This document shows positions 1 to 64,000 of a stretch of 64,000 nucleotides of DNA, piece by piece. Positions within the stretch are counted from its first letter, which is position 1; each line of letters begins with the position of its first letter. The stretch spans positions 30,717 through 94,716 of the forward strand of contig CAVTDB010000010.1 in NCBI GenBank assembly GCA_963733375.1, given 5' to 3'. The stretch is from Nitrospirota bacterium (GTDB lineage Bacteria > Nitrospirota > JACRHJ01). Both the position numbers and the translations under genes were made by a program. The notes beneath the pieces are model-generated. The model did not search any database and was not told the DNA's origin. It saw nothing but the letters and a program-made list of their open reading frames with translations.

Positions 1-590
1 AATTCAAGTCCGGGGCTCCGACCTGCTATGGCGTCACTTTTTACAGGCTGGACAAGGACTTCAACCTCTACCAGCGCGTGGACTCGGAGAAGATGGACTG
101 GGAAGCGGGCAAATGGGTGCTTTTAAAAGGAATCGCATACGATTTCAAGCCGGGCGGCGGCATACGGATGAAAAAGTTCGACAGGTTGGCTATAAACCTT
201 CCGGAGAAACCGGACGATTTCAAGAGGGTGGAACGGCTGTCTGAAGAGATGGATTTCTCGGAGCTCCAGAATTATATAGCAATGCTCCACAGGGAAGGGT
301 ACAACCCGGTAAAATATATGGTGGACCTTTACGGGAAGGTATCGTTCACGCTGGCCAACCTGATAATGGTCATCGTAGCCGTGCCGTTTTCGCTGAGGAC
401 CTCACGGAGCGGCGGGATGGCCCTTGGCGTCGCCATTTGCGTCGTCCTCGCCATCAGTTACTGGTTTCTTTATTCCTTCTCCATCTCGCTTGGGCACGCG
501 GGCAGGTTCCCCCCGCTGTTCGCGGCATGGTTCTCAAACGCACTTTTCTGCGCGTCGGGAATTTACTTGTACATACAGGCGGACAGATAG
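1..590 (+). CDS. lptG: LPS export ABC transporter permease LptG/LptF family, 5'-truncated by window edge
   Basis: C-terminal LptF/G pattern: EEMDFSEL..YI..L, K.SF..ANLIM...AVPF, RSGG, GHAGRFPPLFAAW.N. Confidence 0.8.
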   Translation, partial: FKSGAPTCYGVTFYRLDKDFNLYQRVDSEKMDWEAGKWVLLKGIAYDFKPGGGIRMKKFDRLAINLPEKPDDFKRVERLSEEMDFSELQNYIAMLHREGYNPVKYMVDLYGKVSFTLANLIMVIVAVPFSLRTSRSGGMALGVAICVVLAISYWFLYSFSISLGHAGRFPPLFAAWFSNALFCASGIYLYIQADR

Positions 591-727
591 AAAGCTTAAG
601 CTTCTTCCAATGAAAGACTCTTCCGTTCTCCCTGTTAATTGTAACCTTATGTACGGCAAAATTGTCTCTCGTAATTATTGCAACTATTATGGCAATCTCA
701 TAATAGAGATGTACGAAAAGAGGATAT

Positions 728-2497
728 GTGATTAAAATCGCGGCCATCATCATCCTGACGGCTCTCATCTTTGTTTATGACCTGAACACCCCCCACGGGA
801 TGTCCGTCTCTCTTTTGTACCTCATACCTTTTAGCCTTTCAGGGATGCTCACAGGGAAAAAATTCGCCTTCGCCTTCGCGGGCGTCACAACGGCGCTCGT
901 GATAGCGGGATATTTCCTTGCGGCGGCGCCCAACTTCCCGGTGGTCAGCGAGATTAACAGGTCGCTGACCGTCCTGGTGGGGTGGGGGATACTGGTCGGC
1001 TTGATGCAGCGGAAGAGAGTCCTCAGTGAGCTTTCCGAGGCAAACGCCAGATTGAAGGCCATTTTCGACTCCTCGCCAAATGGCATAATAGTGCTCGACC
1101 CGGAAGGGAATGTGCTAGACTGGAACCGCGGGAGCCCAGGACATTTTCGGTTACGCTCCCGAAGAAGTAAAGGGACGCCCTTACCCGATCGCACCGGCAG
1201 AGGACTTCCGAAAGAACCTTGATTCGGCGCTTGCCGGAAATACGTTAAAAAACATCGAAATCTCCCGCAGGCGTAAAGACGGCAAAACGGTGCATATACT
1301 TCATTCGCACGCCCCGCTCCGGGATGCGGAAGGAAACATTTACGGCGCCTTAGGGATTTTTATCGACCTCACCGAAAAGAAACGGGCCGAAGCGGAAATT
1401 GAAAAAGCCAACGCGAAGTTGAAGGCTATATTTGAATGCGCGCCGGTGGCGATAATAGCGCTTGATCCGGACGGGAACGTCCTCGACTGGAACCGTGGGG
1501 CTCAGGATATATTCGGTTATGAGGCCAAAGAAGTGATAGGCCGCCCTTATCCCATAGTGGCGGAAGAGGACTTCGATTCGCTCAAAAAAAACCTGGATAC
1601 GCTGTTCGGAGGAAAGTCAATATTTAACATGGAACTTCCCCGGAAGAGAAAAGACGGAAAGATAATACAGACGCTTGGTTCGGGCGCCCCGCTAAGAGAT
1701 GCGAAGGGATATGTTGTGGGCACCCTGGTGACTTTTTTCGATCTTACCGAGAAGAAACGGGCCGAGGCGGATATCGAGAGATTGAATATCGAAGTAACCG
1801 AAAGAACGATGATTGAACGGGAAAGGGAGGACCTCTCCGCGATGATAATCCACGACCTGAAATCCCCGTTGACGGCGATGATGGCTTATACCGACATGCT
1901 TATCGAAAACAGGATCGAAGATAAAAAAGAGGCCTTAAAGATAATCCGGCAAGGCTCTGAAAAGATATTGGGAATGGTGGAAGATTACCTGACCGTTTAC
2001 AGGTCTCATGCGGTCAAGCTTGAGCTTCAGATGATGCCGGAAGAAATCGTAAATATCTTAAGAGGGCTTGAAAAGGACTTCCAGCGCCCTGGCGGAAAAA
2101 AAGGAATTCCGCCTGAAATTTGCCTTCGCGGACTCGCCCAAGGCGGTAATAGATAAAAAACAGTTCGGAAGGGCAGTATCGAACCTCGTCGAGAACGCCA
2201 TCAAATTTACCCCGAAGGGCGGCTCAATCACGTTATCCATGGAAGCGTCAGAGAGCGATTTTACCGTCTCCGTAAGCGATACCGGCCCCGGAATAATGCC
2301 TGAGGAGCAAGATGGATATCTTCCAGAAGCATTACCGTTCCAGCATGGCCATGGGCACCAAGGGCGCGGGCCTGGGCCTGGCAATCGTAAAAGCGATCGC
2401 GGAGGCCCACGGCGGGAAAATCACCTTTGAGAATAACCCCGGCTCAGGAAGCACTTTTAAGCTTACAATCCCTCTGCGGCAGGAAAATGCGGAATAA
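728..2497 (+). CDS. Membrane PAS-PAS sensor histidine kinase (split by apparent indels)
   Basis: N-terminal TM region; two similar PAS repeats (IIxLDPxGNVLDWNRG); H-box HDLKSPLT; N-box NLVENAIKFT; G1 DTGPG; G2 GAGLGLAIVK across four overlapping ORFs. Confidence 0.85.
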
Positions 2498-2583
2498 CCG
2501 GACGGCTGCCCAGGGGGCCGGGCGTTCCCCCGCGGCAGCCCTCAGCGCGTAAGCGTGTGCCCCGGATCCCGCTATTCCCCTCT

Positions 2584-3069
2584 TTATATTGCGACAGCTT
2601 CCTCTTCCGGCTTGTAAAGCTCGGCCTTGGTTATGATGACGTCACAGGGCGCGCCCTTGATTATCTTGTCCACGTTCCTGCCGAAAAGCATATGCTCCAG
2701 CCTCGATTCGTCGTGGTGCCCGAGCACTATCAAATCCACCTTTTTCTCCCTGGCCACCCGGAGTATCGCCTTCACCGGGTCTTCATTCGATACAACCTCG
2801 ACCTCTTCGATATTCAACCTGTTTCTTAGCTCCCTGAGTCTCGCGGCCACGAAATAATCAAGGTCCTTTATCGCCTCCTTACGCAGGACCTCCAGGTCTT
2901 TTTTATAGAGTACGCCGCCTGGGCTGTCGAATATCCTCGGTATCTGCCTGTAGACATTAAGCACATAGAGCCGCCCCCCGAAGGCCTCGGCCTGGGCCAC
3001 TGCTTTCTGGAGCGCCTTTTCCGAGGAAGCTGAGAAGCTTATGGGAACAAGTATCTTGTAGTCTTTCAT
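2584..3069 (-). CDS. Universal stress protein (UspA family)
   Basis: YKILVPISFSASS start; DLIVLG; LFGRNVDKIIKGAPCDVII. Confidence 0.9.
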   Translation of the reverse strand: MKDYKILVPISFSASSEKALQKAVAQAEAFGGRLYVLNVYRQIPRIFDSPGGVLYKKDLEVLRKEAIKDLDYFVAARLRELRNRLNIEEVEVVSNEDPVKAILRVAREKKVDLIVLGHHDESRLEHMLFGRNVDKIIKGAPCDVIITKAELYKPEEEAVAI

Positions 3070-3150
3070 CCTTAAACCTCCTTAAATCCCAAAACCCCCG
3101 GCTTCGCCTCCCTTTCTGATTCTTAAAAGGAGCACAGGGGACGTTACTGA

Positions 3151-3627
3151 TTACGCCGCTTTCCTTGTCGCCTCGATAATAAGTGGACGGACGAGGCGGA
3201 AGAAGTCCGTGTAGGCCATCCTGATAGCCTCGTGGTGCGTCCCTGCGTTGAACACTATATTTTTATCCTCCCGGAGCGCGCTGTCGGCATAGACCGGCAG
3301 TCCGTAAAGGTTCCCGAAAGGCGGCATCGCCCCCGCCTCGCAGTCCGGAAATATCTTCTTTATCTCCTCTTCGGTCGCGAGCGCCACCATCCTGAAGCCT
3401 AAATCGGCCCGGAGAGCCGCCACGTCCACCCGCCTGTCCGCCGGGAGAACGGCCATCAGGTAGCCCGTGTCGCTTTTCAGTATCACCGACTTCGCCAGGT
3501 TTTTGCCGCTTACGTGCATAGTCGATGCTATCTCCTGCGCGGTATATGCCTCACCGTGCCGGAGCATCTCGTAGCGCACCCCGCTTTCATCCAGGTATTT
3601 TTTAAGTTTTTCGGTTATCATATCCAT
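3151..3627 (-). CDS. YbaK/EbsC family aminoacyl-tRNA deacylase-like protein
   Basis: H.EAYTAQEIA, AKSVIL, FPDCEAGAMPPFG, FNAGTH; ATG at 3627. Confidence 0.9.
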   Translation of the reverse strand: MDMITEKLKKYLDESGVRYEMLRHGEAYTAQEIASTMHVSGKNLAKSVILKSDTGYLMAVLPADRRVDVAALRADLGFRMVALATEEEIKKIFPDCEAGAMPPFGNLYGLPVYADSALREDKNIVFNAGTHHEAIRMAYTDFFRLVRPLIIEATRKAA

Positions 3628-3634
3628 TCTCCCA

Positions 3635-4084
3635 CTATAATTTTTTAGCCGCCGTCCGATCAAGAGAAAATCTCCCGCCGCCCTTTATTGCCAGGGCGAT
3701 TGCCGCCGCGAACGCCAGAATATGGTACTCGAAACCTTCCTTACCCGCGGGCATCCGGCCGAACCAGTTCATGAAAAAGCCGTTCTGCCAGTGCACCATG
3801 TATACCGCGACAACCATCACCACCGCGATCCCTAAAGCAGAAATGCGCGTCAGGAACCCTAATATCAGGAAAAGCCCGCCCAGGAATTCGGCGGCAATGT
3901 CAAGCGCCGCAAAAAATGGCGGGATTCCCATCCCGGCAAACATCTTGAAAGTGCCGGAAAGCCCCGGCCCTCCGAATAAACCCAGGACCTTCTGCGAGCC
4001 ATGTGCCAGGAATACAATTCCCAGCGCGAGCCTTAAAACAAGCATCGCCCAGGAGTCCTCGGTTATGAACAGTTTTCTCAGCAC
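3635..4084 (-). CDS. DoxX family membrane protein
   Basis: LRLALGIVFLAHGSQK, EFLGG..LILGFLTR, GFEYH, GGGRFSLD. Confidence 0.9.
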   Translation of the reverse strand: MLRKLFITEDSWAMLVLRLALGIVFLAHGSQKVLGLFGGPGLSGTFKMFAGMGIPPFFAALDIAAEFLGGLFLILGFLTRISALGIAVVMVVAVYMVHWQNGFFMNWFGRMPAGKEGFEYHILAFAAAIALAIKGGGRFSLDRTAAKKL

Positions 4085-4206
4085 CTATTACCACCCCCTT
4101 ATATAATTTTATCACTAACAGGATAAATTTGCAGTGCCGCAAGGGTAGGATTACGGCGGCAAAAGTGATATAATTATAAATAGATAATGGTTTATGAGGT
4201 GCGGAA

Positions 4207-4477
4207 ATGAAGCACAACATGGGTAGGACGGAAAAGCTGGTCCGTCTGGTCGGCGGGCTGGTCTTCGTTTATCATCGGCTGGCTTGTCCTTAAAGGCTAC
4301 ACGTTGTTGATCTCAGTGGTCACTGCCACAACGGTCATCGGCTTTATCCTGGCTTTCGCGGGGGGTGTGATATTCCTGACCGGATTAGCCTCCTGGTGCC
4401 CTTTAAATGCGCTCTTCAAGCATAATTCTTGCGAAGCCTGCAAGATTGGAGAGAGCCACAGGCACTTGCCGGTATAA
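4207..4477 (+). CDS. DUF2892 (YgaP-like) small membrane protein, one apparent frameshift; absent from ORF track
   Basis: Manual translation MKHNMGRTEKLVRLVGG...FLTGLASWCPLNALFKHNSCEACKIGESHRHLPV*, matching the NxGxxDR/WCP pattern. Confidence 0.7.
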
Positions 4478-4777
4478 GGTTAAAAAGACGGATCATGAAC
4501 GGCGACTGTGCTCCGGATAGTTTTTGCGGCAGGTTCGAGGCCCGCCCTGAAGCGCATTTGCCGGAGAACATTCGATGTTTAATGACAGGCCGAATTTTAT
4601 TTTAGGCGGACAGCAACTTTCGCGAAGCGTGAAACTTCGATTCCAGTGTCTTTTTTGTTTACAGGAGACGTTCCCAATAATCTTATTAGCTTGATTTCAT
4701 CGCCGCCAAGTGTTATATATCATGGGACTGAAACTCTTTTTGCAATAAGTCCGAAAGGTTGAGTAGAAAATAACAAA

Positions 4778-5566
4778 ATGAACAAGAATTCGATATCCGT
4801 CGTCATACCCTGCTTTAATGAATCCCTGACAATCTATAAAAATATTGAAAAGATTAAGGACTATCTCGAAAAAAGATTTTCCCGTTATGAGATTATCGCC
4901 GTAAACGACGGAAGTGCGGACGATACTTGGGAAGAGCTGGAGAAGCTCCGGAACGACTTTGGAATCTTTATAATAAACAAGAAAAAAAATGAAGGCAAAG
5001 GCCGCGCGGTCAGGGACGGGGTCGCGGCGAGCCGGTTCGATTTCGTATTGTTCCTTGACGCCGACCTTGCCATTCCCATCGAGGAGCTGGCGAAATTTAT
5101 GGACGAAGCCGAATCCGGGACGGATATGGTCATTGCTTCCAGGTTCGTGCCCGGGTTGAAGATAATCAAGCCCGTCCTGTGGTACAGGAAGATAATGGAA
5201 CGGACATTCCGCCTGATAAGGATGGTTATAATAAATAATTACCAGGTAAAAGACACGCAGTGCGGTTTCAAGCTCTTTCAGGGGAAGTGCGCCAGGAAGG
5301 TCTTCCCGTTACTCAGTATCAAGAGGTTTGCGTTCGACGCCGAGATCGTATTTATTGCCCGCAAATTGAATTTTAAGATCAAGGAACTGCCCATATCCCT
5401 GCAGAATCCCGAAAGGTCAAGTATCCGCATATTCCGCGATTCTCTTAATATGTTGATAGACCTTTTAAAAATCCGCTGGAACGACTTGAATAACGTTTAT
5501 GCCGGCGAGCCAGCCAAAAAAATGATGGTCCAGACGGAAAAAGTCATGGAGGAAGACCTGAACTAG
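4778..5566 (+). CDS. GT2 glycosyltransferase (dolichyl-phosphate glucosyl/mannosyltransferase-like)
   Basis: SVVIPCFNE, VNDGSAD, GKGRAV, DAD, DTQCGFKLF, FAFDAE. Confidence 0.9.
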   Translation: MNKNSISVVIPCFNESLTIYKNIEKIKDYLEKRFSRYEIIAVNDGSADDTWEELEKLRNDFGIFIINKKKNEGKGRAVRDGVAASRFDFVLFLDADLAIPIEELAKFMDEAESGTDMVIASRFVPGLKIIKPVLWYRKIMERTFRLIRMVIINNYQVKDTQCGFKLFQGKCARKVFPLLSIKRFAFDAEIVFIARKLNFKIKELPISLQNPERSSIRIFRDSLNMLIDLLKIRWNDLNNVYAGEPAKKMMVQTEKVMEEDLN

Positions 5567-5598
5567 CTCCCCCGCCTGAAGCCTCTCCTGAATAATTC

Positions 5599-5628
5599 TT
5601 GACTTATTTTTTAAAAAGCCTGTATAAT
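5599..5628 (+). promoter_or_regulatory. Sigma-70-like promoter for the two-component operon
   Basis: TTGACT-N18-TATAAT about 23 bp upstream of ATG 5652. Confidence 0.55.
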
Positions 5629-5651
5629 AGCGAAATTAAAGGCAAAATTGC

Positions 5652-7178
5652 ATGAAATTTAAAAGTCTTCGCACCAGGATTACCGTCTGGACGATTACCG
5701 CTATGCTTCTGATCCCCGTGTTCGTGGGGATGGTTATAGTCGTGAAGCAATTCGCGCTCGCCTCGCAGTTCTCCAAGACCATCAACCAATCCGACAGGAT
5801 AGTCAAGACGACGCTCGTCCGGGACATGGAACAGGCCATGATGGTCAACCAGCTTGACGGGGTAAAGTCCGTCCTGCAGAAGTTTGCGGGCTTTGAGGGC
5901 GTACGGAGCGTGAGCCTTGTCAACTCCCGCGGGGAGCAGGTCATCTCCATCGGGGACAAAACGCCGAGGATAGATCCCTATCAGATGAACGAAGTCCTTG
6001 GGAGGGGGTTGGAAGTAACCTCTTTCTCGCACGAAGGCGAGGACTCGGTGCGGCTTTTGGCCCTGCCCTTAATGAACAAGGGGAAATGCCGCAGCTGCCA
6101 TGCGCAGGGGCAAGTGAACGGGGCGTTGATTATCAAGCAGCGCTCGGTGGACGTGATGTCCGAGACCCGGTTCCTGGTCGCAATAATGCTGATATCGCTT
6201 TTAGTGGCCACGCTCGCCGCGGCCATTACTCTGTTGACCCTGCTTTCCAGAAACGTAGTGGGGCCTCTCCGGGAACTGTCAAAGGTCACGGAACGGGTGG
6301 GACAGTGCGACCTGGACCTCCGGGTGCCTGTTCAGGGCGAAGGCGAGGTGGGTGAACTGGGCCAGGCCTTCAACCGGATGATCCAGGACCTCAAGCGTTC
6401 GAGAGACGAGGTCGAGGATAGAAGCAGGCAGACCCGCGAGGCCTGCGAGTCTATGCAGGCGGCGCAGAAGAAGCTGATGCAGTCCGAGAAGCTGGCGGCT
6501 GTCGGGACGCTTGTGGCAGGCATCGCGCATGAAATAAACAACCCCACCGGGATAATCTCCTCCCGCGTGGACTGCATGTTATGGGAAGGGACTCCCGAAG
6601 GCCAGCTCAAAGACGACCTCATGGTGATAAACAGGCAGGCAGCCAGGATCGCGGAAATAACCCGGTCCCTCCTGACATTTGCGAGACAGGCCCCGACAGA
6701 CATGGGCCCGGTGGACGTAAATGCCATAGTGGAAGACACGATATTCCTGGTCATGAAGCAGTTTTTAAAAGAGAATATCCAGATAGAAAAACATCTATCC
6801 CCGAAATCCCCGAGAGTGAACGCAAACATGAACCAGCTTCAGCAGGTGCTCCTGGACCTCCTGAACAATGCGCGCGACGCGATGCCGCTCGGAGGTACGA
6901 TAATAATCGCGACCGCCCAGTCCGGAGACAGGGTCGAGATAACGCTTGCCGATACCGGAGAGGGTATCCCGGAGGAGATTCTTGACAACATCTTCGACCC
7001 GTTCTTTACCACGAAAGAAGTCGGCAAGGGCACCGGGTTAGGCCTTTCGGTAAGCTACGGGATAATCCAGGATTTCGGCGGCAGTATAGAGGTGGAGAGC
7101 AGGGCCGGGGAAGGCACCCGGTTCAACATAACCCTGCCGGGGCTCAAGGAGGAAGCTTGGACGAAGAGCGTGGCGTAA
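5652..7178 (+). CDS. HAMP-domain sensor histidine kinase with periplasmic CxxCH heme-c motif
   Basis: Two TM segments; CRSCH between them; HAMP ([12 protein letters not shown]); H-box AHEINNP; [16 protein letters not shown]. Confidence 0.9.
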
Positions 7179-8539
7179 AAGTCCTGGTAATAGACGACGA
7201 AGCGGACATGCTTGAGAGCTGCACCCGCATCATCCGGAGGCTGGGGTACGAGTGCATTACCATCCAGGACTCATCCGGGGCGGCTGAGGTAATCGGACGG
7301 CAGATGCCTTCGATCGTGCTTACAGATTTCGCCATGCCTGGCTTAAACGGCCTGGACATTCTCCGGCTCTGCCAGGAAATAAATCCGGACGGAATGGTTA
7401 TCCTCATCAGCGGATATGCCACTATCCCTAACGTGGTCGAGGCGATGAAGGAGGGCGCATTCGACTATCTGGCCAAGCCCTTTTCCGCCGATCAGCTAAA
7501 GGTGGCGCTGGAAAGGGCGGTAAGGCATCGTTGTCTCGCTGAAGAGAACCGTTATCTGCGAACTCAGCTCGCCCAGATCCACGGCCTTGATAATATGCTC
7601 GGCTCGTCGCTCGCCATGAGAAAAGTCTTCGACACCATCAGAAAGGTTTCCATCACCGAGACCAACATCCTGGTTTACGGCGAGTCGGGAACCGGTAAAG
7701 AGCTGGTAGCCAGGAGCATACACGTCAACAGCAACCGGAAGGATAAGCCTTTCGTACCGGTTGACTGCGCGTCGCTTCCGGAGAACCTTCTGGAGTCGGA
7801 GTTGTTCGGCTATGAAAAAGGCACCTTTACGGGAGCGGACTCGACGAGGCCCGGGCTTTTGGAATTTGCAAACGGAGGAACTTTTTTCCTGGACGAGATA
7901 GGCGAGATGGGGATGAACCTTCAGGCGAAGCTTCTGCGGGTCCTGCAGGAGAGGCAGTTCAGGCGGGTCGGCGGCAGGAAAATGATCGACGTCGATATAC
8001 GTTTAATTGCCGCTACTAACCGCGACCTGGAAGAAGGTGTAAGGAACGGGACTTTCCGGGAGGACCTGTACTACAGGCTGAACGTTATAAGCATAAAGCT
8101 TCCTCCGCTTCGGGAGAGGGTGGGTGATGTGCCCATGCTGGCGGACCATTTCCTGAGAGAGTTCACAAACTCTTCTCAGGGCGGCCCCACGGGTATCGCG
8201 CCCGAAGCCATGAAGCTCCTGGAGGAGTATGGATGGCCGGGAAACGTGCGGGAGCTTCAGAATGTCCTCTCGCGCGCCGTGACCCTCTGCACGGGCGAAA
8301 TAATCACTCCCGAAGACCTCCCGGAGCACATCCGGAACTCTGCGAAGCGCCAGGCGCCCGCAATAGAGGGGCTTTCTTTCAAGGAATCCAAGAAGCTCTG
8401 GCTGGTGGATTTCGAGAAGGAATACCTCTCCGACCTTTTGACCAGGAACGGGAACAATATCTCACGCGCGGCAAAAGAGGCGGGGATAGACCGAAAGACC
8501 ATCCACCGCCTCTTGAACAAGTACAAACTGAATGCTTGA
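7157..8539 (+). CDS. Sigma-54-dependent response regulator (NtrC/AtoC family)
   Basis: Receiver domain; GESGTGKE; ESELFGYEKGTFTGA; FFLDEIGE; WPGNVREL; Fis-type HTH. Confidence 0.95.
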   Translation: MDEERGVKVLVIDDEADMLESCTRIIRRLGYECITIQDSSGAAEVIGRQMPSIVLTDFAMPGLNGLDILRLCQEINPDGMVILISGYATIPNVVEAMKEGAFDYLAKPFSADQLKVALERAVRHRCLAEENRYLRTQLAQIHGLDNMLGSSLAMRKVFDTIRKVSITETNILVYGESGTGKELVARSIHVNSNRKDKPFVPVDCASLPENLLESELFGYEKGTFTGADSTRPGLLEFANGGTFFLDEIGEMGMNLQAKLLRVLQERQFRRVGGRKMIDVDIRLIAATNRDLEEGVRNGTFREDLYYRLNVISIKLPPLRERVGDVPMLADHFLREFTNSSQGGPTGIAPEAMKLLEEYGWPGNVRELQNVLSRAVTLCTGEIITPEDLPEHIRNSAKRQAPAIEGLSFKESKKLWLVDFEKEYLSDLLTRNGNNISRAAKEAGIDRKTIHRLLNKYKLNA

Positions 8540-8542
8540 GCC

Positions 8543-8914
8543 TCAGTTATAGTTTACTTCCACCTCCTCGGCCTCGGCCGATATCTCATCCTTAATATTG
8601 CACTTGGGGGTATAACGCTTGTAAAGAGCCTTGGCCGCGGCGTCGATGTCCTCCTTCGTGTAGAGATAGGCGAACCGGAACTGGCAACCCCCATCCTTTA
8701 ATTCCGCCGTGATGCAGGAGCCCTCCGCCGAAGTGACGTGCTCCAAAAGCCGCATCTTCAGGCTGTCCGCCTCGCCGACGTAAAAAGGCTTCAGGCTTCC
8801 ATCCTTCTGCATCTTCGAGATCTTGTAAATCCCGGATTTGTCATCCACCTTGCCCCGTATGACCTTTTCATCCACCGGAAAATATCCCTGCCAATCCAGT
8901 TGGAGCTTCCGCAT
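8543..8914 (-). CDS. Small GIY-YIG-like domain protein
   Basis: SGIYKI...FYVGEADSLKMRLLEH and C-terminal PKCN; own strong RBS. Confidence 0.55.
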   Translation of the reverse strand: MRKLQLDWQGYFPVDEKVIRGKVDDKSGIYKISKMQKDGSLKPFYVGEADSLKMRLLEHVTSAEGSCITAELKDGGCQFRFAYLYTKEDIDAAAKALYKRYTPKCNIKDEISAEAEEVEVNYN

Positions 8915-8983
8915 ATTTGCGCCTCCTCCTCGTTGTTCTTACTTAAAATTTATCACAGGAAGAGGAGCGGGGCAAGGAGGAGG

Positions 8984-10338
8984 CTAATTTATCACGCCCG
9001 CGTCTATGAGCAGGTTGAATTTCAGCACGGTATTAACGTCCGTACCATTCCTTATCTCCACCTCAGCCGCGTATTTCCTGACCGGCAGGTCAGTATCCGC
9101 CGTGGAGAGGCTGATCAACCCCGATCCGGTTGAGGGATTTGTCACATATGTGGTTATATCCCTCGGCGTAAGTGCGTATGTGATGTCCGCCGGCGTCGCC
9201 TTCGCCCCGAACCAGACCGTCCAGCCCGTCAAATCTTTCCCTATGGAATAAGGGATTGCCACCGAGTCCCCGCGCGTCACATGGACGTCCTTGCCCTGGG
9301 CGACAGTCTCATAGGACGCCGCGCCCTGGAACGGCAGTACAGTCACGTTCCCGGCGGCATTCCAGGCTCCCGTGCCATGCTTCGAGGAAAGGTACAAGTC
9401 GATGCTGGTAGAATTGACGTAGGCGTTGCTGCTTGTGAGCGTCCGTGCGCCGTTATTCCACACCGTTGATGCAACCGACGATGCTGAGGGTAAATTATTT
9501 AAAGATGTCTGCGAAGCTCGACTTGACACCTGCGCATCGAGGTTATTCAAACGAGAATCCGTGGCCAGCAGCGGATTCGTGGGAATGCTTTGAACCGTGC
9601 TCTTGAGGCCATGAACTCCCGCGCTGATATCGCTAAACGTCGGAAGCGTCGCTAACCACAGTACCGGCCGACATGCGGCTGGATATGGCCATGTCGAGAT
9701 TATTGAGCCTGCTGTCGGTGTATAGAAGCGGGTTCGTCGGAATGGCCGAGATATAAGTGTCGAGATAAGTAAGCCGGTGGTCGGTTGACAGCACCGGATT
9801 CGTTGGAATAGTTGCAGCCATAGTTGCAACTTTAGTGTTAGTAGTATGAACAATGCTCGTCATATTATTCCACGGTTGTACGCACGGCGACGAACGCCTG
9901 GGCCGCGCCTGACAGGTTGGCGCTTATCTCCGCGAACCGGGGGCCGGATGAAGCGTAATACGTGTCGATGTCATAGAGCCGGACCATCTCGGTGAACGTA
10001 CCGATCGCGGTGTTATTGTAGTAGTAAACCATCTTGTGGAAGCCGGGCGCGTTCGGGACTCGTGTAGCTGTGTAATCGCCGGTGGACTGGTTTCGAAAAT
10101 TCCACGACTGCACTATGGACGTACCATTCCTCCAACCCTTGACGGTGAACTTGGAAAGGTCGCAGTTCGTCCTGGGCGAGCCGTCCGCATTAAACATCTG
10201 GAACGCTTCGCTCATGGTCTTATTCACCGTGAAGTCGGCCAGCGCGCCAATCGAGAGCGTGAGCGTCAGGAGCAGCCCGGCCATGAAAAAATAGGTTTTC
10301 TGTCTTCGCTGCCGCTCTGGACAGGTAAGTCTTTTCAT
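8984..10338 (-). CDS. Signal-peptide protein with three IPTNPxLxTDxRLxxLD repeats and C-terminal BppU-like Ig domain (probably one gene with two indels)
   Basis: ORFs 9865-10338, 9633-9863 and 8984-~9640 join with single-base shifts; ATG overlaps the upstream TGA (ATGA); C-terminus DVHVTRGDS..DLTGWTVWF.AK. Confidence 0.55.
10294..10329. repeat. Single copy of the 35-bp host REP-like repeat
   Basis: ggttttctgtcttcgctgccgctctggacaggtaag is nearly identical to the copies at 36757 and 37121. Confidence 0.9.
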
Positions 10339-12659
10339 TTTATGTACCATTTCCCTTTCGCGTCGTCATAGACTGCATCCAACGGCGTGTTCAAAGTTGA
10401 CGTTACGGCGTTTGCGATGTTCCCGGAAGTGCCTGTGGAAAATACTCCGTCAGGGATGATGGTAATCTTACCGTGCCAGCCGGTCGCGGGAAGGTTGATA
10501 GTGTTGATTGTAGTCGTGCCGGTTACGTGAAACATCTGGCCGGTCGGCGTTATCGTGGACGCGCTGGCGACGGGGTCTCCCCATCCCGTGCTTATGAAAG
10601 GTACGGTCAGCACCTTCCCTGTCGGGTCGTAAACAAATCCCGAACTCTGCGTAAGGCTTACAGCAGAGTAATTGACCGGCTTTACCGAGAAATAGGTTAT
10701 CGTCGCGCTCGGAGTGCTTCCAGAAGCAACGATGCCGATATATTCAACCCTTGCCGCCGTGATTGTCTGCGTGAAAGTGCCTGTAGTGTTATGCCCCGTC
10801 GTGTATTGAGTCCCGCTCGCCGACCACAGTCCCGCCGATACGTACGTCCCGCTCGTTACGGCGGATATTGTAATCGTTATCTGATACGCTTGACCAGGAA
10901 CGCTATAAAGAATGGGGTGCGTATACGTCTCGCCGACCCCGCCGGAGTTGGACACGACCAGCGTCCCGTTACCTGGCACAGTCCAGCCGGTCACGGTTGA
11001 CCAATCACCTGGGGTTGCAAAATGCGGGTCCGGGTTCATCTCCGCGCCAATAATCGGCGTAGTCCCCGAAGATATATAAGTAACGCCGCCTGCCACGTTT
11101 AAAGCCGCCAAGTTGTCAAAGGGCGGCGCCGTCGTCACGGGAGAATAGGGCGGCCTGTAATTGAAATCGTCCCCCGCATATTGAGGGTTGTAGCCCTGGA
11201 TGAGTTTCGGTGCGTAGTTTATGGGCACATTCATCGAGGACATCAGGCCGAAGGAGGTAACGCCGCTCCAGTTCGTGAATGAGCCGGATGCTTTTGCGGT
11301 ATCCACCTTGATTGTCTGGGGTTTCGAGTCCTCTGTCCAGACCCAGCTTGAAGGGTTGCCGTTTGAATCCTTGGCCGTCAGCGTGAAGATGCCGTTCACC
11401 GTGTCGTGCCTGTAGCCCACCACCCTTTTTCCGACCGCCCAGGAGACAAGCTGTTGGAGCATCTTCCCGGCCTGGGTGAGATACGACGGATGAGCAGGGT
11501 TCACTGGTAATATGGCAGACCAGTCATGGTCCATGCCGTACATGAAAACCTTGTCGCACCCGGAGGCAAGGCCGGACAAAAACATCCGCGTGAGATACCC
11601 CGCCTGCTGTTTGGATGGCATGGGAGTTGCCGGGCCATAGTCTCCGCCAGACACGCCCAGGCCCGTTACTGCGTCGGTATAGGAGTTCCAGGTCGTCTCC
11701 GTATCCCATAAGGGAAGGCTTCCCACGCCGTATTTGAACATGACCGCCCGCACCCGGTCAGCGAGGTCAACCATGTCATCGGGTGGCCCTGAGACGTAGA
11801 GGTGATACCCGGCAACATCGATGGAGTTTAAAGCTCCGAGTGATTGAAGGGCGGAGAAATATGAGTCGAGCCACGAAATGCTTCCCGTCCCCGTACAGGA
11901 CGCGCTTACAATCTTCGCGGCGGGGTCAACGGCCTTTATCGCGGTGCTCGCCTCCTGAGTCAGAGCGGCAAGCTGGGTGGGCGTCCCAAGGTAATAACCG
12001 GGCGGTTCGTTCCATATCTCATACGCCTCTATCTCGCCCTTGTACCTTGTCGCCAATGCCGTGCAGAAGTTTTCCCAGTATTCCGGATGCGCGGGATCGG
12101 GCGTGTTGTAGTTGTAATATGCGGAGCCGGGGTTGCTGTCCGCCGCGCCCGCGACCGCCCAGGACGGAGGCTGTCCGAGCGTGAACGTTATCTCCATGTT
12201 GTTCGCTCTCGCCCACGCCACGTAAGCATCTAAATTAGTCCAACTGTAAACGCCGTTAGCGGTCTCGATTGCCTTCCATGTCAGGTTAGATTCCCATGTA
12301 TCCCACGTCCGCACGGAGCCCGCGGTATTAGCAAACCAGGGCGTAAGGGTCGTATTGCTGGAAAAGCGCGGGTGCGCGAAGTGCGTCCCGAAGAAGTCCA
12401 TCGTTATCGGCTGGTTGCTGTGGGTGTAAGCTGCTGTCTGACTGGCAAGACTCGACACAGTTGCATAACCGGGGCTATTGGTAATATTATGGCCGCCCAG
12501 GTTAATGTCAGCGTTCATGGGTTTAGTGCCCGCCAGATTCAAAAAAGTATTTACAATCTGTTGCATCGAGGGGCGGACAGGGCCATCGGCGGCAAGCGCC
12601 GCGGTAGCGCACCCGCCGACTATGCAAAGCATCGAAAGGATAAGAAGGTATTTTTTCAT
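10335..12659 (-). CDS. Signal-peptide clan-A glycoside hydrolase (GH5/GH39-like) with carbohydrate-binding and tail-fibre-like segments
   Basis: Signal peptide MKKYLLILSMLC...ALA; acid/base YEIWNEP; nucleophile LWDTET; YHLY; fibre-like GTKPMNADINLGGHNITN and VASASTITPTGQMFHVTGTTTINTI. Confidence 0.75.
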   Translation of the reverse strand: MKKYLLILSMLCIVGGCATAALAADGPVRPSMQQIVNTFLNLAGTKPMNADINLGGHNITNSPGYATVSSLASQTAAYTHSNQPITMDFFGTHFAHPRFSSNTTLTPWFANTAGSVRTWDTWESNLTWKAIETANGVYSWTNLDAYVAWARANNMEITFTLGQPPSWAVAGAADSNPGSAYYNYNTPDPAHPEYWENFCTALATRYKGEIEAYEIWNEPPGYYLGTPTQLAALTQEASTAIKAVDPAAKIVSASCTGTGSISWLDSYFSALQSLGALNSIDVAGYHLYVSGPPDDMVDLADRVRAVMFKYGVGSLPLWDTETTWNSYTDAVTGLGVSGGDYGPATPMPSKQQAGYLTRMFLSGLASGCDKVFMYGMDHDWSAILPVNPAHPSYLTQAGKMLQQLVSWAVGKRVVGYRHDTVNGIFTLTAKDSNGNPSSWVWTEDSKPQTIKVDTAKASGSFTNWSGVTSFGLMSSMNVPINYAPKLIQGYNPQYAGDDFNYRPPYSPVTTAPPFDNLAALNVAGGVTYISSGTTPIIGAEMNPDPHFATPGDWSTVTGWTVPGNGTLVVSNSGGVGETYTHPILYSVPGQAYQITITISAVTSGTYVSAGLWSASGTQYTTGHNTTGTFTQTITAARVEYIGIVASGSTPSATITYFSVKPVNYSAVSLTQSSGFVYDPTGKVLTVPFISTGWGDPVASASTITPTGQMFHVTGTTTINTINLPATGWHGKITIIPDGVFSTGTSGNIANAVTSTLNTPLDAVYDDAKGKWYIK

Positions 12660-12683
12660 TGTTCTCCTCTCCTGAATTGGAGA

Positions 12684-13079
12684 CTAAATTACGCCCTTCG
12701 CCCTGAGCGCCTGCACCGTGGCCGTAAGATAGTTGTCCACCGTGTTCCCGTCGAGGCCCAGCGCCGCGCCTATCTCGCTCACGTCGCCGGTAGTCGCCGA
12801 CGCAAGGGACTGGATGCCGGTGGCCTTCAGGTCCACAAGGATGCTGTCGAGTGCGGCCTGTGTCTTGTTGCCGGTCGAGGATGCCGCGCCCACGACCGCC
12901 TTGATGACAATACCCGGAAGCTGAGGCAGTTCCTTCGCTATAGCGGTAGATAGTATGTGCCATGCGACCGTCCCCACTTCCTGGATGTCGGCGAGCGCCG
13001 TCTTTTCCGCGTTCTGAAAAAAGCCCTTGATCTCCGTCAAAATGTCCTGCCCCGGATTCGCATTCACTTCCATCTTCAA
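12684..13079 (-). CDS. Hypothetical protein in phage-like operon
   Basis: 131-aa ORF coupled to the upstream ORF by TTGA overlap. Confidence 0.6.
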   Translation of the reverse strand: MKMEVNANPGQDILTEIKGFFQNAEKTALADIQEVGTVAWHILSTAIAKELPQLPGIVIKAVVGAASSTGNKTQAALDSILVDLKATGIQSLASATTGDVSEIGAALGLDGNTVDNYLTATVQALRAKGVI

Positions 13080-13228
13080 CCCCCTGATTCTCTTGATTGT
13101 AAAAGGGCCGCGAGAAATTTCGCTCCCATTTTGATTTCATTCCCCAGGCTTACCGGCTCCGGGGGGATTTCGCCCGAAAGCTCTTCCATCTCCAGAAAAG
13201 GAGCGGTATGTTCTTCTTCGCCGCTCAA
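13076..13228 (-). CDS. 50-aa acidic hypothetical protein; absent from ORF track
   Basis: Manual translation MSGEEEHTAPFLEMEELSGEIPPEPVSLGNEIKMGAKFLAALLQSRESGG*; 4-nt TTGA overlaps at both ends. Confidence 0.55.
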   Translation of the reverse strand: MSGEEEHTAPFLEMEELSGEIPPEPVSLGNEIKMGAKFLAALLQSRESGG

Positions 13229-13572
13229 ACGGTCTGCCCCATCGCCTTGGCCGCATCGGCGACTGTAGCGGCAGGCACTGCGGAGCCGAGCGCCTTGGCC
13301 ACGCCAGCCACGGATTCGGCTGACGTGCTGACGCCCATCTTATAGGTCTTGTGCATTATCCCCAGGCCTGTCAATCCCATGCCCACCAGTTTGAGGTCGG
13401 CCTGCCAGGATGTCGCTCCGCCTGGGAGTTGCAAGTCCGGGTATACCTTGCCTACGGCGACAACAACACCGTAGAGGACGAGGCACAGCGCCCCGATTTT
13501 AGTTTTGTACCCGCTTAAACGGCTCGCAGCCATTCCAGCAAACCAGTTCGCGAACCATTCTTTTATCATCAT
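13225..13572 (-). CDS. Holin-like membrane protein
   Basis: Two hydrophobic segments; GYKT...GLTGLGI.HK pattern; directly after the endolysin. Confidence 0.55.
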   Translation of the reverse strand: MMIKEWFANWFAGMAASRLSGYKTKIGALCLVLYGVVVAVGKVYPDLQLPGGATSWQADLKLVGMGLTGLGIMHKTYKMGVSTSAESVAGVAKALGSAVPAATVADAAKAMGQTV

Positions 13573-13584
13573 CTTTACCCTCCC

Positions 13585-14022
13585 CTAAGCTACCGTTTCC
13601 GTCCTCGCCTGAGCAAGCGTCAAACCCGGATGATACTCGAAATGCCCCAGGTCTCCCCTTACGCTTTTAAAATCGCCTCCCCATAAAAGGCCCAATGATT
13701 TTCCGATATTACCCGCCTCAGTATATTTGGGTGAGTTCCAGTTTATTTTCCCGCCCTCGACGACCGCTACATCGTACGCCCGCCTGAAGTTATGCCACGA
13801 GGACCCGGGGCGCGCATTGGTGACTTTTCTCCCGCCGTCCGGTCCCCTGCCAGTCTCGTAAAGCGCGGCTTGTTCCTGTAAAGTCCGGTATCCCTGGACC
13901 ACCACGAGGTCGATCCCGGCTTCACTGCATAAATCCAGGTGCCTCTGGGCGAGAGAGCGCAGTTCGGGAGTAAGGGCCGCCAGCATCTCCCGGTTCTTTT
14001 TTTCCTGTACATCCGTCATCAT
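13585..14022 (-). CDS. Endolysin, M15 family peptidase (L-Ala-D-Glu type)
   Basis: QGYRTLQEQAALY..GR, VTNARPGSSWHNF..AYD, WGGDF, DLGHFE. Confidence 0.9.
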   Translation of the reverse strand: MMTDVQEKKNREMLAALTPELRSLAQRHLDLCSEAGIDLVVVQGYRTLQEQAALYETGRGPDGGRKVTNARPGSSWHNFRRAYDVAVVEGGKINWNSPKYTEAGNIGKSLGLLWGGDFKSVRGDLGHFEYHPGLTLAQARTETVA

Positions 14023-14258
14023 TGCGCGAATATCCTATCAGCCATATTGTCCATTTTTGTTTCCATGCGCTCCAGCCTCTGGAGGACTTCGTCCCGCCAA
14101 AGCTCGTTATTGTGCCTGCACTCGGAGCGGGTGGTTTCGCAGTCGTGCTTACCCACGTACTTCTCCGGCGCCTGGTCCGCCGCCCTCATCGTGCGTGCGT
14201 AAAAGAACGCCAGTACGAACCCGATTGCGGCGGCCATTTCCTGCGTCAGCCAATCCAT
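14019..14258 (-). CDS. Small TM plus coiled-coil protein (holin-like or lysis-associated)
   Basis: N-terminal TM; YV...C...R..C; coiled-coil LERMETKMDNM; ATGA overlap with the endolysin. Confidence 0.5.
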   Translation of the reverse strand: MDWLTQEMAAAIGFVLAFFYARTMRAADQAPEKYVGKHDCETTRSECRHNNELWRDEVLQRLERMETKMDNMADRIFAQ

Positions 14259-14260
14259 CT

Positions 14261-16847
14261 CTATACCTCCCGGACGATAAGCCGTAAAAGGTCCGGCTTC
14301 TTTTTTTTAAAGCTGCCGGGAACCAGAGATACATCCTCCACAAAAAATTCCGCGCCCGAGAGTGAGAATGCGGCCGAAGGCCAATCAAACGAAATGACGT
14401 CTCCGCGCTCGACGCCAAAACAGTCGAGAAAAGTAAAAACAAGAACCCGCCTCTTCACGTCTTTATAGCGGGTGATAAAGAAATCCCGCAGGTCGGACGC
14501 CTCGGAGGCAAATGAAATAAAGTCAAAAAAGAAGGGACGCGAAGGTGTCATTTTCCCGAACCTGGAGGCGGAGGTCGGGTCTCCGCCGGATGGATAAAGC
14601 GCTGTCTGGGAACAGACGGATAAATAGCCCGCGGAGTTTGCGCCTTTACCAAAATCCCGCTGGTAGTGCAGGTCGAGAGCGTTTATCAGCTCGTCCCTTG
14701 CCGTACGGTAAACCTCCAGGCCATCTAACTGGACGAGTTCTTTCCCCAGGGTCAAGTCCGGGGACAGCGAACCGTTGGACAGGAATTTTATTTTTGCCGC
14801 GTATCCGTCGTGCTTGAGCGCCAGGCGCGACTGCATGCAGAGTTTCTCGATGAACTTAAACCCGCCGACCACCGTATCGATTACACCGGCAAACTTATAA
14901 CCTGCCGGCTATCGCGCCTGCCAGCGAAGAGCGGGCGGAGGCGAACGAGCCGTCTATTTCCGATGTCGGCGTGCCCAGGTAATTCGCGAGGAAATGACGG
15001 ATTACGTCCGCCGGGTTTTCTATCAGCGCGCCCGGCGTGCCTGTGATGCTCCCGGAGGCGTCGTCGAAATTGCCGTCCACGTCGCATGTAACCGTACCGC
15101 CGATCACATAATCCGCCGCCGATCTGCCGGAGAGGGCGACTCCGGTAGCAGGCGAGGCGCCGCCGTTATACGGCACGTAAGTCACCTCTACCCATTGCTC
15201 GAAAAATGCGGCTGACGCAACTCCGGAGTAATACGTGGCGCGGATGGACATACCGGAGAAATCGTTCCAGGAAACTGCGCCCGTCGCGGCGCGGGAGAGA
15301 GTCCCGGCGGTCTTGCACGTCTGCATCGACGAGCCGCCGCCCTGGACATACGCGCCGGCGAATATTCCCCCACGGATCGTGCTCCTGCCGACCCCGTTAT
15401 AGGTTGCCTGTCCGATTGCGGCGCAGAGTTTCGCGCCGACTATATATCCTTTATCCGTCGCCAGGAACGAGCGGACCGTGTCGATATAGCCGTCCGCGAC
15501 GATTATTGCGCCGAAAGCGCCCAGGTTCTTGTCGCACAGGGCAGCGGCGCTCCCGGCGGCGGGGGCGTCGAACAGGTCCTGGACCGCATCCTGAAAAACG
15601 GTCTCGGTCTGGGTTCGGATTATCGCGCCGGTATAACTCCCGGCAGCCATCGTCCTCCCTTCCACGCTCTGCACGTCGATATAATTAGAGCCGTTGCCGG
15701 TGATGTAGAAATAGTATCCGGCAGAATCCATGAACGCCATGCCCACATGTTCGTTCGCCGTCCACGCGGGGTTTACGGAGGCCGTCCAGCGCGTAGTCGT
15801 CGTCCTGCTCCCTTGTCCGCTCCACGAGGAGTCCGTGTGGGAATGGCTGCCTTCGCCGACGCTTAAATCCACCGCTTTTTCCAGTACGAATTTGTCGCTG
15901 AAGGAGAGCTTTGCCCTCCCGCCGCCGTCGTCCGTGGTGCGGGTAACTCCGGAGAGTACCCGTACGCCGCCGACATAGACGTCCCCGATGGACCGGACGG
16001 GATGCCCGGCCACAAGGTAATCGTAGGCGCTTTTTATCTCGAATACCTTCGCGCCCATCTTATGGGATGCGGCCGTTGTCCCGGCCGCGGCGCGAGAGAC
16101 GCCGGTCAGTATCTTCCCGGAGAGGCCGGTATAGCTTATTTGCTCCTCGCCCACCTGCAGCAGCCCCGAAGATGGAAACGCCATCTCACCGGGCGCAAGG
16201 GAGAGCTCGATACCCGCCGTCTGGGCCAGCGTAACGTCCGAGGCCAGCGTGGAGACCGCTCCGGCGGAGACCGCCGGGCATGGGACGCCGTTCACGGAGC
16301 CGTATATTATCTTTTCTATTTCACCGACCGCGTGAGGGTCCGCATCCGGCCAGGCGTCTCTGCTGATTACCGTGCCTACTGACCGGTCCCTGTCCTTGAA
16401 CGTCCCGGCCAGAGATAGCCTGACGGAACTTTCATCATAGGAGACGGAGGCCGACTTGGCCGTATATTTCGCGCCGGAGGATGGAGCGGAAATTTTAAAT
16501 TTCCCGACGGTCTCCTTGTCGGCATAATCCGTCCCCTCAAACCACAGGAACAGCTCGACCTCTGTATTTTCCGGGTCGCCTGATTCAATCAACGTTGAAA
16601 AAGGCGGGGTCGCCGAGTTGGCGACCTCGATCTCCATATCCGGGAGAGCGATTGAGAAAAGTCCCTTGCCGGCGGCGGCGGGCACGCCCCAGCCCGTGAC
16701 AAGACCCGAAAACGCCGGGCCGCCGCCCGGGGTTACGTCCCTGTCCGAGAGGAAGACATCGCCGCCCGCGAAATGAAAAACAGCGAGGATATAAGCAGGC
16801 GAACGTCCCGCCGCCGCCTGGGCAAAATTATCGTTCACTGTGCGCAT
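14261..16847 (-). CDS. Baseplate hub / tail-tip-like protein, ~860 aa (one apparent frameshift near 14890)
   Basis: IIYGSV..VPC, YLVAGHPV..I.DVYVGG, CDVDG, TGTPGALIENPADVIRHFL; C-terminal ERGDVI OB-like segment. Confidence 0.6.
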
Positions 16848-17269
16848 CAGCCGATTATCTCCTTCAGGAGCAGAGTACCCTCCCAGGCGCCGTCATCCGT
16901 GAGGGAGAATTCGAGCTTGTCCTGGCCGAATACCACGGAATGCGATTTCCCGAACGGGTCGGCGTACGTGAAACTCTTGCCCGACTGGCTGATGAACCAG
17001 TTGACGAGGCTCTGGCTGCCGGAGGCCTGGGCGCCCGCGGCGTAATCGAACCCGCCGTCGAAATCGGCCGCCGGAAGGCCGATGAAATTCAATGCGATAA
17101 GCATCGAGCTATTGCCCTTGCGGATGAAGATGTCTTCGCCGCCCTCGCTCTTTAAAGGGACGAGGCCCGGGTCCAGCGTAACCTTGCCCGGATAGCTGGG
17201 GTTCACGGAGAAGTTGAGCGCAGTCAAACCGACCGCGGTAAAGGAAGCGCCAGGCATTAAAACCTCCAT
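16847..17269 (-). CDS. Distal-tail (Dit/gpM-like) protein
   Basis: 140 aa; C-terminal FTYADP...V.F....F......W.GTL.L.E pattern; directly upstream of the hub. Confidence 0.45.
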   Translation of the reverse strand: MEVLMPGASFTAVGLTALNFSVNPSYPGKVTLDPGLVPLKSEGGEDIFIRKGNSSMLIALNFIGLPAADFDGGFDYAAGAQASGSQSLVNWFISQSGKSFTYADPFGKSHSVVFGQDKLEFSLTDDGAWEGTLLLKEIIG

Positions 17270-17271
17270 TT

Positions 17272-17703
17272 TCAGCTTTCGAGCGTGACATACCGGACCA
17301 GGTAATAATTCGCGGACGCATATGCGAAACCGTCGTGCGCGGTCACCGGTGATTCGCCCTCAAGCCTGGGGGGATAGGTCCCCACGCCTAAGTCCACGCC
17401 GAGCAGCAGAGGGCGCACGTCCTCCAGGAGTTTCAGCGGCTCCGGAGTTACCCCGTAACGCGCGACGGCGGTGACGCCAAACGCTATCCGCTCCACGTAA
17501 GCCTGATATGGGCCCGGCTTGCATGTTGACGACAGGAAAGAGACCGCGATCGCAGGCAAAGCCGGGGCCGTGGCTAAAAGCTCCTCGGGCGGGAGAGTAT
17601 CGCTGACAAAGACAGAGCGCGCCGGGCCGCCTCCGGACATGAGCATGGGCGACAGGGCAGAGACTACCGCATCCAGCAACTCTTTTCGCGTATGGATCGC
17701 CAT
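17272..17703 (-). CDS. Mu gp37-like (DUF1834) tail terminator / connector
   Basis: LPAIAVSF, LLEDVR.LL.G.DLG; position after gp36. Confidence 0.55.
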   Translation of the reverse strand: MAIHTRKELLDAVVSALSPMLMSGGGPARSVFVSDTLPPEELLATAPALPAIAVSFLSSTCKPGPYQAYVERIAFGVTAVARYGVTPEPLKLLEDVRPLLLGVDLGVGTYPPRLEGESPVTAHDGFAYASANYYLVRYVTLES

Positions 17704-17720
17704 TTATATCTCCGCCTCCA

Positions 17721-18113
17721 TCAGAAGTCCTCCATCGTGTCCCGGCTGAAGCCCCTTGGGCAGCTTGAGAATGACGGCAGGGAGGCGAAAGAAGGCAATG
17801 TAATAGTGCCGTCCGCCAGCCGCCCCAGCGTTTCGAGCGCCCTCGCGTACGAGTCCTTTACCTCCGCCGGGACCGTCGCCTGGCGGAGGTAAAGGTTGTA
17901 CAGCGCTATATCCGCCGTCAGCTTTTTCACGAGCTGAGGCGGGTCGATAAGCGGCGTCTGGTACTGCTTTGAGAGTGATGCGTCCACGACCGCCTGTGCG
18001 GAAGAAATGGCGTCGTCTGCCCGCGCGGTATTTATGGAGCCGGTGGACTCGTCGTCCGTAAGACGTACTAATACGTCCTCCGGGGCAGCTAAATCGGAGA
18101 CGGATATGTACAT
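17721..18113 (-). CDS. Mu gp36-like (DUF1320) head-tail connector
   Basis: MYISVSDL...LVRLTDD, AQAVVDASL...Y..PL, DIALYNLY.R, Y..A...L..LADG.I.L, FSRD. Confidence 0.85.
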   Translation of the reverse strand: MYISVSDLAAPEDVLVRLTDDESTGSINTARADDAISSAQAVVDASLSKQYQTPLIDPPQLVKKLTADIALYNLYLRQATVPAEVKDSYARALETLGRLADGTITLPSFASLPSFSSCPRGFSRDTMEDF

Positions 18114-18114
18114 A

Positions 18115-19002
18115 TTAAACCGTCCCGTCGGACCCGTACGCCAGCTGCCAGAGGCCATAGCCCGCGTTGTCTCTGGAGTCCACGCCGAAAACATATTCCT
18201 TCTTCATGAACGTGCCTTCGTCATCGGGGGTGTCTTTCGAGACGAATACGGGCGCTTTCCGCCTCTGGAAGATGAACGGCTTCACGGCCTTTTTCGTATC
18301 CAGGAGGTACCAGGCCGTGGGGCTGCCTGAGAGATACGGGGCGACGACCAGGTCGGCCGATTCCTTATAGATATTCGAACCGCCGTTTACGTCCAGGTCC
18401 GCCCTGAGTATCTCCAGCGCCGCCTTCTCGAGCTGTGGCGGGACGACGAGCAGGTCCGGCACCGCGTTCAGGGGCTTTCCGTGCTCATCCGTGAGCGACA
18501 TCATCTGCGCGCGCGCGGCGGCATAGCTGTCGGACGTGAGCGCGGCCGTGCTCTTGTTGGACTGGGTGGACGAGCCGTTCGGGTGCGCCGTGTCGAAGAA
18601 GGGCCTGCCGTCGTAACACGGATTGACAAAGCCGCCGGCTAAGAGGTCGAAGACCAGTTCGTCCGGATGCGTCGCGGATGCGTCGGCAAGGGCACGGACC
18701 ATGGGCGTATATATGCCCACCGCATCGTCCTCCACGTCGTTTCTGTCAAGGGCCACGGTGGCTTCCCAGTCACGGTTCTTTATGGTGTACGAGTAGGCGG
18801 AGAGGTTCTGTATCATACGCTCGCCCACCCATTCGCGCATCTTGGGCACGCGGCCCAGCCAGTTGTACTGCTCTTCACGGGAGGTGGAAGGTACTTCGGT
18901 CGCGACGCGGGGGTACAGCACGGAGGCGTTATCGAAGACCTCCTTGAAGATCGCGGAGAAGCCGCGGTAAAGAGAAGATAAATTTGCCTGGTTGATTATC
19001 AT
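18115..19002 (-). CDS. Mu-like major capsid protein gpT
   Basis: VPSTSREEQYNWLG..PKMREWVGER, YTIKNRDWEATV..DRNDVEDD, CYDGRPFFDTAHP, LLVVPPQLE, KPFIFQRRK, GYGLWQLAYGSDG. Confidence 0.95.
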   Translation of the reverse strand: MIINQANLSSLYRGFSAIFKEVFDNASVLYPRVATEVPSTSREEQYNWLGRVPKMREWVGERMIQNLSAYSYTIKNRDWEATVALDRNDVEDDAVGIYTPMVRALADASATHPDELVFDLLAGGFVNPCYDGRPFFDTAHPNGSSTQSNKSTAALTSDSYAAARAQMMSLTDEHGKPLNAVPDLLVVPPQLEKAALEILRADLDVNGGSNIYKESADLVVAPYLSGSPTAWYLLDTKKAVKPFIFQRRKAPVFVSKDTPDDEGTFMKKEYVFGVDSRDNAGYGLWQLAYGSDGTV

Positions 19003-19011
19003 TTTTCCTCC

Positions 19012-19421
19012 TTATATTCTGCTGATGTCTATATAGACGCTGGTCGCGGAGACGTACTCGGAAATGACCCCGCATTTGATGTGGTTGGTGGACCCGCCGG
19101 TGAGGCCGACGTTCTGGTCGTCCAGGGCAAAGACGGCGTCGCCCGCGTTTGAAAGCGCCATCCCGGAGGCGGCCAGGTTGAAACAGCCGCGCCTCCACAC
19201 CTCTACCTGCAAGCTTCCGCTTGCGCCGGCGGAGTTGTCCGCATACGCTCTGGCAATGCCCATGAACTTAAGCCCCGCCGTGTCCGAAGCCGGTACGGCA
19301 TAACCGTCCGCGCCGATGCAGACCATCCCCCCGGCATAGATTACCGCCCCGCCTTTTACCGGGTATGAGCGTACTTCCCTTCCTTCCTTACCGTGTCCCT
19401 GTCATTTGTCAGTGCCGACAT
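19012..19421 (-). CDS. Capsid decoration/cement-like protein (one apparent frameshift)
   Basis: MSALTNDRDT...PVKGGAVIYAGGMV....GYAVPA.DTAGL.F.G.A; the typical gene before gpT in Mu-like prophages; RBS GGAGGT. Confidence 0.7.
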
Positions 19422-19431
19422 CGATACCTCC

Positions 19432-20513
19432 TTAGTTGGTTGTGAATTTAAATACCGGCTGCTTTACGTCCGGACCGAAGTTCAGCGCCGTTAGCGGGCG
19501 CACTAAATCGCGGTTTATGGTGCGGGCGAGCGACCTGGCGTCCGCGCGGACGATGTCCATCCGCACCCCGTCATGCACCAGCTCCGGCGGCAAGGCTCCC
19601 GCTGCTCCCCACTTCCGTCGTGAGGGTCTGGCCCAGCACCGCCTTTGAAATCTCCTTGTTCATCACGTCTACCAGGTCCTTATAAGGTCCGCCGGACCCG
19701 CTCTTCGCCGCCTCGATGAACTGGATGCGGGTGCTCTCCGATATTATCCCGGCCGCGTCCGAACCCAGGTTGGTCACGGCTTCCATGAGCGCGTCCTTGT
19801 CCTCTTTCGACGCCGACGGTGAGTAAACGCCAAGGCGAAGTGGCATCCCGAATACCTCGCAGAAAGATACCCAGTCCTTGAGGGCATAGTTCTTGAACAG
19901 GTATATCCAGGAGAGCGTCCGGAGAAGGCCTCCCCGCTCCGGGTAATCCGCGCCCGCGCGGTACACGTGCACCATGAACTTCGACGGCGGAAGCGGGATG
20001 CCATATACCGGCTCGGCATCCGTCAGAAGGAGCGGCCGCTCGGAGGGGCCGTCCTGGGAGAGAAAGGTGAAGCGTTTTTGCGGCCTCTTCTTCAGGCTCC
20101 GCGGGACGAGGAAGTCATGGTCCAGTTCCCAGAGTAATCTCCGATACGGAAAATCCCTTGCCGACGGCATCCATCAAATCCGCCAGCGACTCGTCGAAGT
20201 TATCGAGCACTGGAGAGGCAGTCGGAAACGAACGACGCCGCTTCTGTTTCGGCCGGCCGCCGCCGCTTCCCGGGACTATCTCCCAGGGACAGCCGGCGAC
20301 GGAGAGCTTCCGGGTCTGGAGGCAGGAGAACAGATGCGCGTCCTTCTGCTCCATCTCGGAGAAAAGCTCCGCCTGCATGTTTATATAACCAGCATCGGCG
20401 TCCCGTAGTATCCGGGACAGCTTCCCTGGAGTCAGGCCGGACGAGGGATAATCGGACCAGCGGTCCCTCAGCGACGCGGTGGCGATTTCTTTTGTATATT
20501 CTTTTTTGTTCAT
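19432..20513 (-). CDS. Mu gp29-like portal (DUF935), about 360 aa, apparent frameshifts
   Basis: YPSSGLTP.KL..IL..ADAG, EMEQKDAHL...LQTRK, DWVSFCEVFGMPLRLG.Y, EISKAVLGQTLTT, VH..VR.DIV.AD; stop TAA at 19432. Confidence 0.9.
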
Positions 20514-21383
20514 TTAATTTGAGTTCGCGTAGCGGAAGAAGGTTTTGTTGTCCAGTCCCAGCAGGCTGTTGACCCGCGCCTGCGAAGGCTCCGGGAGGTC
20601 GTCCGCCGGGAGTCCGTCGAACGGCGCGCTTTTAGCCGCCTTGCCGCAGAACTCGGCAAAGCCCTCCGGGTCCACGTCCGCATACGAACGCGCCCACGGA
20701 AGGAGCGCGGGGGTAATCTTCCCGTTGGATAGCGCCTGGCGTACCATCGCTTCCGTCTTATACTTCTTGAGAGTCGCCTTCAGCGCCAGGTGCTCCGTCT
20801 CCGTCACGAAACCGGACGGATGGATAAGCGACTCGGTTTTTTCCTTCACCGCGTCCGCCTCTGCATCCTCCGGGAGGTCCAGGAACTTCAGCACCTCCAT
20901 ATACAAACTTTTGAAATCTCTCTGCATGGAGTTTACGACCGGGGCCATGCCGTCTATTGCGGGCAGGTTCGTGAGAGCCGCGCCCAGAAGCTCAACGGCT
21001 CGCCCGTCTTTCTTGCGGACGAGCACGACCGGCGAGAGGTAGCGGTACTCCCGGTTCCTAAGGTATTCCTTCGCGCGGTCCGTCCACTGCACCTTCGCCC
21101 AGAGCCCTTCTGACCCCTTGTCCACCAGTTCCTTTATCCAGCCGGCCGCCGGGGCCTCGGAGCCGGATAAGCTCTGGTGCTCGTAGTCGATTACCAGGTC
21201 GGTATTCGAATCGGCAAAGGCTTTCAGTATCAGCCCCTTCGCCTCCTCGTCCACATTGAACTGCATCTTCCCTTTAGGCGATACCTCGCCCGACGGCAGG
21301 ATCTGCACCTCTTCCGGCACGTCGTTGCCGGACAGGTCAAGCCCGCACTCCAGCGTAAACGAAAGCTTCTCTGAAGACTCCAA
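20514..21383 (-). CDS. Mu I-like prohead protease/scaffold
   Basis: LVIDYEHQSL, APAAGWI..L, GLWAKVQWTDRA..YL...EYRYLSPV, AALTNLPA, GKITPA...WA. Confidence 0.92.
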   Translation of the reverse strand: MESSEKLSFTLECGLDLSGNDVPEEVQILPSGEVSPKGKMQFNVDEEAKGLILKAFADSNTDLVIDYEHQSLSGSEAPAAGWIKELVDKGSEGLWAKVQWTDRAKEYLRNREYRYLSPVVLVRKKDGRAVELLGAALTNLPAIDGMAPVVNSMQRDFKSLYMEVLKFLDLPEDAEADAVKEKTESLIHPSGFVTETEHLALKATLKKYKTEAMVRQALSNGKITPALLPWARSYADVDPEGFAEFCGKAAKSAPFDGLPADDLPEPSQARVNSLLGLDNKTFFRYANSN

Positions 21384-21398
21384 TATATACCTCCTTTT

Positions 21399-22991
21399 TT
21401 AGAAACCCTTTTTCTTGCCGCGCCTTGAAAACCCTTCGTACTCCACTCTTTGCGGCGCGCGTACAGGGAACTCGTATTCGATGAAATATCCTATGGCGTC
21501 GGTGATGTGCTCGTCGCCCTTCGTCTTGTCCAGGATGGACGTGCCGTCTTTCCAGGCGGTCCGCTCAAAGGAGCGGATACTCTCGCGGCAGGCGGAGGAG
21601 ATTACCAGTTCGGGCGGTCCGCCGGACAGTACCTTATTTACCGCGTTCACCCTGTCCCTGACATGCGGTGAAGAATTCCTCGCCCGCACTTCAAAGCCGT
21701 TAGTCGAAAGCACGGCGAAATCCGACGTCGCGCCGGGGAGCCCGGCTGTCTTTCTCGCCCGGCCGGTCGGGTCCGGGTAGGCGGCTATCGCAATATCGCC
21801 GTACCGGTCCCTCGCCGCCTCGCATAGTTCCCACGTATTGGAGGACCGGATGACAATTTCGTCCACAACCCTCACCTCTTTACCCGCGACCTGTATGAAC
21901 GCGGCGTGGAGCGGGTCTACGTTAAAGTCCACCGCCATCGTAAGCGGATAAGCCGGGTCGTATGCCAGGCCTTCCCTGACGTGCCTTTCGCGGGAGAACT
22001 CCGGATAGACCCTGCCCGCATGCGGGTTCACGAACTCGCCCGATACGTATTGCCGGGCAATGTTCGCTCCGTAAGCCTCAATCAAGTCATCCGCATAGTC
22101 CGGCGGGAGGTGGACGTTTTCCTTCGTGCTTGCGGTGATGAGGCGGTAGCCGCGCTTTCGCTTCTCCACGAACTCCTCGAAAAGCCAGTTATAGCCTTCG
22201 GGAGTGGTGGTAATGAACGCGCGTAGCCATTTTGCTTCCGGATGCCTGAGGCGCGAAATCAGCACCTCCCACGCGGCGCGCGAGACAAGCGCCCCCTCGT
22301 CGATTCCGACCCACGCGAGGCTTGGCCCTTTAAGCCGCTCCGGCGAATCCGCCGAGCGGAACATGACCTTCGAGCCCCACGGGAGAAACAGGTTCGAGTT
22401 CGAGCTGAAGCCACTTGTACTTGATGCCCGCCCGGTCCAGTATCTCCAGGAAAACGGGCAGGGTCGCGTCCTGCAACATCCCGTAAGTCGGCGCGACGAC
22501 CATGCCGGGAAGTCCCCGGTTTATGACTGAGAGCCTTATCGCCTCATGGCATCCGGAGAACGTCTTGCCGGAGCCGTACCCGCCGACGTAGGCTTTGTAT
22601 TTCGAGCGGGAGCGGTGGAAGGCCGCCTGGGCCGGGAGCATCCTGTATTTTATGCCGAGTTCGCGGAAGCTCAATGTCTGTGCGCCCCCGTCAGGGTCTT
22701 CCCACCGGACAACCATCTCTTCCGGCCACTGTTCCTGTTCCTGCTTATGGTCGGCAAGGCCCAGGACGCCCCGTTCTCCTAAGACCGCTTCCTTATAAGT
22801 GGAGACCAGCGACTTCATGTCCGATACCTTCAAGGAGGCTTCGGCTTTCTTTTTCCCCATGCCTTTCGGCGCGGGCAGGAGGCTCGTCGGACAACAGGGA
22901 CAGAGCGCGAAGAGCCGCGTTCTGAAACCTCCTGAAGCCCGTCAGGTGCCGCTCTGTTTATACTGGCGTCGTCGTTTTTCGGCTTTGTCAT
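21399..22991 (-). CDS. Terminase large subunit preceded by an in-frame TerS-like segment (apparent frameshifts)
   Basis: Walker A GGYGSGKT; RSADSPERLKG; Walker B VGIDE; TTTPEG; nuclease AVDFNVDP, YPDPTG, HITDAIGY; upstream ATG 22991 with RBS. Confidence 0.88.
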
Positions 22992-23000
22992 CGCGGACTC

Positions 23001-23294
23001 CTAAGCTATTTCCTGAATGAACCACTGAGGCGGCGCGAGGACTTCCATCCAGCGCCAGCCGTCTCTTTTTACCATCAGGCCGAGCTTGTGCTCATTCCAA
23101 AGAGACTGGGCCGCATCAGACAGTGCCGGCGCGGCCGGGTCCGCGGCGCTTTGCTCCGGGGCCTGGGGCGCAAAAAAATATTTCCCGCAGATAGGGCAGC
23201 GGGCGGTGACGTAATTTCTTATCAATACCCTGGAACCGCATTTATCGCAGCCGACCCCTGCCCCCGCGTGAGGGCTACGCTCCGTCGTGCTCAT
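23001..23294 (-). CDS. Zinc-ribbon hypothetical protein
   Basis: CDKCGS...CPICGK; RBS AGGAGG. Confidence 0.6.
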   Translation of the reverse strand: MSTTERSPHAGAGVGCDKCGSRVLIRNYVTARCPICGKYFFAPQAPEQSAADPAAPALSDAAQSLWNEHKLGLMVKRDGWRWMEVLAPPQWFIQEIA

Positions 23295-23402
23295 AGTGGC
23301 GCCTCCTGTAGTTGCTTAATTGCTTCCCCATTTCAGGGCCTTCGTTCTTTGCGCGTCCGCTTCGCTCTATCCGGAGCTTTGCGGGCGGTTTTTCTTGTTT
23401 CC

Positions 23403-23500
23403 CACTATATGCCGGATTTGTACGGCAAGATTCATGCGCAATCCCCTGGAAGAAATGCGCCTCATTTGGCCTTCACTATATGCCGCTTTTGTACGGCAAG
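23403..23500. promoter_or_regulatory. Two 27-bp direct repeats, each with internal TGCCG-N8-CGGCA dyad
   Basis: cactatatgccggatttgtacggcaag (23403-23429) and cactatatgccgcttttgtacggcaag (23474-23500), 25/27 identical. Confidence 0.7.
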
Positions 23501-23842
23501 CTTGGCCCTGGCCCGGCCGACATAGCTCTGGACGGTTGAGCGCGAGACGCCGAGTGCGGCGCTCGCATCGGCATAGGAGAGGCCGTCGGCTATGAGCATG
23601 AGCGCCTGCCGCTCGGAGGGCGAGAGCGCGCCCAGGTCGATCCTCGGAGCGGCGGCCTTCGTCCGCGACACGTTCCATTCCGAAAGCGAATGCAAATCGG
23701 CCGCAAGCGCCAGGTCCGCCGGCGACATCAGCACCTCCCTGTCCGAGTTCCGCCCGTCTTCGACGGCCGGGATGGTTTTCTTGACAGATAAACAGATTTC
23801 GATGCAGTTTTTAAATTCGGTACAATCACGGCAAGTTTTCAT
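23462..23842 (-). CDS. Regulator with N-terminal Cys4 motif and C-terminal sigma-70 region-4/LuxR-type HTH
   Basis: CRDCTEFKNCIEIC; LSPSERQALML.ADGLSYADASAALGVSRSTVQSYV.RARAKL. Confidence 0.8.
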   Translation of the reverse strand: MKTCRDCTEFKNCIEICLSVKKTIPAVEDGRNSDREVLMSPADLALAADLHSLSEWNVSRTKAAAPRIDLGALSPSERQALMLIADGLSYADASAALGVSRSTVQSYVGRARAKLAVQKRHIVKAK

Positions 23843-23959
23843 AGACGCCTCCTTTTCTTGCGGGGAGGATACGACGGAATATCGGGAGACGTCTTCTGCA
23901 GGCCTTGAGAAAATACTTTAGGCGTAGGTCTTAGGAGAAGGGGTTACGGGAAACGCTTG

Positions 23960-25171
23960 TTATACGGAAAGCAGGTCCTTGCGTGCGGATACCAGCAGGA
24001 CGGAATATGTCACGAGGCAGACTATCGCCCCGGCGGCGACGGCATGGGGCGTGCCGGCGTAGTGCGCGAGCGTCCCGATGATTAGGTTCCCGATGGGGAC
24101 GAACCCCAGGAACACCAGGACGTACAGGCTCATCACCCGGCCCCGGAGCTCGTCGGGGACCTCTTGCTGGATCGCGGTGTTCACGGTGGCGAGCTGCGTT
24201 ATCATACCCCAGCCGATGACCATAAGCAGGGCGTATGACAGAAGCGGCACGCGGGAGAACGAGAAGCCCAGGATCGCCAGAGACGAGATGAACGCGGCGA
24301 GAAAAGCGGTGAGGCCCCTCCTGCCGGACCCGCCGAACGTGGCCAGACTTAAGGCGCCGATTAACGCCCCAACGCCCGCGCAGCCCATGAGGACGCCGAG
24401 GCCCTTTGCGCCGATATGCAGGATGTCCCGCGCGAAGATGGGCATAAGAGCGATATACGGGATTGCGAAGAGGCTCGTGATGGCGACCATCAGGGTGAAA
24501 TAGAGGACGACGGGCGTCTTGCGCACGTAGATAAGGCCTTCGTGCAGCTCCTTAAGCACCGGGCGCGGCTTGGGCTTTTCCTCCGGCCTGTCAAGGCGCA
24601 TCATGCCCAGCATTATAATTATGGCGACGTATGAAAGGGCGTTTATATAAAAGCAGGCGGCTATGCCCACGGCGCTTATCAGGAGTCCGGCGATGGCGGG
24701 TCCTATTATGCGCGCGCCGTTGAAAACCGCGGAGTTCAGCGCGATGCCGTTCATAAGGTCCTCGCGCCCGACCATCTCTATGATGAACGACTGCCTGCCG
24801 GGGACGTCGAAGGTGTTTACCACGCCCAGCAGCCCGGCGATGACCAGCACGTGCCAGAGCTGGACCTGGCCCAGGCTCACCATGACGCCGAGCGCGAGCG
24901 CAAGGGCCAGCGAGAGCGCCTGGGTAAGGAGCAGGAGCCTCCTTTTGTCCACCCTGTCCGCGACCACCCCGCCCAGAAGCGAGAAGAACAGGATGGGGAG
25001 CGAACTCATCGCCTGTACCAGCGCGAGATAGAATGCCGAGTTGGTAAGCTTCAGCACCAGCCAGCCCTGGGCGAGCGACTGCATCCATGTGCCGACAAGC
25101 GAGATGGCCTGGCCGGATAAGAAAAGGCGGAAGTTCCTGTGCTTTAGCGCGGTGAAAGTTCTGTACTTCAT
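23960..25171 (-). CDS. MFS transporter (MFS_3/DUF894 type)
   Basis: ALKHRNFRLFLSGQAISLVGTWMQ, GGVVADRVDKRR, LRGRVMSLY. Confidence 0.92.
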   Translation of the reverse strand: MKYRTFTALKHRNFRLFLSGQAISLVGTWMQSLAQGWLVLKLTNSAFYLALVQAMSSLPILFFSLLGGVVADRVDKRRLLLLTQALSLALALALGVMVSLGQVQLWHVLVIAGLLGVVNTFDVPGRQSFIIEMVGREDLMNGIALNSAVFNGARIIGPAIAGLLISAVGIAACFYINALSYVAIIIMLGMMRLDRPEEKPKPRPVLKELHEGLIYVRKTPVVLYFTLMVAITSLFAIPYIALMPIFARDILHIGAKGLGVLMGCAGVGALIGALSLATFGGSGRRGLTAFLAAFISSLAILGFSFSRVPLLSYALLMVIGWGMITQLATVNTAIQQEVPDELRGRVMSLYVLVFLGFVPIGNLIIGTLAHYAGTPHAVAAGAIVCLVTYSVLLVSARKDLLSV

Positions 25172-25180
25172 CTTAATGAC

Positions 25181-26024
25181 TTAAAGAAAGAGCGGGGGGC
25201 GTTTCGCGGGGATGACTCCAGCCGCGGAGGCAAGGGTAAAGAGCTTCTCTATGGCGCGGACGCCTTCCTCCCCGAAGTCGTCGGAGAAAGAATTTACGTA
25301 AAGAGAGATGTGGCCGTCGATGACGGAATCCTCCATCTCCTGGGCATGCGCCTTTATATAGCCGGTACACTGTGCGCGATGGCCGCGCGCATATGAGATG
25401 CTCCGGCGTATGGCGTCTTCCGCCGCCAATATCATCTCTTTACCCAGAGAACGCTTTGCCATTATACATCCAAGGGGTATCGGGGATCCCGTCTCCTGCT
25501 CCCACCACTCGCCCAGGTCCAGGAGCTTTTTCAGGCCGTAGTTCTGGTACGTGAACCGGCCTTCGTGGATGATAAGTCCGGCGTCCACGGAACCGTCCCG
25601 GACGGCAGGCATTATCTTGTCGAACTGCATGACTGATAACGTCCTCGAAGCCCCGCCCGTATAGCATCAGGAGGAGCTGTGCCGTCGTGTAGCGGCCGGG
25701 TACGGCAATGCGCCTGCCGCGGATATCGGCGATGTCGGAATAATTTTTTGAGACCACGAGCGGCCCGCAGCCCCTGCCCAAAGCGCCGCCGGAGCGGAGC
25801 AGGCAGTAATCGTCCAGTAAATAGGCGGCCGCGTGGAACGAGACCTTCGTCAGGTCGAGCATCTCCCCCGCCCCAGCCCTCCCCATCGCGCGCGAGTTCA
25901 GCGCCTCTACGTCTTCCAATATCTCGCGCACGGTAAAGTCCGCGGGGACCTCGCCGTGGGTCAGGCCATAGAAGATGAATGTATCGTTCGGGCAGGGCGA
26001 GTAGCCAAGAGTCAATGTCTTCAT
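25181..26024 (-). CDS. mqnD: 1,4-dihydroxy-6-naphthoate synthase (frameshifted)
   Basis: LGYSPCPNDTFIF, GGALGRGCGPLVV, IIHEGRFTY, DLGEWWE..TG.PIPLG, HI.LYVN. Confidence 0.92.
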
Positions 26025-26687
26025 AAATTCTCCACAAGCTTCTTTATGATAACCGCGCAGTTGGCGCATGCGGTATTTATATCCCACCGGGAACGGTCAC
26101 GGTCTTCGACCATGTTGCTTATCCCCCTCACCTCGGCGAACGGGACGCCATACAGAAGCGAGACGTGTGCCGCCGCCGCGCCCTCCATATTCTCGCACAC
26201 CGCGCCCCATCTCTTTTCCATCCCGGCTGCCGCCGCCTCCGTGCCGGTGACGGCAGAGACGGTGGCGAACGGGCCGGAAGAAATTCTGAAAAGGAACATG
26301 GCGTGGTCTATTTTATCCGGGAGTCCCGGGACAGGGAAGCGGTTATAATATTTCGCGCCCTTTATTTCCGCTAACGGGATACCGGTCGCCTCAAGTCCGA
26401 AAAAACCTTCCGGGGAATTGACGCCGGTATCGGCGTATATCTCTTCCGTGGCGAAGCAGACGTCGCCTATGTTAAGTCCGGAGCCTTTAAACGCCCCTGC
26501 GCATCCGCCCATAATGACATGCTCCGGGAGGGGGGTATGGCGCTCGAAATAAGCCGTCAGCGCCCTGGGCGGCGTTTACCTGGCCTATCCCTGAAACCAG
26601 CACGTCCAGTTCAGGGCCGGCCATTCGCCGGGCCAGGGATTTAAAGGGCGCCGCTTCCGTCTCCGTGGCAAAAACTATCAATATCAA
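26021..26687 (-). CDS. mqnB: Futalosine hydrolase (frameshifted)
   Basis: SGIGQVNAA, G.AGAF..SGL..GD, E.YADTG, ENMEGAAAA, RGISN.VEDRD..RW; adjacent to mqnD. Confidence 0.88.
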
Positions 26688-26793
26688 CTGCCGACCTCCA
26701 AAGATAAAGGATAACATTCCCCCCGCTTCCAAGTCAAAGAAAAATCTTTTGAGTGCGTTGACTTTGCGGGCTTTTCATGCTGTAATTCAGGTC

Positions 26794-27252
26794 ATGAACG
26801 CATATCTTGGGCTGGGCTCCAACATGGGAGACCGCAAAGCCAACATTAAAAAAGCCGTCGAACTCCTGGAAAAATCACCGGGGGTAAAGGTGGTGAAGCT
26901 CTCGCCAATGTATGAGACGGAGCCGGTGGGAGACGTCCCGCAGGGGAAGTTCATGAATGCCGCGGCCGAGGTCTATACCGCGCTTTTCCCGCTGGGGCTT
27001 CTCGCCCTTTGCAGGAGCGTCGAGGACGCGCTTGGACGGGTGAGGACGGTAAAATGGGGGCCCCGGACGATAGACCTGGATATCCTGCTCTATGATGAGG
27101 ACGTGATCGAGACCGCGGAGCTGACCGTGCCGCACCCTTTGATGCACGAGAGGGAATTCGTGCTGATGCCGCTTTCGGATATCGCTCCCGACGCATATCA
27201 CCCGGTATTGAAAAAGACGGTGCAGGAACTTCTGGAAGGGCTTAAAAAGTAA
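26794..27252 (+). CDS. folK: HPPK (2-amino-4-hydroxy-6-hydroxymethyldihydropteridine diphosphokinase)
   Basis: AYLGLGSNMGDR, YETEP, WGPRTIDLDIL, PHP.M.ER.FV. Confidence 0.95.
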   Translation: MNAYLGLGSNMGDRKANIKKAVELLEKSPGVKVVKLSPMYETEPVGDVPQGKFMNAAAEVYTALFPLGLLALCRSVEDALGRVRTVKWGPRTIDLDILLYDEDVIETAELTVPHPLMHEREFVLMPLSDIAPDAYHPVLKKTVQELLEGLKK

Positions 27253-27257
27253 CGCCC

Positions 27258-28109
<852 letters not shown>

Positions 28110-28115
28110 GGGAAA

Positions 28116-29117
28116 CTACATTTTTTTGATATATCTTAAAAATTCATCTTTCGGAATAAATCGGCCGCTTTTTTCCACCTCATGCACAAGCCGCACCATC
28201 AATGAATTAAAGGGTGCCTCGCGCCCAATGGCCCTGGCTATATTCACCATCTCGCCATTCTGATAGTCCACCTCGGATAACTCGCCGCGCTCGATGCTTC
28301 CCAGCACCGGCCCTTCGCACGGCACCTGCGAGAGCGACGCCACGGCCTGCATGAACTTCGCCGCCGCCTCCGGAAGGGGCAAGCTGACCAGTTCGTTAAG
28401 CCTGTCCTCGTCGAAGTCCGGCAGGGCCTCGATATGCACGTCCTTTTTTATTATATCCATGCCTTCCTTCAAAAGGAGGACCGCCACTGCCGCCATGTCC
28501 GGGTCCAGAAAAGCTTTCTGTACCTTCTCGCCGATTATCCCCGGGATGCAGTACGGCAGGTTCAGCAGGAGCCGGGTGCAGTTGAAGTGCGCGATCTTAT
28601 TTCCACGTCGCGTGTTGAAGACATTGGACATCAATTCCAGCACCCGGTCCTCGCGCCAACCCGGGGCGTCGTACGCCCTGCCTACCACCATAAACCCCTT
28701 GAAGTTCAAGGTCACTTCTCCGGGGACGTAGCAGTTCGCGCCCATCGTCAGGACGCAGGTAACGATACGGTCGCGGGGAAATACATTCGCCACTATCTGC
28801 TCCGTCTTCGTCCCGTACTGTATAGTCGCGACCGTCGCCTCTCCCGCGTAGGGCAGGAGCTTCTCCGCCGCCCGGAGCGTATCCTGCACCCTGTCCGCAA
28901 AGATTAAAATGTCCGGGACAAAAGGCGGATAAAGCGAGACCGGGACGTCCGCTGATATAACCTGCCCGTCCCAGACCTGGCGCACAGTGAGGTTTTTCCC
29001 CTTTACCCGCTCAATTTTTTCCGCGCGGCCGGTGAGGAACACATCCTCGCCCGCGTCGGCCAGAAGGGCGGCGGTAGTGCATCCCACGGGCGTTATACCG
29101 GATACAACTACTTTCAT
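28116..29117 (-). CDS. Ketopantoate reductase family protein (PanE/ApbA-like, divergent)
   Basis: Rossmann-like N-terminus; GELSEVDYQNGEMV..A...G..AP.N. Confidence 0.7.
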   Translation of the reverse strand: MKVVVSGITPVGCTTAALLADAGEDVFLTGRAEKIERVKGKNLTVRQVWDGQVISADVPVSLYPPFVPDILIFADRVQDTLRAAEKLLPYAGEATVATIQYGTKTEQIVANVFPRDRIVTCVLTMGANCYVPGEVTLNFKGFMVVGRAYDAPGWREDRVLELMSNVFNTRRGNKIAHFNCTRLLLNLPYCIPGIIGEKVQKAFLDPDMAAVAVLLLKEGMDIIKKDVHIEALPDFDEDRLNELVSLPLPEAAAKFMQAVASLSQVPCEGPVLGSIERGELSEVDYQNGEMVNIARAIGREAPFNSLMVRLVHEVEKSGRFIPKDEFLRYIKKM

Positions 29118-29685
29118 AAGTATTCCTTTATGAGTTCAAAAAGGCGCGGAAGCGGAAGCCCCACCACGTTGAAGAAGCATCCGCGCACTCCCGTTACATA
29201 TACTGGAAAACCGTCCCTGTATCCCATATGCCCCAGCCTTGTCCATCGGCTCGCCGGTCGCGATATATTCGTCTATTTCTTCTTTTGTAAGCGGCTTCAC
29301 GAAGACCTTCGTCTTCTCCACGGCGCTCACGGCCCTGCCTGACCGGGCGTCCACTATGGCGATGCCGGTCAGTACCTCGTGCGCCCTGCCGGAGATGAGG
29401 GCTCAGCATCCTTTTTGCCTCCGCCTTCGAAGCGGGTTTTCCGAGTATTTCGCCGTCCACCACCACCACCGTATCCGCCCCCAGCACCAGCCCCTTTTTG
29501 TGCCTTGCCGCGACGGTGCGCGCCTTGAGGAGCGCCAGGCGCTTCACGTGGCTGCGGGGCGTCTCGTCAGGCAGCGCGGACTCGTCGGCGTCGGCAGGCT
29601 CCACCGAATAAAGTATACCAGCCTGTTTCAGCAACTCGCGCCGGCGCGGGGAAGAAGAGGCGAGGATTAACGATAATTTTTTCAT
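29114..29685 (-). CDS. maf: Maf family nucleoside triphosphate pyrophosphatase (frameshifted)
   Basis: [39 protein letters not shown]. Confidence 0.92.
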
Positions 29686-30449
29686 GGGAGCGGCGCCGCG
29701 GAAGATGGTTCATTAAGGAAATTTATCGCCGCCTCGTTGAACTCTTCCGCCTTCTCGATATACGGCAGATGCCCCGCGCCTTCCATTAACCTCACCCGCG
29801 CGTCCGGAATCGCTTTTGCGAAAATATCCGCGTACGAAGACGGTATCACCCTGTCGTCCTTCCCCCAGATTATTAGCGTCGGCGCTTTAATTTCAGGAAG
29901 CTTTCGCTCTATATCCGGGACGAACCCGCGCGCCTCGTCGATCTCTTTTATCGTCTTTATCGCCTTTGTCATTTCCTCGGAAGGCTTCACTCCCGTCATC
30001 TCGCCGGATATGGATTTATAGTAGTTCTCAAGCTCCCGCAGGACCTCGTCCACCGGCATCGACGGGTCCGTCGCCCTATGGACTCCGGCGGGCGATACCA
30101 GTACGAGTTTGTCGACGAGCCGGGGAAAATCGACGGCCAGCCAGAGCGCGGCCCAGCCGCCCATGGAGCTTCCGATGACGGACGCGCGTGGGGCGTTTAC
30201 GGTTGACAGGAATTCGGAGAGGAAGCGCGCATAGTCCCGGACGCTTTTGATTTCGGGAGCCTGCATAGAGCCGCCGAAGCCCGGCAGGTCGGGGGCGATT
30301 ACCCTGAAATGATTTGCAAACGGGCCGCTTTGCCGGTGCCAGAGCTTCGCGGTCGCGCCCGCGCCGTGTATGAGCAGGAGCGGCTTTCCCTCGCCGCCTT
30401 CATAGTAGCGGACGAGGTGCCCGTTTATTTTGGTGTCGTGTCTGATCAA
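29682..30449 (-). CDS. Alpha/beta hydrolase
   Basis: LLIHG, DLPGFGGS, GSSMGG nucleophile elbow, WGKDD, GAGHLP. Confidence 0.9.
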   Translation of the reverse strand: MIRHDTKINGHLVRYYEGGEGKPLLLIHGAGATAKLWHRQSGPFANHFRVIAPDLPGFGGSMQAPEIKSVRDYARFLSEFLSTVNAPRASVIGSSMGGWAALWLAVDFPRLVDKLVLVSPAGVHRATDPSMPVDEVLRELENYYKSISGEMTGVKPSEEMTKAIKTIKEIDEARGFVPDIERKLPEIKAPTLIIWGKDDRVIPSSYADIFAKAIPDARVRLMEGAGHLPYIEKAEEFNEAAINFLNEPSSAAPLP

Positions 30450-30456
30450 AACCTTT

Positions 30457-30551
30457 GTTACTTTCTTTTGCGAAAAAGAAAGTAACCAAAGAAAACGGGG
30501 CATAAAAACAGTTTAAAAGTTTTTGGCGTTACCTTTTTCCAAAAAGGTAAC
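30457..30551. repeat. ~100-bp modular palindromic repeat (hairpin A + hairpin B)
   Basis: GTTACTTTCTTTT-gcga-AAAAGAAAGTAAC ... GTTACCTTTTT-cc-AAAAAGGTAAC. Confidence 0.85.
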
Positions 30552-30559
30552 AAGGTTTT

Positions 30560-31533
<974 letters not shown>

Positions 31534-31553
31534 CGATTTACCTCCTGAAAACC

Positions 31554-31653
31554 GTTACTTTTCTTTCGAGAAAGAAAAGTAACACAAAAGAAAGCTGGAC
31601 TATTTAAAACCGGTCCAAAAGTTTTTGGCGTTACCTTTTTCCAAAAAGGTAAC
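31554..31653. repeat. ~100-bp modular palindromic repeat (A + B)
   Basis: Same two hairpins and linker aaaagtttttggc as 30457-30551. Confidence 0.85.
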
Positions 31654-31672
31654 GGGTCTTATAACCTGCAAA

Positions 31673-31978
31673 TCAGTGTACCGTCGTCTTTTGGCCCGGG
31701 GCCGGGGCCGGGGGCTGTATCTCTCCGAACTGCCGCTCGTACCCGGCGACATTCTCCGCGAGCGCCGCAAGGAATTGCTTGGCATGGACCGGGTTCGTTA
31801 TCACCCGCGCGCGCACCACCGCCGCTTCCTTCCCCGGCAGGACCGCCGCGAAATCGAAGATGAACTCGTTGGCGTTATGCACGATGCTGGCGACGTTGGA
31901 ATAGACGCCGCCTTCTACCTCCGGCTTAAGCTCGAAGGTCAGCGCGCCTGGCGGCGCGTCTTTTGCTCTCTCAGCCAT
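31673..31978 (-). CDS. DUF3467 family protein
   Basis: GVYSN...I.H...EFIFDF, RVI.NP.HAK.F..AL.EN...YE..FGEI. Confidence 0.85.
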   Translation of the reverse strand: MAERAKDAPPGALTFELKPEVEGGVYSNVASIVHNANEFIFDFAAVLPGKEAAVVRARVITNPVHAKQFLAALAENVAGYERQFGEIQPPAPAPGQKTTVH

Positions 31979-31991
31979 CTTCTCTCCTCTA

Positions 31992-32336
31992 TTAGCAGCA
32001 GGAGCCGCCGTGGCCGCCGCTGCCGCAGCCGCATGAAGAAGCCTCGCCGGTCTCCTTGATTATAAAACCGTGGTCCTCCATGAAGTCCACCTGAAGGCCG
32101 TCCATCAGGTCGGTGGTCTCCTTATCCATGTAGAAGCTGATGCCCTGCATCTCGACCTTCGCGTCGTCCTTTTCGCCTTTTTTTACCAGGTCCATCTCGT
32201 AGTTCTGGGAAGGGCCGCACGAGCAGCAGGACGACTCTGCCACGAACGCCTTTATCTTCACGCCCAAACCCTTTTCTTCCTGGGCCTCGAGGACTTTTTT
32301 GAACTCGTTTATCGCTTTTTCGCTGACTTCAAGCAT
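31992..32336 (-). CDS. HesB/IscA-like Fe-S assembly accessory protein
   Basis: EVSEKA, Cys-rich SSCCSCGPS, VDF, C-terminal SSCGCG. Confidence 0.75.
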   Translation of the reverse strand: MLEVSEKAINEFKKVLEAQEEKGLGVKIKAFVAESSCCSCGPSQNYEMDLVKKGEKDDAKVEMQGISFYMDKETTDLMDGLQVDFMEDHGFIIKETGEASSCGCGSGGHGGSCC

Positions 32337-33153
32337 TACTTTTCTCCTTGTTGAAATGGTCCACTATAGCGAGGAAGAGCGACTCCGCGGTATACTCCCG
32401 CGGGATGACATTGACACTGAGCCCCGCCTCCTCGCACGTCTTTGCCGTTACCGGCCCGATACATGCTATCTCCATCCTGGAGAGCATCCCCGCCGCTTTC
32501 GGCCCTGCCGCATTCAGAAAGTTTGTAACGGTGGACGAACTGGTGAAGGTCACGACCGTGCGGGCGCCGCCCGAGAGCGCGTCGTCGATTACGCCGGACA
32601 ACCCTCCCGGCGCGATTGTCCTGTATACGGTCACCACGTCAACGATCGCGCCCGACGCCCGAAGCGCCTCAGGCAGGACTTCCCTCGCCACTTCCGCCCT
32701 GGGGTACAGAAATTTTTTACCCCTTATGTCTTCCCCGGACAAGGCCAGGACAATGCCCTCCGCCCTGGACTCCTCCGCGATAATATCGGCCTTCAGCCCG
32801 TTTTTCCCAAGCGCGGCCGCCGTCTTCGGCCCCACGGCCACAATCCTTAAGCCCTTCAGGTCTTCCGGGCCCTTCCCCATCTCGCCCATCCGGAGCAGGA
32901 GGAACTTAATAGAGTTTACGCTTGTGAATACGGCATAGTCGTATGAAGAAAGACTCGCAACGGCCCTGTCTATCCCGGATTTATCCTCAGGCGGGACGGT
33001 CTGTATAACCGGAACGGCCACAACCTCCGCGCCCGCCGCTTCAAGCATATCGATTAATTCAGCGGACTGCTCCTTGGCACGGGTTACAATCACGCGTACG
33101 CCTGAGAGCGCATTACTTTCCGGCATGCCCGTTTTTGTCTTTGGAGCCTCCAC
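32329..33153 (-). CDS. hemD: Uroporphyrinogen-III synthase
   Basis: VIVTRAKEQ, FTSVN, VGPKTA, VYRT, FTSSST, CIGPVTA. Confidence 0.92.
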   Translation of the reverse strand: MEAPKTKTGMPESNALSGVRVIVTRAKEQSAELIDMLEAAGAEVVAVPVIQTVPPEDKSGIDRAVASLSSYDYAVFTSVNSIKFLLLRMGEMGKGPEDLKGLRIVAVGPKTAAALGKNGLKADIIAEESRAEGIVLALSGEDIRGKKFLYPRAEVAREVLPEALRASGAIVDVVTVYRTIAPGGLSGVIDDALSGGARTVVTFTSSSTVTNFLNAAGPKAAGMLSRMEIACIGPVTAKTCEEAGLSVNVIPREYTAESLFLAIVDHFNKEKSNA

Positions 33154-34107
33154 TTAGTACCCTTTCAGCTCCCTGCCGTAAACTTCCGCGAGTATCTTGT
33201 CCGCGCCTTTTGAAAGAAGCCTCTGGGCGAGTTCCACTCCCGCCTTCGCGCCTTCCTTCACGGGCGCTTCCAGCTCGTCTTTTATAATCCTGTCCCCGGT
33301 CACACTCCCGACCAGCCCGCGGAGCCTGAGCTTTTTCCCGCCGTCCATCACGACCGCGTAGGCCGCGATGGGGACCTGGCATCCGCCCTCCAGCTTTCCA
33401 AGAAACGCCCTCTCGGCGGCAACCGCATCCCAGGTATCCTGGTCCTGAAGGCTCGACAGGACCTTGTTTATAAACTCGTCGTCCTTCCTGCACTCTATCC
33501 CGATGGCCCCCTGGCCTATCGCCGGGAGACAGATTTCAGGCCCGATATACTCTTTTATCTTCTCCGCCCAGCCCATCCGCCTTATCCCCGCGGCGGCGAG
33601 TATTACCGCGTCGAAGAGGCCTTCCTCGCATTTCCTTATCCGGGTGTCCAGGTTTCCCCGGAGCTGCTCGACCTTTATGTCCGGCCTCACCGCCATCAGC
33701 TGGCACTGGCGCCTTAAGCTGCTGGTGCCTATGGAGGCCCCTTTGGGGAGCGTGCCAAAAGAGGCGTGGTCGCGGGAGAGGAAGGCGTCTCTTGGGTCTT
33801 CCCTCTTCGTCATGACTGCCAGGTGCAGGGGTTCGGGGAGGTCTGTCGGCACGTCCTTCATGCTGTGCACGGCGAGGTCTATCTCGCCCTTAAGCATCGC
33901 GTCCTCTATCTCCTTTACGAAAAGCCCCTTGCCGCCTACCTGCGCGAGCGGCACGTCCAGTATCATATCGCCGGTGGTCTTTATCTTCTTAAGCGTTATC
34001 TCCACGCCCGGGTTTCGCATCATCAGCTCGCGCTGGACGAATTCCGCCTGCCACAGGGCCAGCATGCTGCCCCTGGTGCCGATGATTATCTTATCGCGGT
34101 TGGACAA
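33154..34107 (-). CDS. hemC: Hydroxymethylbilane synthase
   Basis: IGTRGSMLALWQA, GGKGLFVKE, VHSMKD, RGNLDTR, GGCQVP. Confidence 0.97.
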   Translation of the reverse strand: MSNRDKIIIGTRGSMLALWQAEFVQRELMMRNPGVEITLKKIKTTGDMILDVPLAQVGGKGLFVKEIEDAMLKGEIDLAVHSMKDVPTDLPEPLHLAVMTKREDPRDAFLSRDHASFGTLPKGASIGTSSLRRQCQLMAVRPDIKVEQLRGNLDTRIRKCEEGLFDAVILAAAGIRRMGWAEKIKEYIGPEICLPAIGQGAIGIECRKDDEFINKVLSSLQDQDTWDAVAAERAFLGKLEGGCQVPIAAYAVVMDGGKKLRLRGLVGSVTGDRIIKDELEAPVKEGAKAGVELAQRLLSKGADKILAEVYGRELKGY

Positions 34108-34128
34108 AATATAAACCTCCTGAAAAAT

Positions 34129-35452
34129 TTATCTGGTCTCTGCCTCTGAAAGGGCCGAAGACTCGTCCGAATGGCCGTGATCTTCCTTCTCTTCCACGCC
34201 GAACAGCACGCGCGCGGACTCTATGTTGCTGCTGCTTTCCGGGTCGCCCGCGGCCTTTTTCAGGGCTACCAGCGGGTGGTGGAGGAGCTTGTTCACTATG
34301 GACTGGGTAAGGGCCTCCACCTGCTTTTTCTGTTTCTCGGAAAGCTCGCCCATCTTCGAGAGAGTTTTGTCCAGCTCGGCTGCCCGCATCTCCTCCGCCT
34401 TTTCGCGTATGGCCACGATGGTAGGGACGACGTCTATCGAGCGGAGCCAGGTCTGAAACGTCTCTATCTCTTCCTCGATTATCTCAGCTCGCCAGCTCCG
34501 CCTCTTTCTGGCGGTCTTTTATGTTCGACTCCACCACGTTCTGGAGGTCGTCTATGTCGTACAGATAGACGTTGTCTATCTTGTTTATCTCCGGGTCCAG
34601 GTTCCTGGGGACGGCGATGTCGATTAAGAATACCGGGCGGTTCTTGCGCGCCTTTATCACCTTCGCCATGTCCTGCCCCGTGAGGATATAGTGCGGCGCG
34701 CCGGTCGAGGCTATCAGTATGTCCGCGTTCACCATCTCCGAGACCAGGTTTTCGTAGTGCACCGGGACCCCGTCGAAGTCCTTGGCCAGTTCCACCGCCC
34801 GTTCAAACGTGCGGTTAGCCACCATGACGGTCTTGACCCCGTTATTTACCAGGTGCTTCGCGGCAAGCTCCGCCATCTCGCCCGCGCCCGCCAGCATCAC
34901 GGACTTCCCTGTCAAATCCCCGAATATCTTCCTCGCAAGCTCCACTGCGGCGAAACTTATGGAGACCGCGGACTCGGCGATCTTGGTCTCCGTCCGTATC
35001 CTCTTGGCGACGGAGATGGCCTTCTTCATCAGGCGGTTCATCACTACGCCCGTGGTCTTGTTCGCAAGGGCGTGGTCGAAGGAGTCCTTCAACTGTCCGA
35101 GTATCTGCGGCTCTCCCACCACCATCGAGTCAAGCGATGCCGCCACCCGGAATATGTGCCTTACGGCGTCCCTGCCGGAGACGCAGTAGATGCATTCGCC
35201 CACAGACCCGCCTTCTATTTCGTGGTAGTCCACGAAGAAGCGCCTTAAGCGGTCCATCCCGCCCGCCGCATCCTTGACGGTGGCGTAACTCTCCACCCGG
35301 TTGCAGGTGGACAGGATGAGGTTCTCGTTCACGCCCTGAAGACCCTTCATCTTCGCCAGCGCGTCCGGCAGCTTCGCCTCCGGGAACGAAAGACGCTCCC
35401 TGATTTCCACTGACGCCGTCTTATGACTTATGCCTACGACTACGATATCCAT
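34129..35452 (-). CDS. hemA: Glutamyl-tRNA reductase (frameshifted)
   Basis: SHKTA.VEIRE, LSTCNRVE, SLDSMVVGEPQILGQ, GAGEMA, DIAVPRN, NKLLH.P. Confidence 0.95.
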
Positions 35453-35453
35453 A

Positions 35454-36269
35454 TTATTTGAACGCGTGTCTCCCCGGAAGGAGCAGGTTCACCCCCAGGA
35501 ATGTGAATAGAACGATTAAAAAAGCGAATACCGCAAGATATGCCGCCTTCCTGCCGCGCCAGCCGGTAACGAGCCTCGCGTGGAGGTATGAGGCATAAAT
35601 GAGCCATGTTATAAGCGACCATATCTCCTTCGGCTCCCAGCCCCAGTAAGAACCCCAGGCGGAGTCCGCCCAGATGGAGCCGGTGACCATGGCGAGCGTC
35701 AGGAGCGGGAAGCCCATGACGATAGCCCGGTATGAGAGGTCGTCCAGGACGTCCAGCGGCGGAAGCCTCCGGTAGAACCCGCCGGGACTCTTATGCTTTA
35801 ACTGTCTCTCCTGGATGATGTACATCATCGCGATGCAAAAAGCTATGGCGAAGGCGGCGTCCGCGAGGAATGCAAGGGTCGTATGCACGCCCAGCCAGCC
35901 GCTGGAGAAATACTGCGGAAGGGGGGCGGTGCTTGGCGCGAAAAGCGTGGAAGCCAGTATAAGGAGAAAGGCGATTGTTATTATGAACGCGCCCAGCACC
36001 CGGATCTTCCACCTGTATTCAAGCACCAGGTAAATAAGGACTATCGCCCAGGAAAAGAAAATCAAAGACTCCCGGATGTCCGTCATCGGGACATGGCCCT
36101 TATCTACCATCTGGTATATGAGGAACATGGTATTGAAGGCGAAACCGACGATGGTGGTGAGCTGGCAGACCTTGCCTATGCTCTCGCGCTGGCTGATCAG
36201 GAACAGCGCGTAGTGGAACGTGGCGAGGAAATAAAAGAAAAGGGTGGCGCCGAATAAAACTCCGCTCAC
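35454..36269 (-). CDS. ccsA: Cytochrome c biogenesis protein CcsA/CcsB (system II)
   Basis: WWD motif GSIWADSAWGSYWGWEPKEIWSLITW..Y..YLH. Confidence 0.9.
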   Translation of the reverse strand: MSGVLFGATLFFYFLATFHYALFLISQRESIGKVCQLTTIVGFAFNTMFLIYQMVDKGHVPMTDIRESLIFFSWAIVLIYLVLEYRWKIRVLGAFIITIAFLLILASTLFAPSTAPLPQYFSSGWLGVHTTLAFLADAAFAIAFCIAMMYIIQERQLKHKSPGGFYRRLPPLDVLDDLSYRAIVMGFPLLTLAMVTGSIWADSAWGSYWGWEPKEIWSLITWLIYASYLHARLVTGWRGRKAAYLAVFAFLIVLFTFLGVNLLLPGRHAFK

Positions 36270-36741
36270 TGCTTACCCCCCTGTTGCCCCACTGCTTCCG
36301 TGCTTCCGGCCGCTTGCCGCGCCGGGGCTGACGCCTGCTCTTTTTTGGCCTGCAGCGCCAGGACCTTGTCGATTTCAGACTCGGAGCGGGCTATCCAGTC
36401 CTTGTACGGGGTATAGAAGCTCCTTACCCCGTAGAAGCTGCTTCGAATGGAGCGGTAGGCAATAAGCGCCCAATCGTAATCGCCGGATTTCTCGAATCCC
36501 TGGCCTATCTCCCAGAGCCTCTGGGCAGAGGCCGGGACGTATCCCGCGAAGGGGGCGTACATGTGGATTGCGGTCTCGTAATCGGAGATGGCGTTTTTGA
36601 GGTTGCCTGCGGCCATGGCCTTTTCACCTTGTTTGTACTGGTTTTGACCGTAGGAATATGTCTTCGTCCATACCATTGCAATCAATAAGACAAATATAAA
36701 AAAAACGCCTTTCAGGGCCTTGAATATTTTGACTCTTCCAT
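36266..36741 (-). CDS. Membrane-anchored TPR-like hypothetical protein
   Basis: TM then helical repeats (AI..YE.AIHMY.P); likely ATG 36741 with a homopolymer indel. Confidence 0.55.
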
Positions 36742-36756
36742 CTTTTCCTTTCAGCC

Positions 36757-36825
36757 TTCTGTCTTCGCTACGCTCTGGACAGGTAAACCGTTTCTGTCTT
36801 CGCTACGCTCTGGACAGGTAAACCG
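36757..36825. repeat. Two tandem copies of 35-bp REP-like repeat
   Basis: ttctgtcttcgctacgctctggacaggtaaaccg(t) x2. Confidence 0.92.
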
Positions 36826-36827
36826 CT

Positions 36828-37007
36828 TCACGAAGAGAAAAAGCCGGGGACGCACACGAGAAGCGTCCCTAAAATTGCGACGGCGAGGCCGATGAGGATT
36901 GAAAATGAACCTATGATGTCGAGAGGCTTTTTTGCGTTATGGGCGGCCCAGAAGCCCCAGCCTATTACGAAAAGCCCGCTGATAACCATCAGGGCGTGCA
37001 AAAACAT
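36828..37007 (-). CDS. 59-aa membrane protein; absent from ORF track
   Basis: RBS GGAGG; MFLHALMVISGLFVIGWGFWAAHNAKKPLDIIGSFSILIGLAVAILGTLLVCVPGFFSS*. Confidence 0.65.
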   Translation of the reverse strand: MFLHALMVISGLFVIGWGFWAAHNAKKPLDIIGSFSILIGLAVAILGTLLVCVPGFFSS

Positions 37008-37077
37008 TTTGCCTCCACAAGGTTAAACGTAATGATTATAAGCGTTATCTACTGGTAAAGTCAAGAAATATTGGAAT

Positions 37078-37107
37078 AAAAAAGCCTCCGTCGCCGGAGG
37101 CTTTTTT
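37078..37107. terminator. Bidirectional intrinsic terminator
   Basis: AAAAAAGCCTCCG-tcgc-CGGAGGCTTTTTT. Confidence 0.85.
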
Positions 37108-37120
37108 ATTATACGATACA

Positions 37121-37193
37121 GGTTTTCTGTCTTCGCTTCGCTCTGGACAGGTAAACCGTTTCTGTCTTCGCTTCGCTCTGGACAGGTAAGCCG
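37121..37193. repeat. Two tandem copies of 35-bp REP-like repeat
   Basis: ttctgtcttcgcttcgctctggacaggtaa(a/g)ccg x2. Confidence 0.92.
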
Positions 37194-37197
37194 CTTC

Positions 37198-37415
37198 TTA
37201 CTCGGCCGGGGTCTCCGCCGGAGCAGGGGTCTCCGTCGGGGCCGGGGGTCCGCTTCCGGGGCCGGGGCCACGCTGCTGGTGTTCGTCATCGCCGGGGCGG
37301 CCGTGCTGCTGTCGGGGGCGGGCTGGGTCTCGTCCGAGAAGACAAGGCCGGAGACTGAAAGGACTGCAACCGCGACTAAGACGCCCGATACCAATACCAT
37401 TTTCAGCTTCTGCAT
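37198..37415 (-). CDS. Small secreted Pro/Ala-rich protein
   Basis: Signal peptide then DETQPAPDSSTAAPA; likely true stop TAA at 37198 after an indel. Confidence 0.5.
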
Positions 37416-37557
37416 ATACCGTTCCTCCTGTTTGAAAATAAAATGCCGTGTACCGTAAGATGAACCAGAGAACTTGAAGAACGAACGGAGAACTTAACCA
37501 ACTGGAGGAGGTCTTATAATGTCACTATAACCGCCAGACAAAACTATAACAGGGAAA

Positions 37558-37782
37558 TTATAAGTACGCAACCAGTGAGAATGCGAGCTGTATAGGGGAA
37601 ACTAATACATTCAGGATGGGAATAGCGGGTTTATGCGGTCTTGAATGCGGCCCTGCGATGCATTCGCCGGCGCTGGTAAAACTTCTATGCCTGTGCGGAA
37701 AGCGGCTCTGGAAATAGCGAGCGCCGCCCGCCGCCGAAATCAGAAGGATTATCAGTAAAGAAAGGCAAAGCCGTTTCTTCAT
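37558..37782 (-). CDS. Small hypothetical membrane protein
   Basis: Hydrophobic termini; ATGA overlap with the phoH-like gene. Confidence 0.4.
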   Translation of the reverse strand: MKKRLCLSLLIILLISAAGGARYFQSRFPHRHRSFTSAGECIAGPHSRPHKPAIPILNVLVSPIQLAFSLVAYL

Positions 37783-39098
37783 AAAAGCTGCGCCGCAAGC
37801 TCCGCGAGCCTGGAACGCTCGCCCTTTTTTAATGTGATATGGCCTGAAATCCCTTCATTCTTAAACCTCTCCGTGACAAAAGTCAGCCCGTTGGAGGCCG
37901 AGTCTATGTACGGGTTGTCTATCTGGTACGGGTCGCCTGTCAGGACGATCTTCGTGCCCTCTCCGGCGCGGGTAATTATAGTCTTTATCTCGTGCGGGGT
38001 GAGGTTCTGGGCCTCGTCCACGATCAGGTAACGGTTGGGCATGCTCCGGCCCCGGATATACGTCAGCGGCTCCAGCTCCAGCATCCCCAGGTCAACTAAT
38101 CCGTGGTAGTCCTTGGGTTTTCTGCCCCGGCCCTCGGTCGGCCCCATCAGGAACTCCAGGTTATCGAATATCGGCTGCATCCAGGGCTTCAGCTTCTCCT
38201 CCACGTCGCCGGGCAGAAAACCAAGGTCGCGCCCAAGCGGAAATATGGGGCGGGATACCACCAGGCGGTTAAAGGTGCGCTCTTCGACGGTCTTCTCCAG
38301 GCCCGCGGCAAGAGCCAGGAGCGTCTTGCCCGTACCCGCCTGTCCCACCAGCGTGACCAGCTTCAGGTTGTCGTCCAGCAGGAGGTCCAGCGCGTAGCTC
38401 TGCTCCTTGTTCCTGGCGGTAACCCCCCAGACTCCGTCCTTGCCGTGTAAAAGTTTTACCAGCGCCTTTTTCTTTTGATAATATCTGGAGAGCCCGGTAT
38501 GGTTCGGGTTGTATTTGTCTTTTATCAGCACGAACTGGTTCGGGAAAAAAGGGCCCTCCACCGGCAGTTCGCCCTTCTCGAAGAACAGGTTCAGCGCCTC
38601 CGGCGCCACCTCCAACTCCGCCTCGCCGCTATACATCTCGGAGATATTTACGGTGTCGGTTTCATAGTCCTCGGCCCGGACACCCAGCGCATCCGCCTTT
38701 ATCCGGAGGTTCGTGTCCTTCGTGACAAGGACCACGTTCTCCTCCCCATGCTCCTTTGACAGGCACAGCGCGACCTTCAGTATCCGGTTGTCCGCCGAGT
38801 CCCCCTCCATCATTGACGGAAGGGTGCAGTCAACGTCGTGCTGGTGGTTCAGCTCCACGCGGAGCATCCCTCCGTTATCCAGGGTCACTCCGGCGGACAG
38901 CTTGTTCCTCATCCGGAGCTCGTCTAAGTGCCGGGAGACCTGGCGGGCGTTCCGGCCTATCTCGTCCAGTCCCTTTTTGAAACGGTCCAGCTCCTCGATT
39001 ACTACAATCGGTATGATAACGTCATTTTCCTCGAAAGAGAAGATTGAATTAGGGTCGTGGAGCAGGACGTTTGTGTCCAGGACGAAAGTCTTTTTCAA
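37779..39098 (-). CDS. PIN-PhoH family protein (PhoH2/YlaK-like)
   Basis: FVLDTNVLLHDP PIN domain; GQAGTGKT; GFLPG; YIRGRS; IVDEAQN; GDPYQID. Confidence 0.93.
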   Translation of the reverse strand: MKKTFVLDTNVLLHDPNSIFSFEENDVIIPIVVIEELDRFKKGLDEIGRNARQVSRHLDELRMRNKLSAGVTLDNGGMLRVELNHQHDVDCTLPSMMEGDSADNRILKVALCLSKEHGEENVVLVTKDTNLRIKADALGVRAEDYETDTVNISEMYSGEAELEVAPEALNLFFEKGELPVEGPFFPNQFVLIKDKYNPNHTGLSRYYQKKKALVKLLHGKDGVWGVTARNKEQSYALDLLLDDNLKLVTLVGQAGTGKTLLALAAGLEKTVEERTFNRLVVSRPIFPLGRDLGFLPGDVEEKLKPWMQPIFDNLEFLMGPTEGRGRKPKDYHGLVDLGMLELEPLTYIRGRSMPNRYLIVDEAQNLTPHEIKTIITRAGEGTKIVLTGDPYQIDNPYIDSASNGLTFVTERFKNEGISGHITLKKGERSRLAELAAQLL

Positions 39099-39323
39099 TA
39101 GGGGCCCCCTCTAAAATGATTCAGGCGAGATTAAAAGTCCCGGTTATATTACTCCGGCGGATTCAAAAAATCAACAATTAGGATTAATCGGATTCCTCAT
39201 CATAATTTCAGGCCTCCCGGGCCGCAAAATCTGCCTCCTTTTGTAAAAAACGCGCCAAAAACTTTTGGACCGGTGAAATAAAAAATATGATTTTTTCAAA
39301 TGCATTAGTGATATAATTTAGAT

Positions 39324-39557
39324 ATGCACAGCCGAATGATAAACATGGTGATGCCGTCGCAGAGCGCAAGGATACGCGAGCTCGAGGAGGAGCTTGGCTG
39401 GGCCGAGACGCCCGGAAGGCTCCGGGGCTTCATCATGCGGAAGACGAAATTAAACCGCGTCCTGACTGCCGAGCAGGCGGAACAGGTTATCGAAGCCCTG
39501 ACGGAGCTCCTGCGGGAAAGGGAGAGCCCGCCGGAAAAGGGGAAAGGAAACGGATGA
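39324..39557 (+). CDS. Small protein resembling the C-terminal half of Mu GemA (gp16, DUF1018)
   Basis: Q..RI..L..ELGW.....L.GFI.R.......LT.EQA..VIEAL pattern. Confidence 0.45.
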   Translation: MHSRMINMVMPSQSARIRELEEELGWAETPGRLRGFIMRKTKLNRVLTAEQAEQVIEALTELLRERESPPEKGKGNG

Positions 39558-39563
39558 GCGGTG

Positions 39564-41458
39564 TTACCGCATTTCCGGGTTGTGATAAAACTGTGCGCGG
39601 CTCTTTTTAATCTCCGCAGATAACTCCCTGTATTCCCTGCTTTTCCTGTCGAGTTTTGTAAGCCTTATCTCCGCTTTCCTCAGTTTGTCTTCATCATACT
39701 TCAATTCATTTACATACTTGCTATATTTTGCCGCATCCGCGCGGGGGATGGAAAAATCTCCCGGCACGTTCCAGATATCTTTCATGTATTTCCATGCCGC
39801 ATAGTCCCATACCTGTGCGTCGCCTGTGGGCTTCAGGCTTGACGTCTGCCGGATATCCGTTATCTTTAGCCCTGTTGCGTCCGCGGTTATCTTCTGCGCG
39901 CCGGTGAAAGGGTCCGAGCCCTCGCGTCCCAGATATTCCCAGGTAGCCCCCGCGCCTTGCGCCTCGGATTCATGGCAGGACTTGCATGGCCGGGATTTCC
40001 CGATGCCGTGCCCGACGGCCTCGAACTGCATCCACGCAAGCGCCTTGTTCGCCGCCGGAAGCGACGAATAAGCGCCCATGATGGCATATGCGTCCTGCGT
40101 CTCACCGCCCGGCCAGCGCCATTTGATGCCTGACGGCATTGCTTCGCCCTTGAAATTAGTCGCCATGTTCGGCCAGACCTTGTACGGCGTGTACATCCCC
40201 CGGTTTTTAATCAGGATGGGCGGAGAAAACACGCCGTAGTACAGGCTGTATTTCTCGAACGGGCTGGGTTTTCCTGAAATACGGCCCTTGCCCCAGACGG
40301 TCATCTGGTAGCCGCCCAGCTTCGATATATGGCAGGCCTGACAGCGCAAGTTTTTATGCGGGCCCTCCGAGTTCGCCTTCCATGCGGTGTAGTGGCATCC
40401 GCCGCAGTCCACCTTCCGGCTGATGTCGCCCATTCCCTTGCCGCCGTTTTCGTGGCAGTCTATGCACAGAAGTCCAGCCTTCACGTGCGCGTCCGGCGGG
40501 AACCCCGCGGGCTGTGAAAACTCAGCCCCCAGATAGCTGTCGCCCCTTCGCCGCTCCTGGCTCCCGGAGTGGCACATCCCCGTCCCGCGTCCGCCGCCGG
40601 TGCAGTTGACGGCCGGGACGCGACTGGTGAAATTATGCACTCCGCCCGATGCGTTCGGATAGTAATGGCAGTCGTTGCATCCGGCGTGGCACACGTTGCA
40701 GAAGCGCTGGCGGTCGGAGGCGTTCTCAAAGCTCGCCGGGCAGGAAGTCTCATTCTTCACCAGCTTATAGTTCGCTCTCGGAAAAACCCGCCCCGGACCC
40801 AGGCGGCATGTCGGCAAACGACGGGCCGCAGTTGTTCGGGCCGTGGACGTCCGTCCAGTGCCGGGTGGAGCGCTGCCGGACGTTCCCTCCCATTACCGTC
40901 TGCTTGAACTGCTCCACTTCCTGCGGATGACAGCCTCGCCTTCCGCAGGTCTTTTCAGCTATTTTAGGGTCGTATCCGAGCGTCACCGGGTCGCGGTCGT
41001 GCCAGAGCACCGTAAAGATGCCCGGGTCCGGCTGGCCGTCGAACGTCTTCGGGAAAAGGGCGTACATCCTGTTCGCGCCCGAAGGCATGAGGCTGTCCAG
41101 CCTGCCCTTCCTGGGGATGGGGTGCGCGTCGCCGTCCACCAGGATAGCCTTCAGAAGGCCTTTGTGCGCCGTTTCCTTGTCGAGGCAGCTCGCCGTCGCC
41201 AAGGTGGCAATCGGTGCATTTCGCGCCGGGCATTTTCGTCTCTTTCTCTACCTGCTCGGCGGTCATATAGAACTGCGGATAGCCGGCGGCCTGCATTTTC
41301 GCTTTATCCGCGTGGCAGTACAGGCAGCCGTCCTGTCCGTTTCGGGCATGGTACGCGGACGCGATAAAAATAAAGACTACGAACTGGGCAAAGAAAATGG
41401 CAATGGGAAGGGGTTTTGAGAACAGGTCTGCGAGTGAGCCTATGCTGAACTTCTTCAT
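39564..41458 (-). CDS. Membrane-anchored multiheme c-type cytochrome (frameshifted)
   Basis: N-terminal TM; CxxCH x8 (CLYCH, CTDCH, CNVCH, CNDCH, CIDCH, CGGCH, CQACH, CKSCH) plus CGRRGCH and CTGGGRGTGMCH. Confidence 0.85.
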
Positions 41459-41538
41459 ACTGCCGCATATCTTACATTAAAAAGAGCGCCGGGTCAATTA
41501 CGGTTTAAAAATCTTTTCGTTTATGCTTTAATATTTCA

Positions 41539-41970
41539 ATGCAAAGACTGCTTATAGCCTTTATAGCGTGCCTTTTTATATTCTCCGCCTGCGCGCAAAG
41601 GGAAAAGGCGGAAATCGTCGTCCCCTCCGGGGATTCGGTCGTCATCGACGGGAAGGCCATGGCCCCCGGTGAGGCGAAGTTCTTCCGGTACGACTTCCGG
41701 GGCCGCGAGATAAGGTTCATCGCCGGGCGCACGGAGGCCGGGTCGTTCGTCACCGCGTTCGACGCCTGCGCCACTTGCTACGTCAACAAAAAAGGCTACC
41801 GCGGAGAGCCCGGCTGCGTCGTCTGCAACGAGTGCGGCTCCCGCTTCAAACTAAGCGAGATGGAGAAGGGCCTGGGCAACTGCGTCCCGGTCAACCTCCC
41901 GCACCGGCTCGAAGGCGACAGGATAATTATAAGCCTGGGCGACCTTCAAGCCGGGTGGAAGTGGTTTTAA
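41539..41970 (+). CDS. DUF2318 family Fe-S/Cys-rich lipoprotein
   Basis: Lipobox FSAC; AFDAC..C....GY; VCNECG..F; GNC.P..L. Confidence 0.8.
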   Translation: MQRLLIAFIACLFIFSACAQREKAEIVVPSGDSVVIDGKAMAPGEAKFFRYDFRGREIRFIAGRTEAGSFVTAFDACATCYVNKKGYRGEPGCVVCNECGSRFKLSEMEKGLGNCVPVNLPHRLEGDRIIISLGDLQAGWKWF

Positions 41971-41995
41971 AGGCCCCTATAAGTTCAGAAGGATT

Positions 41996-42883
41996 TCAAT
42001 CGTCCGATAGCCTGAAGGTAATCGGGACATCGAAAGGAATTTCCTGGCCGTCTATCTCAGGCGGCAAGGGCGGGAACCCGCCCGCTTCCCGTACCGCCCG
42101 TAAAGCCGCGTTATCCAGAAGCCCCGACCCGGCAGAACGCAGAATTACGGCATTTTTTATCCTGCCGCTCCGCGCAAGCATGAACCTGATGACGGAAGTC
42201 CCCTCGACCCTCCCCCTGCGCGCCATTATCGGGTAATCTTTGTACTTCTCGATCATTTCCTTCAGCATAGCGAGATAGCGGGCACGGACGGACTCTACGC
42301 CCGGGCCGCAGGCGCACCCCGGCTTTTCCACAGCTGCGGGTACGGCCTGCACCCGGCTCCCCAGCCCGCCCCGCGATAACGCCGGGCTGGCAGTTGCTTC
42401 CAGAGCGCGCCCCGGCGTAGTAACCGTCTGGACCCGGAGCCGATGGGCTTACGGCCTGCTGGCAGGGACAGGCTTTGGTCTGTTCCGGGTTTACGGCAAC
42501 AGGCCCGGCAGGGACGGAAACCGGTTTGGGACGCAAATCCGCTTTTGGTGTCTCAGGCTGCGCAGCCTTGGGGCTGACAATGCTCTGCGCAGGCACGGCT
42601 TTGACAGACTCGGCCCTTACAGGCTTTGCCTTGGCCTGATGAGCCTCTTTTTTTTGTTCTTTCGGGGCAGGCGGCGCTTCCGCCATCGGCGCGATTTGCC
42701 TTTCAACACAGATCATACAAACCGCCGGTGAAGCCCTGCCCCGACGGACAAATAATATGCGCCCGACAGGACCAAGGCGTGCAGAAGAAAGGCCGCTACC
42801 ACCGCTATCCAGAGACGTGACGTCTCCGGTCTCGCCGGCTCGAACTGGTCTCCTGAATGAGGGCGCATAGCCGCCTTAAGCAT
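41996..42883 (-). CDS. tonB: Energy transducer TonB (frameshifted)
   Basis: TM with LLHAL; Pro/Lys/Ala linker; YP.MARR..VEG, SG..LLD.AAL.AV, VPITF.L. Confidence 0.85.
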
Positions 42884-42891
42884 GACATCTT

Positions 42892-45019
42892 TTAAAACTT
42901 GTACGCAACTGTCACGTAGAAGTTTCGTCCGTTTTCCGGCACCTTTACACCTGACGCATACGGGTCGCGCTGGTAGGAAAGGTACGAATAATAGAACTTG
43001 TCCAGAAGATTGTATATACCCGCGTAGACGGATAACTTTTTGTATTTGAAGCCGGCCTTCAGGTCGGTGGTCGCCCAGCTCCGCTGTCGGCATTTCCTGA
43101 AGGTCATTATCCACGCGGTGCTGGCTGGACGCGAGGTTTTCTGCCGCCTCCACGAACCATTTATCCACGTCATAGCGCACGGCCACGGTGCCCTTGAGCG
43201 GCGGCATTTCGGACAGGGGCCTGTCTCCCGTGAGGTTCTCGCCCTGTTCATAAGTCAAAGACCCCTTCAGGAACAGGTCGTACGGAAGCGCGACCTGCGA
43301 GCTCATCTCCGCGCCCCAGATATTCGCGTCGATGTTGTTGAAGGTGGCGGTGTGCCCATCCCGCCCAGCCGCTCCATGTTTATGTAATCCCGAGGCTGCT
43401 GTTGAACAGCGAGGCGTTAACGAAAAAGCTGTCGGTTGCGTATTTGGCCCCCAGGTCCACCTCGTTGTTGCGGGGCGGCTTAAGGTAGACGTTGCCCTCC
43501 TGGCCCCCCCCCATGCTGTTGATGAACAGCTCCTGGGGGTCTGGAGGACGCACTGCGGACCCGAAGCCCACGGATGCTTCAAGGTGCTCGACCGGCTTCC
43601 AGGCAAGCTGCACGTTGCCGCCGACGCTTCCAAATTCCACGCTCGATTTCGGCTTGTTGGTCTGTCCGTCCGCGTTGACCCAGGTGTGGTCGGTGCGGAC
43701 CCCGCCCTTCAACGTTACGCTTTTCAAGTAGCGGCAGTCTCATAGCCGGCAAAAAAACCGAGGTTGTCCACGAAGACATCCGGTATTACGACGAAACTCA
43801 TGGTGTACCCCATCATCATCAAGCTGTTCAAGACCCAGTTGCGGTTGTAGAAATCCGTACCGGCTGTCAGTGTGCCGGGGCCTATATCGAAGGACCCGTC
43901 GACCTTTGCGCCGTACACCCGCGTGGTGGCCAGGGCCGACATGGGCATGTTCATCGAACTCTCCCGGAACCTGTTGTCCATAAGGTGGGCGACGTCGTCC
44001 CAGTAGGCCTGGATTTTAATCCCGCTGACCAGCGGCGTCACCCTTTCCACATTGTAAGTCCAGTTGAGCATGTTGGTCCGGTCATAGACCGGTCCATCGT
44101 CAGGTAAGGATAGAGGACATGATTGGCATCCTGGTGGGAGTACGACAGCTCCATGCGCGAGTCGATAGACGGGTTCATGCCGAGCTTCATCCAGCCGTTG
44201 TTAAGTTCGTATGCCTCGGAATCAATCGCGTCGGGTTTGTAACGGTTCCTGCTTGTCGAGGGATATATGTCGGTGATGCGCTTCCCGTCACCGGCGACAG
44301 GAGGCAGGGAATATTTGTAATCGTACCCGAGCAGCCCGTCATACTGGTCGGTGCCGTAGGAGGCTGTTGCGGACGCATCGACGGAATCGTATGAGCCGGC
44401 GGTTACGCTCAAGTCGCTGCTGAACCCCTTGGAGGGTTCCTTTGACACGGCGTTTATCACCCCACCGATACCGCCGGGGTTGGTCAGGTCGTATGGGCCC
44501 TTGATGATGTCTTATATCCTCGACTTCCGCGAAGTCGAAGTGAAATGCCGGCGGGTCCATATGCCCTGGGCAGGCGCCTTCTATCCTCACCCCGTCAAGG
44601 AACAAGTTCAAGATTATCATGCTGAAGACCGCGCAGCACCACGTCGTTGGCGATAGCTCCCTTGTGCACTATATTGATGCCCGGCACCTGTTCGAGAGCC
44701 TCGCCGATATCACGCGCCGGGCTCTCTTTTACCTCTTTCATTGTAAGACTTTCCTGGCCGATAGGCTCTTCTTGTCCCTTGATGACAATCTCGTCAACCT
44801 GCAAGTCCTTGGCGGACTTCGCCGCCGCGCTCTGGTTCGCCGTAGCGCCCTGGGTCGACGCCGTGCCTTGGTTCGACGCCGCGCCTTGGTCCGAGGCGGA
44901 CGCCGCACCGCGCCTTGGTCCGCCGCTGCGCTGGCAAGCGAGGGACTTACGCAGAGCAGCGAAATCAGTATATACAGCGCGGCAAGAGATGCCGAAATGA
45001 ATGTTCTCGGATTTTGCAT
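42892..45019 (-). CDS. TonB-dependent receptor, OprC/NosA-like copper receptor (multiple apparent frameshifts)
   Basis: Signal peptide; plug with GACPGHMDPP (CxxxM); HLMDN; Met-rich MNMPM/MMMG; C-terminal ENGRNFYVTVAYKF. Confidence 0.8.
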
Positions 45020-45067
45020 AATAGCTATGTTCCTCCTTTATTATAGCGCTAAGACCGTTCAAGGTCT

Positions 45068-46123
45068 TCAGAACGAATAACGCATCCCCACCGTGGTCGT
45101 GAAACGCGGCGCGAGCTGCACTCCGTTTAAGTCCTGGTAGATGGGCACCTGGACAAATCCGTATAACGCCAAATGCCTGCTCACGATCGGCACGGACACG
45201 CCGGGGCTTATGTACAGGAGCGTCCCGCCGGTGCTGTACCTGTCCGCCTCGTCTCCCGAATCGCGGTTGGCGTATTTGAAGTTGAACTGCACCAGCGGGC
45301 TGAAATAAGAGATGCCCGCGTAGCGCATGCCGAGGTTTAAGCCTACGCTGTCGCCCGGCCTGTACTCCTGCCTGAAGTACAGCGCCCTCTGGTAAAGCAC
45401 CATGGCCGAAATAATCCCAGTTCTGGGCTATGTCGTTTGAATAATACGCGCCGAGGATAATGTCCGTGGTGCCGCTCCCCGGCTGGAGGCCGCGGTCTAT
45501 CGGCGCCGGGCCTGGCATGGTGGGGTCCGTCGATGTCCCCGTTTCGGTGAAGCTGCCGGTCGGCAGTTTAACCCCGCCGAGGACGCCCAGGACGCCGTAG
45601 GTGCAGTCCTGGATAATGCCCTGGTAGCGCCCCGTTATCCTTACGTCGCCAAGGTTATCGGTATGCGAGTTGTATTGCCCTCCGCCCGGTCCCGGCAGTA
45701 ATCCCGTCGGAGTTCGTGCCGAGCGTGCTGTGCCTCCGGTCGATAAAGGGCACCTGGACATTAATTCCCCAGTCCCTGTTAAAGCTGTAATCGACCCCCA
45801 GCGTGACATAGTTGTTCTGCGTATCCTTCTCGACCTCCTGCGGCTCTCCGTCATTCCTTATCTTGCTGGCGTCGATGGCGGAGATGCTGCCCGTCCCGCT
45901 GCCGGAGCTGGTTCTGGTCGATGTAATCGTAGCGGAGGTCCAGCTTCAAGCCCGGGGCGTAAGTGATGGAGGCTCCGGGTGATTGTAAATTTTCCCAGTC
46001 CGAGCTGAGCGTGCAGCCGCAGCTCGCGCAGGCCATTGCATTGACTTCAGTCAACCCGATGATTGCAATCAAACAAAGCGCGAACGCGCAGATCCGGCAT
46101 AAAGCTCCTGCTAAATTCTTCAT
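45068..46123 (-). CDS. Outer-membrane beta-barrel transporter-like protein with N-terminal CASCGC (frameshifted)
   Basis: Signal peptide; CASCGC; LGDVR, GVKLPTG, LQPGSGT, QVPIYQDLNG.QL; terminal YSF. Confidence 0.7.
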
Positions 46124-46285
46124 GGGTAAGATCCTTTATTATCTACTTTTCTTTCGCGTGAAAAAAAAGTAGGGTCCCCACAGCTTATCCAAGGGTATTT
46201 CCCAAGACTTGCGCAGGGCGGTCCAAAAGAAAACGAATTTTTTAGAGTGCGTAGTGGATTTGTTGACGGGGCGGACGCCCCGGAA

Positions 46286-46600
46286 TCAGGCTTTCGGAGG
46301 GATGTCTATTTCTCCCGGACATCGCCTCGGCGGAGGTCTCGTCCGGGGATGGAGGAAAACCATAAATGGATTGGAAAACAGCGAGTAGCAGACATCATGG
46401 GAAATAGCGGCCTCACCACCAGCCGGGTTTATGGAGTGGGCGCCGTGGCCGCAGACATCGAGGGATACAATCGACGCCTGGCCGTTTTTTACGGAGGCGT
46501 TTCTTAACGCCGTCCCCTCCATCCCCGCCGCGTATGAAATGAGCAGGATGAGCAGGGCGGCAATCAGTCTATTGGCTTTATGCGCCCTCAAATTTCTCAA
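46286..46600 (-). CDS. Small Cys/His protein ending in a PP motif; possible leader peptide
   Basis: TM, LDVCGHGAH, HDVC, terminal PGEIDIPPKA. Confidence 0.5.
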   Translation of the reverse strand: MRNLRAHKANRLIAALLILLISYAAGMEGTALRNASVKNGQASIVSLDVCGHGAHSINPAGGEAAISHDVCYSLFSNPFMVFLHPRTRPPPRRCPGEIDIPPKA

Positions 46601-47250
46601 GCCTCCCGGCGTGACATCCTGTAGCGCGAATTGGCCGCGGCGGCAATGGCGCTGTTGTGCGTCACGATAATAAAGGTCGTCCCTTCGGCGCATTTCTTTT
46701 TAAATATATCCATTATCTCCGACTCGGTCGCCTCGTCCAGGTCCCCGGTCGGCTCGTCCGCGAGCACGACCTTGGGCGAGTTTATAAACGCCCTGGCGAT
46801 GGCCACCCTTCTCTGCTGTCCGCCGGAGAGCCGGGATGGGTAGCTGTTGATCTTATCCTTCAGGCCGACCATCTCCACCAAAGACCGCGCCCGGTCTTCA
46901 AGCCCTTCCGAGGGCTTCCCGAACGCCGTCGGCAGAAGGACGTTCTCGAAGACGGTGAGGGTCGGCACGAGGCTTGCGAACTGGAAGATAAAGTTCACGT
47001 TCACGTTCCGGAACGCGGAGAGCTCGTCATCCGGCAGGGACCATATGTCCGTCCCGCCTATGGTGACCTTGCCTGCCTCAGGCTTGGTGAGGCCGCCCAT
47101 CAGCGACAGCAGGGTGGTTTTTCCGCTTCCGGAGTGGCCCATGACGCTGACGAAATCGCCCGCGGCGACTTCCATCGATACGCCCTGTACCGCGTGGATC
47201 GTCTGGTCGCCGTCTTTATATGTTTTGGATACGTTGGCTAATTTAATCAT
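46597..47250 (-). CDS. ABC transporter ATP-binding protein (LolD/MacB type)
   Basis: GHSGSGKT, LSGGQQRRVAIARA, LADEPTGDLD, VTHN. Confidence 0.95.
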   Translation of the reverse strand: MIKLANVSKTYKDGDQTIHAVQGVSMEVAAGDFVSVMGHSGSGKTTLLSLMGGLTKPEAGKVTIGGTDIWSLPDDELSAFRNVNVNFIFQFASLVPTLTVFENVLLPTAFGKPSEGLEDRARSLVEMVGLKDKINSYPSRLSGGQQRRVAIARAFINSPKVVLADEPTGDLDEATESEIMDIFKKKCAEGTTFIIVTHNSAIAAAANSRYRMSRREA

Positions 47251-47260
47251 ATTTTAAACC

Positions 47261-47359
47261 GTTCCCTTTTAGTAAAAAGGTAACACCAAAAACTTTTAGA
47301 CTGTTTTTAAGTCCCGCTTTCTCTTTGGTTACTTTTCTTTCCCGTGAAAAGAAAGTAAC
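47261..47359. repeat. ~100-bp modular palindromic repeat (B + A, reverse orientation)
   Basis: gttcccttttagtaaaaaggtaac...gttacttttctttcccgtgaaaagaaagtaac. Confidence 0.8.
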
Positions 47360-47368
47360 GGTTTTATC

Positions 47369-48574
47369 TTATTCCCCTTTCCTTATCGCCTCGTACGGCT
47401 CCATCCTCGCGGATATCGACGCCGGATAAAGGGCGGCGGCGATGCCGGTAATGGTCGAGACCACTATGCATCCGACAAGGAGCGATACGATAAGTCCGGG
47501 CGACGGCCACAGATAGGGCACGCTCAGCTCCTTTACAAGCAGGTTCTTGAAGGAGAATACTAAAAGCCCCCCGCCCGCGACGCCCAGGATGCCCCCGGCC
47601 GACGTGAGCATTGCCGCCTCCGTGATTAACAGGCGGAACATGTAACCGCGGGTCGCACCCATCGCGCGCAGGAGTCCGATCTCCCTCTGGCGCTCGTTCA
47701 CTATCATCGAAAAGACCACTCCGATTAAAAGAAGCGCCATCGCCCACACGATACCTCCCACCGTCAGCAGGTAAGTGAAGAGTTTCGACAGCTGGTCTTT
47801 AACGGTCGATATTACTTCGTTTGAAGCGATGGCCTTCACCCCGTCAACCGCATAATTTATCTTTATCGCCACCCTCTGGGGCGTATAACCGTCTGCTACT
47901 TTCACCAGAACGGTGGATATCTGGTCCGGCGTGACATCCACCTTCTTCAGGGCTTTCTGGCTTGACTCCCGCGCCATATCGTAAGCGGCGTTCAGGGTGA
48001 TGAACGCGGAGTTGTCTAGGTATTTCATGCCCGTCTGGGCAAGGTTGCCCACGACATTGAACTGCTTGCCGTAAAACTGAAGAGTCCTGCCGGCAAGCGT
48101 CGGCACCTCGCGTCCCACGATTATGTCGTCGTCGGTGAACTTATCCCCGGAGAAGTTCGAGAGCCAGGAGGTAACGGAGAAATCCGTGGCCGGGTCGAAG
48201 CCTATCAGGAGGACGTCGGATACGCCGCAGCATGCAAGCGGCGATGACTTTATGAACACCTGCGGAGTGGCTTTATCCACTCCCTCCACCCGCCTTACCT
48301 GGTCCAGCACTTTCCTCGGCATATAAAAGGCCGACGGCTCGCCGGTTACGAGGGCCTCCCTTTCCTTCGATTCCGCCTGCGCGGGCACCACCAGCACGTC
48401 CGCGCCGAGGCGCTCCGTCCCTACCGAAATGCTCTTCTTGACGCTGTAAATAACGAGGGTAGCGGAAAATAACGTGCCGGATACCGCCGCGACGGATAAG
48501 ATGATGGAGACGGTGCGGAAGAGTTTTCTCCGGATGTTCCGGATGGCTAAATGGAAAAGGCCCAGCTTCTTCAA
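47369..48574 (-). CDS. ABC transporter permease (MacB/FtsX type)
   Basis: LAIRNIRRK.FRT, LGADVLVVP, NERQREIGLLRAMGAT, ALYPA..SARMEP.EAIR; CC in periplasmic domain. Confidence 0.9.
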   Translation of the reverse strand: MKKLGLFHLAIRNIRRKLFRTVSIILSVAAVSGTLFSATLVIYSVKKSISVGTERLGADVLVVPAQAESKEREALVTGEPSAFYMPRKVLDQVRRVEGVDKATPQVFIKSSPLACCGVSDVLLIGFDPATDFSVTSWLSNFSGDKFTDDDIIVGREVPTLAGRTLQFYGKQFNVVGNLAQTGMKYLDNSAFITLNAAYDMARESSQKALKKVDVTPDQISTVLVKVADGYTPQRVAIKINYAVDGVKAIASNEVISTVKDQLSKLFTYLLTVGGIVWAMALLLIGVVFSMIVNERQREIGLLRAMGATRGYMFRLLITEAAMLTSAGGILGVAGGGLLVFSFKNLLVKELSVPYLWPSPGLIVSLLVGCIVVSTITGIAAALYPASISARMEPYEAIRKGE

Positions 48575-48977
48575 GAACTCTCCTCCTCTTTCCTGGCCGT
48601 AAAGAATGCTATGATTGACAAGTAATATAACGGCGCCGCCGCACAGGTTCCAGACCGGCAGGTCTCCGTAGGTGCAGGCCATCATGTCTTTATTGCAGAC
48701 CCCGATTATAAACGAGGGATAAAGCGCGATCAAGGTCCCGCCCAGGGCGGTGATGCAGGAAAGCATTCTGGGCGCTTCCATGCCCCTGGAGATTATGGAA
48801 AGGACGGAGGCGAGAATGACCACCGCGGAGGCGCCGATAAGAGCTTTAAAGCTCATACCGCAGGCCGCGGTCCCGTGCGAGCAGAGCGGGAAAATGACAG
48901 GCGCGGCCAGCACGGCGACGGAAAGGGCTATTTCCCCGCCCGCGACCACCATAATCAATTTCTTTCTGACGCCCAAA
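48571..48977 (-). CDS. DUF4418 family membrane protein
   Basis: P..FP.C......C; IGVC....MAC; appears fused to the permease in the ORF track. Confidence 0.65.
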
Positions 48978-49192
48978 CTTGTCTCCTGAACATCCTTGAG
49001 GCGGACAGTTCGCTGAACAAGATAAGAATAACCTTCAAATGATAATGCCGACAACTCCGGCTTCTTAGTCCTTGTAATATATCATAAACGACGCCCGCTT
49101 TACAAAAATATCTTACAAAAAGTCAATGGCAGTATATTTTTAGCTTTAGATAACTTGTGGTTCTTGATTTCAGGATATAAATAGATAAAGCT

Positions 49193-49222
49193 GTCCCCCG
49201 GGCCCAAGAGGGCCCGGGGGAC
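49193..49222 (-). terminator. GC-rich hairpin after the beta-propeller gene
   Basis: gtcccccgggccc-aaga-gggcccgggggac. Confidence 0.55.
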
Positions 49223-49246
49223 TTGAAAATTCCCGTGCGGGACGGG

Positions 49247-50274
49247 TTATTTCTTCCAATCCACCGCTATGCCGCAGAGAAGGGGCGAGCCGTTGTCGAT
49301 GCTGACCTTTACGCCAGCAGCCTGGATGGCATGCCTTGCAGAGAGAGGTCTCTTTAAGGATCTTATGGGTCTTCGCGTCCATGGTGAGCATTATGGAGTC
49401 GTCCGAATAGGTCCTGCACGTAACCAGCACGTACTTGCCGTCCGGCGTGAAGGCCATGTCGTGCGGGAAGGCCTGCTCCGCGGTCAGGTCTATGCGGTCC
49501 TTTACCTTCTTCGTGGCCATGTCGATAATAACGATCTCGCTCTTGCCCTTGCCGGCGACCGAATTGGGCACGGGACCGGTTTTGGTGACGGTGAACTCGT
49601 TAGGAGCGGTAACCCAGAACTCAGTATCGGCGGGGTTGGTGCGGCCCTGGTGGATAAAGGTGCCGATGTCTATCGAGCCGATCTGCTTCTTGGTCTTCCA
49701 GTCCAGCACGAAAACCTTGCCCTGGACCATGTCCGATACGAAGGCGTTATTATCGCCCTTGTCCCAGCCTATGCCGCAGACGGACATGCCGACCGGGATG
49801 GAATCAACCGCCTTTTCCTTAACCGGGTCGAACACGTACACGTGGCCGTCGGCCATATCCTCATAATAGATATCGCCGTCGGGGCCGGGGATCGCGCCGC
49901 AGAACTTATTGCCGACCTGGCCCAAGTCGGTGAGCTTCTGCGTGTCGAGGTTGTACTTCATTACCTTGCCGTTCAAAAGACCGACAAAGAGGTCGCGGCC
50001 TACAAGCGCGGCTCCATGCGTGCCGCCGCCCGGCCCCTTGTGCGCAGGGTCAAGCTGGAGACCGGCTATCTTGCCCTCCAGTCTCGCCGCCGGCGCCGGT
50101 AATTACAATCCTGTCCAAGTCGCCGGTGGCGAGGTTAAGCACCGCCAGGTGTCCGCCGTGTCCTGCAACATACGCCGTACCGGAAAGCATCGGCGCGTCT
50201 TCTGCGCACGCCAGGCCCGCCGTGGCCATAAGCGCCGCGGCAGCAAGGGTAAAATAAAGCATCATCTTCTTCAT
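49247..50274 (-). CDS. Periplasmic YncE-like beta-propeller protein with CxxCH (frameshifted)
   Basis: Signal peptide; blades such as PHDMAFTPDGKYVLV; GHGGH, THG, FCG, VCG, CKACH, LCG. Confidence 0.7.
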
Positions 50275-50400
50275 GGCTTTTTCCTCCAGAACTGTTTGCC
50301 ACTTTAAAAGCCGGAATCCGCCGAAACCGGCTGTTCCCCATAAATTCGCTAAATGCAGATTCACGATAAGTTGTTCTTTTCACCTCCTTGCATTTTCGAA

Positions 50401-51527
50401 TTACTCTCTAATGAACAGGAAATAGACCATCGTCCAGCTTCCGAGGATGATGAATATTACGCTGACCAGGCTGCCGAGCGCCAGGGTGGAAAGGCCGGTC
50501 AGGCCGTGGCCTATGTTGCACCCGCCGGCAAGCGACGCGCCGAAGCCCATCATAAGCCCGCCGCAGAACTGGGTGACAAGCGACTGGGCCTTGGGCGCGC
50601 GCCAGGAAAACTCTTTATTTTTAAACGCCGAGGTGAAGGAGCCGAGCACCAGCCCGAAGATCATCCAGACGCTCCATGTAAGCGTCCCAAGCTTTCCTAT
50701 CACGGAAGAGACGTCCGCCTGGGAATGCCCGCGCGGCCTTCTGCACCGCCGCCAGCTTGGCGGAACCGGTAAACCAGGCCGTCAGTTCGTTTAACGGGCC
50801 GGTGAATGAAAGGCCCCTGGCCTGCGAAAACCCGCCATAGACCTGGGAGGTATAGAAGGCGGCGATGCCGATTAAACCGACAATTATGCCGGTAAGCCAC
50901 CAGGAGAACCCTTTCTGGCTGGCGGGCCTTTTGAAGTTCCCCTTGGCGATGAATATGAGCGCCGGGACGGCGAGGAGGGCTATTACCAGCCAGCGGTTTA
51001 TGCCGAGGATGCTGTATATGGTAACGGGCAGCGGGTTGCCGTTGCGCGTCCACCACGCTGTACATGAACTTCGCGGAGGAGAGGTTGGAGGGGTCGAAAC
51101 CCGGCCCGAACCAGAAGAACTTGGCGATCGGGTTAAGGGCGCCGGAAAGGGTCGAGGCCGCCGCCAGGAGGAACCCCAGGGCCGCGAACCAGGAGCCTAT
51201 CATACCCTCGCCTATCCTGTAAAGGGTGCCTGTAGCGCAGCCGCCGCCCAGGACCATGCCTATTCCGAACAGATATCCGCCCAGGACGTTCGCGAGCCAG
51301 GTGAAAGGTATCGACCTGAGCTTCAGAATCCCCGCCGCTTCAAGGCCGTTTGCCCCTATTATCAATATGAGGAGCGCCAGGATATATATCCTGAATACGG
51401 TGAAGTCGCGGGAGAGGAGCACCTCCCTGAACGCGGTGTTCATGCAGAATCGCCCGTGCTGCAGGGTGTACCCGAAGATGATCCCTACCCCGAGCCCGGA
51501 AATAATCAGCGGCCAGTCCATAATCAA
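50401..51527 (-). CDS. YeeE/YedE family thiosulfate/sulfur transporter (frameshifted)
   Basis: GRFCM..AFRE, FGIGMVLGGGCATGTLYR.GEG, LMMGFGA.LAGGCNIGHGL. Confidence 0.88.
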
Positions 51528-51576
51528 AAGACCTCCTCTTTAAAATAGATGGGTTTAATTAACCACAATTTATGAT

Positions 51577-51592
51577 TGCAAAAGTTCTGCCA
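51577..51592 (-). promoter_or_regulatory. Sigma-54 (-24/-12) promoter for the yeeE operon
   Basis: Minus strand TGGCAGAACTTTTGCA = GG-N10-GC, about 50 bp upstream of the start. Confidence 0.75.
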
Positions 51593-51997
51593 CCCCGCGC
51601 GGTTTTCTGTCTTTTCGTAAAACCCATGATTGAAAAGGAGAAAAAGCTTCCAGACCTTAAGAGCAAAGTCCTAAATGGGATTAAAAGCCACATGAGTTGA
51701 GGCATACATGCCCCACTTAGACCTTTTTTGTCCCAAAAAAAGATTTTTAAGAGTACTTACAGGCGGTCCGGGGGAAAAAATCGGTCCACTCCACAAATTC
51801 TCTTATTCTATGTTATAATGAATAAAAATTACGGCACTGGGATATCAGCCGAATTTCAACCCCTGTGCCGTGCAAGAACGGCCCTTCAGCTTTTCGCATT
51901 ATACCGAAGTAAGCTCCCATCCCTAGATTTACCGACGTAACGTATTCTGGTTGTTAATTAATTAAGGAGGAGATGGCCAGGACGGCAGCATGCCGCC

Positions 51998-52540
51998 TTG
52001 CCAGAAGATCATTCCATGAAGCTGGACAAGTTCGATATTATTAATATCTCCGCCGCGGTAGTTCTTGCGGCCGGAGCGGTTTTTTATGGTGTGGCGGACG
52101 GAAAGACCGCCGCCGCGGACGGCATCGCCGCGGCCAGGTCCGGCAGGATCAAGGCGGACCCGGACATGGCCCCGAAGATAGCCGCGGCGAAGGTCTTGAT
52201 GGATTCGGGCGGGGTGCGGGAAGCGGCCCAGACGCTGAAAGATTTATGCCGCAAGGACCCCTTCGACGCCTCGGCCCATGCCCTTCTGGGGCAGGCGTGC
52301 TCCCGCCTCCAGGACTATCCGTCAGCGGTGAAAGAGTACAGGATGTGTCTGGCGCTCGATGCGGACTACGTGGACAAAAAGTCCGCTAAGTTCATTGGCA
52401 AGAGGATTAATTGCACGCTGGGCGATTGCAAGCCGCAGTTAGAGTCGGAGCTTTCAAAGAATCCGGGTGACAAGCAAGCTTCAGGGGCAATGCAGGATGT
52501 GAATTACCTTGAGAGGATGCTGGCGGGAGGTTGTGAATAA
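51998..52540 (+). CDS. TPR-containing membrane-anchored protein ending GGCE
   Basis: TM, TPR (AHALLGQA......Y..AV.EY), D.DYVDKK, C-terminal LAGGCE. Confidence 0.7.
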   Translation: MPEDHSMKLDKFDIINISAAVVLAAGAVFYGVADGKTAAADGIAAARSGRIKADPDMAPKIAAAKVLMDSGGVREAAQTLKDLCRKDPFDASAHALLGQACSRLQDYPSAVKEYRMCLALDADYVDKKSAKFIGKRINCTLGDCKPQLESELSKNPGDKQASGAMQDVNYLERMLAGGCE

Positions 52541-52588
52541 CCCTTCCTGGCCATTTCTTGGACGTTTCCGATAAGGTCATATTGTCCA

Positions 52589-53656
52589 ATGATTGCATTC
52601 GTAAAAAAACATAAAGAAATACTCGTTATCCTCGCGGTGGGCATGGCGATGGGCATAGCCGGGGAATGTCTCGGGTGCCTGGGAAACCCAAAGAACTCAG
52701 GTATATGCATCTCCTGCTTCATGGAGAACCTGGCCGGGTCGCTTGGGCTGCATAATAACGTGAGGATGCAGTACATCCGCCCGGAGCTTATCGGGTTCAT
52801 CATGGGCGGGACCGTTTCCGCATTCATATCAAAGGAGTTCAAGCCGGAAGGAGGCTCGTCTCCGATGCTCCGGTTCATGGCGGGCGTCCTTCTTATCGTC
52901 GGCTGCTCCGTTTTCCTGGGGTGTCCAATCAAGATGGTCCTCAGGGTGACGAACGGCGATTTCACGGCGTTTGCCGGGGTCGCCGGTCTGGTCGCGGGCG
53001 TATGGATAGGTTTCCAGTTCTTAAGACGCGGCTTCTACCTCGGCGACAGCTCGTCCATGCCCTTCCTCAACGGACTTGTCATACCGGCGATATTCATCGC
53101 GCTTCTCGTGGGCCTGTTATTGAAGCCGGATTTCCTGCACTTCTCGGTAACCGGCCCCGGCGCCCAGGCGGCCAAACTGAAATTGTCGATGACTTCCGGG
53201 CTGGCGATAGGCTTCCTGGCCCAGCGCTCGCGTTTCTGCATTACGGGCAGCATCGGGAACTTCCTCGTCTCCGGCGGCAAAAAGATGATAGCCGGACTTA
53301 TGGCATTTGTGGTAACGGCGCTCGGGGTAAGCCTGTACAAGGGTTTTTTCTCGCCGGGGTTCGAAGGCCAGCCCGGCTCTCACCTGGCCTACGGCTGGAG
53401 CTTCATGGGGATGGCGTTGGTGGGGACCGTATCCGTGATGATAGGCGGATGCCCGTTCAGGCAGCTCATCCTGGCCAGCCAGGGGAGCACGGACGCGGGG
53501 GCGGCAGTCCTGGGCATGGTAGCGGGCGGGGCGATCGTGCAGGCCTGGAGCATAACCAGCACGGACATGGGCCCGACGGTCTACGGCGAAGTGGCCACGT
53601 TAACCGGCCTCTCCCTGGTGCTGGTGCTGGGCATTATGATGCGGGCGCGGGAATGA
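52589..53656 (+). CDS. YedE family putative selenium transporter
   Basis: GNPKNSGICISCF, QYIRPE, VFLGCP, QRSRFC, GGCPFRQL. Confidence 0.88.
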   Translation: MIAFVKKHKEILVILAVGMAMGIAGECLGCLGNPKNSGICISCFMENLAGSLGLHNNVRMQYIRPELIGFIMGGTVSAFISKEFKPEGGSSPMLRFMAGVLLIVGCSVFLGCPIKMVLRVTNGDFTAFAGVAGLVAGVWIGFQFLRRGFYLGDSSSMPFLNGLVIPAIFIALLVGLLLKPDFLHFSVTGPGAQAAKLKLSMTSGLAIGFLAQRSRFCITGSIGNFLVSGGKKMIAGLMAFVVTALGVSLYKGFFSPGFEGQPGSHLAYGWSFMGMALVGTVSVMIGGCPFRQLILASQGSTDAGAAVLGMVAGGAIVQAWSITSTDMGPTVYGEVATLTGLSLVLVLGIMMRARE

Positions 53657-53741
53657 TTTTATACAAATCCGGTAAGCTTTATCGAGTGAGTAAAGAGGAC
53701 CAGGCAGTATATAATTCAGAACCTATCGGTATAATAAAAAA

Positions 53742-54965
53742 ATGATATACCTCGATAACGCGGCAACGTCGCATCCAAAGCCCGAATCCGTCTACAGGCA
53801 GATCGACTTCGTCCTCAGGAACTACTCCGCCAACCCGGGCCGCTCCGGCCACAGGATGGCCATAGAGGCGAACCGGGTAATCTTCGAGGGCAGGGAAAAC
53901 GTCGCCCGCCTGTTTAACATCAGGCACCCGGAGAGGATAATCTTTACCTGCAACGCCACGGCCGCTTTGAACCTCGCATTGAAGGGCATCCTTCAGCCGG
54001 GCGACCACTGCATCACGTCCAACATGGAGCATAACTCCATAGTCAGGCCGCTGAAGTTCCTCTCCCAGCAGGGCGTGAACGTACACGCGGTCCGCGCTTC
54101 CAGGGAGGGGTCAATAGACCCGGATGAGATATCGTACGCCATTAACTGCGAGACCAGGCTTATAGCCGTAACCCACGCCTCAAACGTCATAGGCACGATT
54201 ACGCCTATAACTGAGATTATAAAGGCCGCCCACGACAAGGAAGTACCCGTACTTATCGACGCCGCCCAGACCGCGGGCTCCGTCCCCATCGATGTCGAGG
54301 CGCTTGGAGTGGACCTGCTCGCCTGTCCGGGGCACAAGGGGCTTTTCGGCCCGCAAGGGACAGGGTTCCTCTACGTATCTCCGAATATAAACTTAAACCC
54401 CACCGTCTTCGGCGGGACCGGCTCGCGCTCCGACCTGGACAGGATGCCGGACTTCCTGCCGGACCGCTACGAGGCGGGGACCTTGAATACTCCCGGTATC
54501 GCGGGACTGGGCGCGGGCGCGGAGTTCATCTATGCGGAGGGCATCGAGACGGTCCGGGCGCACGAGAAGCATATACTCTTCCGGCTGATAGACGGCCTGT
54601 CGGGGATACCGAAGGTAAAAATCTACGGTACTAAAGACATAGAGCGGCGCGCGGCCGTCGTATCGTTCACGATTGAAGGCGTGGACCCGGCGGTCATCGG
54701 GGACAAGCTGGACACCGATTTCGGCATCGCCGTGCGCGTGGGGATACACTGCGCCCCCGACGCCCATAAAGTAATCGGAAGTTACCCCAAGGGCACGGTG
54801 CGGATGAGCCCCGGATATTTCACTGCCCCGGAAGACATAGACCGTGCAATAGAGACTATCGGCGCAATAGCGGGAGACAAAAAAAACTATCACGCCCTGT
54901 CCCTCTCCGCCCCCACCCTGCCCTCCCCCGCGGGCGGCGAGGGTAACGGGAAATGGCCATTATAG
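53742..54965 (+). CDS. Cysteine desulfurase/selenocysteine lyase family (aminotransferase class V)
   Basis: IYLDNAATS.PKP, ANPGRSGH, EHNS, DAAQ, GHKGL.GPQGTG, EAGT.N, R.G.HCAP. Confidence 0.93.
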   Translation: MIYLDNAATSHPKPESVYRQIDFVLRNYSANPGRSGHRMAIEANRVIFEGRENVARLFNIRHPERIIFTCNATAALNLALKGILQPGDHCITSNMEHNSIVRPLKFLSQQGVNVHAVRASREGSIDPDEISYAINCETRLIAVTHASNVIGTITPITEIIKAAHDKEVPVLIDAAQTAGSVPIDVEALGVDLLACPGHKGLFGPQGTGFLYVSPNINLNPTVFGGTGSRSDLDRMPDFLPDRYEAGTLNTPGIAGLGAGAEFIYAEGIETVRAHEKHILFRLIDGLSGIPKVKIYGTKDIERRAAVVSFTIEGVDPAVIGDKLDTDFGIAVRVGIHCAPDAHKVIGSYPKGTVRMSPGYFTAPEDIDRAIETIGAIAGDKKNYHALSLSAPTLPSPAGGEGNGKWPL

Positions 54966-54989
54966 ACGAGGGGTTAAGGGAGGGAGTAT

Positions 54990-55208
54990 ATGGAAGAGCA
55001 ATATAAGATTTTCGTCTTCAAGAGCACCTACCTTACCTTTAAGGCGGAACGGGCGCTGAAGAACGCCGGGCTTACGTGCAAGGTAGTGACAAAGCCCCGC
55101 GACATAAGCTCCGACTGCGGGCTTGCCATCCGGGTAAGCGCGGCGGACGAGCCCACGGTCTCCGGGGTCATGAGCAATTCCGGGATCGCGAGCCTGGGAG
55201 TGTGGTAA
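54990..55208 (+). CDS. DUF3343 family putative S/Se carrier
   Basis: F.ST....KAE..LK, PRDISSDCGLAIR. Confidence 0.85.
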   Translation: MEEQYKIFVFKSTYLTFKAERALKNAGLTCKVVTKPRDISSDCGLAIRVSAADEPTVSGVMSNSGIASLGVW

Positions 55209-55230
55209 TTCCTGAATCAGGGTATATTTT

Positions 55231-55623
55231 GCTCAAAGCCGTCCTGTAAGCCGAATTCTGTATCCGGGGAATAAGCCCCGGACGGCGGCCATTCCTCTGG
55301 GACGCGGATTACTCCGAGCCTCAAGCGGCCTGACCCGGGGACATCGGGCGGGCAGCCCTTATCGTCCCCCTATTTGGCCTTGCTCCGGGTGGGGTTTGCC
55401 ATGCCTTGGACGTCGCCGCCCAAGCGGTGAGCTCTTACCTCGCCGTTTCACCCTTACTCCCCTGATCGGAAGCGGTCTCTCTCTGTTGCACTTTCCGTGG
55501 GGTCAGCCCCCCTGGACGTTATCCAGCACCCTGCCCTGCGGAGTTCGGACTTTCCTCTGAAGTCTCCACCTCCCAAGGGGTGGGAATAAATAAGCAACAG
55601 CGGCCGCCCGGACGGCTTTGAGC
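55231..55623 (-). ncRNA. rnpB: RNase P RNA (type A)
   Basis: Minus strand GAGGAAAGTCCGAACTCCGCAGGGCAGGGTGC...ACAGAATTCGGCTTAC; P1 helix GCTCAAAGCCGTCC/GGACGGCTTTGAGC. Confidence 0.97.
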
Positions 55624-55665
55624 TAACTGATTATATAATATACAGAGAATTTTGGGAAGGGATAG

Positions 55666-56304
55666 TTAGGAGGTTATTTTTTTATCTATCGCTTCGTTCG
55701 CCAGGGCGTCGGCGTGGGCGTTTTTGGCGCGCGGGATGTGGGTGATGCGGAATTTCTTGAGGCCGGAGGTAAGCTTTTTCGCCTCCGTATAAAGCGGCAG
55801 CAGCAGTGGGTGCTTTACCTTGTACTCGCCCTTCATCTGCTTGACTAAAAGCTCGGAATCGGCGAATACGGAAATATCCTCCGCGCCCATCTCACGGCAG
55901 ACCTGGAGGCCTATCAGAAGGGCCGTATATTCCGCCTGGTTGTTGGTGGCCTTTCCCAGGTAGCGCCTTATTTCCCTTAATCTATTGCCGGAGGAGTCTT
56001 CGATCAGCACGCCGATGCCGGCCTCGCCGGGGTTGCCCCTTGACGCGCCGTCGGTGAAGATGCGAAGCGCGCGCGCTTCTGTCCGCGGGAGCAAACGGAA
56101 AACCTTCCTGCTCGGCGCCTCCCCGCTCCCGCAAGCGGGTTGCTTCCCCTTCGGCCCGGGCGCGAGTTCGCCATCTCCCACCGCCCCGGCCGCCTCCATA
56201 AGGAGCGCCCGCAGGCCCTCTTTACCGACCTCCGGATGCTCCTTCATCACCGCCCGGAAAGACAGCGTCCCGGCCAGGAGCCTGAGCGCCTCGGACTTCT
56301 TCAC
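55666..56304 (-). CDS. Ribonuclease HI family protein
   Basis: FTDGASRGNPG, ATNNQAEY, DSELLV.Q..G.YKVK, N..AD.LAN. Confidence 0.92.
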   Translation of the reverse strand: MKKSEALRLLAGTLSFRAVMKEHPEVGKEGLRALLMEAAGAVGDGELAPGPKGKQPACGSGEAPSRKVFRLLPRTEARALRIFTDGASRGNPGEAGIGVLIEDSSGNRLREIRRYLGKATNNQAEYTALLIGLQVCREMGAEDISVFADSELLVKQMKGEYKVKHPLLLPLYTEAKKLTSGLKKFRITHIPRAKNAHADALANEAIDKKITS

Positions 56305-57053
56305 CCGGCGGCCTCTTCCGGGGCCGCTTCCTTTACGGCCTCTTTGACTTCTTCTTTATAGAAGAGGATGCGGCGGCAGTTGTTGCATTTTATTATGCTC
56401 TCGCCCTTTCTGACGTTGTTGTACATCTGCGGCGGGATCATCATCCTGCATCCGGTGCATGCGGTGTTCGCAGCCTCGACTACCGCCGATTCGGGATATT
56501 TGTGAAGGAGGTTGTTATAGTATTGGGCGACCGTTTCCGTTACCTTCGGGAAAGTCTCTTCCCGCTTCTTCGTAAGCTCCACTATCTCCTCGTCCCCGGA
56601 TTTGAAACGCCCCTCTATCTCGACTTTGCGCTTGTTAAAACTTTCCTCTTCCTCGTCCGCCAGCTTCTTTTTCTCGACGAGTGCGGCTTCGGCCTGTTCC
56701 ACCTTCTCCATCAGCTGAAGTTCCGCCTCCTCGATTTTCGTTATCTTCTTCTGGCAGTCTTCGATCTCTTTCAAGTGGGCGAAATATTCCTTGTTCGTCT
56801 TTATGTCGGTGGTACGGAGCTTCAGTTTGTTCAGGTGCTCGTTCTCCGCCTGGAGTTCGTCCTCCGCCGCGCGCTTTTCCTTGTTCGCCTGGTCCAGTTC
56901 GGCCTGCGACGCGTCCATGTCCGCCTTTATCTCCCGGAGCGTCTCCCCCGCGTACCCGATGAGCTTGGGGAGCCTTTCCCTGTCCTTCCTGAGTTCGTGC
57001 AGCCGGGCATCGATTACCTGAAGGTCCATCAATAGCTTTAGGTCTTCCAGCAC
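56301..57053 (-). CDS. Coiled-coil C4 zinc-ribbon protein (DUF164/CT398-like)
   Basis: L..LQ..D, coiled coil, CTGCRM.IPPQ, CNNCRRIL. Confidence 0.9.
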   Translation of the reverse strand: MLEDLKLLMDLQVIDARLHELRKDRERLPKLIGYAGETLREIKADMDASQAELDQANKEKRAAEDELQAENEHLNKLKLRTTDIKTNKEYFAHLKEIEDCQKKITKIEEAELQLMEKVEQAEAALVEKKKLADEEEESFNKRKVEIEGRFKSGDEEIVELTKKREETFPKVTETVAQYYNNLLHKYPESAVVEAANTACTGCRMMIPPQMYNNVRKGESIIKCNNCRRILFYKEEVKEAVKEAAPEEAAG

Positions 57054-57115
57054 TTCTTCCTCCGTTTTTTAAAAAACCAAATAAAAAAGCCGGATGGTTT
57101 TTTCCCTCCGGCCGG

Positions 57116-57916
57116 TCAGATATTTTTCCAGGGTGCGATCTGGGTTGTGCAGTTCTCCACGGATATTCCGAGCGCCTTTTCCCTGAACTTCTCCCGGAGC
57201 CTTGCGGCAAGGCGCTCCATGGCCGGGAGTTCCGTCCCCTGATGTCCGGCGTCGATAAGGCAGATGCCCCGCGCCAGCGCCGAAAGCGCCTGGTGGTATT
57301 TCACGTCCCCGGTAATAAAGGCGTCCGCGCCCGAGTCCGCCGCAAGTTCCAGTAAATCGGCCCCGCTTCCGCCGCAGAGGGCGACAGCATGTATTTTCCT
57401 GCTCGGCTCCCCGGTCAGCCTTACTTCTTCAAGAGAGAGCGCCTTCTTTACCCTCTCGGCAAGCGCTTTTGCGGTAATCGGCTTTTTTAAGCTCCCGATC
57501 CTTCCGAAGCCTTCGTCCCGGTTGCCTTCCATCGGCTCCAGCGGCCGCGTACCCAAAAGCCCCAGCCTCTCGGCCAGGAAATCGTTCAGGCCGCCTGAAG
57601 CCCTGTCGAAGCTGGTATGCGCGGCATAGACAGCGATTTTATTTTTTATGGATGTGGTTACGGCCAGGCCGTTGCCTCTGGAGAGGTCGAGCGATTTTAT
57701 GGGGTCGAAAAAGAGCGGGTGGTGCGTGACTACTAAGTTTATCTTTTTTCCCGCCGCCTCCCGCAATACTTCCGGGAGCGGGTCCAGCGCGATCATCACT
57801 TTCTTGACCTCCCACTCCGGGTCTCCTAACTGGAGTCCGGTATTGTCCCACTGGGCAGCAAGTGCAGGCGGGAACATCTCTTCTATTTGCTGGATTACTT
57901 CTTTTAACTTCGGCAT
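57116..57916 (-). CDS. Nif3-like dinuclear metal centre protein
   Basis: WDNTGLQLG, THHPL.F, AHTSFD, CGGSG, TGDVKYH, DAGH..TE. Confidence 0.93.
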   Translation of the reverse strand: MPKLKEVIQQIEEMFPPALAAQWDNTGLQLGDPEWEVKKVMIALDPLPEVLREAAGKKINLVVTHHPLFFDPIKSLDLSRGNGLAVTTSIKNKIAVYAAHTSFDRASGGLNDFLAERLGLLGTRPLEPMEGNRDEGFGRIGSLKKPITAKALAERVKKALSLEEVRLTGEPSRKIHAVALCGGSGADLLELAADSGADAFITGDVKYHQALSALARGICLIDAGHQGTELPAMERLAARLREKFREKALGISVENCTTQIAPWKNI

Positions 57917-57934
57917 CGCCTCAAAAAAGGAGGG

Positions 57935-58010
57935 TGGTGGGCCCGCCAGGATTCGAACCTGGGACAATCCGGTTATGAGCCGGGGGCTCTACCAACTGAG
58001 CTACGGGCCC
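57935..58010 (-). tRNA. tRNA with CAT anticodon (probably Ile2, possibly Met)
   Basis: GGGCCCGTAGCTCAGTTGGTAGAGCCCCCGGCTCATAACCGGATTGTCCCAGGTTCGAATCCTGGCGGGCCCACCA. Confidence 0.93.
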
Positions 58011-58180
58011 TAAAAAAGGAATAACTATATTGCCTTAATCCACGGCAGGTTGTCAAGACGAAAAATTCCCGTCCGTTGCCTTATTATTATACTTCAAGTT
58101 CGCGGTATCGCAAGCGGGGGGCCAAAAAATGCTTTGTGGGCGCCGTGGATTTATATTATACTGAATTTTTCACTTTATTT

Positions 58181-58280
58181 TTACTTTCTTTTCGGGTGAA
58201 AAGAAAGTAACAAAGAAAAGCCGGATTTAAATTCCCGCTTTCTTTTGGTTACTTTTCTTTCACGTGAAAGAGAAAGTAAC
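58181..58280. repeat. ~100-bp modular palindromic repeat (A + inverted A)
   Basis: ttactttcttttcgggtgaaaagaaagtaac...gttacttttctttcacgtgaaagagaaagtaac. Confidence 0.8.
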
Positions 58281-58302
58281 GACTTTAAGGAGAACTATCG
58301 GG

Positions 58303-59792
58303 ATGGAAAATGTACGCGTCCGTTTCGCCCCCTCGCCTACCGGGTTTCTGCATATCGGCGGGGTGAGGACCGCGCTTTTTAACTGGCTCTACGCCAGGCA
58401 CTACGGCGGCACGTTTATCCTTCGCATCGAGGACACCGACCAGACCCGCTCCACGGACGAGTCCATACAGGCGATTCTGCAGGGGATGGAGTGGTGCGGG
58501 ATGGACTGGGACGAGGGGCCGGGCAACCCAGGGCCGCACGGGCCGTACCGCCAGACGGAGCGCATGGCGCTCTACCGCGAGCACGTCGAGAAGCTCCTTG
58601 CTTCCGGGCGCGCCTATAAATGCTACTGCACGCCCGAGGAGCTGGAAGGGCGCAGGAAGGCCGCCCTGGCCGAGGGCCGTCCGCCGAAGTACGACCGGCG
58701 CTGCCTGGAGCTTTCGACCCCGCCTCCGGGCAGGCAGGCGGTGATACGGTTCAAGGCGGAGTTGGAGGGAAAAACGGTGGTCGAAGACCTCATCAAGGGA
58801 GAGGTCGTCTTCGACAACTCCGTCCTCGACGACTTAATCATCATGCGCTCGGACGGATGGCCGACTTATAACTTCGCCGTCGTCGTCGATGACGCCACCA
58901 TGGGGATAACCCACGTGCTGCGGGGCGACGACCACCTGAACAACACCCCGCGCCAGATGCAGATGTACGACGCCCTGGGATACGCCCTGCCGAAGTTCGG
59001 GCACCTTTCCATGATATTGGGGCCGGACAAGGCCCGCCTCAGCAAGCGCCACGGCGCGACCTCCATAATGCAGTACAAGGAGATGGGCTACCTGCCGGAG
59101 GCGATGGTGAACTACCTTGTCCGCCTGGGTTGGTCGTTCGGAGACCAGGAGATATTTACCATTAGACGATATGATAAAAAATTTCTCTCTGGACACCGTC
59201 TCCTCATCCGCCGCGATATTCAATCCGGACAAGCTGAAATGGATTAACCACCACTGGATAAACGATAAATCTCCGCGTGAGATCGCGAAACTCCTTCTGC
59301 CGATACTGGCGGAGATGGATTTAGCGCCGCCCGAAGTCGTTACGGAGATGCGCGAGGGCCGGTACGGGACGGACGCGAGAGACGACCTGTGGAGCCTGGA
59401 CAGGCTTGAGAAGGTAGTCCTGGCCCAGCGTGAGAAGAGCCATACGTTAGTCGAGATGGCGGAGCTGTCGAAATATTTCTTTGTCGAGGAAATCGAGATG
59501 GACCCCAAATCTGCGGAGAAGTTCCTGACGGTTGAGACAAAGCCGGTGCTGGAGCGGCTTGTCTCGCTGTTGGAGGAGCTTCCCGCTTTCGACCACGAAG
59601 CGCTGGAGAAGGTTTTCCACCAGGTGATGGAAGAGACCGGGCTCAAAATGGGGAAGGTGGCCCAGCCCGTGCGTGTCGCAATCACCGGCGGGACGGTAAG
59701 CCCCGGCATTTACGAGACGCTGGATATTCTGGGCAAGGAGACGAGCCTGAAAAGGATGAGGGACGGCAATCGCGCATATTGCGGCGAAATAA
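58303..59792 (+). CDS. gltX: Glutamate-tRNA ligase (apparent frameshifts)
   Basis: [42 protein letters not shown]. Confidence 0.96.
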
Positions 59793-59999
59793 ACGTCAGG
59801 CGTGCAAAAAAAAGGAGCGGCATGTTTATTTGCACCGTCGTCTCCTGCATAGATGACGGTGCCGCCTCCAATGCCGCTCCCTTAAGATAAACATATATCC
59901 CGTTGGGAAAACCGTCAATCTTTTATAATCATAATAACTTAAGTTAGCGAGGGGCCGGGAGGCATGCCCGTATCAAGCAGGGCCTTAAGAAGAATGGCC

Positions 60000-60029
60000 T
60001 TGACAGAAAGCTTTCGTCTTAGGTAATAT
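60000..60029 (+). promoter_or_regulatory. Sigma-70-like promoter of tRNA-Gln
   Basis: TTGACA-N18-TAATAT 12 bp before the tRNA. Confidence 0.55.
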
Positions 60030-60041
60030 AGCGGCTCGTAT

Positions 60042-60115
60042 TGGGGGATCGTCTAATGGTAGGACAGCAGTCTCTGGATCTGCCTATCGGGGTTCGAGTC
60101 CCTGTCCCCCAGCCA
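60042..60115 (+). tRNA. tRNA-Gln(CTG)
   Basis: TGGGGGATCGTCTAATGGTAGGACAGCAGTCTCTGGATCTGCCTATCGGGGTTCGAGTCCCTGTCCCCCAGCCA. Confidence 0.95.
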
Positions 60116-60368
60116 AAAATACACCGAATAATCAATCGGTTGCAACTGTAGAGTGAGGGACTTTCGCAAAGTAAACGGAAGTCTCTCCCCTCTGCGCCCC
60201 TTATTTGAAGTCTTCCCCGAAGTACCCCCTGATCTTTTCCTTGTCATCCCCGACGCCTTGATGTGGCTCCCGCAGACCTCGAAGGCCGCTTGTGTATGCC
60301 CGAAGCGCTTGATGAGGTTCATGAAATAAACAGGATTTGATTTACATGACTGCAGCAGTTATGGTAAT

Positions 60369-61130
60369 ATGCAAAATATTATGAAGAAAACGCATTTATC
60401 AAAAAAAGATTTCGAAACGCTTCTGGACCTCATCCATCTTTCCCTTTCCTGCGATAATGAAGCAGCTTTAAAAGATTTTATTTTCAAACTTGCCAAGTTC
60501 CTTCCTCACAATTTCGCGACTTGCGTCTTTGGAAATATCGACAGTGAAGGCATGAAAATTCCATACCATCATTTAAATGTAAATTACCCGGACGAATGGT
60601 CTAAGATATATGCCGAGAAAGAATTACATACTGTTGACCCTATCTTTAAAGAACATTTCGCTACTTTTGAAATGCAATACTGGGAAGATACCTATAAAAA
60701 ACACAAAACCCCTAAAAGTTTTCTTTCCCTATCTCAGGATTTTGGACTGCTCGAAGGATATACTTTCGGCTTACGGAATATAAATAAGACAAAGGGGAGC
60801 CTTATTTCAATATCCGGAAACGACCTTGAACGTAATCCGCGCACCGAATATATCTTACATCATATAGTACCCCACATTCACCAGATGATGGAGAGAATCA
60901 TCTGGCAAAATAAAAAACAAAATTATTGCCGCAAACTTTCTCCCAGAGAAACAGAGGTCCTGAAATGGATTTCCCATGGAAAGACAGACTGGGAAATATC
61001 CGTGATTTTAGGCATCAGCGTTAAAACGGTTAACCTTTATGTGTCCACTTTAATGGCTAAACTGGATGCTGCCAGCCGTACTCATGCCACCGCCATTGCG
61101 CTTGATTTAGGGCTCATCGAATTTGATTGA
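60369..61130 (+). CDS. LuxR family AHL receptor
   Basis: NYPDEW..IY, DP, W, FGL..G; HTH LSPRETEVLKW..HGKTDWEIS.ILGIS. Confidence 0.93.
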   Translation: MQNIMKKTHLSKKDFETLLDLIHLSLSCDNEAALKDFIFKLAKFLPHNFATCVFGNIDSEGMKIPYHHLNVNYPDEWSKIYAEKELHTVDPIFKEHFATFEMQYWEDTYKKHKTPKSFLSLSQDFGLLEGYTFGLRNINKTKGSLISISGNDLERNPRTEYILHHIVPHIHQMMERIIWQNKKQNYCRKLSPRETEVLKWISHGKTDWEISVILGISVKTVNLYVSTLMAKLDAASRTHATAIALDLGLIEFD

Positions 61131-61137
61131 CGGAACC

Positions 61138-61234
61138 TTGACAAATGATATAAGCTATATTTCACAAATGATATAAGCTATATTTGATAAATTATATAAG
61201 CTATACTTGACAAATGATATAAGCTATACTTGAC
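61138..61234. repeat. Four tandem 23-bp direct repeats
   Basis: ttgacaaatgatataagctatat / ttcacaaatgatataagctatat / ttgataaattatataagctatac / ttgacaaatgatataagctatac / ttgac. Confidence 0.95.
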
Positions 61235-61321
61235 TCATAAAGGAAAGTGGATTCTTTCGTTATTCTTATTTTAAACAGTGGAGCTACTCTCAACTAGAGT
61301 GTGCTTTTTTTAAAAGGGTTT

Positions 61322-62089
61322 ATGGCTCACTATACCGAAAAATTACTTAAGAACTTGTTCTCGAAATATGATTCCGACATGACTTTAAGCCTTATTTCGG
61401 AATCTCTTTCCTGTGCTACCGAAGAAGATTTTAAAAAATTAGCAAGAATGTCACAGAAAATCATTCCTTTCGATTACATGACCTCCGGCATCGGCTTAAT
61501 CGGCCCAAATGGTGTAAGTGATAATTTTGGACTTATAAACGTTAGTTATCCACAAGAGTGGATGGCTTTGTATCTTGAAAAAGGGTTTAATAAATTAGAC
61601 CCTCTGGTTTTTTTTAACTTTACTCAATTTAAATTACAAGTTTGGGAGAAGACATATAAATTATGTGCGCCTCCCAAAAAACTACTTCATTTTGCCTCGG
61701 ATTTCGGACTAAAGAACGGATATACACATGGAGTGCGAAATCATAAAACGACTGAGGGGAGTCTCTTTTCTTTTGCAGGAGACTATCTTGAATATTCCGA
61801 GAGAGAGCAAATAGCGCTCGAAATAATCATGCCGCACCTGCATCTTGCCTTAAGTAGAGTATTAAAGATAGCTCCTCCCAAGCTGTACAAAAAATTGACC
61901 GCACGCGAGATGGAAATTCTGAAATGGGCTGCCTGTGGAAAAACGTCCTGGGACACCTCCTTAATATTAGGAATCGGTGTTGAAACCGTTAAACAGCATA
62001 TGAAAAATATCAGGCGGAAACTTGATGTAGTTTCGAAAAGTCAAGCTGTTGCTGTGGCTTTTGAGCAGAAGTTGATGGATATCCCCTAA
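61322..62089 (+). CDS. LuxR family AHL receptor (second copy)
   Basis: SYPQEW..LY, DP, W, FGL..GYT; HTH LTAREMEILKW..CGKTSWD.S.ILGI. Confidence 0.93.
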   Translation: MAHYTEKLLKNLFSKYDSDMTLSLISESLSCATEEDFKKLARMSQKIIPFDYMTSGIGLIGPNGVSDNFGLINVSYPQEWMALYLEKGFNKLDPLVFFNFTQFKLQVWEKTYKLCAPPKKLLHFASDFGLKNGYTHGVRNHKTTEGSLFSFAGDYLEYSEREQIALEIIMPHLHLALSRVLKIAPPKLYKKLTAREMEILKWAACGKTSWDTSLILGIGVETVKQHMKNIRRKLDVVSKSQAVAVAFEQKLMDIP

Positions 62090-62760
62090 ACCATTCAGCC
62101 AGACCAGGTCTTTTCACCGAATTAACCTCTTCAAAGTTTCTCCAATCAATTATTGCCGCCACGGCTTTGACTCCGTCCGGCATTACTACTGGTTCGCCAA
62201 TTTTATTACAAATTAGGCCCTGGGCATTTAGAAGCCTGAATATTTTGTATTCGACTACTAAGTAGAGGAACCTCACTTTGTTGGCAATACACCAATGATA
62301 AACAACCTTATACAAAAACATCGACATTCCAAAGACCCCTAAATCGTTTCTTATGAAATTCCTCCTGGCGTCTGGCTCTATGCATAATCTGGTTATTTCC
62401 GCCGTATCCGACTCCTTCCTTAAATTATGATCCGCTCCTACAAGCATTGGGAAAACTTTTTCCAGCATAAAAGGATGCACGGTCGATATTAAACGCAAAT
62501 AGGCCTCAAGACGATTGTCAGCGAATACTCCAAAGGGTACGGAGGATATATCATATTCATCGATTTCCAAGTCATCAATCGGCTTCACCCAACCTAGCTC
62601 GTCCGAGAATACTTTCTTTCTTAATTTGAAAGACTGGTAAATCTCGTGGTCATTTGTCAAATCCTTAGCGGTATAGCGCCCTTCTTCGAGAGAAACCGAG
62701 ATGTTTTCTTCTGCCTTAGTCGGTCTGTAAATACCAGAAAGCATTTCTTTCGTTAACATG
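62010..62760 (-). CDS. LuxI family acyl-homoserine-lactone synthase
   Basis: LRKKVFSDELGW, EIDEYD, YLRL, FMLEKVFP, AEITRLCI; RBS GGAGG before ATG 62760. Confidence 0.92.
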
Positions 62761-62816
62761 GCCACCTCCAAATAATAGGGTTATATTTGGCAGGATAACC
62801 TGAAAAAGTTTCTTAA

Positions 62817-62841
62817 TATATCCCCCCAAAGAGGGATATAA
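62817..62841. promoter_or_regulatory. Palindrome upstream of luxI; candidate lux-box-like site
   Basis: TATATCCC-N9-GGGATATA about 57-81 bp upstream of the luxI start. Confidence 0.5.
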
Positions 62842-62909
62842 AGACGGAAGATTTTGAGGTAAAAGATTACGGTCAGGTTTTTACCACACCTAAACGTGAC
62901 AGGGGAAAA

Positions 62910-63605
62910 ATGGAAACAGAAGCGATTGGACCAGCAAAATATCAAAGATTATTAAAGGAAAAATTTGTTAAAGTTGGACTTGAAGATTTTTTTGATCACG
63001 AAGTTCTGAAGTTACTCTTCTCATACTCCAGGCCGAAAAAAGAAAGTAGGTGGTTGGCAGAATCGCTCATGGAGCATTATTACAGTTTTAAGAATATTAT
63101 AGATGTTCCGTTGGGAGAGCTTGTGTCTTATCCTGGCATGGATGGACACTCGGCGATATTACTCAAATTTATAAAAGAAGGCTCCCAATTTTACTTAAAA
63201 GATAAAATAAAGAAGCAAAATGCCATCCTTCAATGGAAAGACATTATTTCATATTGTCGTTTTAGTATGGAAGGTTTGAAGAATGAACATTTTAAAGTTA
63301 TCTTTTTAGATAACAGAAATTCAGTCTGCGGAATTGAAACCATGTATGAAGGAACTATTGATCAGGCTATTATTTATCCGAGGTCATTGATTAAGAAAGC
63401 CTTAGATTATAATGCGAGCAACTTGGTAATTGCTCATAATCATCCATCCGGCGACCCTGCCCCTTCCTCGCAAGATGTAGCGATTACTGAAGAGCTTTTT
63501 CGTGCAACAAAAAGTGTTGACATAGAGATACAAGATCATTTGATTATTGGATTCAATAAATATTTCAGCTTTCGTGATTCGGGTTTATTGTTTCATATGG
63601 AATAA
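62910..63605 (+). CDS. radC: RadC family (JAB domain) protein
   Basis: E.F.VIFLD..N, GTIDQA.IYPR, AHNHPSGD..PS.QD, DHLIIG, SFRDSGLL. Confidence 0.9.
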   Translation: METEAIGPAKYQRLLKEKFVKVGLEDFFDHEVLKLLFSYSRPKKESRWLAESLMEHYYSFKNIIDVPLGELVSYPGMDGHSAILLKFIKEGSQFYLKDKIKKQNAILQWKDIISYCRFSMEGLKNEHFKVIFLDNRNSVCGIETMYEGTIDQAIIYPRSLIKKALDYNASNLVIAHNHPSGDPAPSSQDVAITEELFRATKSVDIEIQDHLIIGFNKYFSFRDSGLLFHME

Positions 63606-63658
63606 GCGTTTTAATAGGGGTGTTTGAGAGGCTCGACGCGGAAATAAAGAGGGGCAAA

Positions 63659-63886
63659 ATGAAAAATAAACTATTAAAAGGAACGGGGTTCGGCATCCTA
63701 TTCAGCCTGCCGTTGTGGGCGTTGATTATAATGATTGCGTTCATCTCTATTACCTGGATGCAAGGAAGCGGTAAGCCTGCCAATGTGGTCTTCACGGGCA
63801 AGCCTGCGGCTCCACCAAGCGTGCGAGCGGCTTTACAGTCGCCGCCCAAACTCGCCGCTAAGCCGCCTCAGTTCATATATAAATGA
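63659..63886 (+). CDS. Small membrane hypothetical protein
   Basis: G..FGILFSLPLW TM segment; RBS GAGGGG. Confidence 0.5.
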   Translation: MKNKLLKGTGFGILFSLPLWALIIMIAFISITWMQGSGKPANVVFTGKPAAPPSVRAALQSPPKLAAKPPQFIYK

Positions 63887-63953
63887 TTTATTCAACGATT
63901 TTTACGGCTAATATATCGCCGCATTAAGAACATGGTTACTGTTTAAATCATAT

Positions 63954-63984
63954 AAAAAGGGCAGCCGAAAGGCGGCCCTTTTTT
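63954..63984. terminator. Bidirectional intrinsic terminator
   Basis: AAAAAGGGCAGCC-GAAA-GGCGGCCCTTTTTT. Confidence 0.8.
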
Positions 63985-64000
63985 AATTTTACCGAGCGGT

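Follow-up and report, generated by a model that had tools for sequence, protein, structure and literature searches.

Two separate, translationally coupled genes, a small-terminase candidate and a large terminase, in a phage-derived structural cluster of Nitrospirota

The segment 21399-22991 of the window, that is, of the whole stretch of 64,000 nucleotides that was analysed, consists of two separate, translationally coupled genes and not of a fused gene. The upstream gene encodes a small-terminase candidate (the TerS-like protein) and the downstream one a large terminase (TerL). An earlier note on this DNA had described the two as fused in frame; this was not borne out, as a stop lies between both parts in each of the nine relatives compared (G001-G004 and G006-G010). 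The base that makes the fusion in the window, as well as three other single-base breaks in the same segment, are insertion errors of an unpolished, indel-rich assembly. The best explanation of the whole, which we regard as probable, combines separate genes, a minimal GTA-type small terminase and a host-owned cluster that is GTA-like or PBSX-like (Table 1).

Table 1. Genes of the structural cluster and single-base breaks, with their positions in the window
Feature	Positions	Strand	Remarks
Whole phage-derived structural cluster	8543..23842	-	~15 kb; between host sigma-54 response regulator/histidine kinase and MFS transporter/MqnA-like genes
First cluster gene, 126 aa	23462..23842	-	N-terminal CxxC...C...C and C-terminal sigma-70 region 4 / LuxR-type HTH
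4-Cys Zn-ribbon protein, 97 aa	23001..23294	-	C-terminal half rich in Trp; lies 9 nt ahead of the TerS-like gene
Small-terminase candidate (TerS-like) gene	22671..22991	-	ATG 22989-22991; 105 codons and TGA without the three extra bases; three frames in the window
Large terminase (TerL)	21399..22674	-	TTG 22672-22674, TAA 21399-21401; 424 codons without the extra base at 22406/7; Walker A GGYGSGKT
Mu I-type protease/scaffold	20514..21383	-	Pfam Mu-like_Pro, E 6.1e-62
Mu gp29-type portal (Portal_Mu)	19432..20513	-	three ORFs in the window via single-base indels; intact, 359 aa, in G002
Cement/decoration protein	19012-19326	-	Phage_cement_2, E 1.1e-4
Mu gpT-type major capsid protein	18115-19002	-	Mu-like_gpT, E 4e-104
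Single extra base, first break of the TerS-like gene	22955		left out in 2/2 covering runs
Single extra base, second break of the TerS-like gene	22889..22890		left out in 2/2 covering runs
Extra A	22675		abolishes the TerS-like TGA and joins the TerL frame; left out in 2/2 covering runs
Single extra base	22406..22407		splits TerL into two ORFs; left out in 4/4 runs

The peptides quoted in the earlier note were located within 21399-22991, on its minus strand. The frame that begins with the ATG at 22991 gives MTKPKNDDASIN, a second frame gives ERHLTGFRRFQNAALRAL, and a third, open from 22941 to 22333, reads ...KVSDMKSLVSTYKEAVLGERGVLGL...EEMVVRWEDPDGGAQT-LSFRELGIKYRMLPAQ...GGYGSGKT, the remaining TerL down to its TAA lying in yet another frame. 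The manual repair by which the N-terminal frames had been joined was right and reproduces intact orthologues, e.g. MTKPNNEDASINERHLTGFRRFQNAALRAL in G002. In the window as given the frame does run on without a stop as far as the Walker A motif, but this is due solely to the extra A at 22675; when this base is removed the sequence reads CAG ACT TGA, and this TGA overlaps with the TTG from which TerL starts. Compared with either same-genus genome, G002 or G001, every one of the four breaks is an inserted single base. Each of them is also absent, wherever covered, from short-read metagenome contigs of four runs, which show no further indel across 1.9 kb; these contigs are 90-99% alike, have a depth below 7 and come from relatives, the best share of sampled words in the sequencing runs being 0.38 and the source reads not being among them. 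Indels of the same kind extend over the neighbouring host DNA. Isolated 1-nt indels relative to G002 amount to 10 in 7,190 bp and 14 in 7,546 bp of the host flanks (1.4 and 1.9 per kb) and to 17 in 15,300 bp of the cluster (1.1 per kb), counts in which some indels may not be the fault of the window because G002 has indel errors of its own. The window also splits the host MqnA-like gene, of which G002, G008 and G004 have full-length copies and G003 a copy that runs to the contig end. That the extra A at 22675 is a true strain-specific mutation is unlikely. The reading in which the fusion is real in the source strain, a true 1-nt insertion giving a single-chain TerS-TerL, can appeal to the frame that is open across both parts and to the origin of the covering contigs in relatives from other samples, but we consider it extremely improbable: three further single-base insertions break both genes within the same 1.6 kb, so that no functional fused protein would arise from the sequence as it stands, none of the four insertions recurs in the same-genus genomes or in any covering contig, and host genes carry like indels at equal density. 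A natural single-chain TerS-TerL would be remarkable; here it is an assembly artefact, to be kept out of annotation.

The arrangement in the relatives defines the two genes. In all nine the upstream segment is an ORF of its own, of 89-114 aa, in a frame different from that of TerL. The overlap of its stop with the start of TerL takes the form TTGA in seven relatives and GTGA in one, and is about 20 nt long in the ninth. TerL relatives of at least 57% identity have 424-467 aa with a first residue that corresponds to the TTG, and intact relatives of 424-438 aa begin MSFRELGIKY. With the fused frame as query, all 150 matches listed align only from residue 65 on, and mostly from about residue 90, which is the TerL start. 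A fused form was also sought among longer proteins and no fused homologue was found, which is weak evidence. The check that the earlier note had proposed, for a stop between the parts, was run through the relatives and the metagenome contigs; the stop is present and the fusion is not supported. A fusion could still be made in some translations by a programmed ribosomal frameshift at the overlap of the two genes, because TerL lies in the -1 frame with respect to the small gene, with a 4-nt overlap, and a -1 slip just ahead of the stop would join both. This candidate was rejected for want of a conserved slippery heptamer, the bases before the stop varying by genus (GCACAGACTTGA, GAAAAGGATTGA, ACCGAGGATTGA, AGCCTCGATTGA and ATGCTTCGTGA). 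A TTG or GTG start with a preceding purine-rich stretch is moreover the simpler reading, and the likelihood left for a frameshift is minimal.

TerL was assigned by family and profile comparisons. In Pfam it matches Terminase_6N (PF03237) with 58.4 bits (cut-off 22) and Terminase_3 (PF04466) with 45.8 bits (cut-off 23.2), the Terminase_6C match of 17.0 bits being under its cut-off of 22.6. The TerL profile against the PDB retrieved 5oe8/5oea, 4zni and 4idh, all of them large terminases, and the closest phage TerLs are those of Kagunavirus, with 33% identity over 95% of the protein. TerL thus falls among the Terminase_6N/Terminase_3 large terminases, with a Walker A ATPase and an RNaseH-like nuclease; Sf6 gp2 and the TerLs of Kagunavirus are among its nearest relatives from phages and solved structures. 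With Mu gp28 the best BLASTP match has an E of 0.014 over 82 columns with 24% gaps, a trivial stretch compared with the two Pfam families above their cut-offs, in agreement with the remark of the earlier note that TerL looked unlike gp28. The cluster does share with Mu the portal, the protease/scaffold and the major capsid protein (Portal_Mu, Mu-like_Pro and Mu-like_gpT). Hence, with three Mu-type head proteins and a TerL that is not gp28-like, the head module is mosaic, as had been suspected. The gene order differs too, being TerL, portal, F, G, protease in Mu, and TerL, protease, portal here, where the transposase genes of Mu are absent. In the TerL tree the 19 TerLs with 57% identity or more fall into a single clade (99/97); since this group was picked by identity to the query, without reference terminases of known packaging class, the tree shows clustering alone. 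A distant TerL relative in Chlorobium has no visible TerS upstream, an amidase and a membrane protein being encoded there. Terminase_2 was not found in the genome to which the window belongs (81% complete), and the search of the genome for Phage_Mu_Gp27 gave no match, its control search being likewise empty.

The TerS-like protein is strongly conserved. The alignment of 60 homologues has 7 invariant and 12 nearly invariant columns, and the dN/dS of the gene, 0.17-0.27 for pairs with dS below 1.1 (values close to saturation), indicates that the protein evolves under purifying selection. Its AF2 monomer model (pLDDT 72.9) predicts helices at residues 6-37 and 55-75 and a disordered tail. This tail is conserved as W88-P-E/D-E, three hydrophobic residues and R-W96, followed by acidic residues. 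Only about 12 residues stand ahead of the first conserved helix, and a two-helix protein of 105 aa has no room for an N-terminal HTH; the absence of this domain, suggested in the earlier note, is thus supported, and no HTH family match was obtained among the orthologues in Pfam or PHROGs. Matches to known small terminases were equally sought. In Pfam and PHROGs none of the nine orthologues matched a TerS family at E up to 1, the NCBIfam search of the protein gave no match, and its profile against PDB sequences gave hits at chance level only. Foldseek with the model yielded a best E of 0.91 in the PDB, with 0 matches at 0.001 or better, and of 0.24 in BFVD. With VIA-align the best of 48,161 chains reached a Z of 8.2, and the 546 chains with Z of at least 5 are all generic helical hairpins; no terminase appears among the structure matches listed for the model, which speak neither for nor against a TerS fold. 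The nearest named language-model clusters, T5_Terminase_small (0.88), DUF1804 (0.88) and Phage_Mu_Gp27 (0.85), all lie under the 0.9 line and are a weak lead to a small terminase; hhalign against Mu gp27 gave a probability below 1%. Because neither a TerS family nor a TerS fold was matched, the label of small terminase rests on position and architecture. The likeness to small terminases claimed in the earlier note therefore stands for gene position, start/stop overlap, size and helical architecture, and finds no match in sequence family or fold.

Small terminases of comparable architecture are known from GTAs. The RcGTA small terminase begins with a coiled coil and is without a DNA-binding domain, a domain that putative TerS of other GTAs are described as lacking too (PMC6854486, PMC11841831). 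RcGTA gp1 (rcc01682) and the TerS-like protein are both small and nearly all-helical, each encoded directly upstream of TerL (PMC6854486, PMC11841831). Three helices are described for gp1, whereas two plus an extended tail are predicted here. For gp1 the oligomerisation, TerL binding and necessity have been shown; the TerS-like protein is likened to it by position and architecture. The predicted antiparallel two-helix hairpin is also that of Aeromonas phage 44RR gp16 (PDB 3TXS, a T4-family TerS core; PMC6854486), whose N- and C-terminal segments are missing or shorter in the TerS-like protein. The likeness is generic, as many unrelated hairpins score equally. In Kagunavirus (Guernseyvirinae; for example Escherichia phages Schulenburg and BUCT789) TerS is likewise directly upstream, with a 4-nt overlap of its stop and the TerL start, but it has 181-194 aa, is annotated as P22 gp3-like, and hhalign against the 105-aa family gave a probability of 0.15%. 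With moderate confidence we take the TerS-like protein to be a minimal, GTA-type small terminase that serves this element.

The two genes that precede it have to be considered in this context, because the 105-aa protein could instead be another head or packaging accessory, TerS being the HTH protein, the Zn-ribbon protein or both, or there being no TerS, as reported for CcGTA. Either of the two upstream proteins could also provide the recognition of DNA. The protein has, as said, no similarity to TerS families or structures. In addition the HTH, Zn-ribbon, TerS-like and TerL genes form one tight operon, in which genes overlap or abut in G003, G004 and G007 and the HTH and Zn-ribbon genes overlap each other in three genera, and in the annotated Mu record a winged-HTH gene (gp26) immediately precedes the Mu TerS. 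However, the profile of the HTH protein against the PDB gave, for the best 60 of 63 matches, transcription regulators and sigma factors and no terminase, and its best NCBIfam match is a 'positive control sigma-like factor', below the cut-off (29.7 against 136 bits); the protein is likely a transcription activator. The gene that is directly coupled to TerL (TTGA) is the 105-aa one, which stands where the closest phages have their annotated TerS, and its size and its helical hairpin plus tail agree with the GTA-type TerS as published in PMC6854486. An accessory role for the 105-aa protein is thus unlikely, although it keeps an appreciable probability, and its identification as a small terminase is preferred. 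The Zn-ribbon protein occurs in all nine relatives; its AF2 model is poor (pLDDT 55.8), and the Atlas search with it gave nothing above 0.87. A promoter and terminator scan of 21300-24100 gave chance level.

The genes follow one another in the order HTH activator, Zn-ribbon, TerS-like, TerL, Mu-type protease, portal, cement and capsid, with a small number of tail, lysis and fibre genes after them. The TerS-like profile was found in 11 of the 12 genomes of a class-level Nitrospirota lineage and in 0 of 289 other Nitrospirota; the genome without a match, G011, is 75% complete and has only a weak 55-residue portal match. The host genes flanking the cluster are the same ones in four genera, which places it at one chromosomal site. 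Between G002 and G008 the dS is 0.8-1.4 for cluster genes and 0.75-1.4 for the host flanks, with dN/dS of 0.09-0.21 and 0.07-0.25, respectively. The GC content of the cluster is host-like. Families of integrase, replication, repressor and transposase proteins were not detected among the 13 cluster ORFs of G002 and the HTH, Zn-ribbon and TerS-like genes (ORFs of at least about 90 aa). The scan of IMG/VR for the TerS-like protein in free phages retrieved 1 contig, of 12.9 kb; its genes stand in the order seen here, and it represents this element again and no separate phage. Since the divergence of the cluster matches that of its host flanks, the cluster appears GTA-like. To judge from the genes, there is in our estimation about an even chance that these 10-15 kb would be no prophage, active or decaying, but a GTA-like or PBSX-like particle system that belongs to the host and is inherited vertically. 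A decaying or ordinary prophage, its frameshifts reflecting pseudogenisation, could be read from the phage structural genes that make up the content and from the genes for the TerS-like protein, TerL, the portal and proteins of 861 and 441 aa, all split in the window. Such a prophage is nonetheless very unlikely: the indel density of the cluster is not above that of the host flanks, relatives have intact genes that evolve under purifying selection and with a dS like that of the host, the chromosomal site is shared by the four genera, the element is present in nearly the whole lineage, and the scanned ORFs yielded neither integrase nor replication genes.

Two systems offer a comparison for a host-owned cluster. 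In Bacillus, the defective prophage particles of the PBSX type are filled with random host DNA, and their control lies with the sigma-like factor Xpf. The sole NCBIfam match of TerL is the PBSX-family TerL (TIGR01547), and the best one of the first gene is the sigma-like factor mentioned above; however, both matches are far under the curated cut-offs (67.6 against 105 bits for TerL) and the head genes are unrelated. With RcGTA the cluster shares the structural-only content, a size of about 15 kb and inheritance along with the chromosome of the host. The head genes differ, being of HK97/RcGTA type there and of Mu type here, and the host phylum here is Nitrospirota.

A mechanism can be proposed from these features. 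The two-helix hairpin of the TerS-like protein, with a Lys-rich loop predicted between its helices, would oligomerise, and the tail, with its WPEE, hydrophobic, R-W and acidic elements, would dock on TerL. As there is no N-terminal DNA-recognition domain, the TerS-like protein would turn on the TerL nuclease and ATPase at packaging initiation with no pac site being read, and TerL would then fill the heads by headful. More broadly, and tentatively, as this is a possibility to which we give somewhat less than an even chance, an uncultured class-level lineage of Nitrospirota may have turned a phage whose head is of Mu type into a domesticated, GTA-like particle system of 10-15 kb, whose packaging would be started by a new family of HTH-less TerS of about 100 aa, a GTA-type solution independent of the alphaproteobacterial GTAs, under a Cys-rich activator with sigma region 4. 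What stays once the fusion is set aside is a sequence-orphan, strongly conserved gene of about 100 aa, a TerL partner without a DNA-binding domain, and around it a cluster of structural genes only, fixed throughout the lineage and kept there by selection. If the protein is a small terminase, it would provide an independent case for the loss of the DNA-recognition domain of TerS underlying indiscriminate packaging, a relationship proposed in PMC6854486 and PMC11841831, and it could serve as a TerS model of very small size. Should the cluster make particles, GTA-like systems would be extended to Nitrospirota, a literature search having found none for this phylum. The lineage itself is uncultured and known only from metagenomes, of peat, soil and wetland.

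The terminase feature lies on the minus strand of the window, and its reading frames are listed in the table together with the two genes located upstream. The earlier note had described a small-terminase (TerS)-like segment running in frame into the large terminase (TerL). Such a run is present in the window sequence, but several frame changes are needed to read the whole feature. In a three-frame translation the reported peptide MTKPKNDDASIN occupied one frame and ERHLTGFRRFQNAALRAL... a second; the third, open from 22941 to 22333, carried ...KVSDMKSLVSTYKEAVLGERGVLGL...EEMVVRWEDPDGGAQTLSFRELGIKYRMLPAQ...GGYGSGKT..., and the other 320 terminase residues were found again in the first frame.

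Reading frames of the terminase region and the genes preceding it in the window
Feature	Length (aa)	Position	Strand	Source or conservation
ORF	53	22991-22830	-	ORF listing of window
ORF	176	22860-22330	-	ORF listing of window
ORF	321	22364-21399	-	ORF listing of window
Zn-ribbon protein	97	23294-23001	-	kept in 9/9 relatives
Four-Cys + sigma-70 region 4 / LuxR-type HTH protein	126	23842-23462	-	kept in 9/9 relatives

Comparison with related genomes showed that the in-frame fusion is not real. The upstream segment is an ORF of its own, of 89-114 aa and in a frame differing from that of TerL, in all nine relatives with a readable junction, and the junction seen in the window results from an extra base at 22675. 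The small gene ends in a stop codon that shares bases with the TerL start, giving TTGA in seven of them (G001 and G002, of the same genus, and G006, G007, G008, G009 and G010) and GTGA in G004; the G003 ORFs have ~20 nt in common. Homologues sharing 57% identity or more with the TerL part, 424-467 aa long where complete, start with MSFRELGIKYRMLPAQ...; this start coincides exactly with the window TTG located directly behind '...GGAQT'. In a whole-genome search the gene was present in 10 of the 11 other genomes of the family and in none of 29 genomes from 12 other families of the phylum. The fused frame, searched against 1.84 billion representatives, gave 822 matches; the 150 listed all align only from query residue 65 on, mostly from ~90, which is the TerL start. 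A search for extended, fused forms of the small protein yielded none, which counts as weak evidence. The correct reading is that of two coupled genes in an indel-rich assembly.

Alignment with the two same-genus genomes placed four single-base insertions in the window, at ~22955, 22890, 22675 and 22407. The one at 22675 changes CAG ACT TGA to CAG ACA TTG A.. and removes the small-gene stop, so that both genes fall in one frame. The insertions were checked against short-read contigs of four independent metagenome runs, 90-99% alike. The extra base at 22406 was missing in all four runs covering the site and those at 22675, 22890 and 22955 each in both runs covering them, and the contigs held no further indels in 1.9 kb. 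Coming from relatives and at low depth, they constitute strong evidence, short of proof, that the extra bases are errors. Relative to G002, the two host flanks contain 10 isolated 1-nt indels over 7,190 bp and 14 over 7,546 bp, and the cluster 17 over 15,300 bp; some of these may be G002 errors. The source genome is 81% complete in 26 contigs; the same-genus relatives reach 94-97%. In a host MqnA-like gene (menaquinone/futalosine pathway; window 25181-26087), a single extra base at ~25636 likewise breaks the frame and leaves two ORFs; G002, G008 and G004 have this gene at full length, and in G003 it reaches the contig end. We conclude that the frame breaks of the terminase region are assembly errors and reflect neither pseudogenisation nor a natural fusion. 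Isolated single-base indels (~19582, 20134, 14903 and 9663-9871) also interrupt, in the window, the genes for the portal (19432-20513), an 861-aa protein (14261-16847) and a 441-aa protein (8984-10350), each a single ORF in G002; this looks like the same error pattern.

The small ORF is, as judged from its substitutions, a real gene, because its dN/dS is 0.17-0.27 (pairs with dS <1.1) and 60 sequences share seven invariant columns (R14, H15, Q23, Y65, A68, E72 and W96); another 12 are nearly invariant. Its family numbers 58 protein clusters (52-131 aa), no Pfam domain occurs in any of them, and the few named members are 'hypothetical proteins' of Nitrospirota MAGs. An AlphaFold2 model built from the family alignment (pLDDT 72.9) consists of two long helices, at residues 6-37 and 55-75, and a loop that varies and is often rich in Lys; in the tail, which was left unmodelled, a W-P-E/D-E-hydrophobic x3-R-W motif is conserved, and acidic residues come after it. 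The proposed lack of an N-terminal HTH is borne out, as these helices leave no room for such a domain. No similarity link to known small terminases emerged from sequence, profile or fold searches: Pfam, PHROGs and NCBIfam gave no match, PDB sequences only chance-level ones, and Foldseek and VIA-align generic helical hairpins only; hhalign probabilities were <1% for both Mu gp27 and the TerS of the phages with the nearest TerLs. In a language-model look-up the nearest named clusters were T5_Terminase_small, DUF1804 and Phage_Mu_Gp27, at 0.85-0.88, scores that the tool itself treats as no more than a lead. We nevertheless lean towards regarding the small protein as the small terminase. Its position and 4-nt coupling to TerL match the annotated arrangement of TerS and TerL in Kagunaviruses, the phages with the TerLs most closely related to that of the window (33% identity); its size and helical-hairpin-plus-tail architecture are suitable; no other recognisable TerS was found in the cluster; and small terminases, some of them putative, that lack a DNA-binding domain are described for gene transfer agents (PMC6854486, PMC11841831).

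The earlier view of a non-Mu TerL in a mosaic head module holds. The C-terminal TerL piece matched Terminase_6N (E 1.7e-11), Terminase_3 and, weakly, Terminase_6C, as well as phrog_2, 'terminase large subunit', and the TerL profile retrieved the solved large terminases 5oe8/5oea, 4zni and 4idh (Sf6 gp2). The PBSX-family NCBIfam model scored 67.6 bits, under its cut-off of 105. Similarity to Mu gp28, which itself matched no Pfam family, was not meaningful (best BLASTP E 0.014), whereas the adjoining genes are of Mu type: Mu-like_Pro (E 6e-62), Portal_Mu and Mu-like_gpT (E 4e-104). Because of the relatives of TerL, a headful packaging mechanism is plausible.

The HTH and Zn-ribbon genes overlap or abut in three genera, so that HTH, Zn-ribbon, TerS-like and TerL genes make one compact unit, and either of the first two proteins could supply DNA recognition. 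We consider this the less likely reading. Among solved structures, the 60 of 63 HTH-profile matches listed were all transcription regulators or sigma factors, and the best NCBIfam match, far below cut-off, was 'positive control sigma-like factor'; the protein is read as a candidate dedicated activator of the cluster. The Zn-ribbon protein gave a poor predicted model and no lead in the Atlas look-up. The N-terminal four-Cys motif of the HTH protein is invariant. At ~23287, between both genes, the window lacks ~130-200 nt that in G002 and G001 encode a short Lys-rich ORF; the metagenome contigs part from the window at 23284-23290, and genus g5 has an HTH protein of 215-217 aa that is extended by a fused Lys-rich tail of similar type.

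The point of most interest goes beyond the earlier note: the HTH-less partner of TerL belongs to a lineage-wide, inherited, phage-derived cluster of Nitrospirota. In G002 the order is HTH, Zn-ribbon, TerS-like, TerL, Mu-I protease, portal, cement protein, capsid, three small proteins, the 861-aa protein (weak tail-protein matches), an endolysin-like M15 peptidase, small ORFs, and proteins of 778 aa (PslG-like glycoside hydrolase domain), 441 aa and 123 aa; no integrase, replication, repressor or transposase families were found. MqnA-MFS genes border the cluster at one end and sigma-54 regulator/kinase genes at the other, in the same way in four genera (G002 and the window, G008, G004, G003), and the cluster shows no difference in GC content from its surroundings. 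Between G002 and G008, with dS near saturation, cluster genes show dS 0.8-1.4 and dN/dS 0.09-0.21, and flanking host genes 0.75-1.4 and 0.07-0.25. Capsid identity is 81-87% even between the most distant genera; that of the flanking MFS gene is lower (65-73%). Within the class, represented by one order and one family in the genome set, the TerS-like profile matched 11 of 12 genomes, and the one without a match is 75% complete; outside the class, none of the 289 Nitrospirota genomes sampled matched. One would expect such a pattern from a domesticated particle system maintained by the host (GTA-like or PBSX-like), not from a mobile prophage. Among the literature matches listed, none had both 'gene transfer agent' and 'nitrospir' in title or abstract, and a lineage-wide, vertically inherited cluster of this kind in Nitrospirota is apparently undescribed.

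The distal fibre/lysis part varies between genera. In G004 (L027 ~4700-14720) the cluster spans only ~10 kb and ends after the 861-aa gene; no endolysin or fibre gene could be recognised between that point and the gene for the host regulator. A 774-aa protein of this variable part (window 10335-12659; L014:8821-11154), with a PslG-like / GH39-GH10-like glycoside hydrolase domain (PDB 4zn2, E 3.9e-10), is missing from the cluster in G008, G004 and G003; a fibre or spike that degrades exopolysaccharide is a possible role. The final 4 kb of the window (60001-64000) have a GC content of 0.40, down from ~0.56-0.58. In G003 (L009 ~45-355 and 1000-1100), short repeats translated as ...SSRERGLGVRG... 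flank the first genes of the cluster and may be a repeat or mobile-element remnant.
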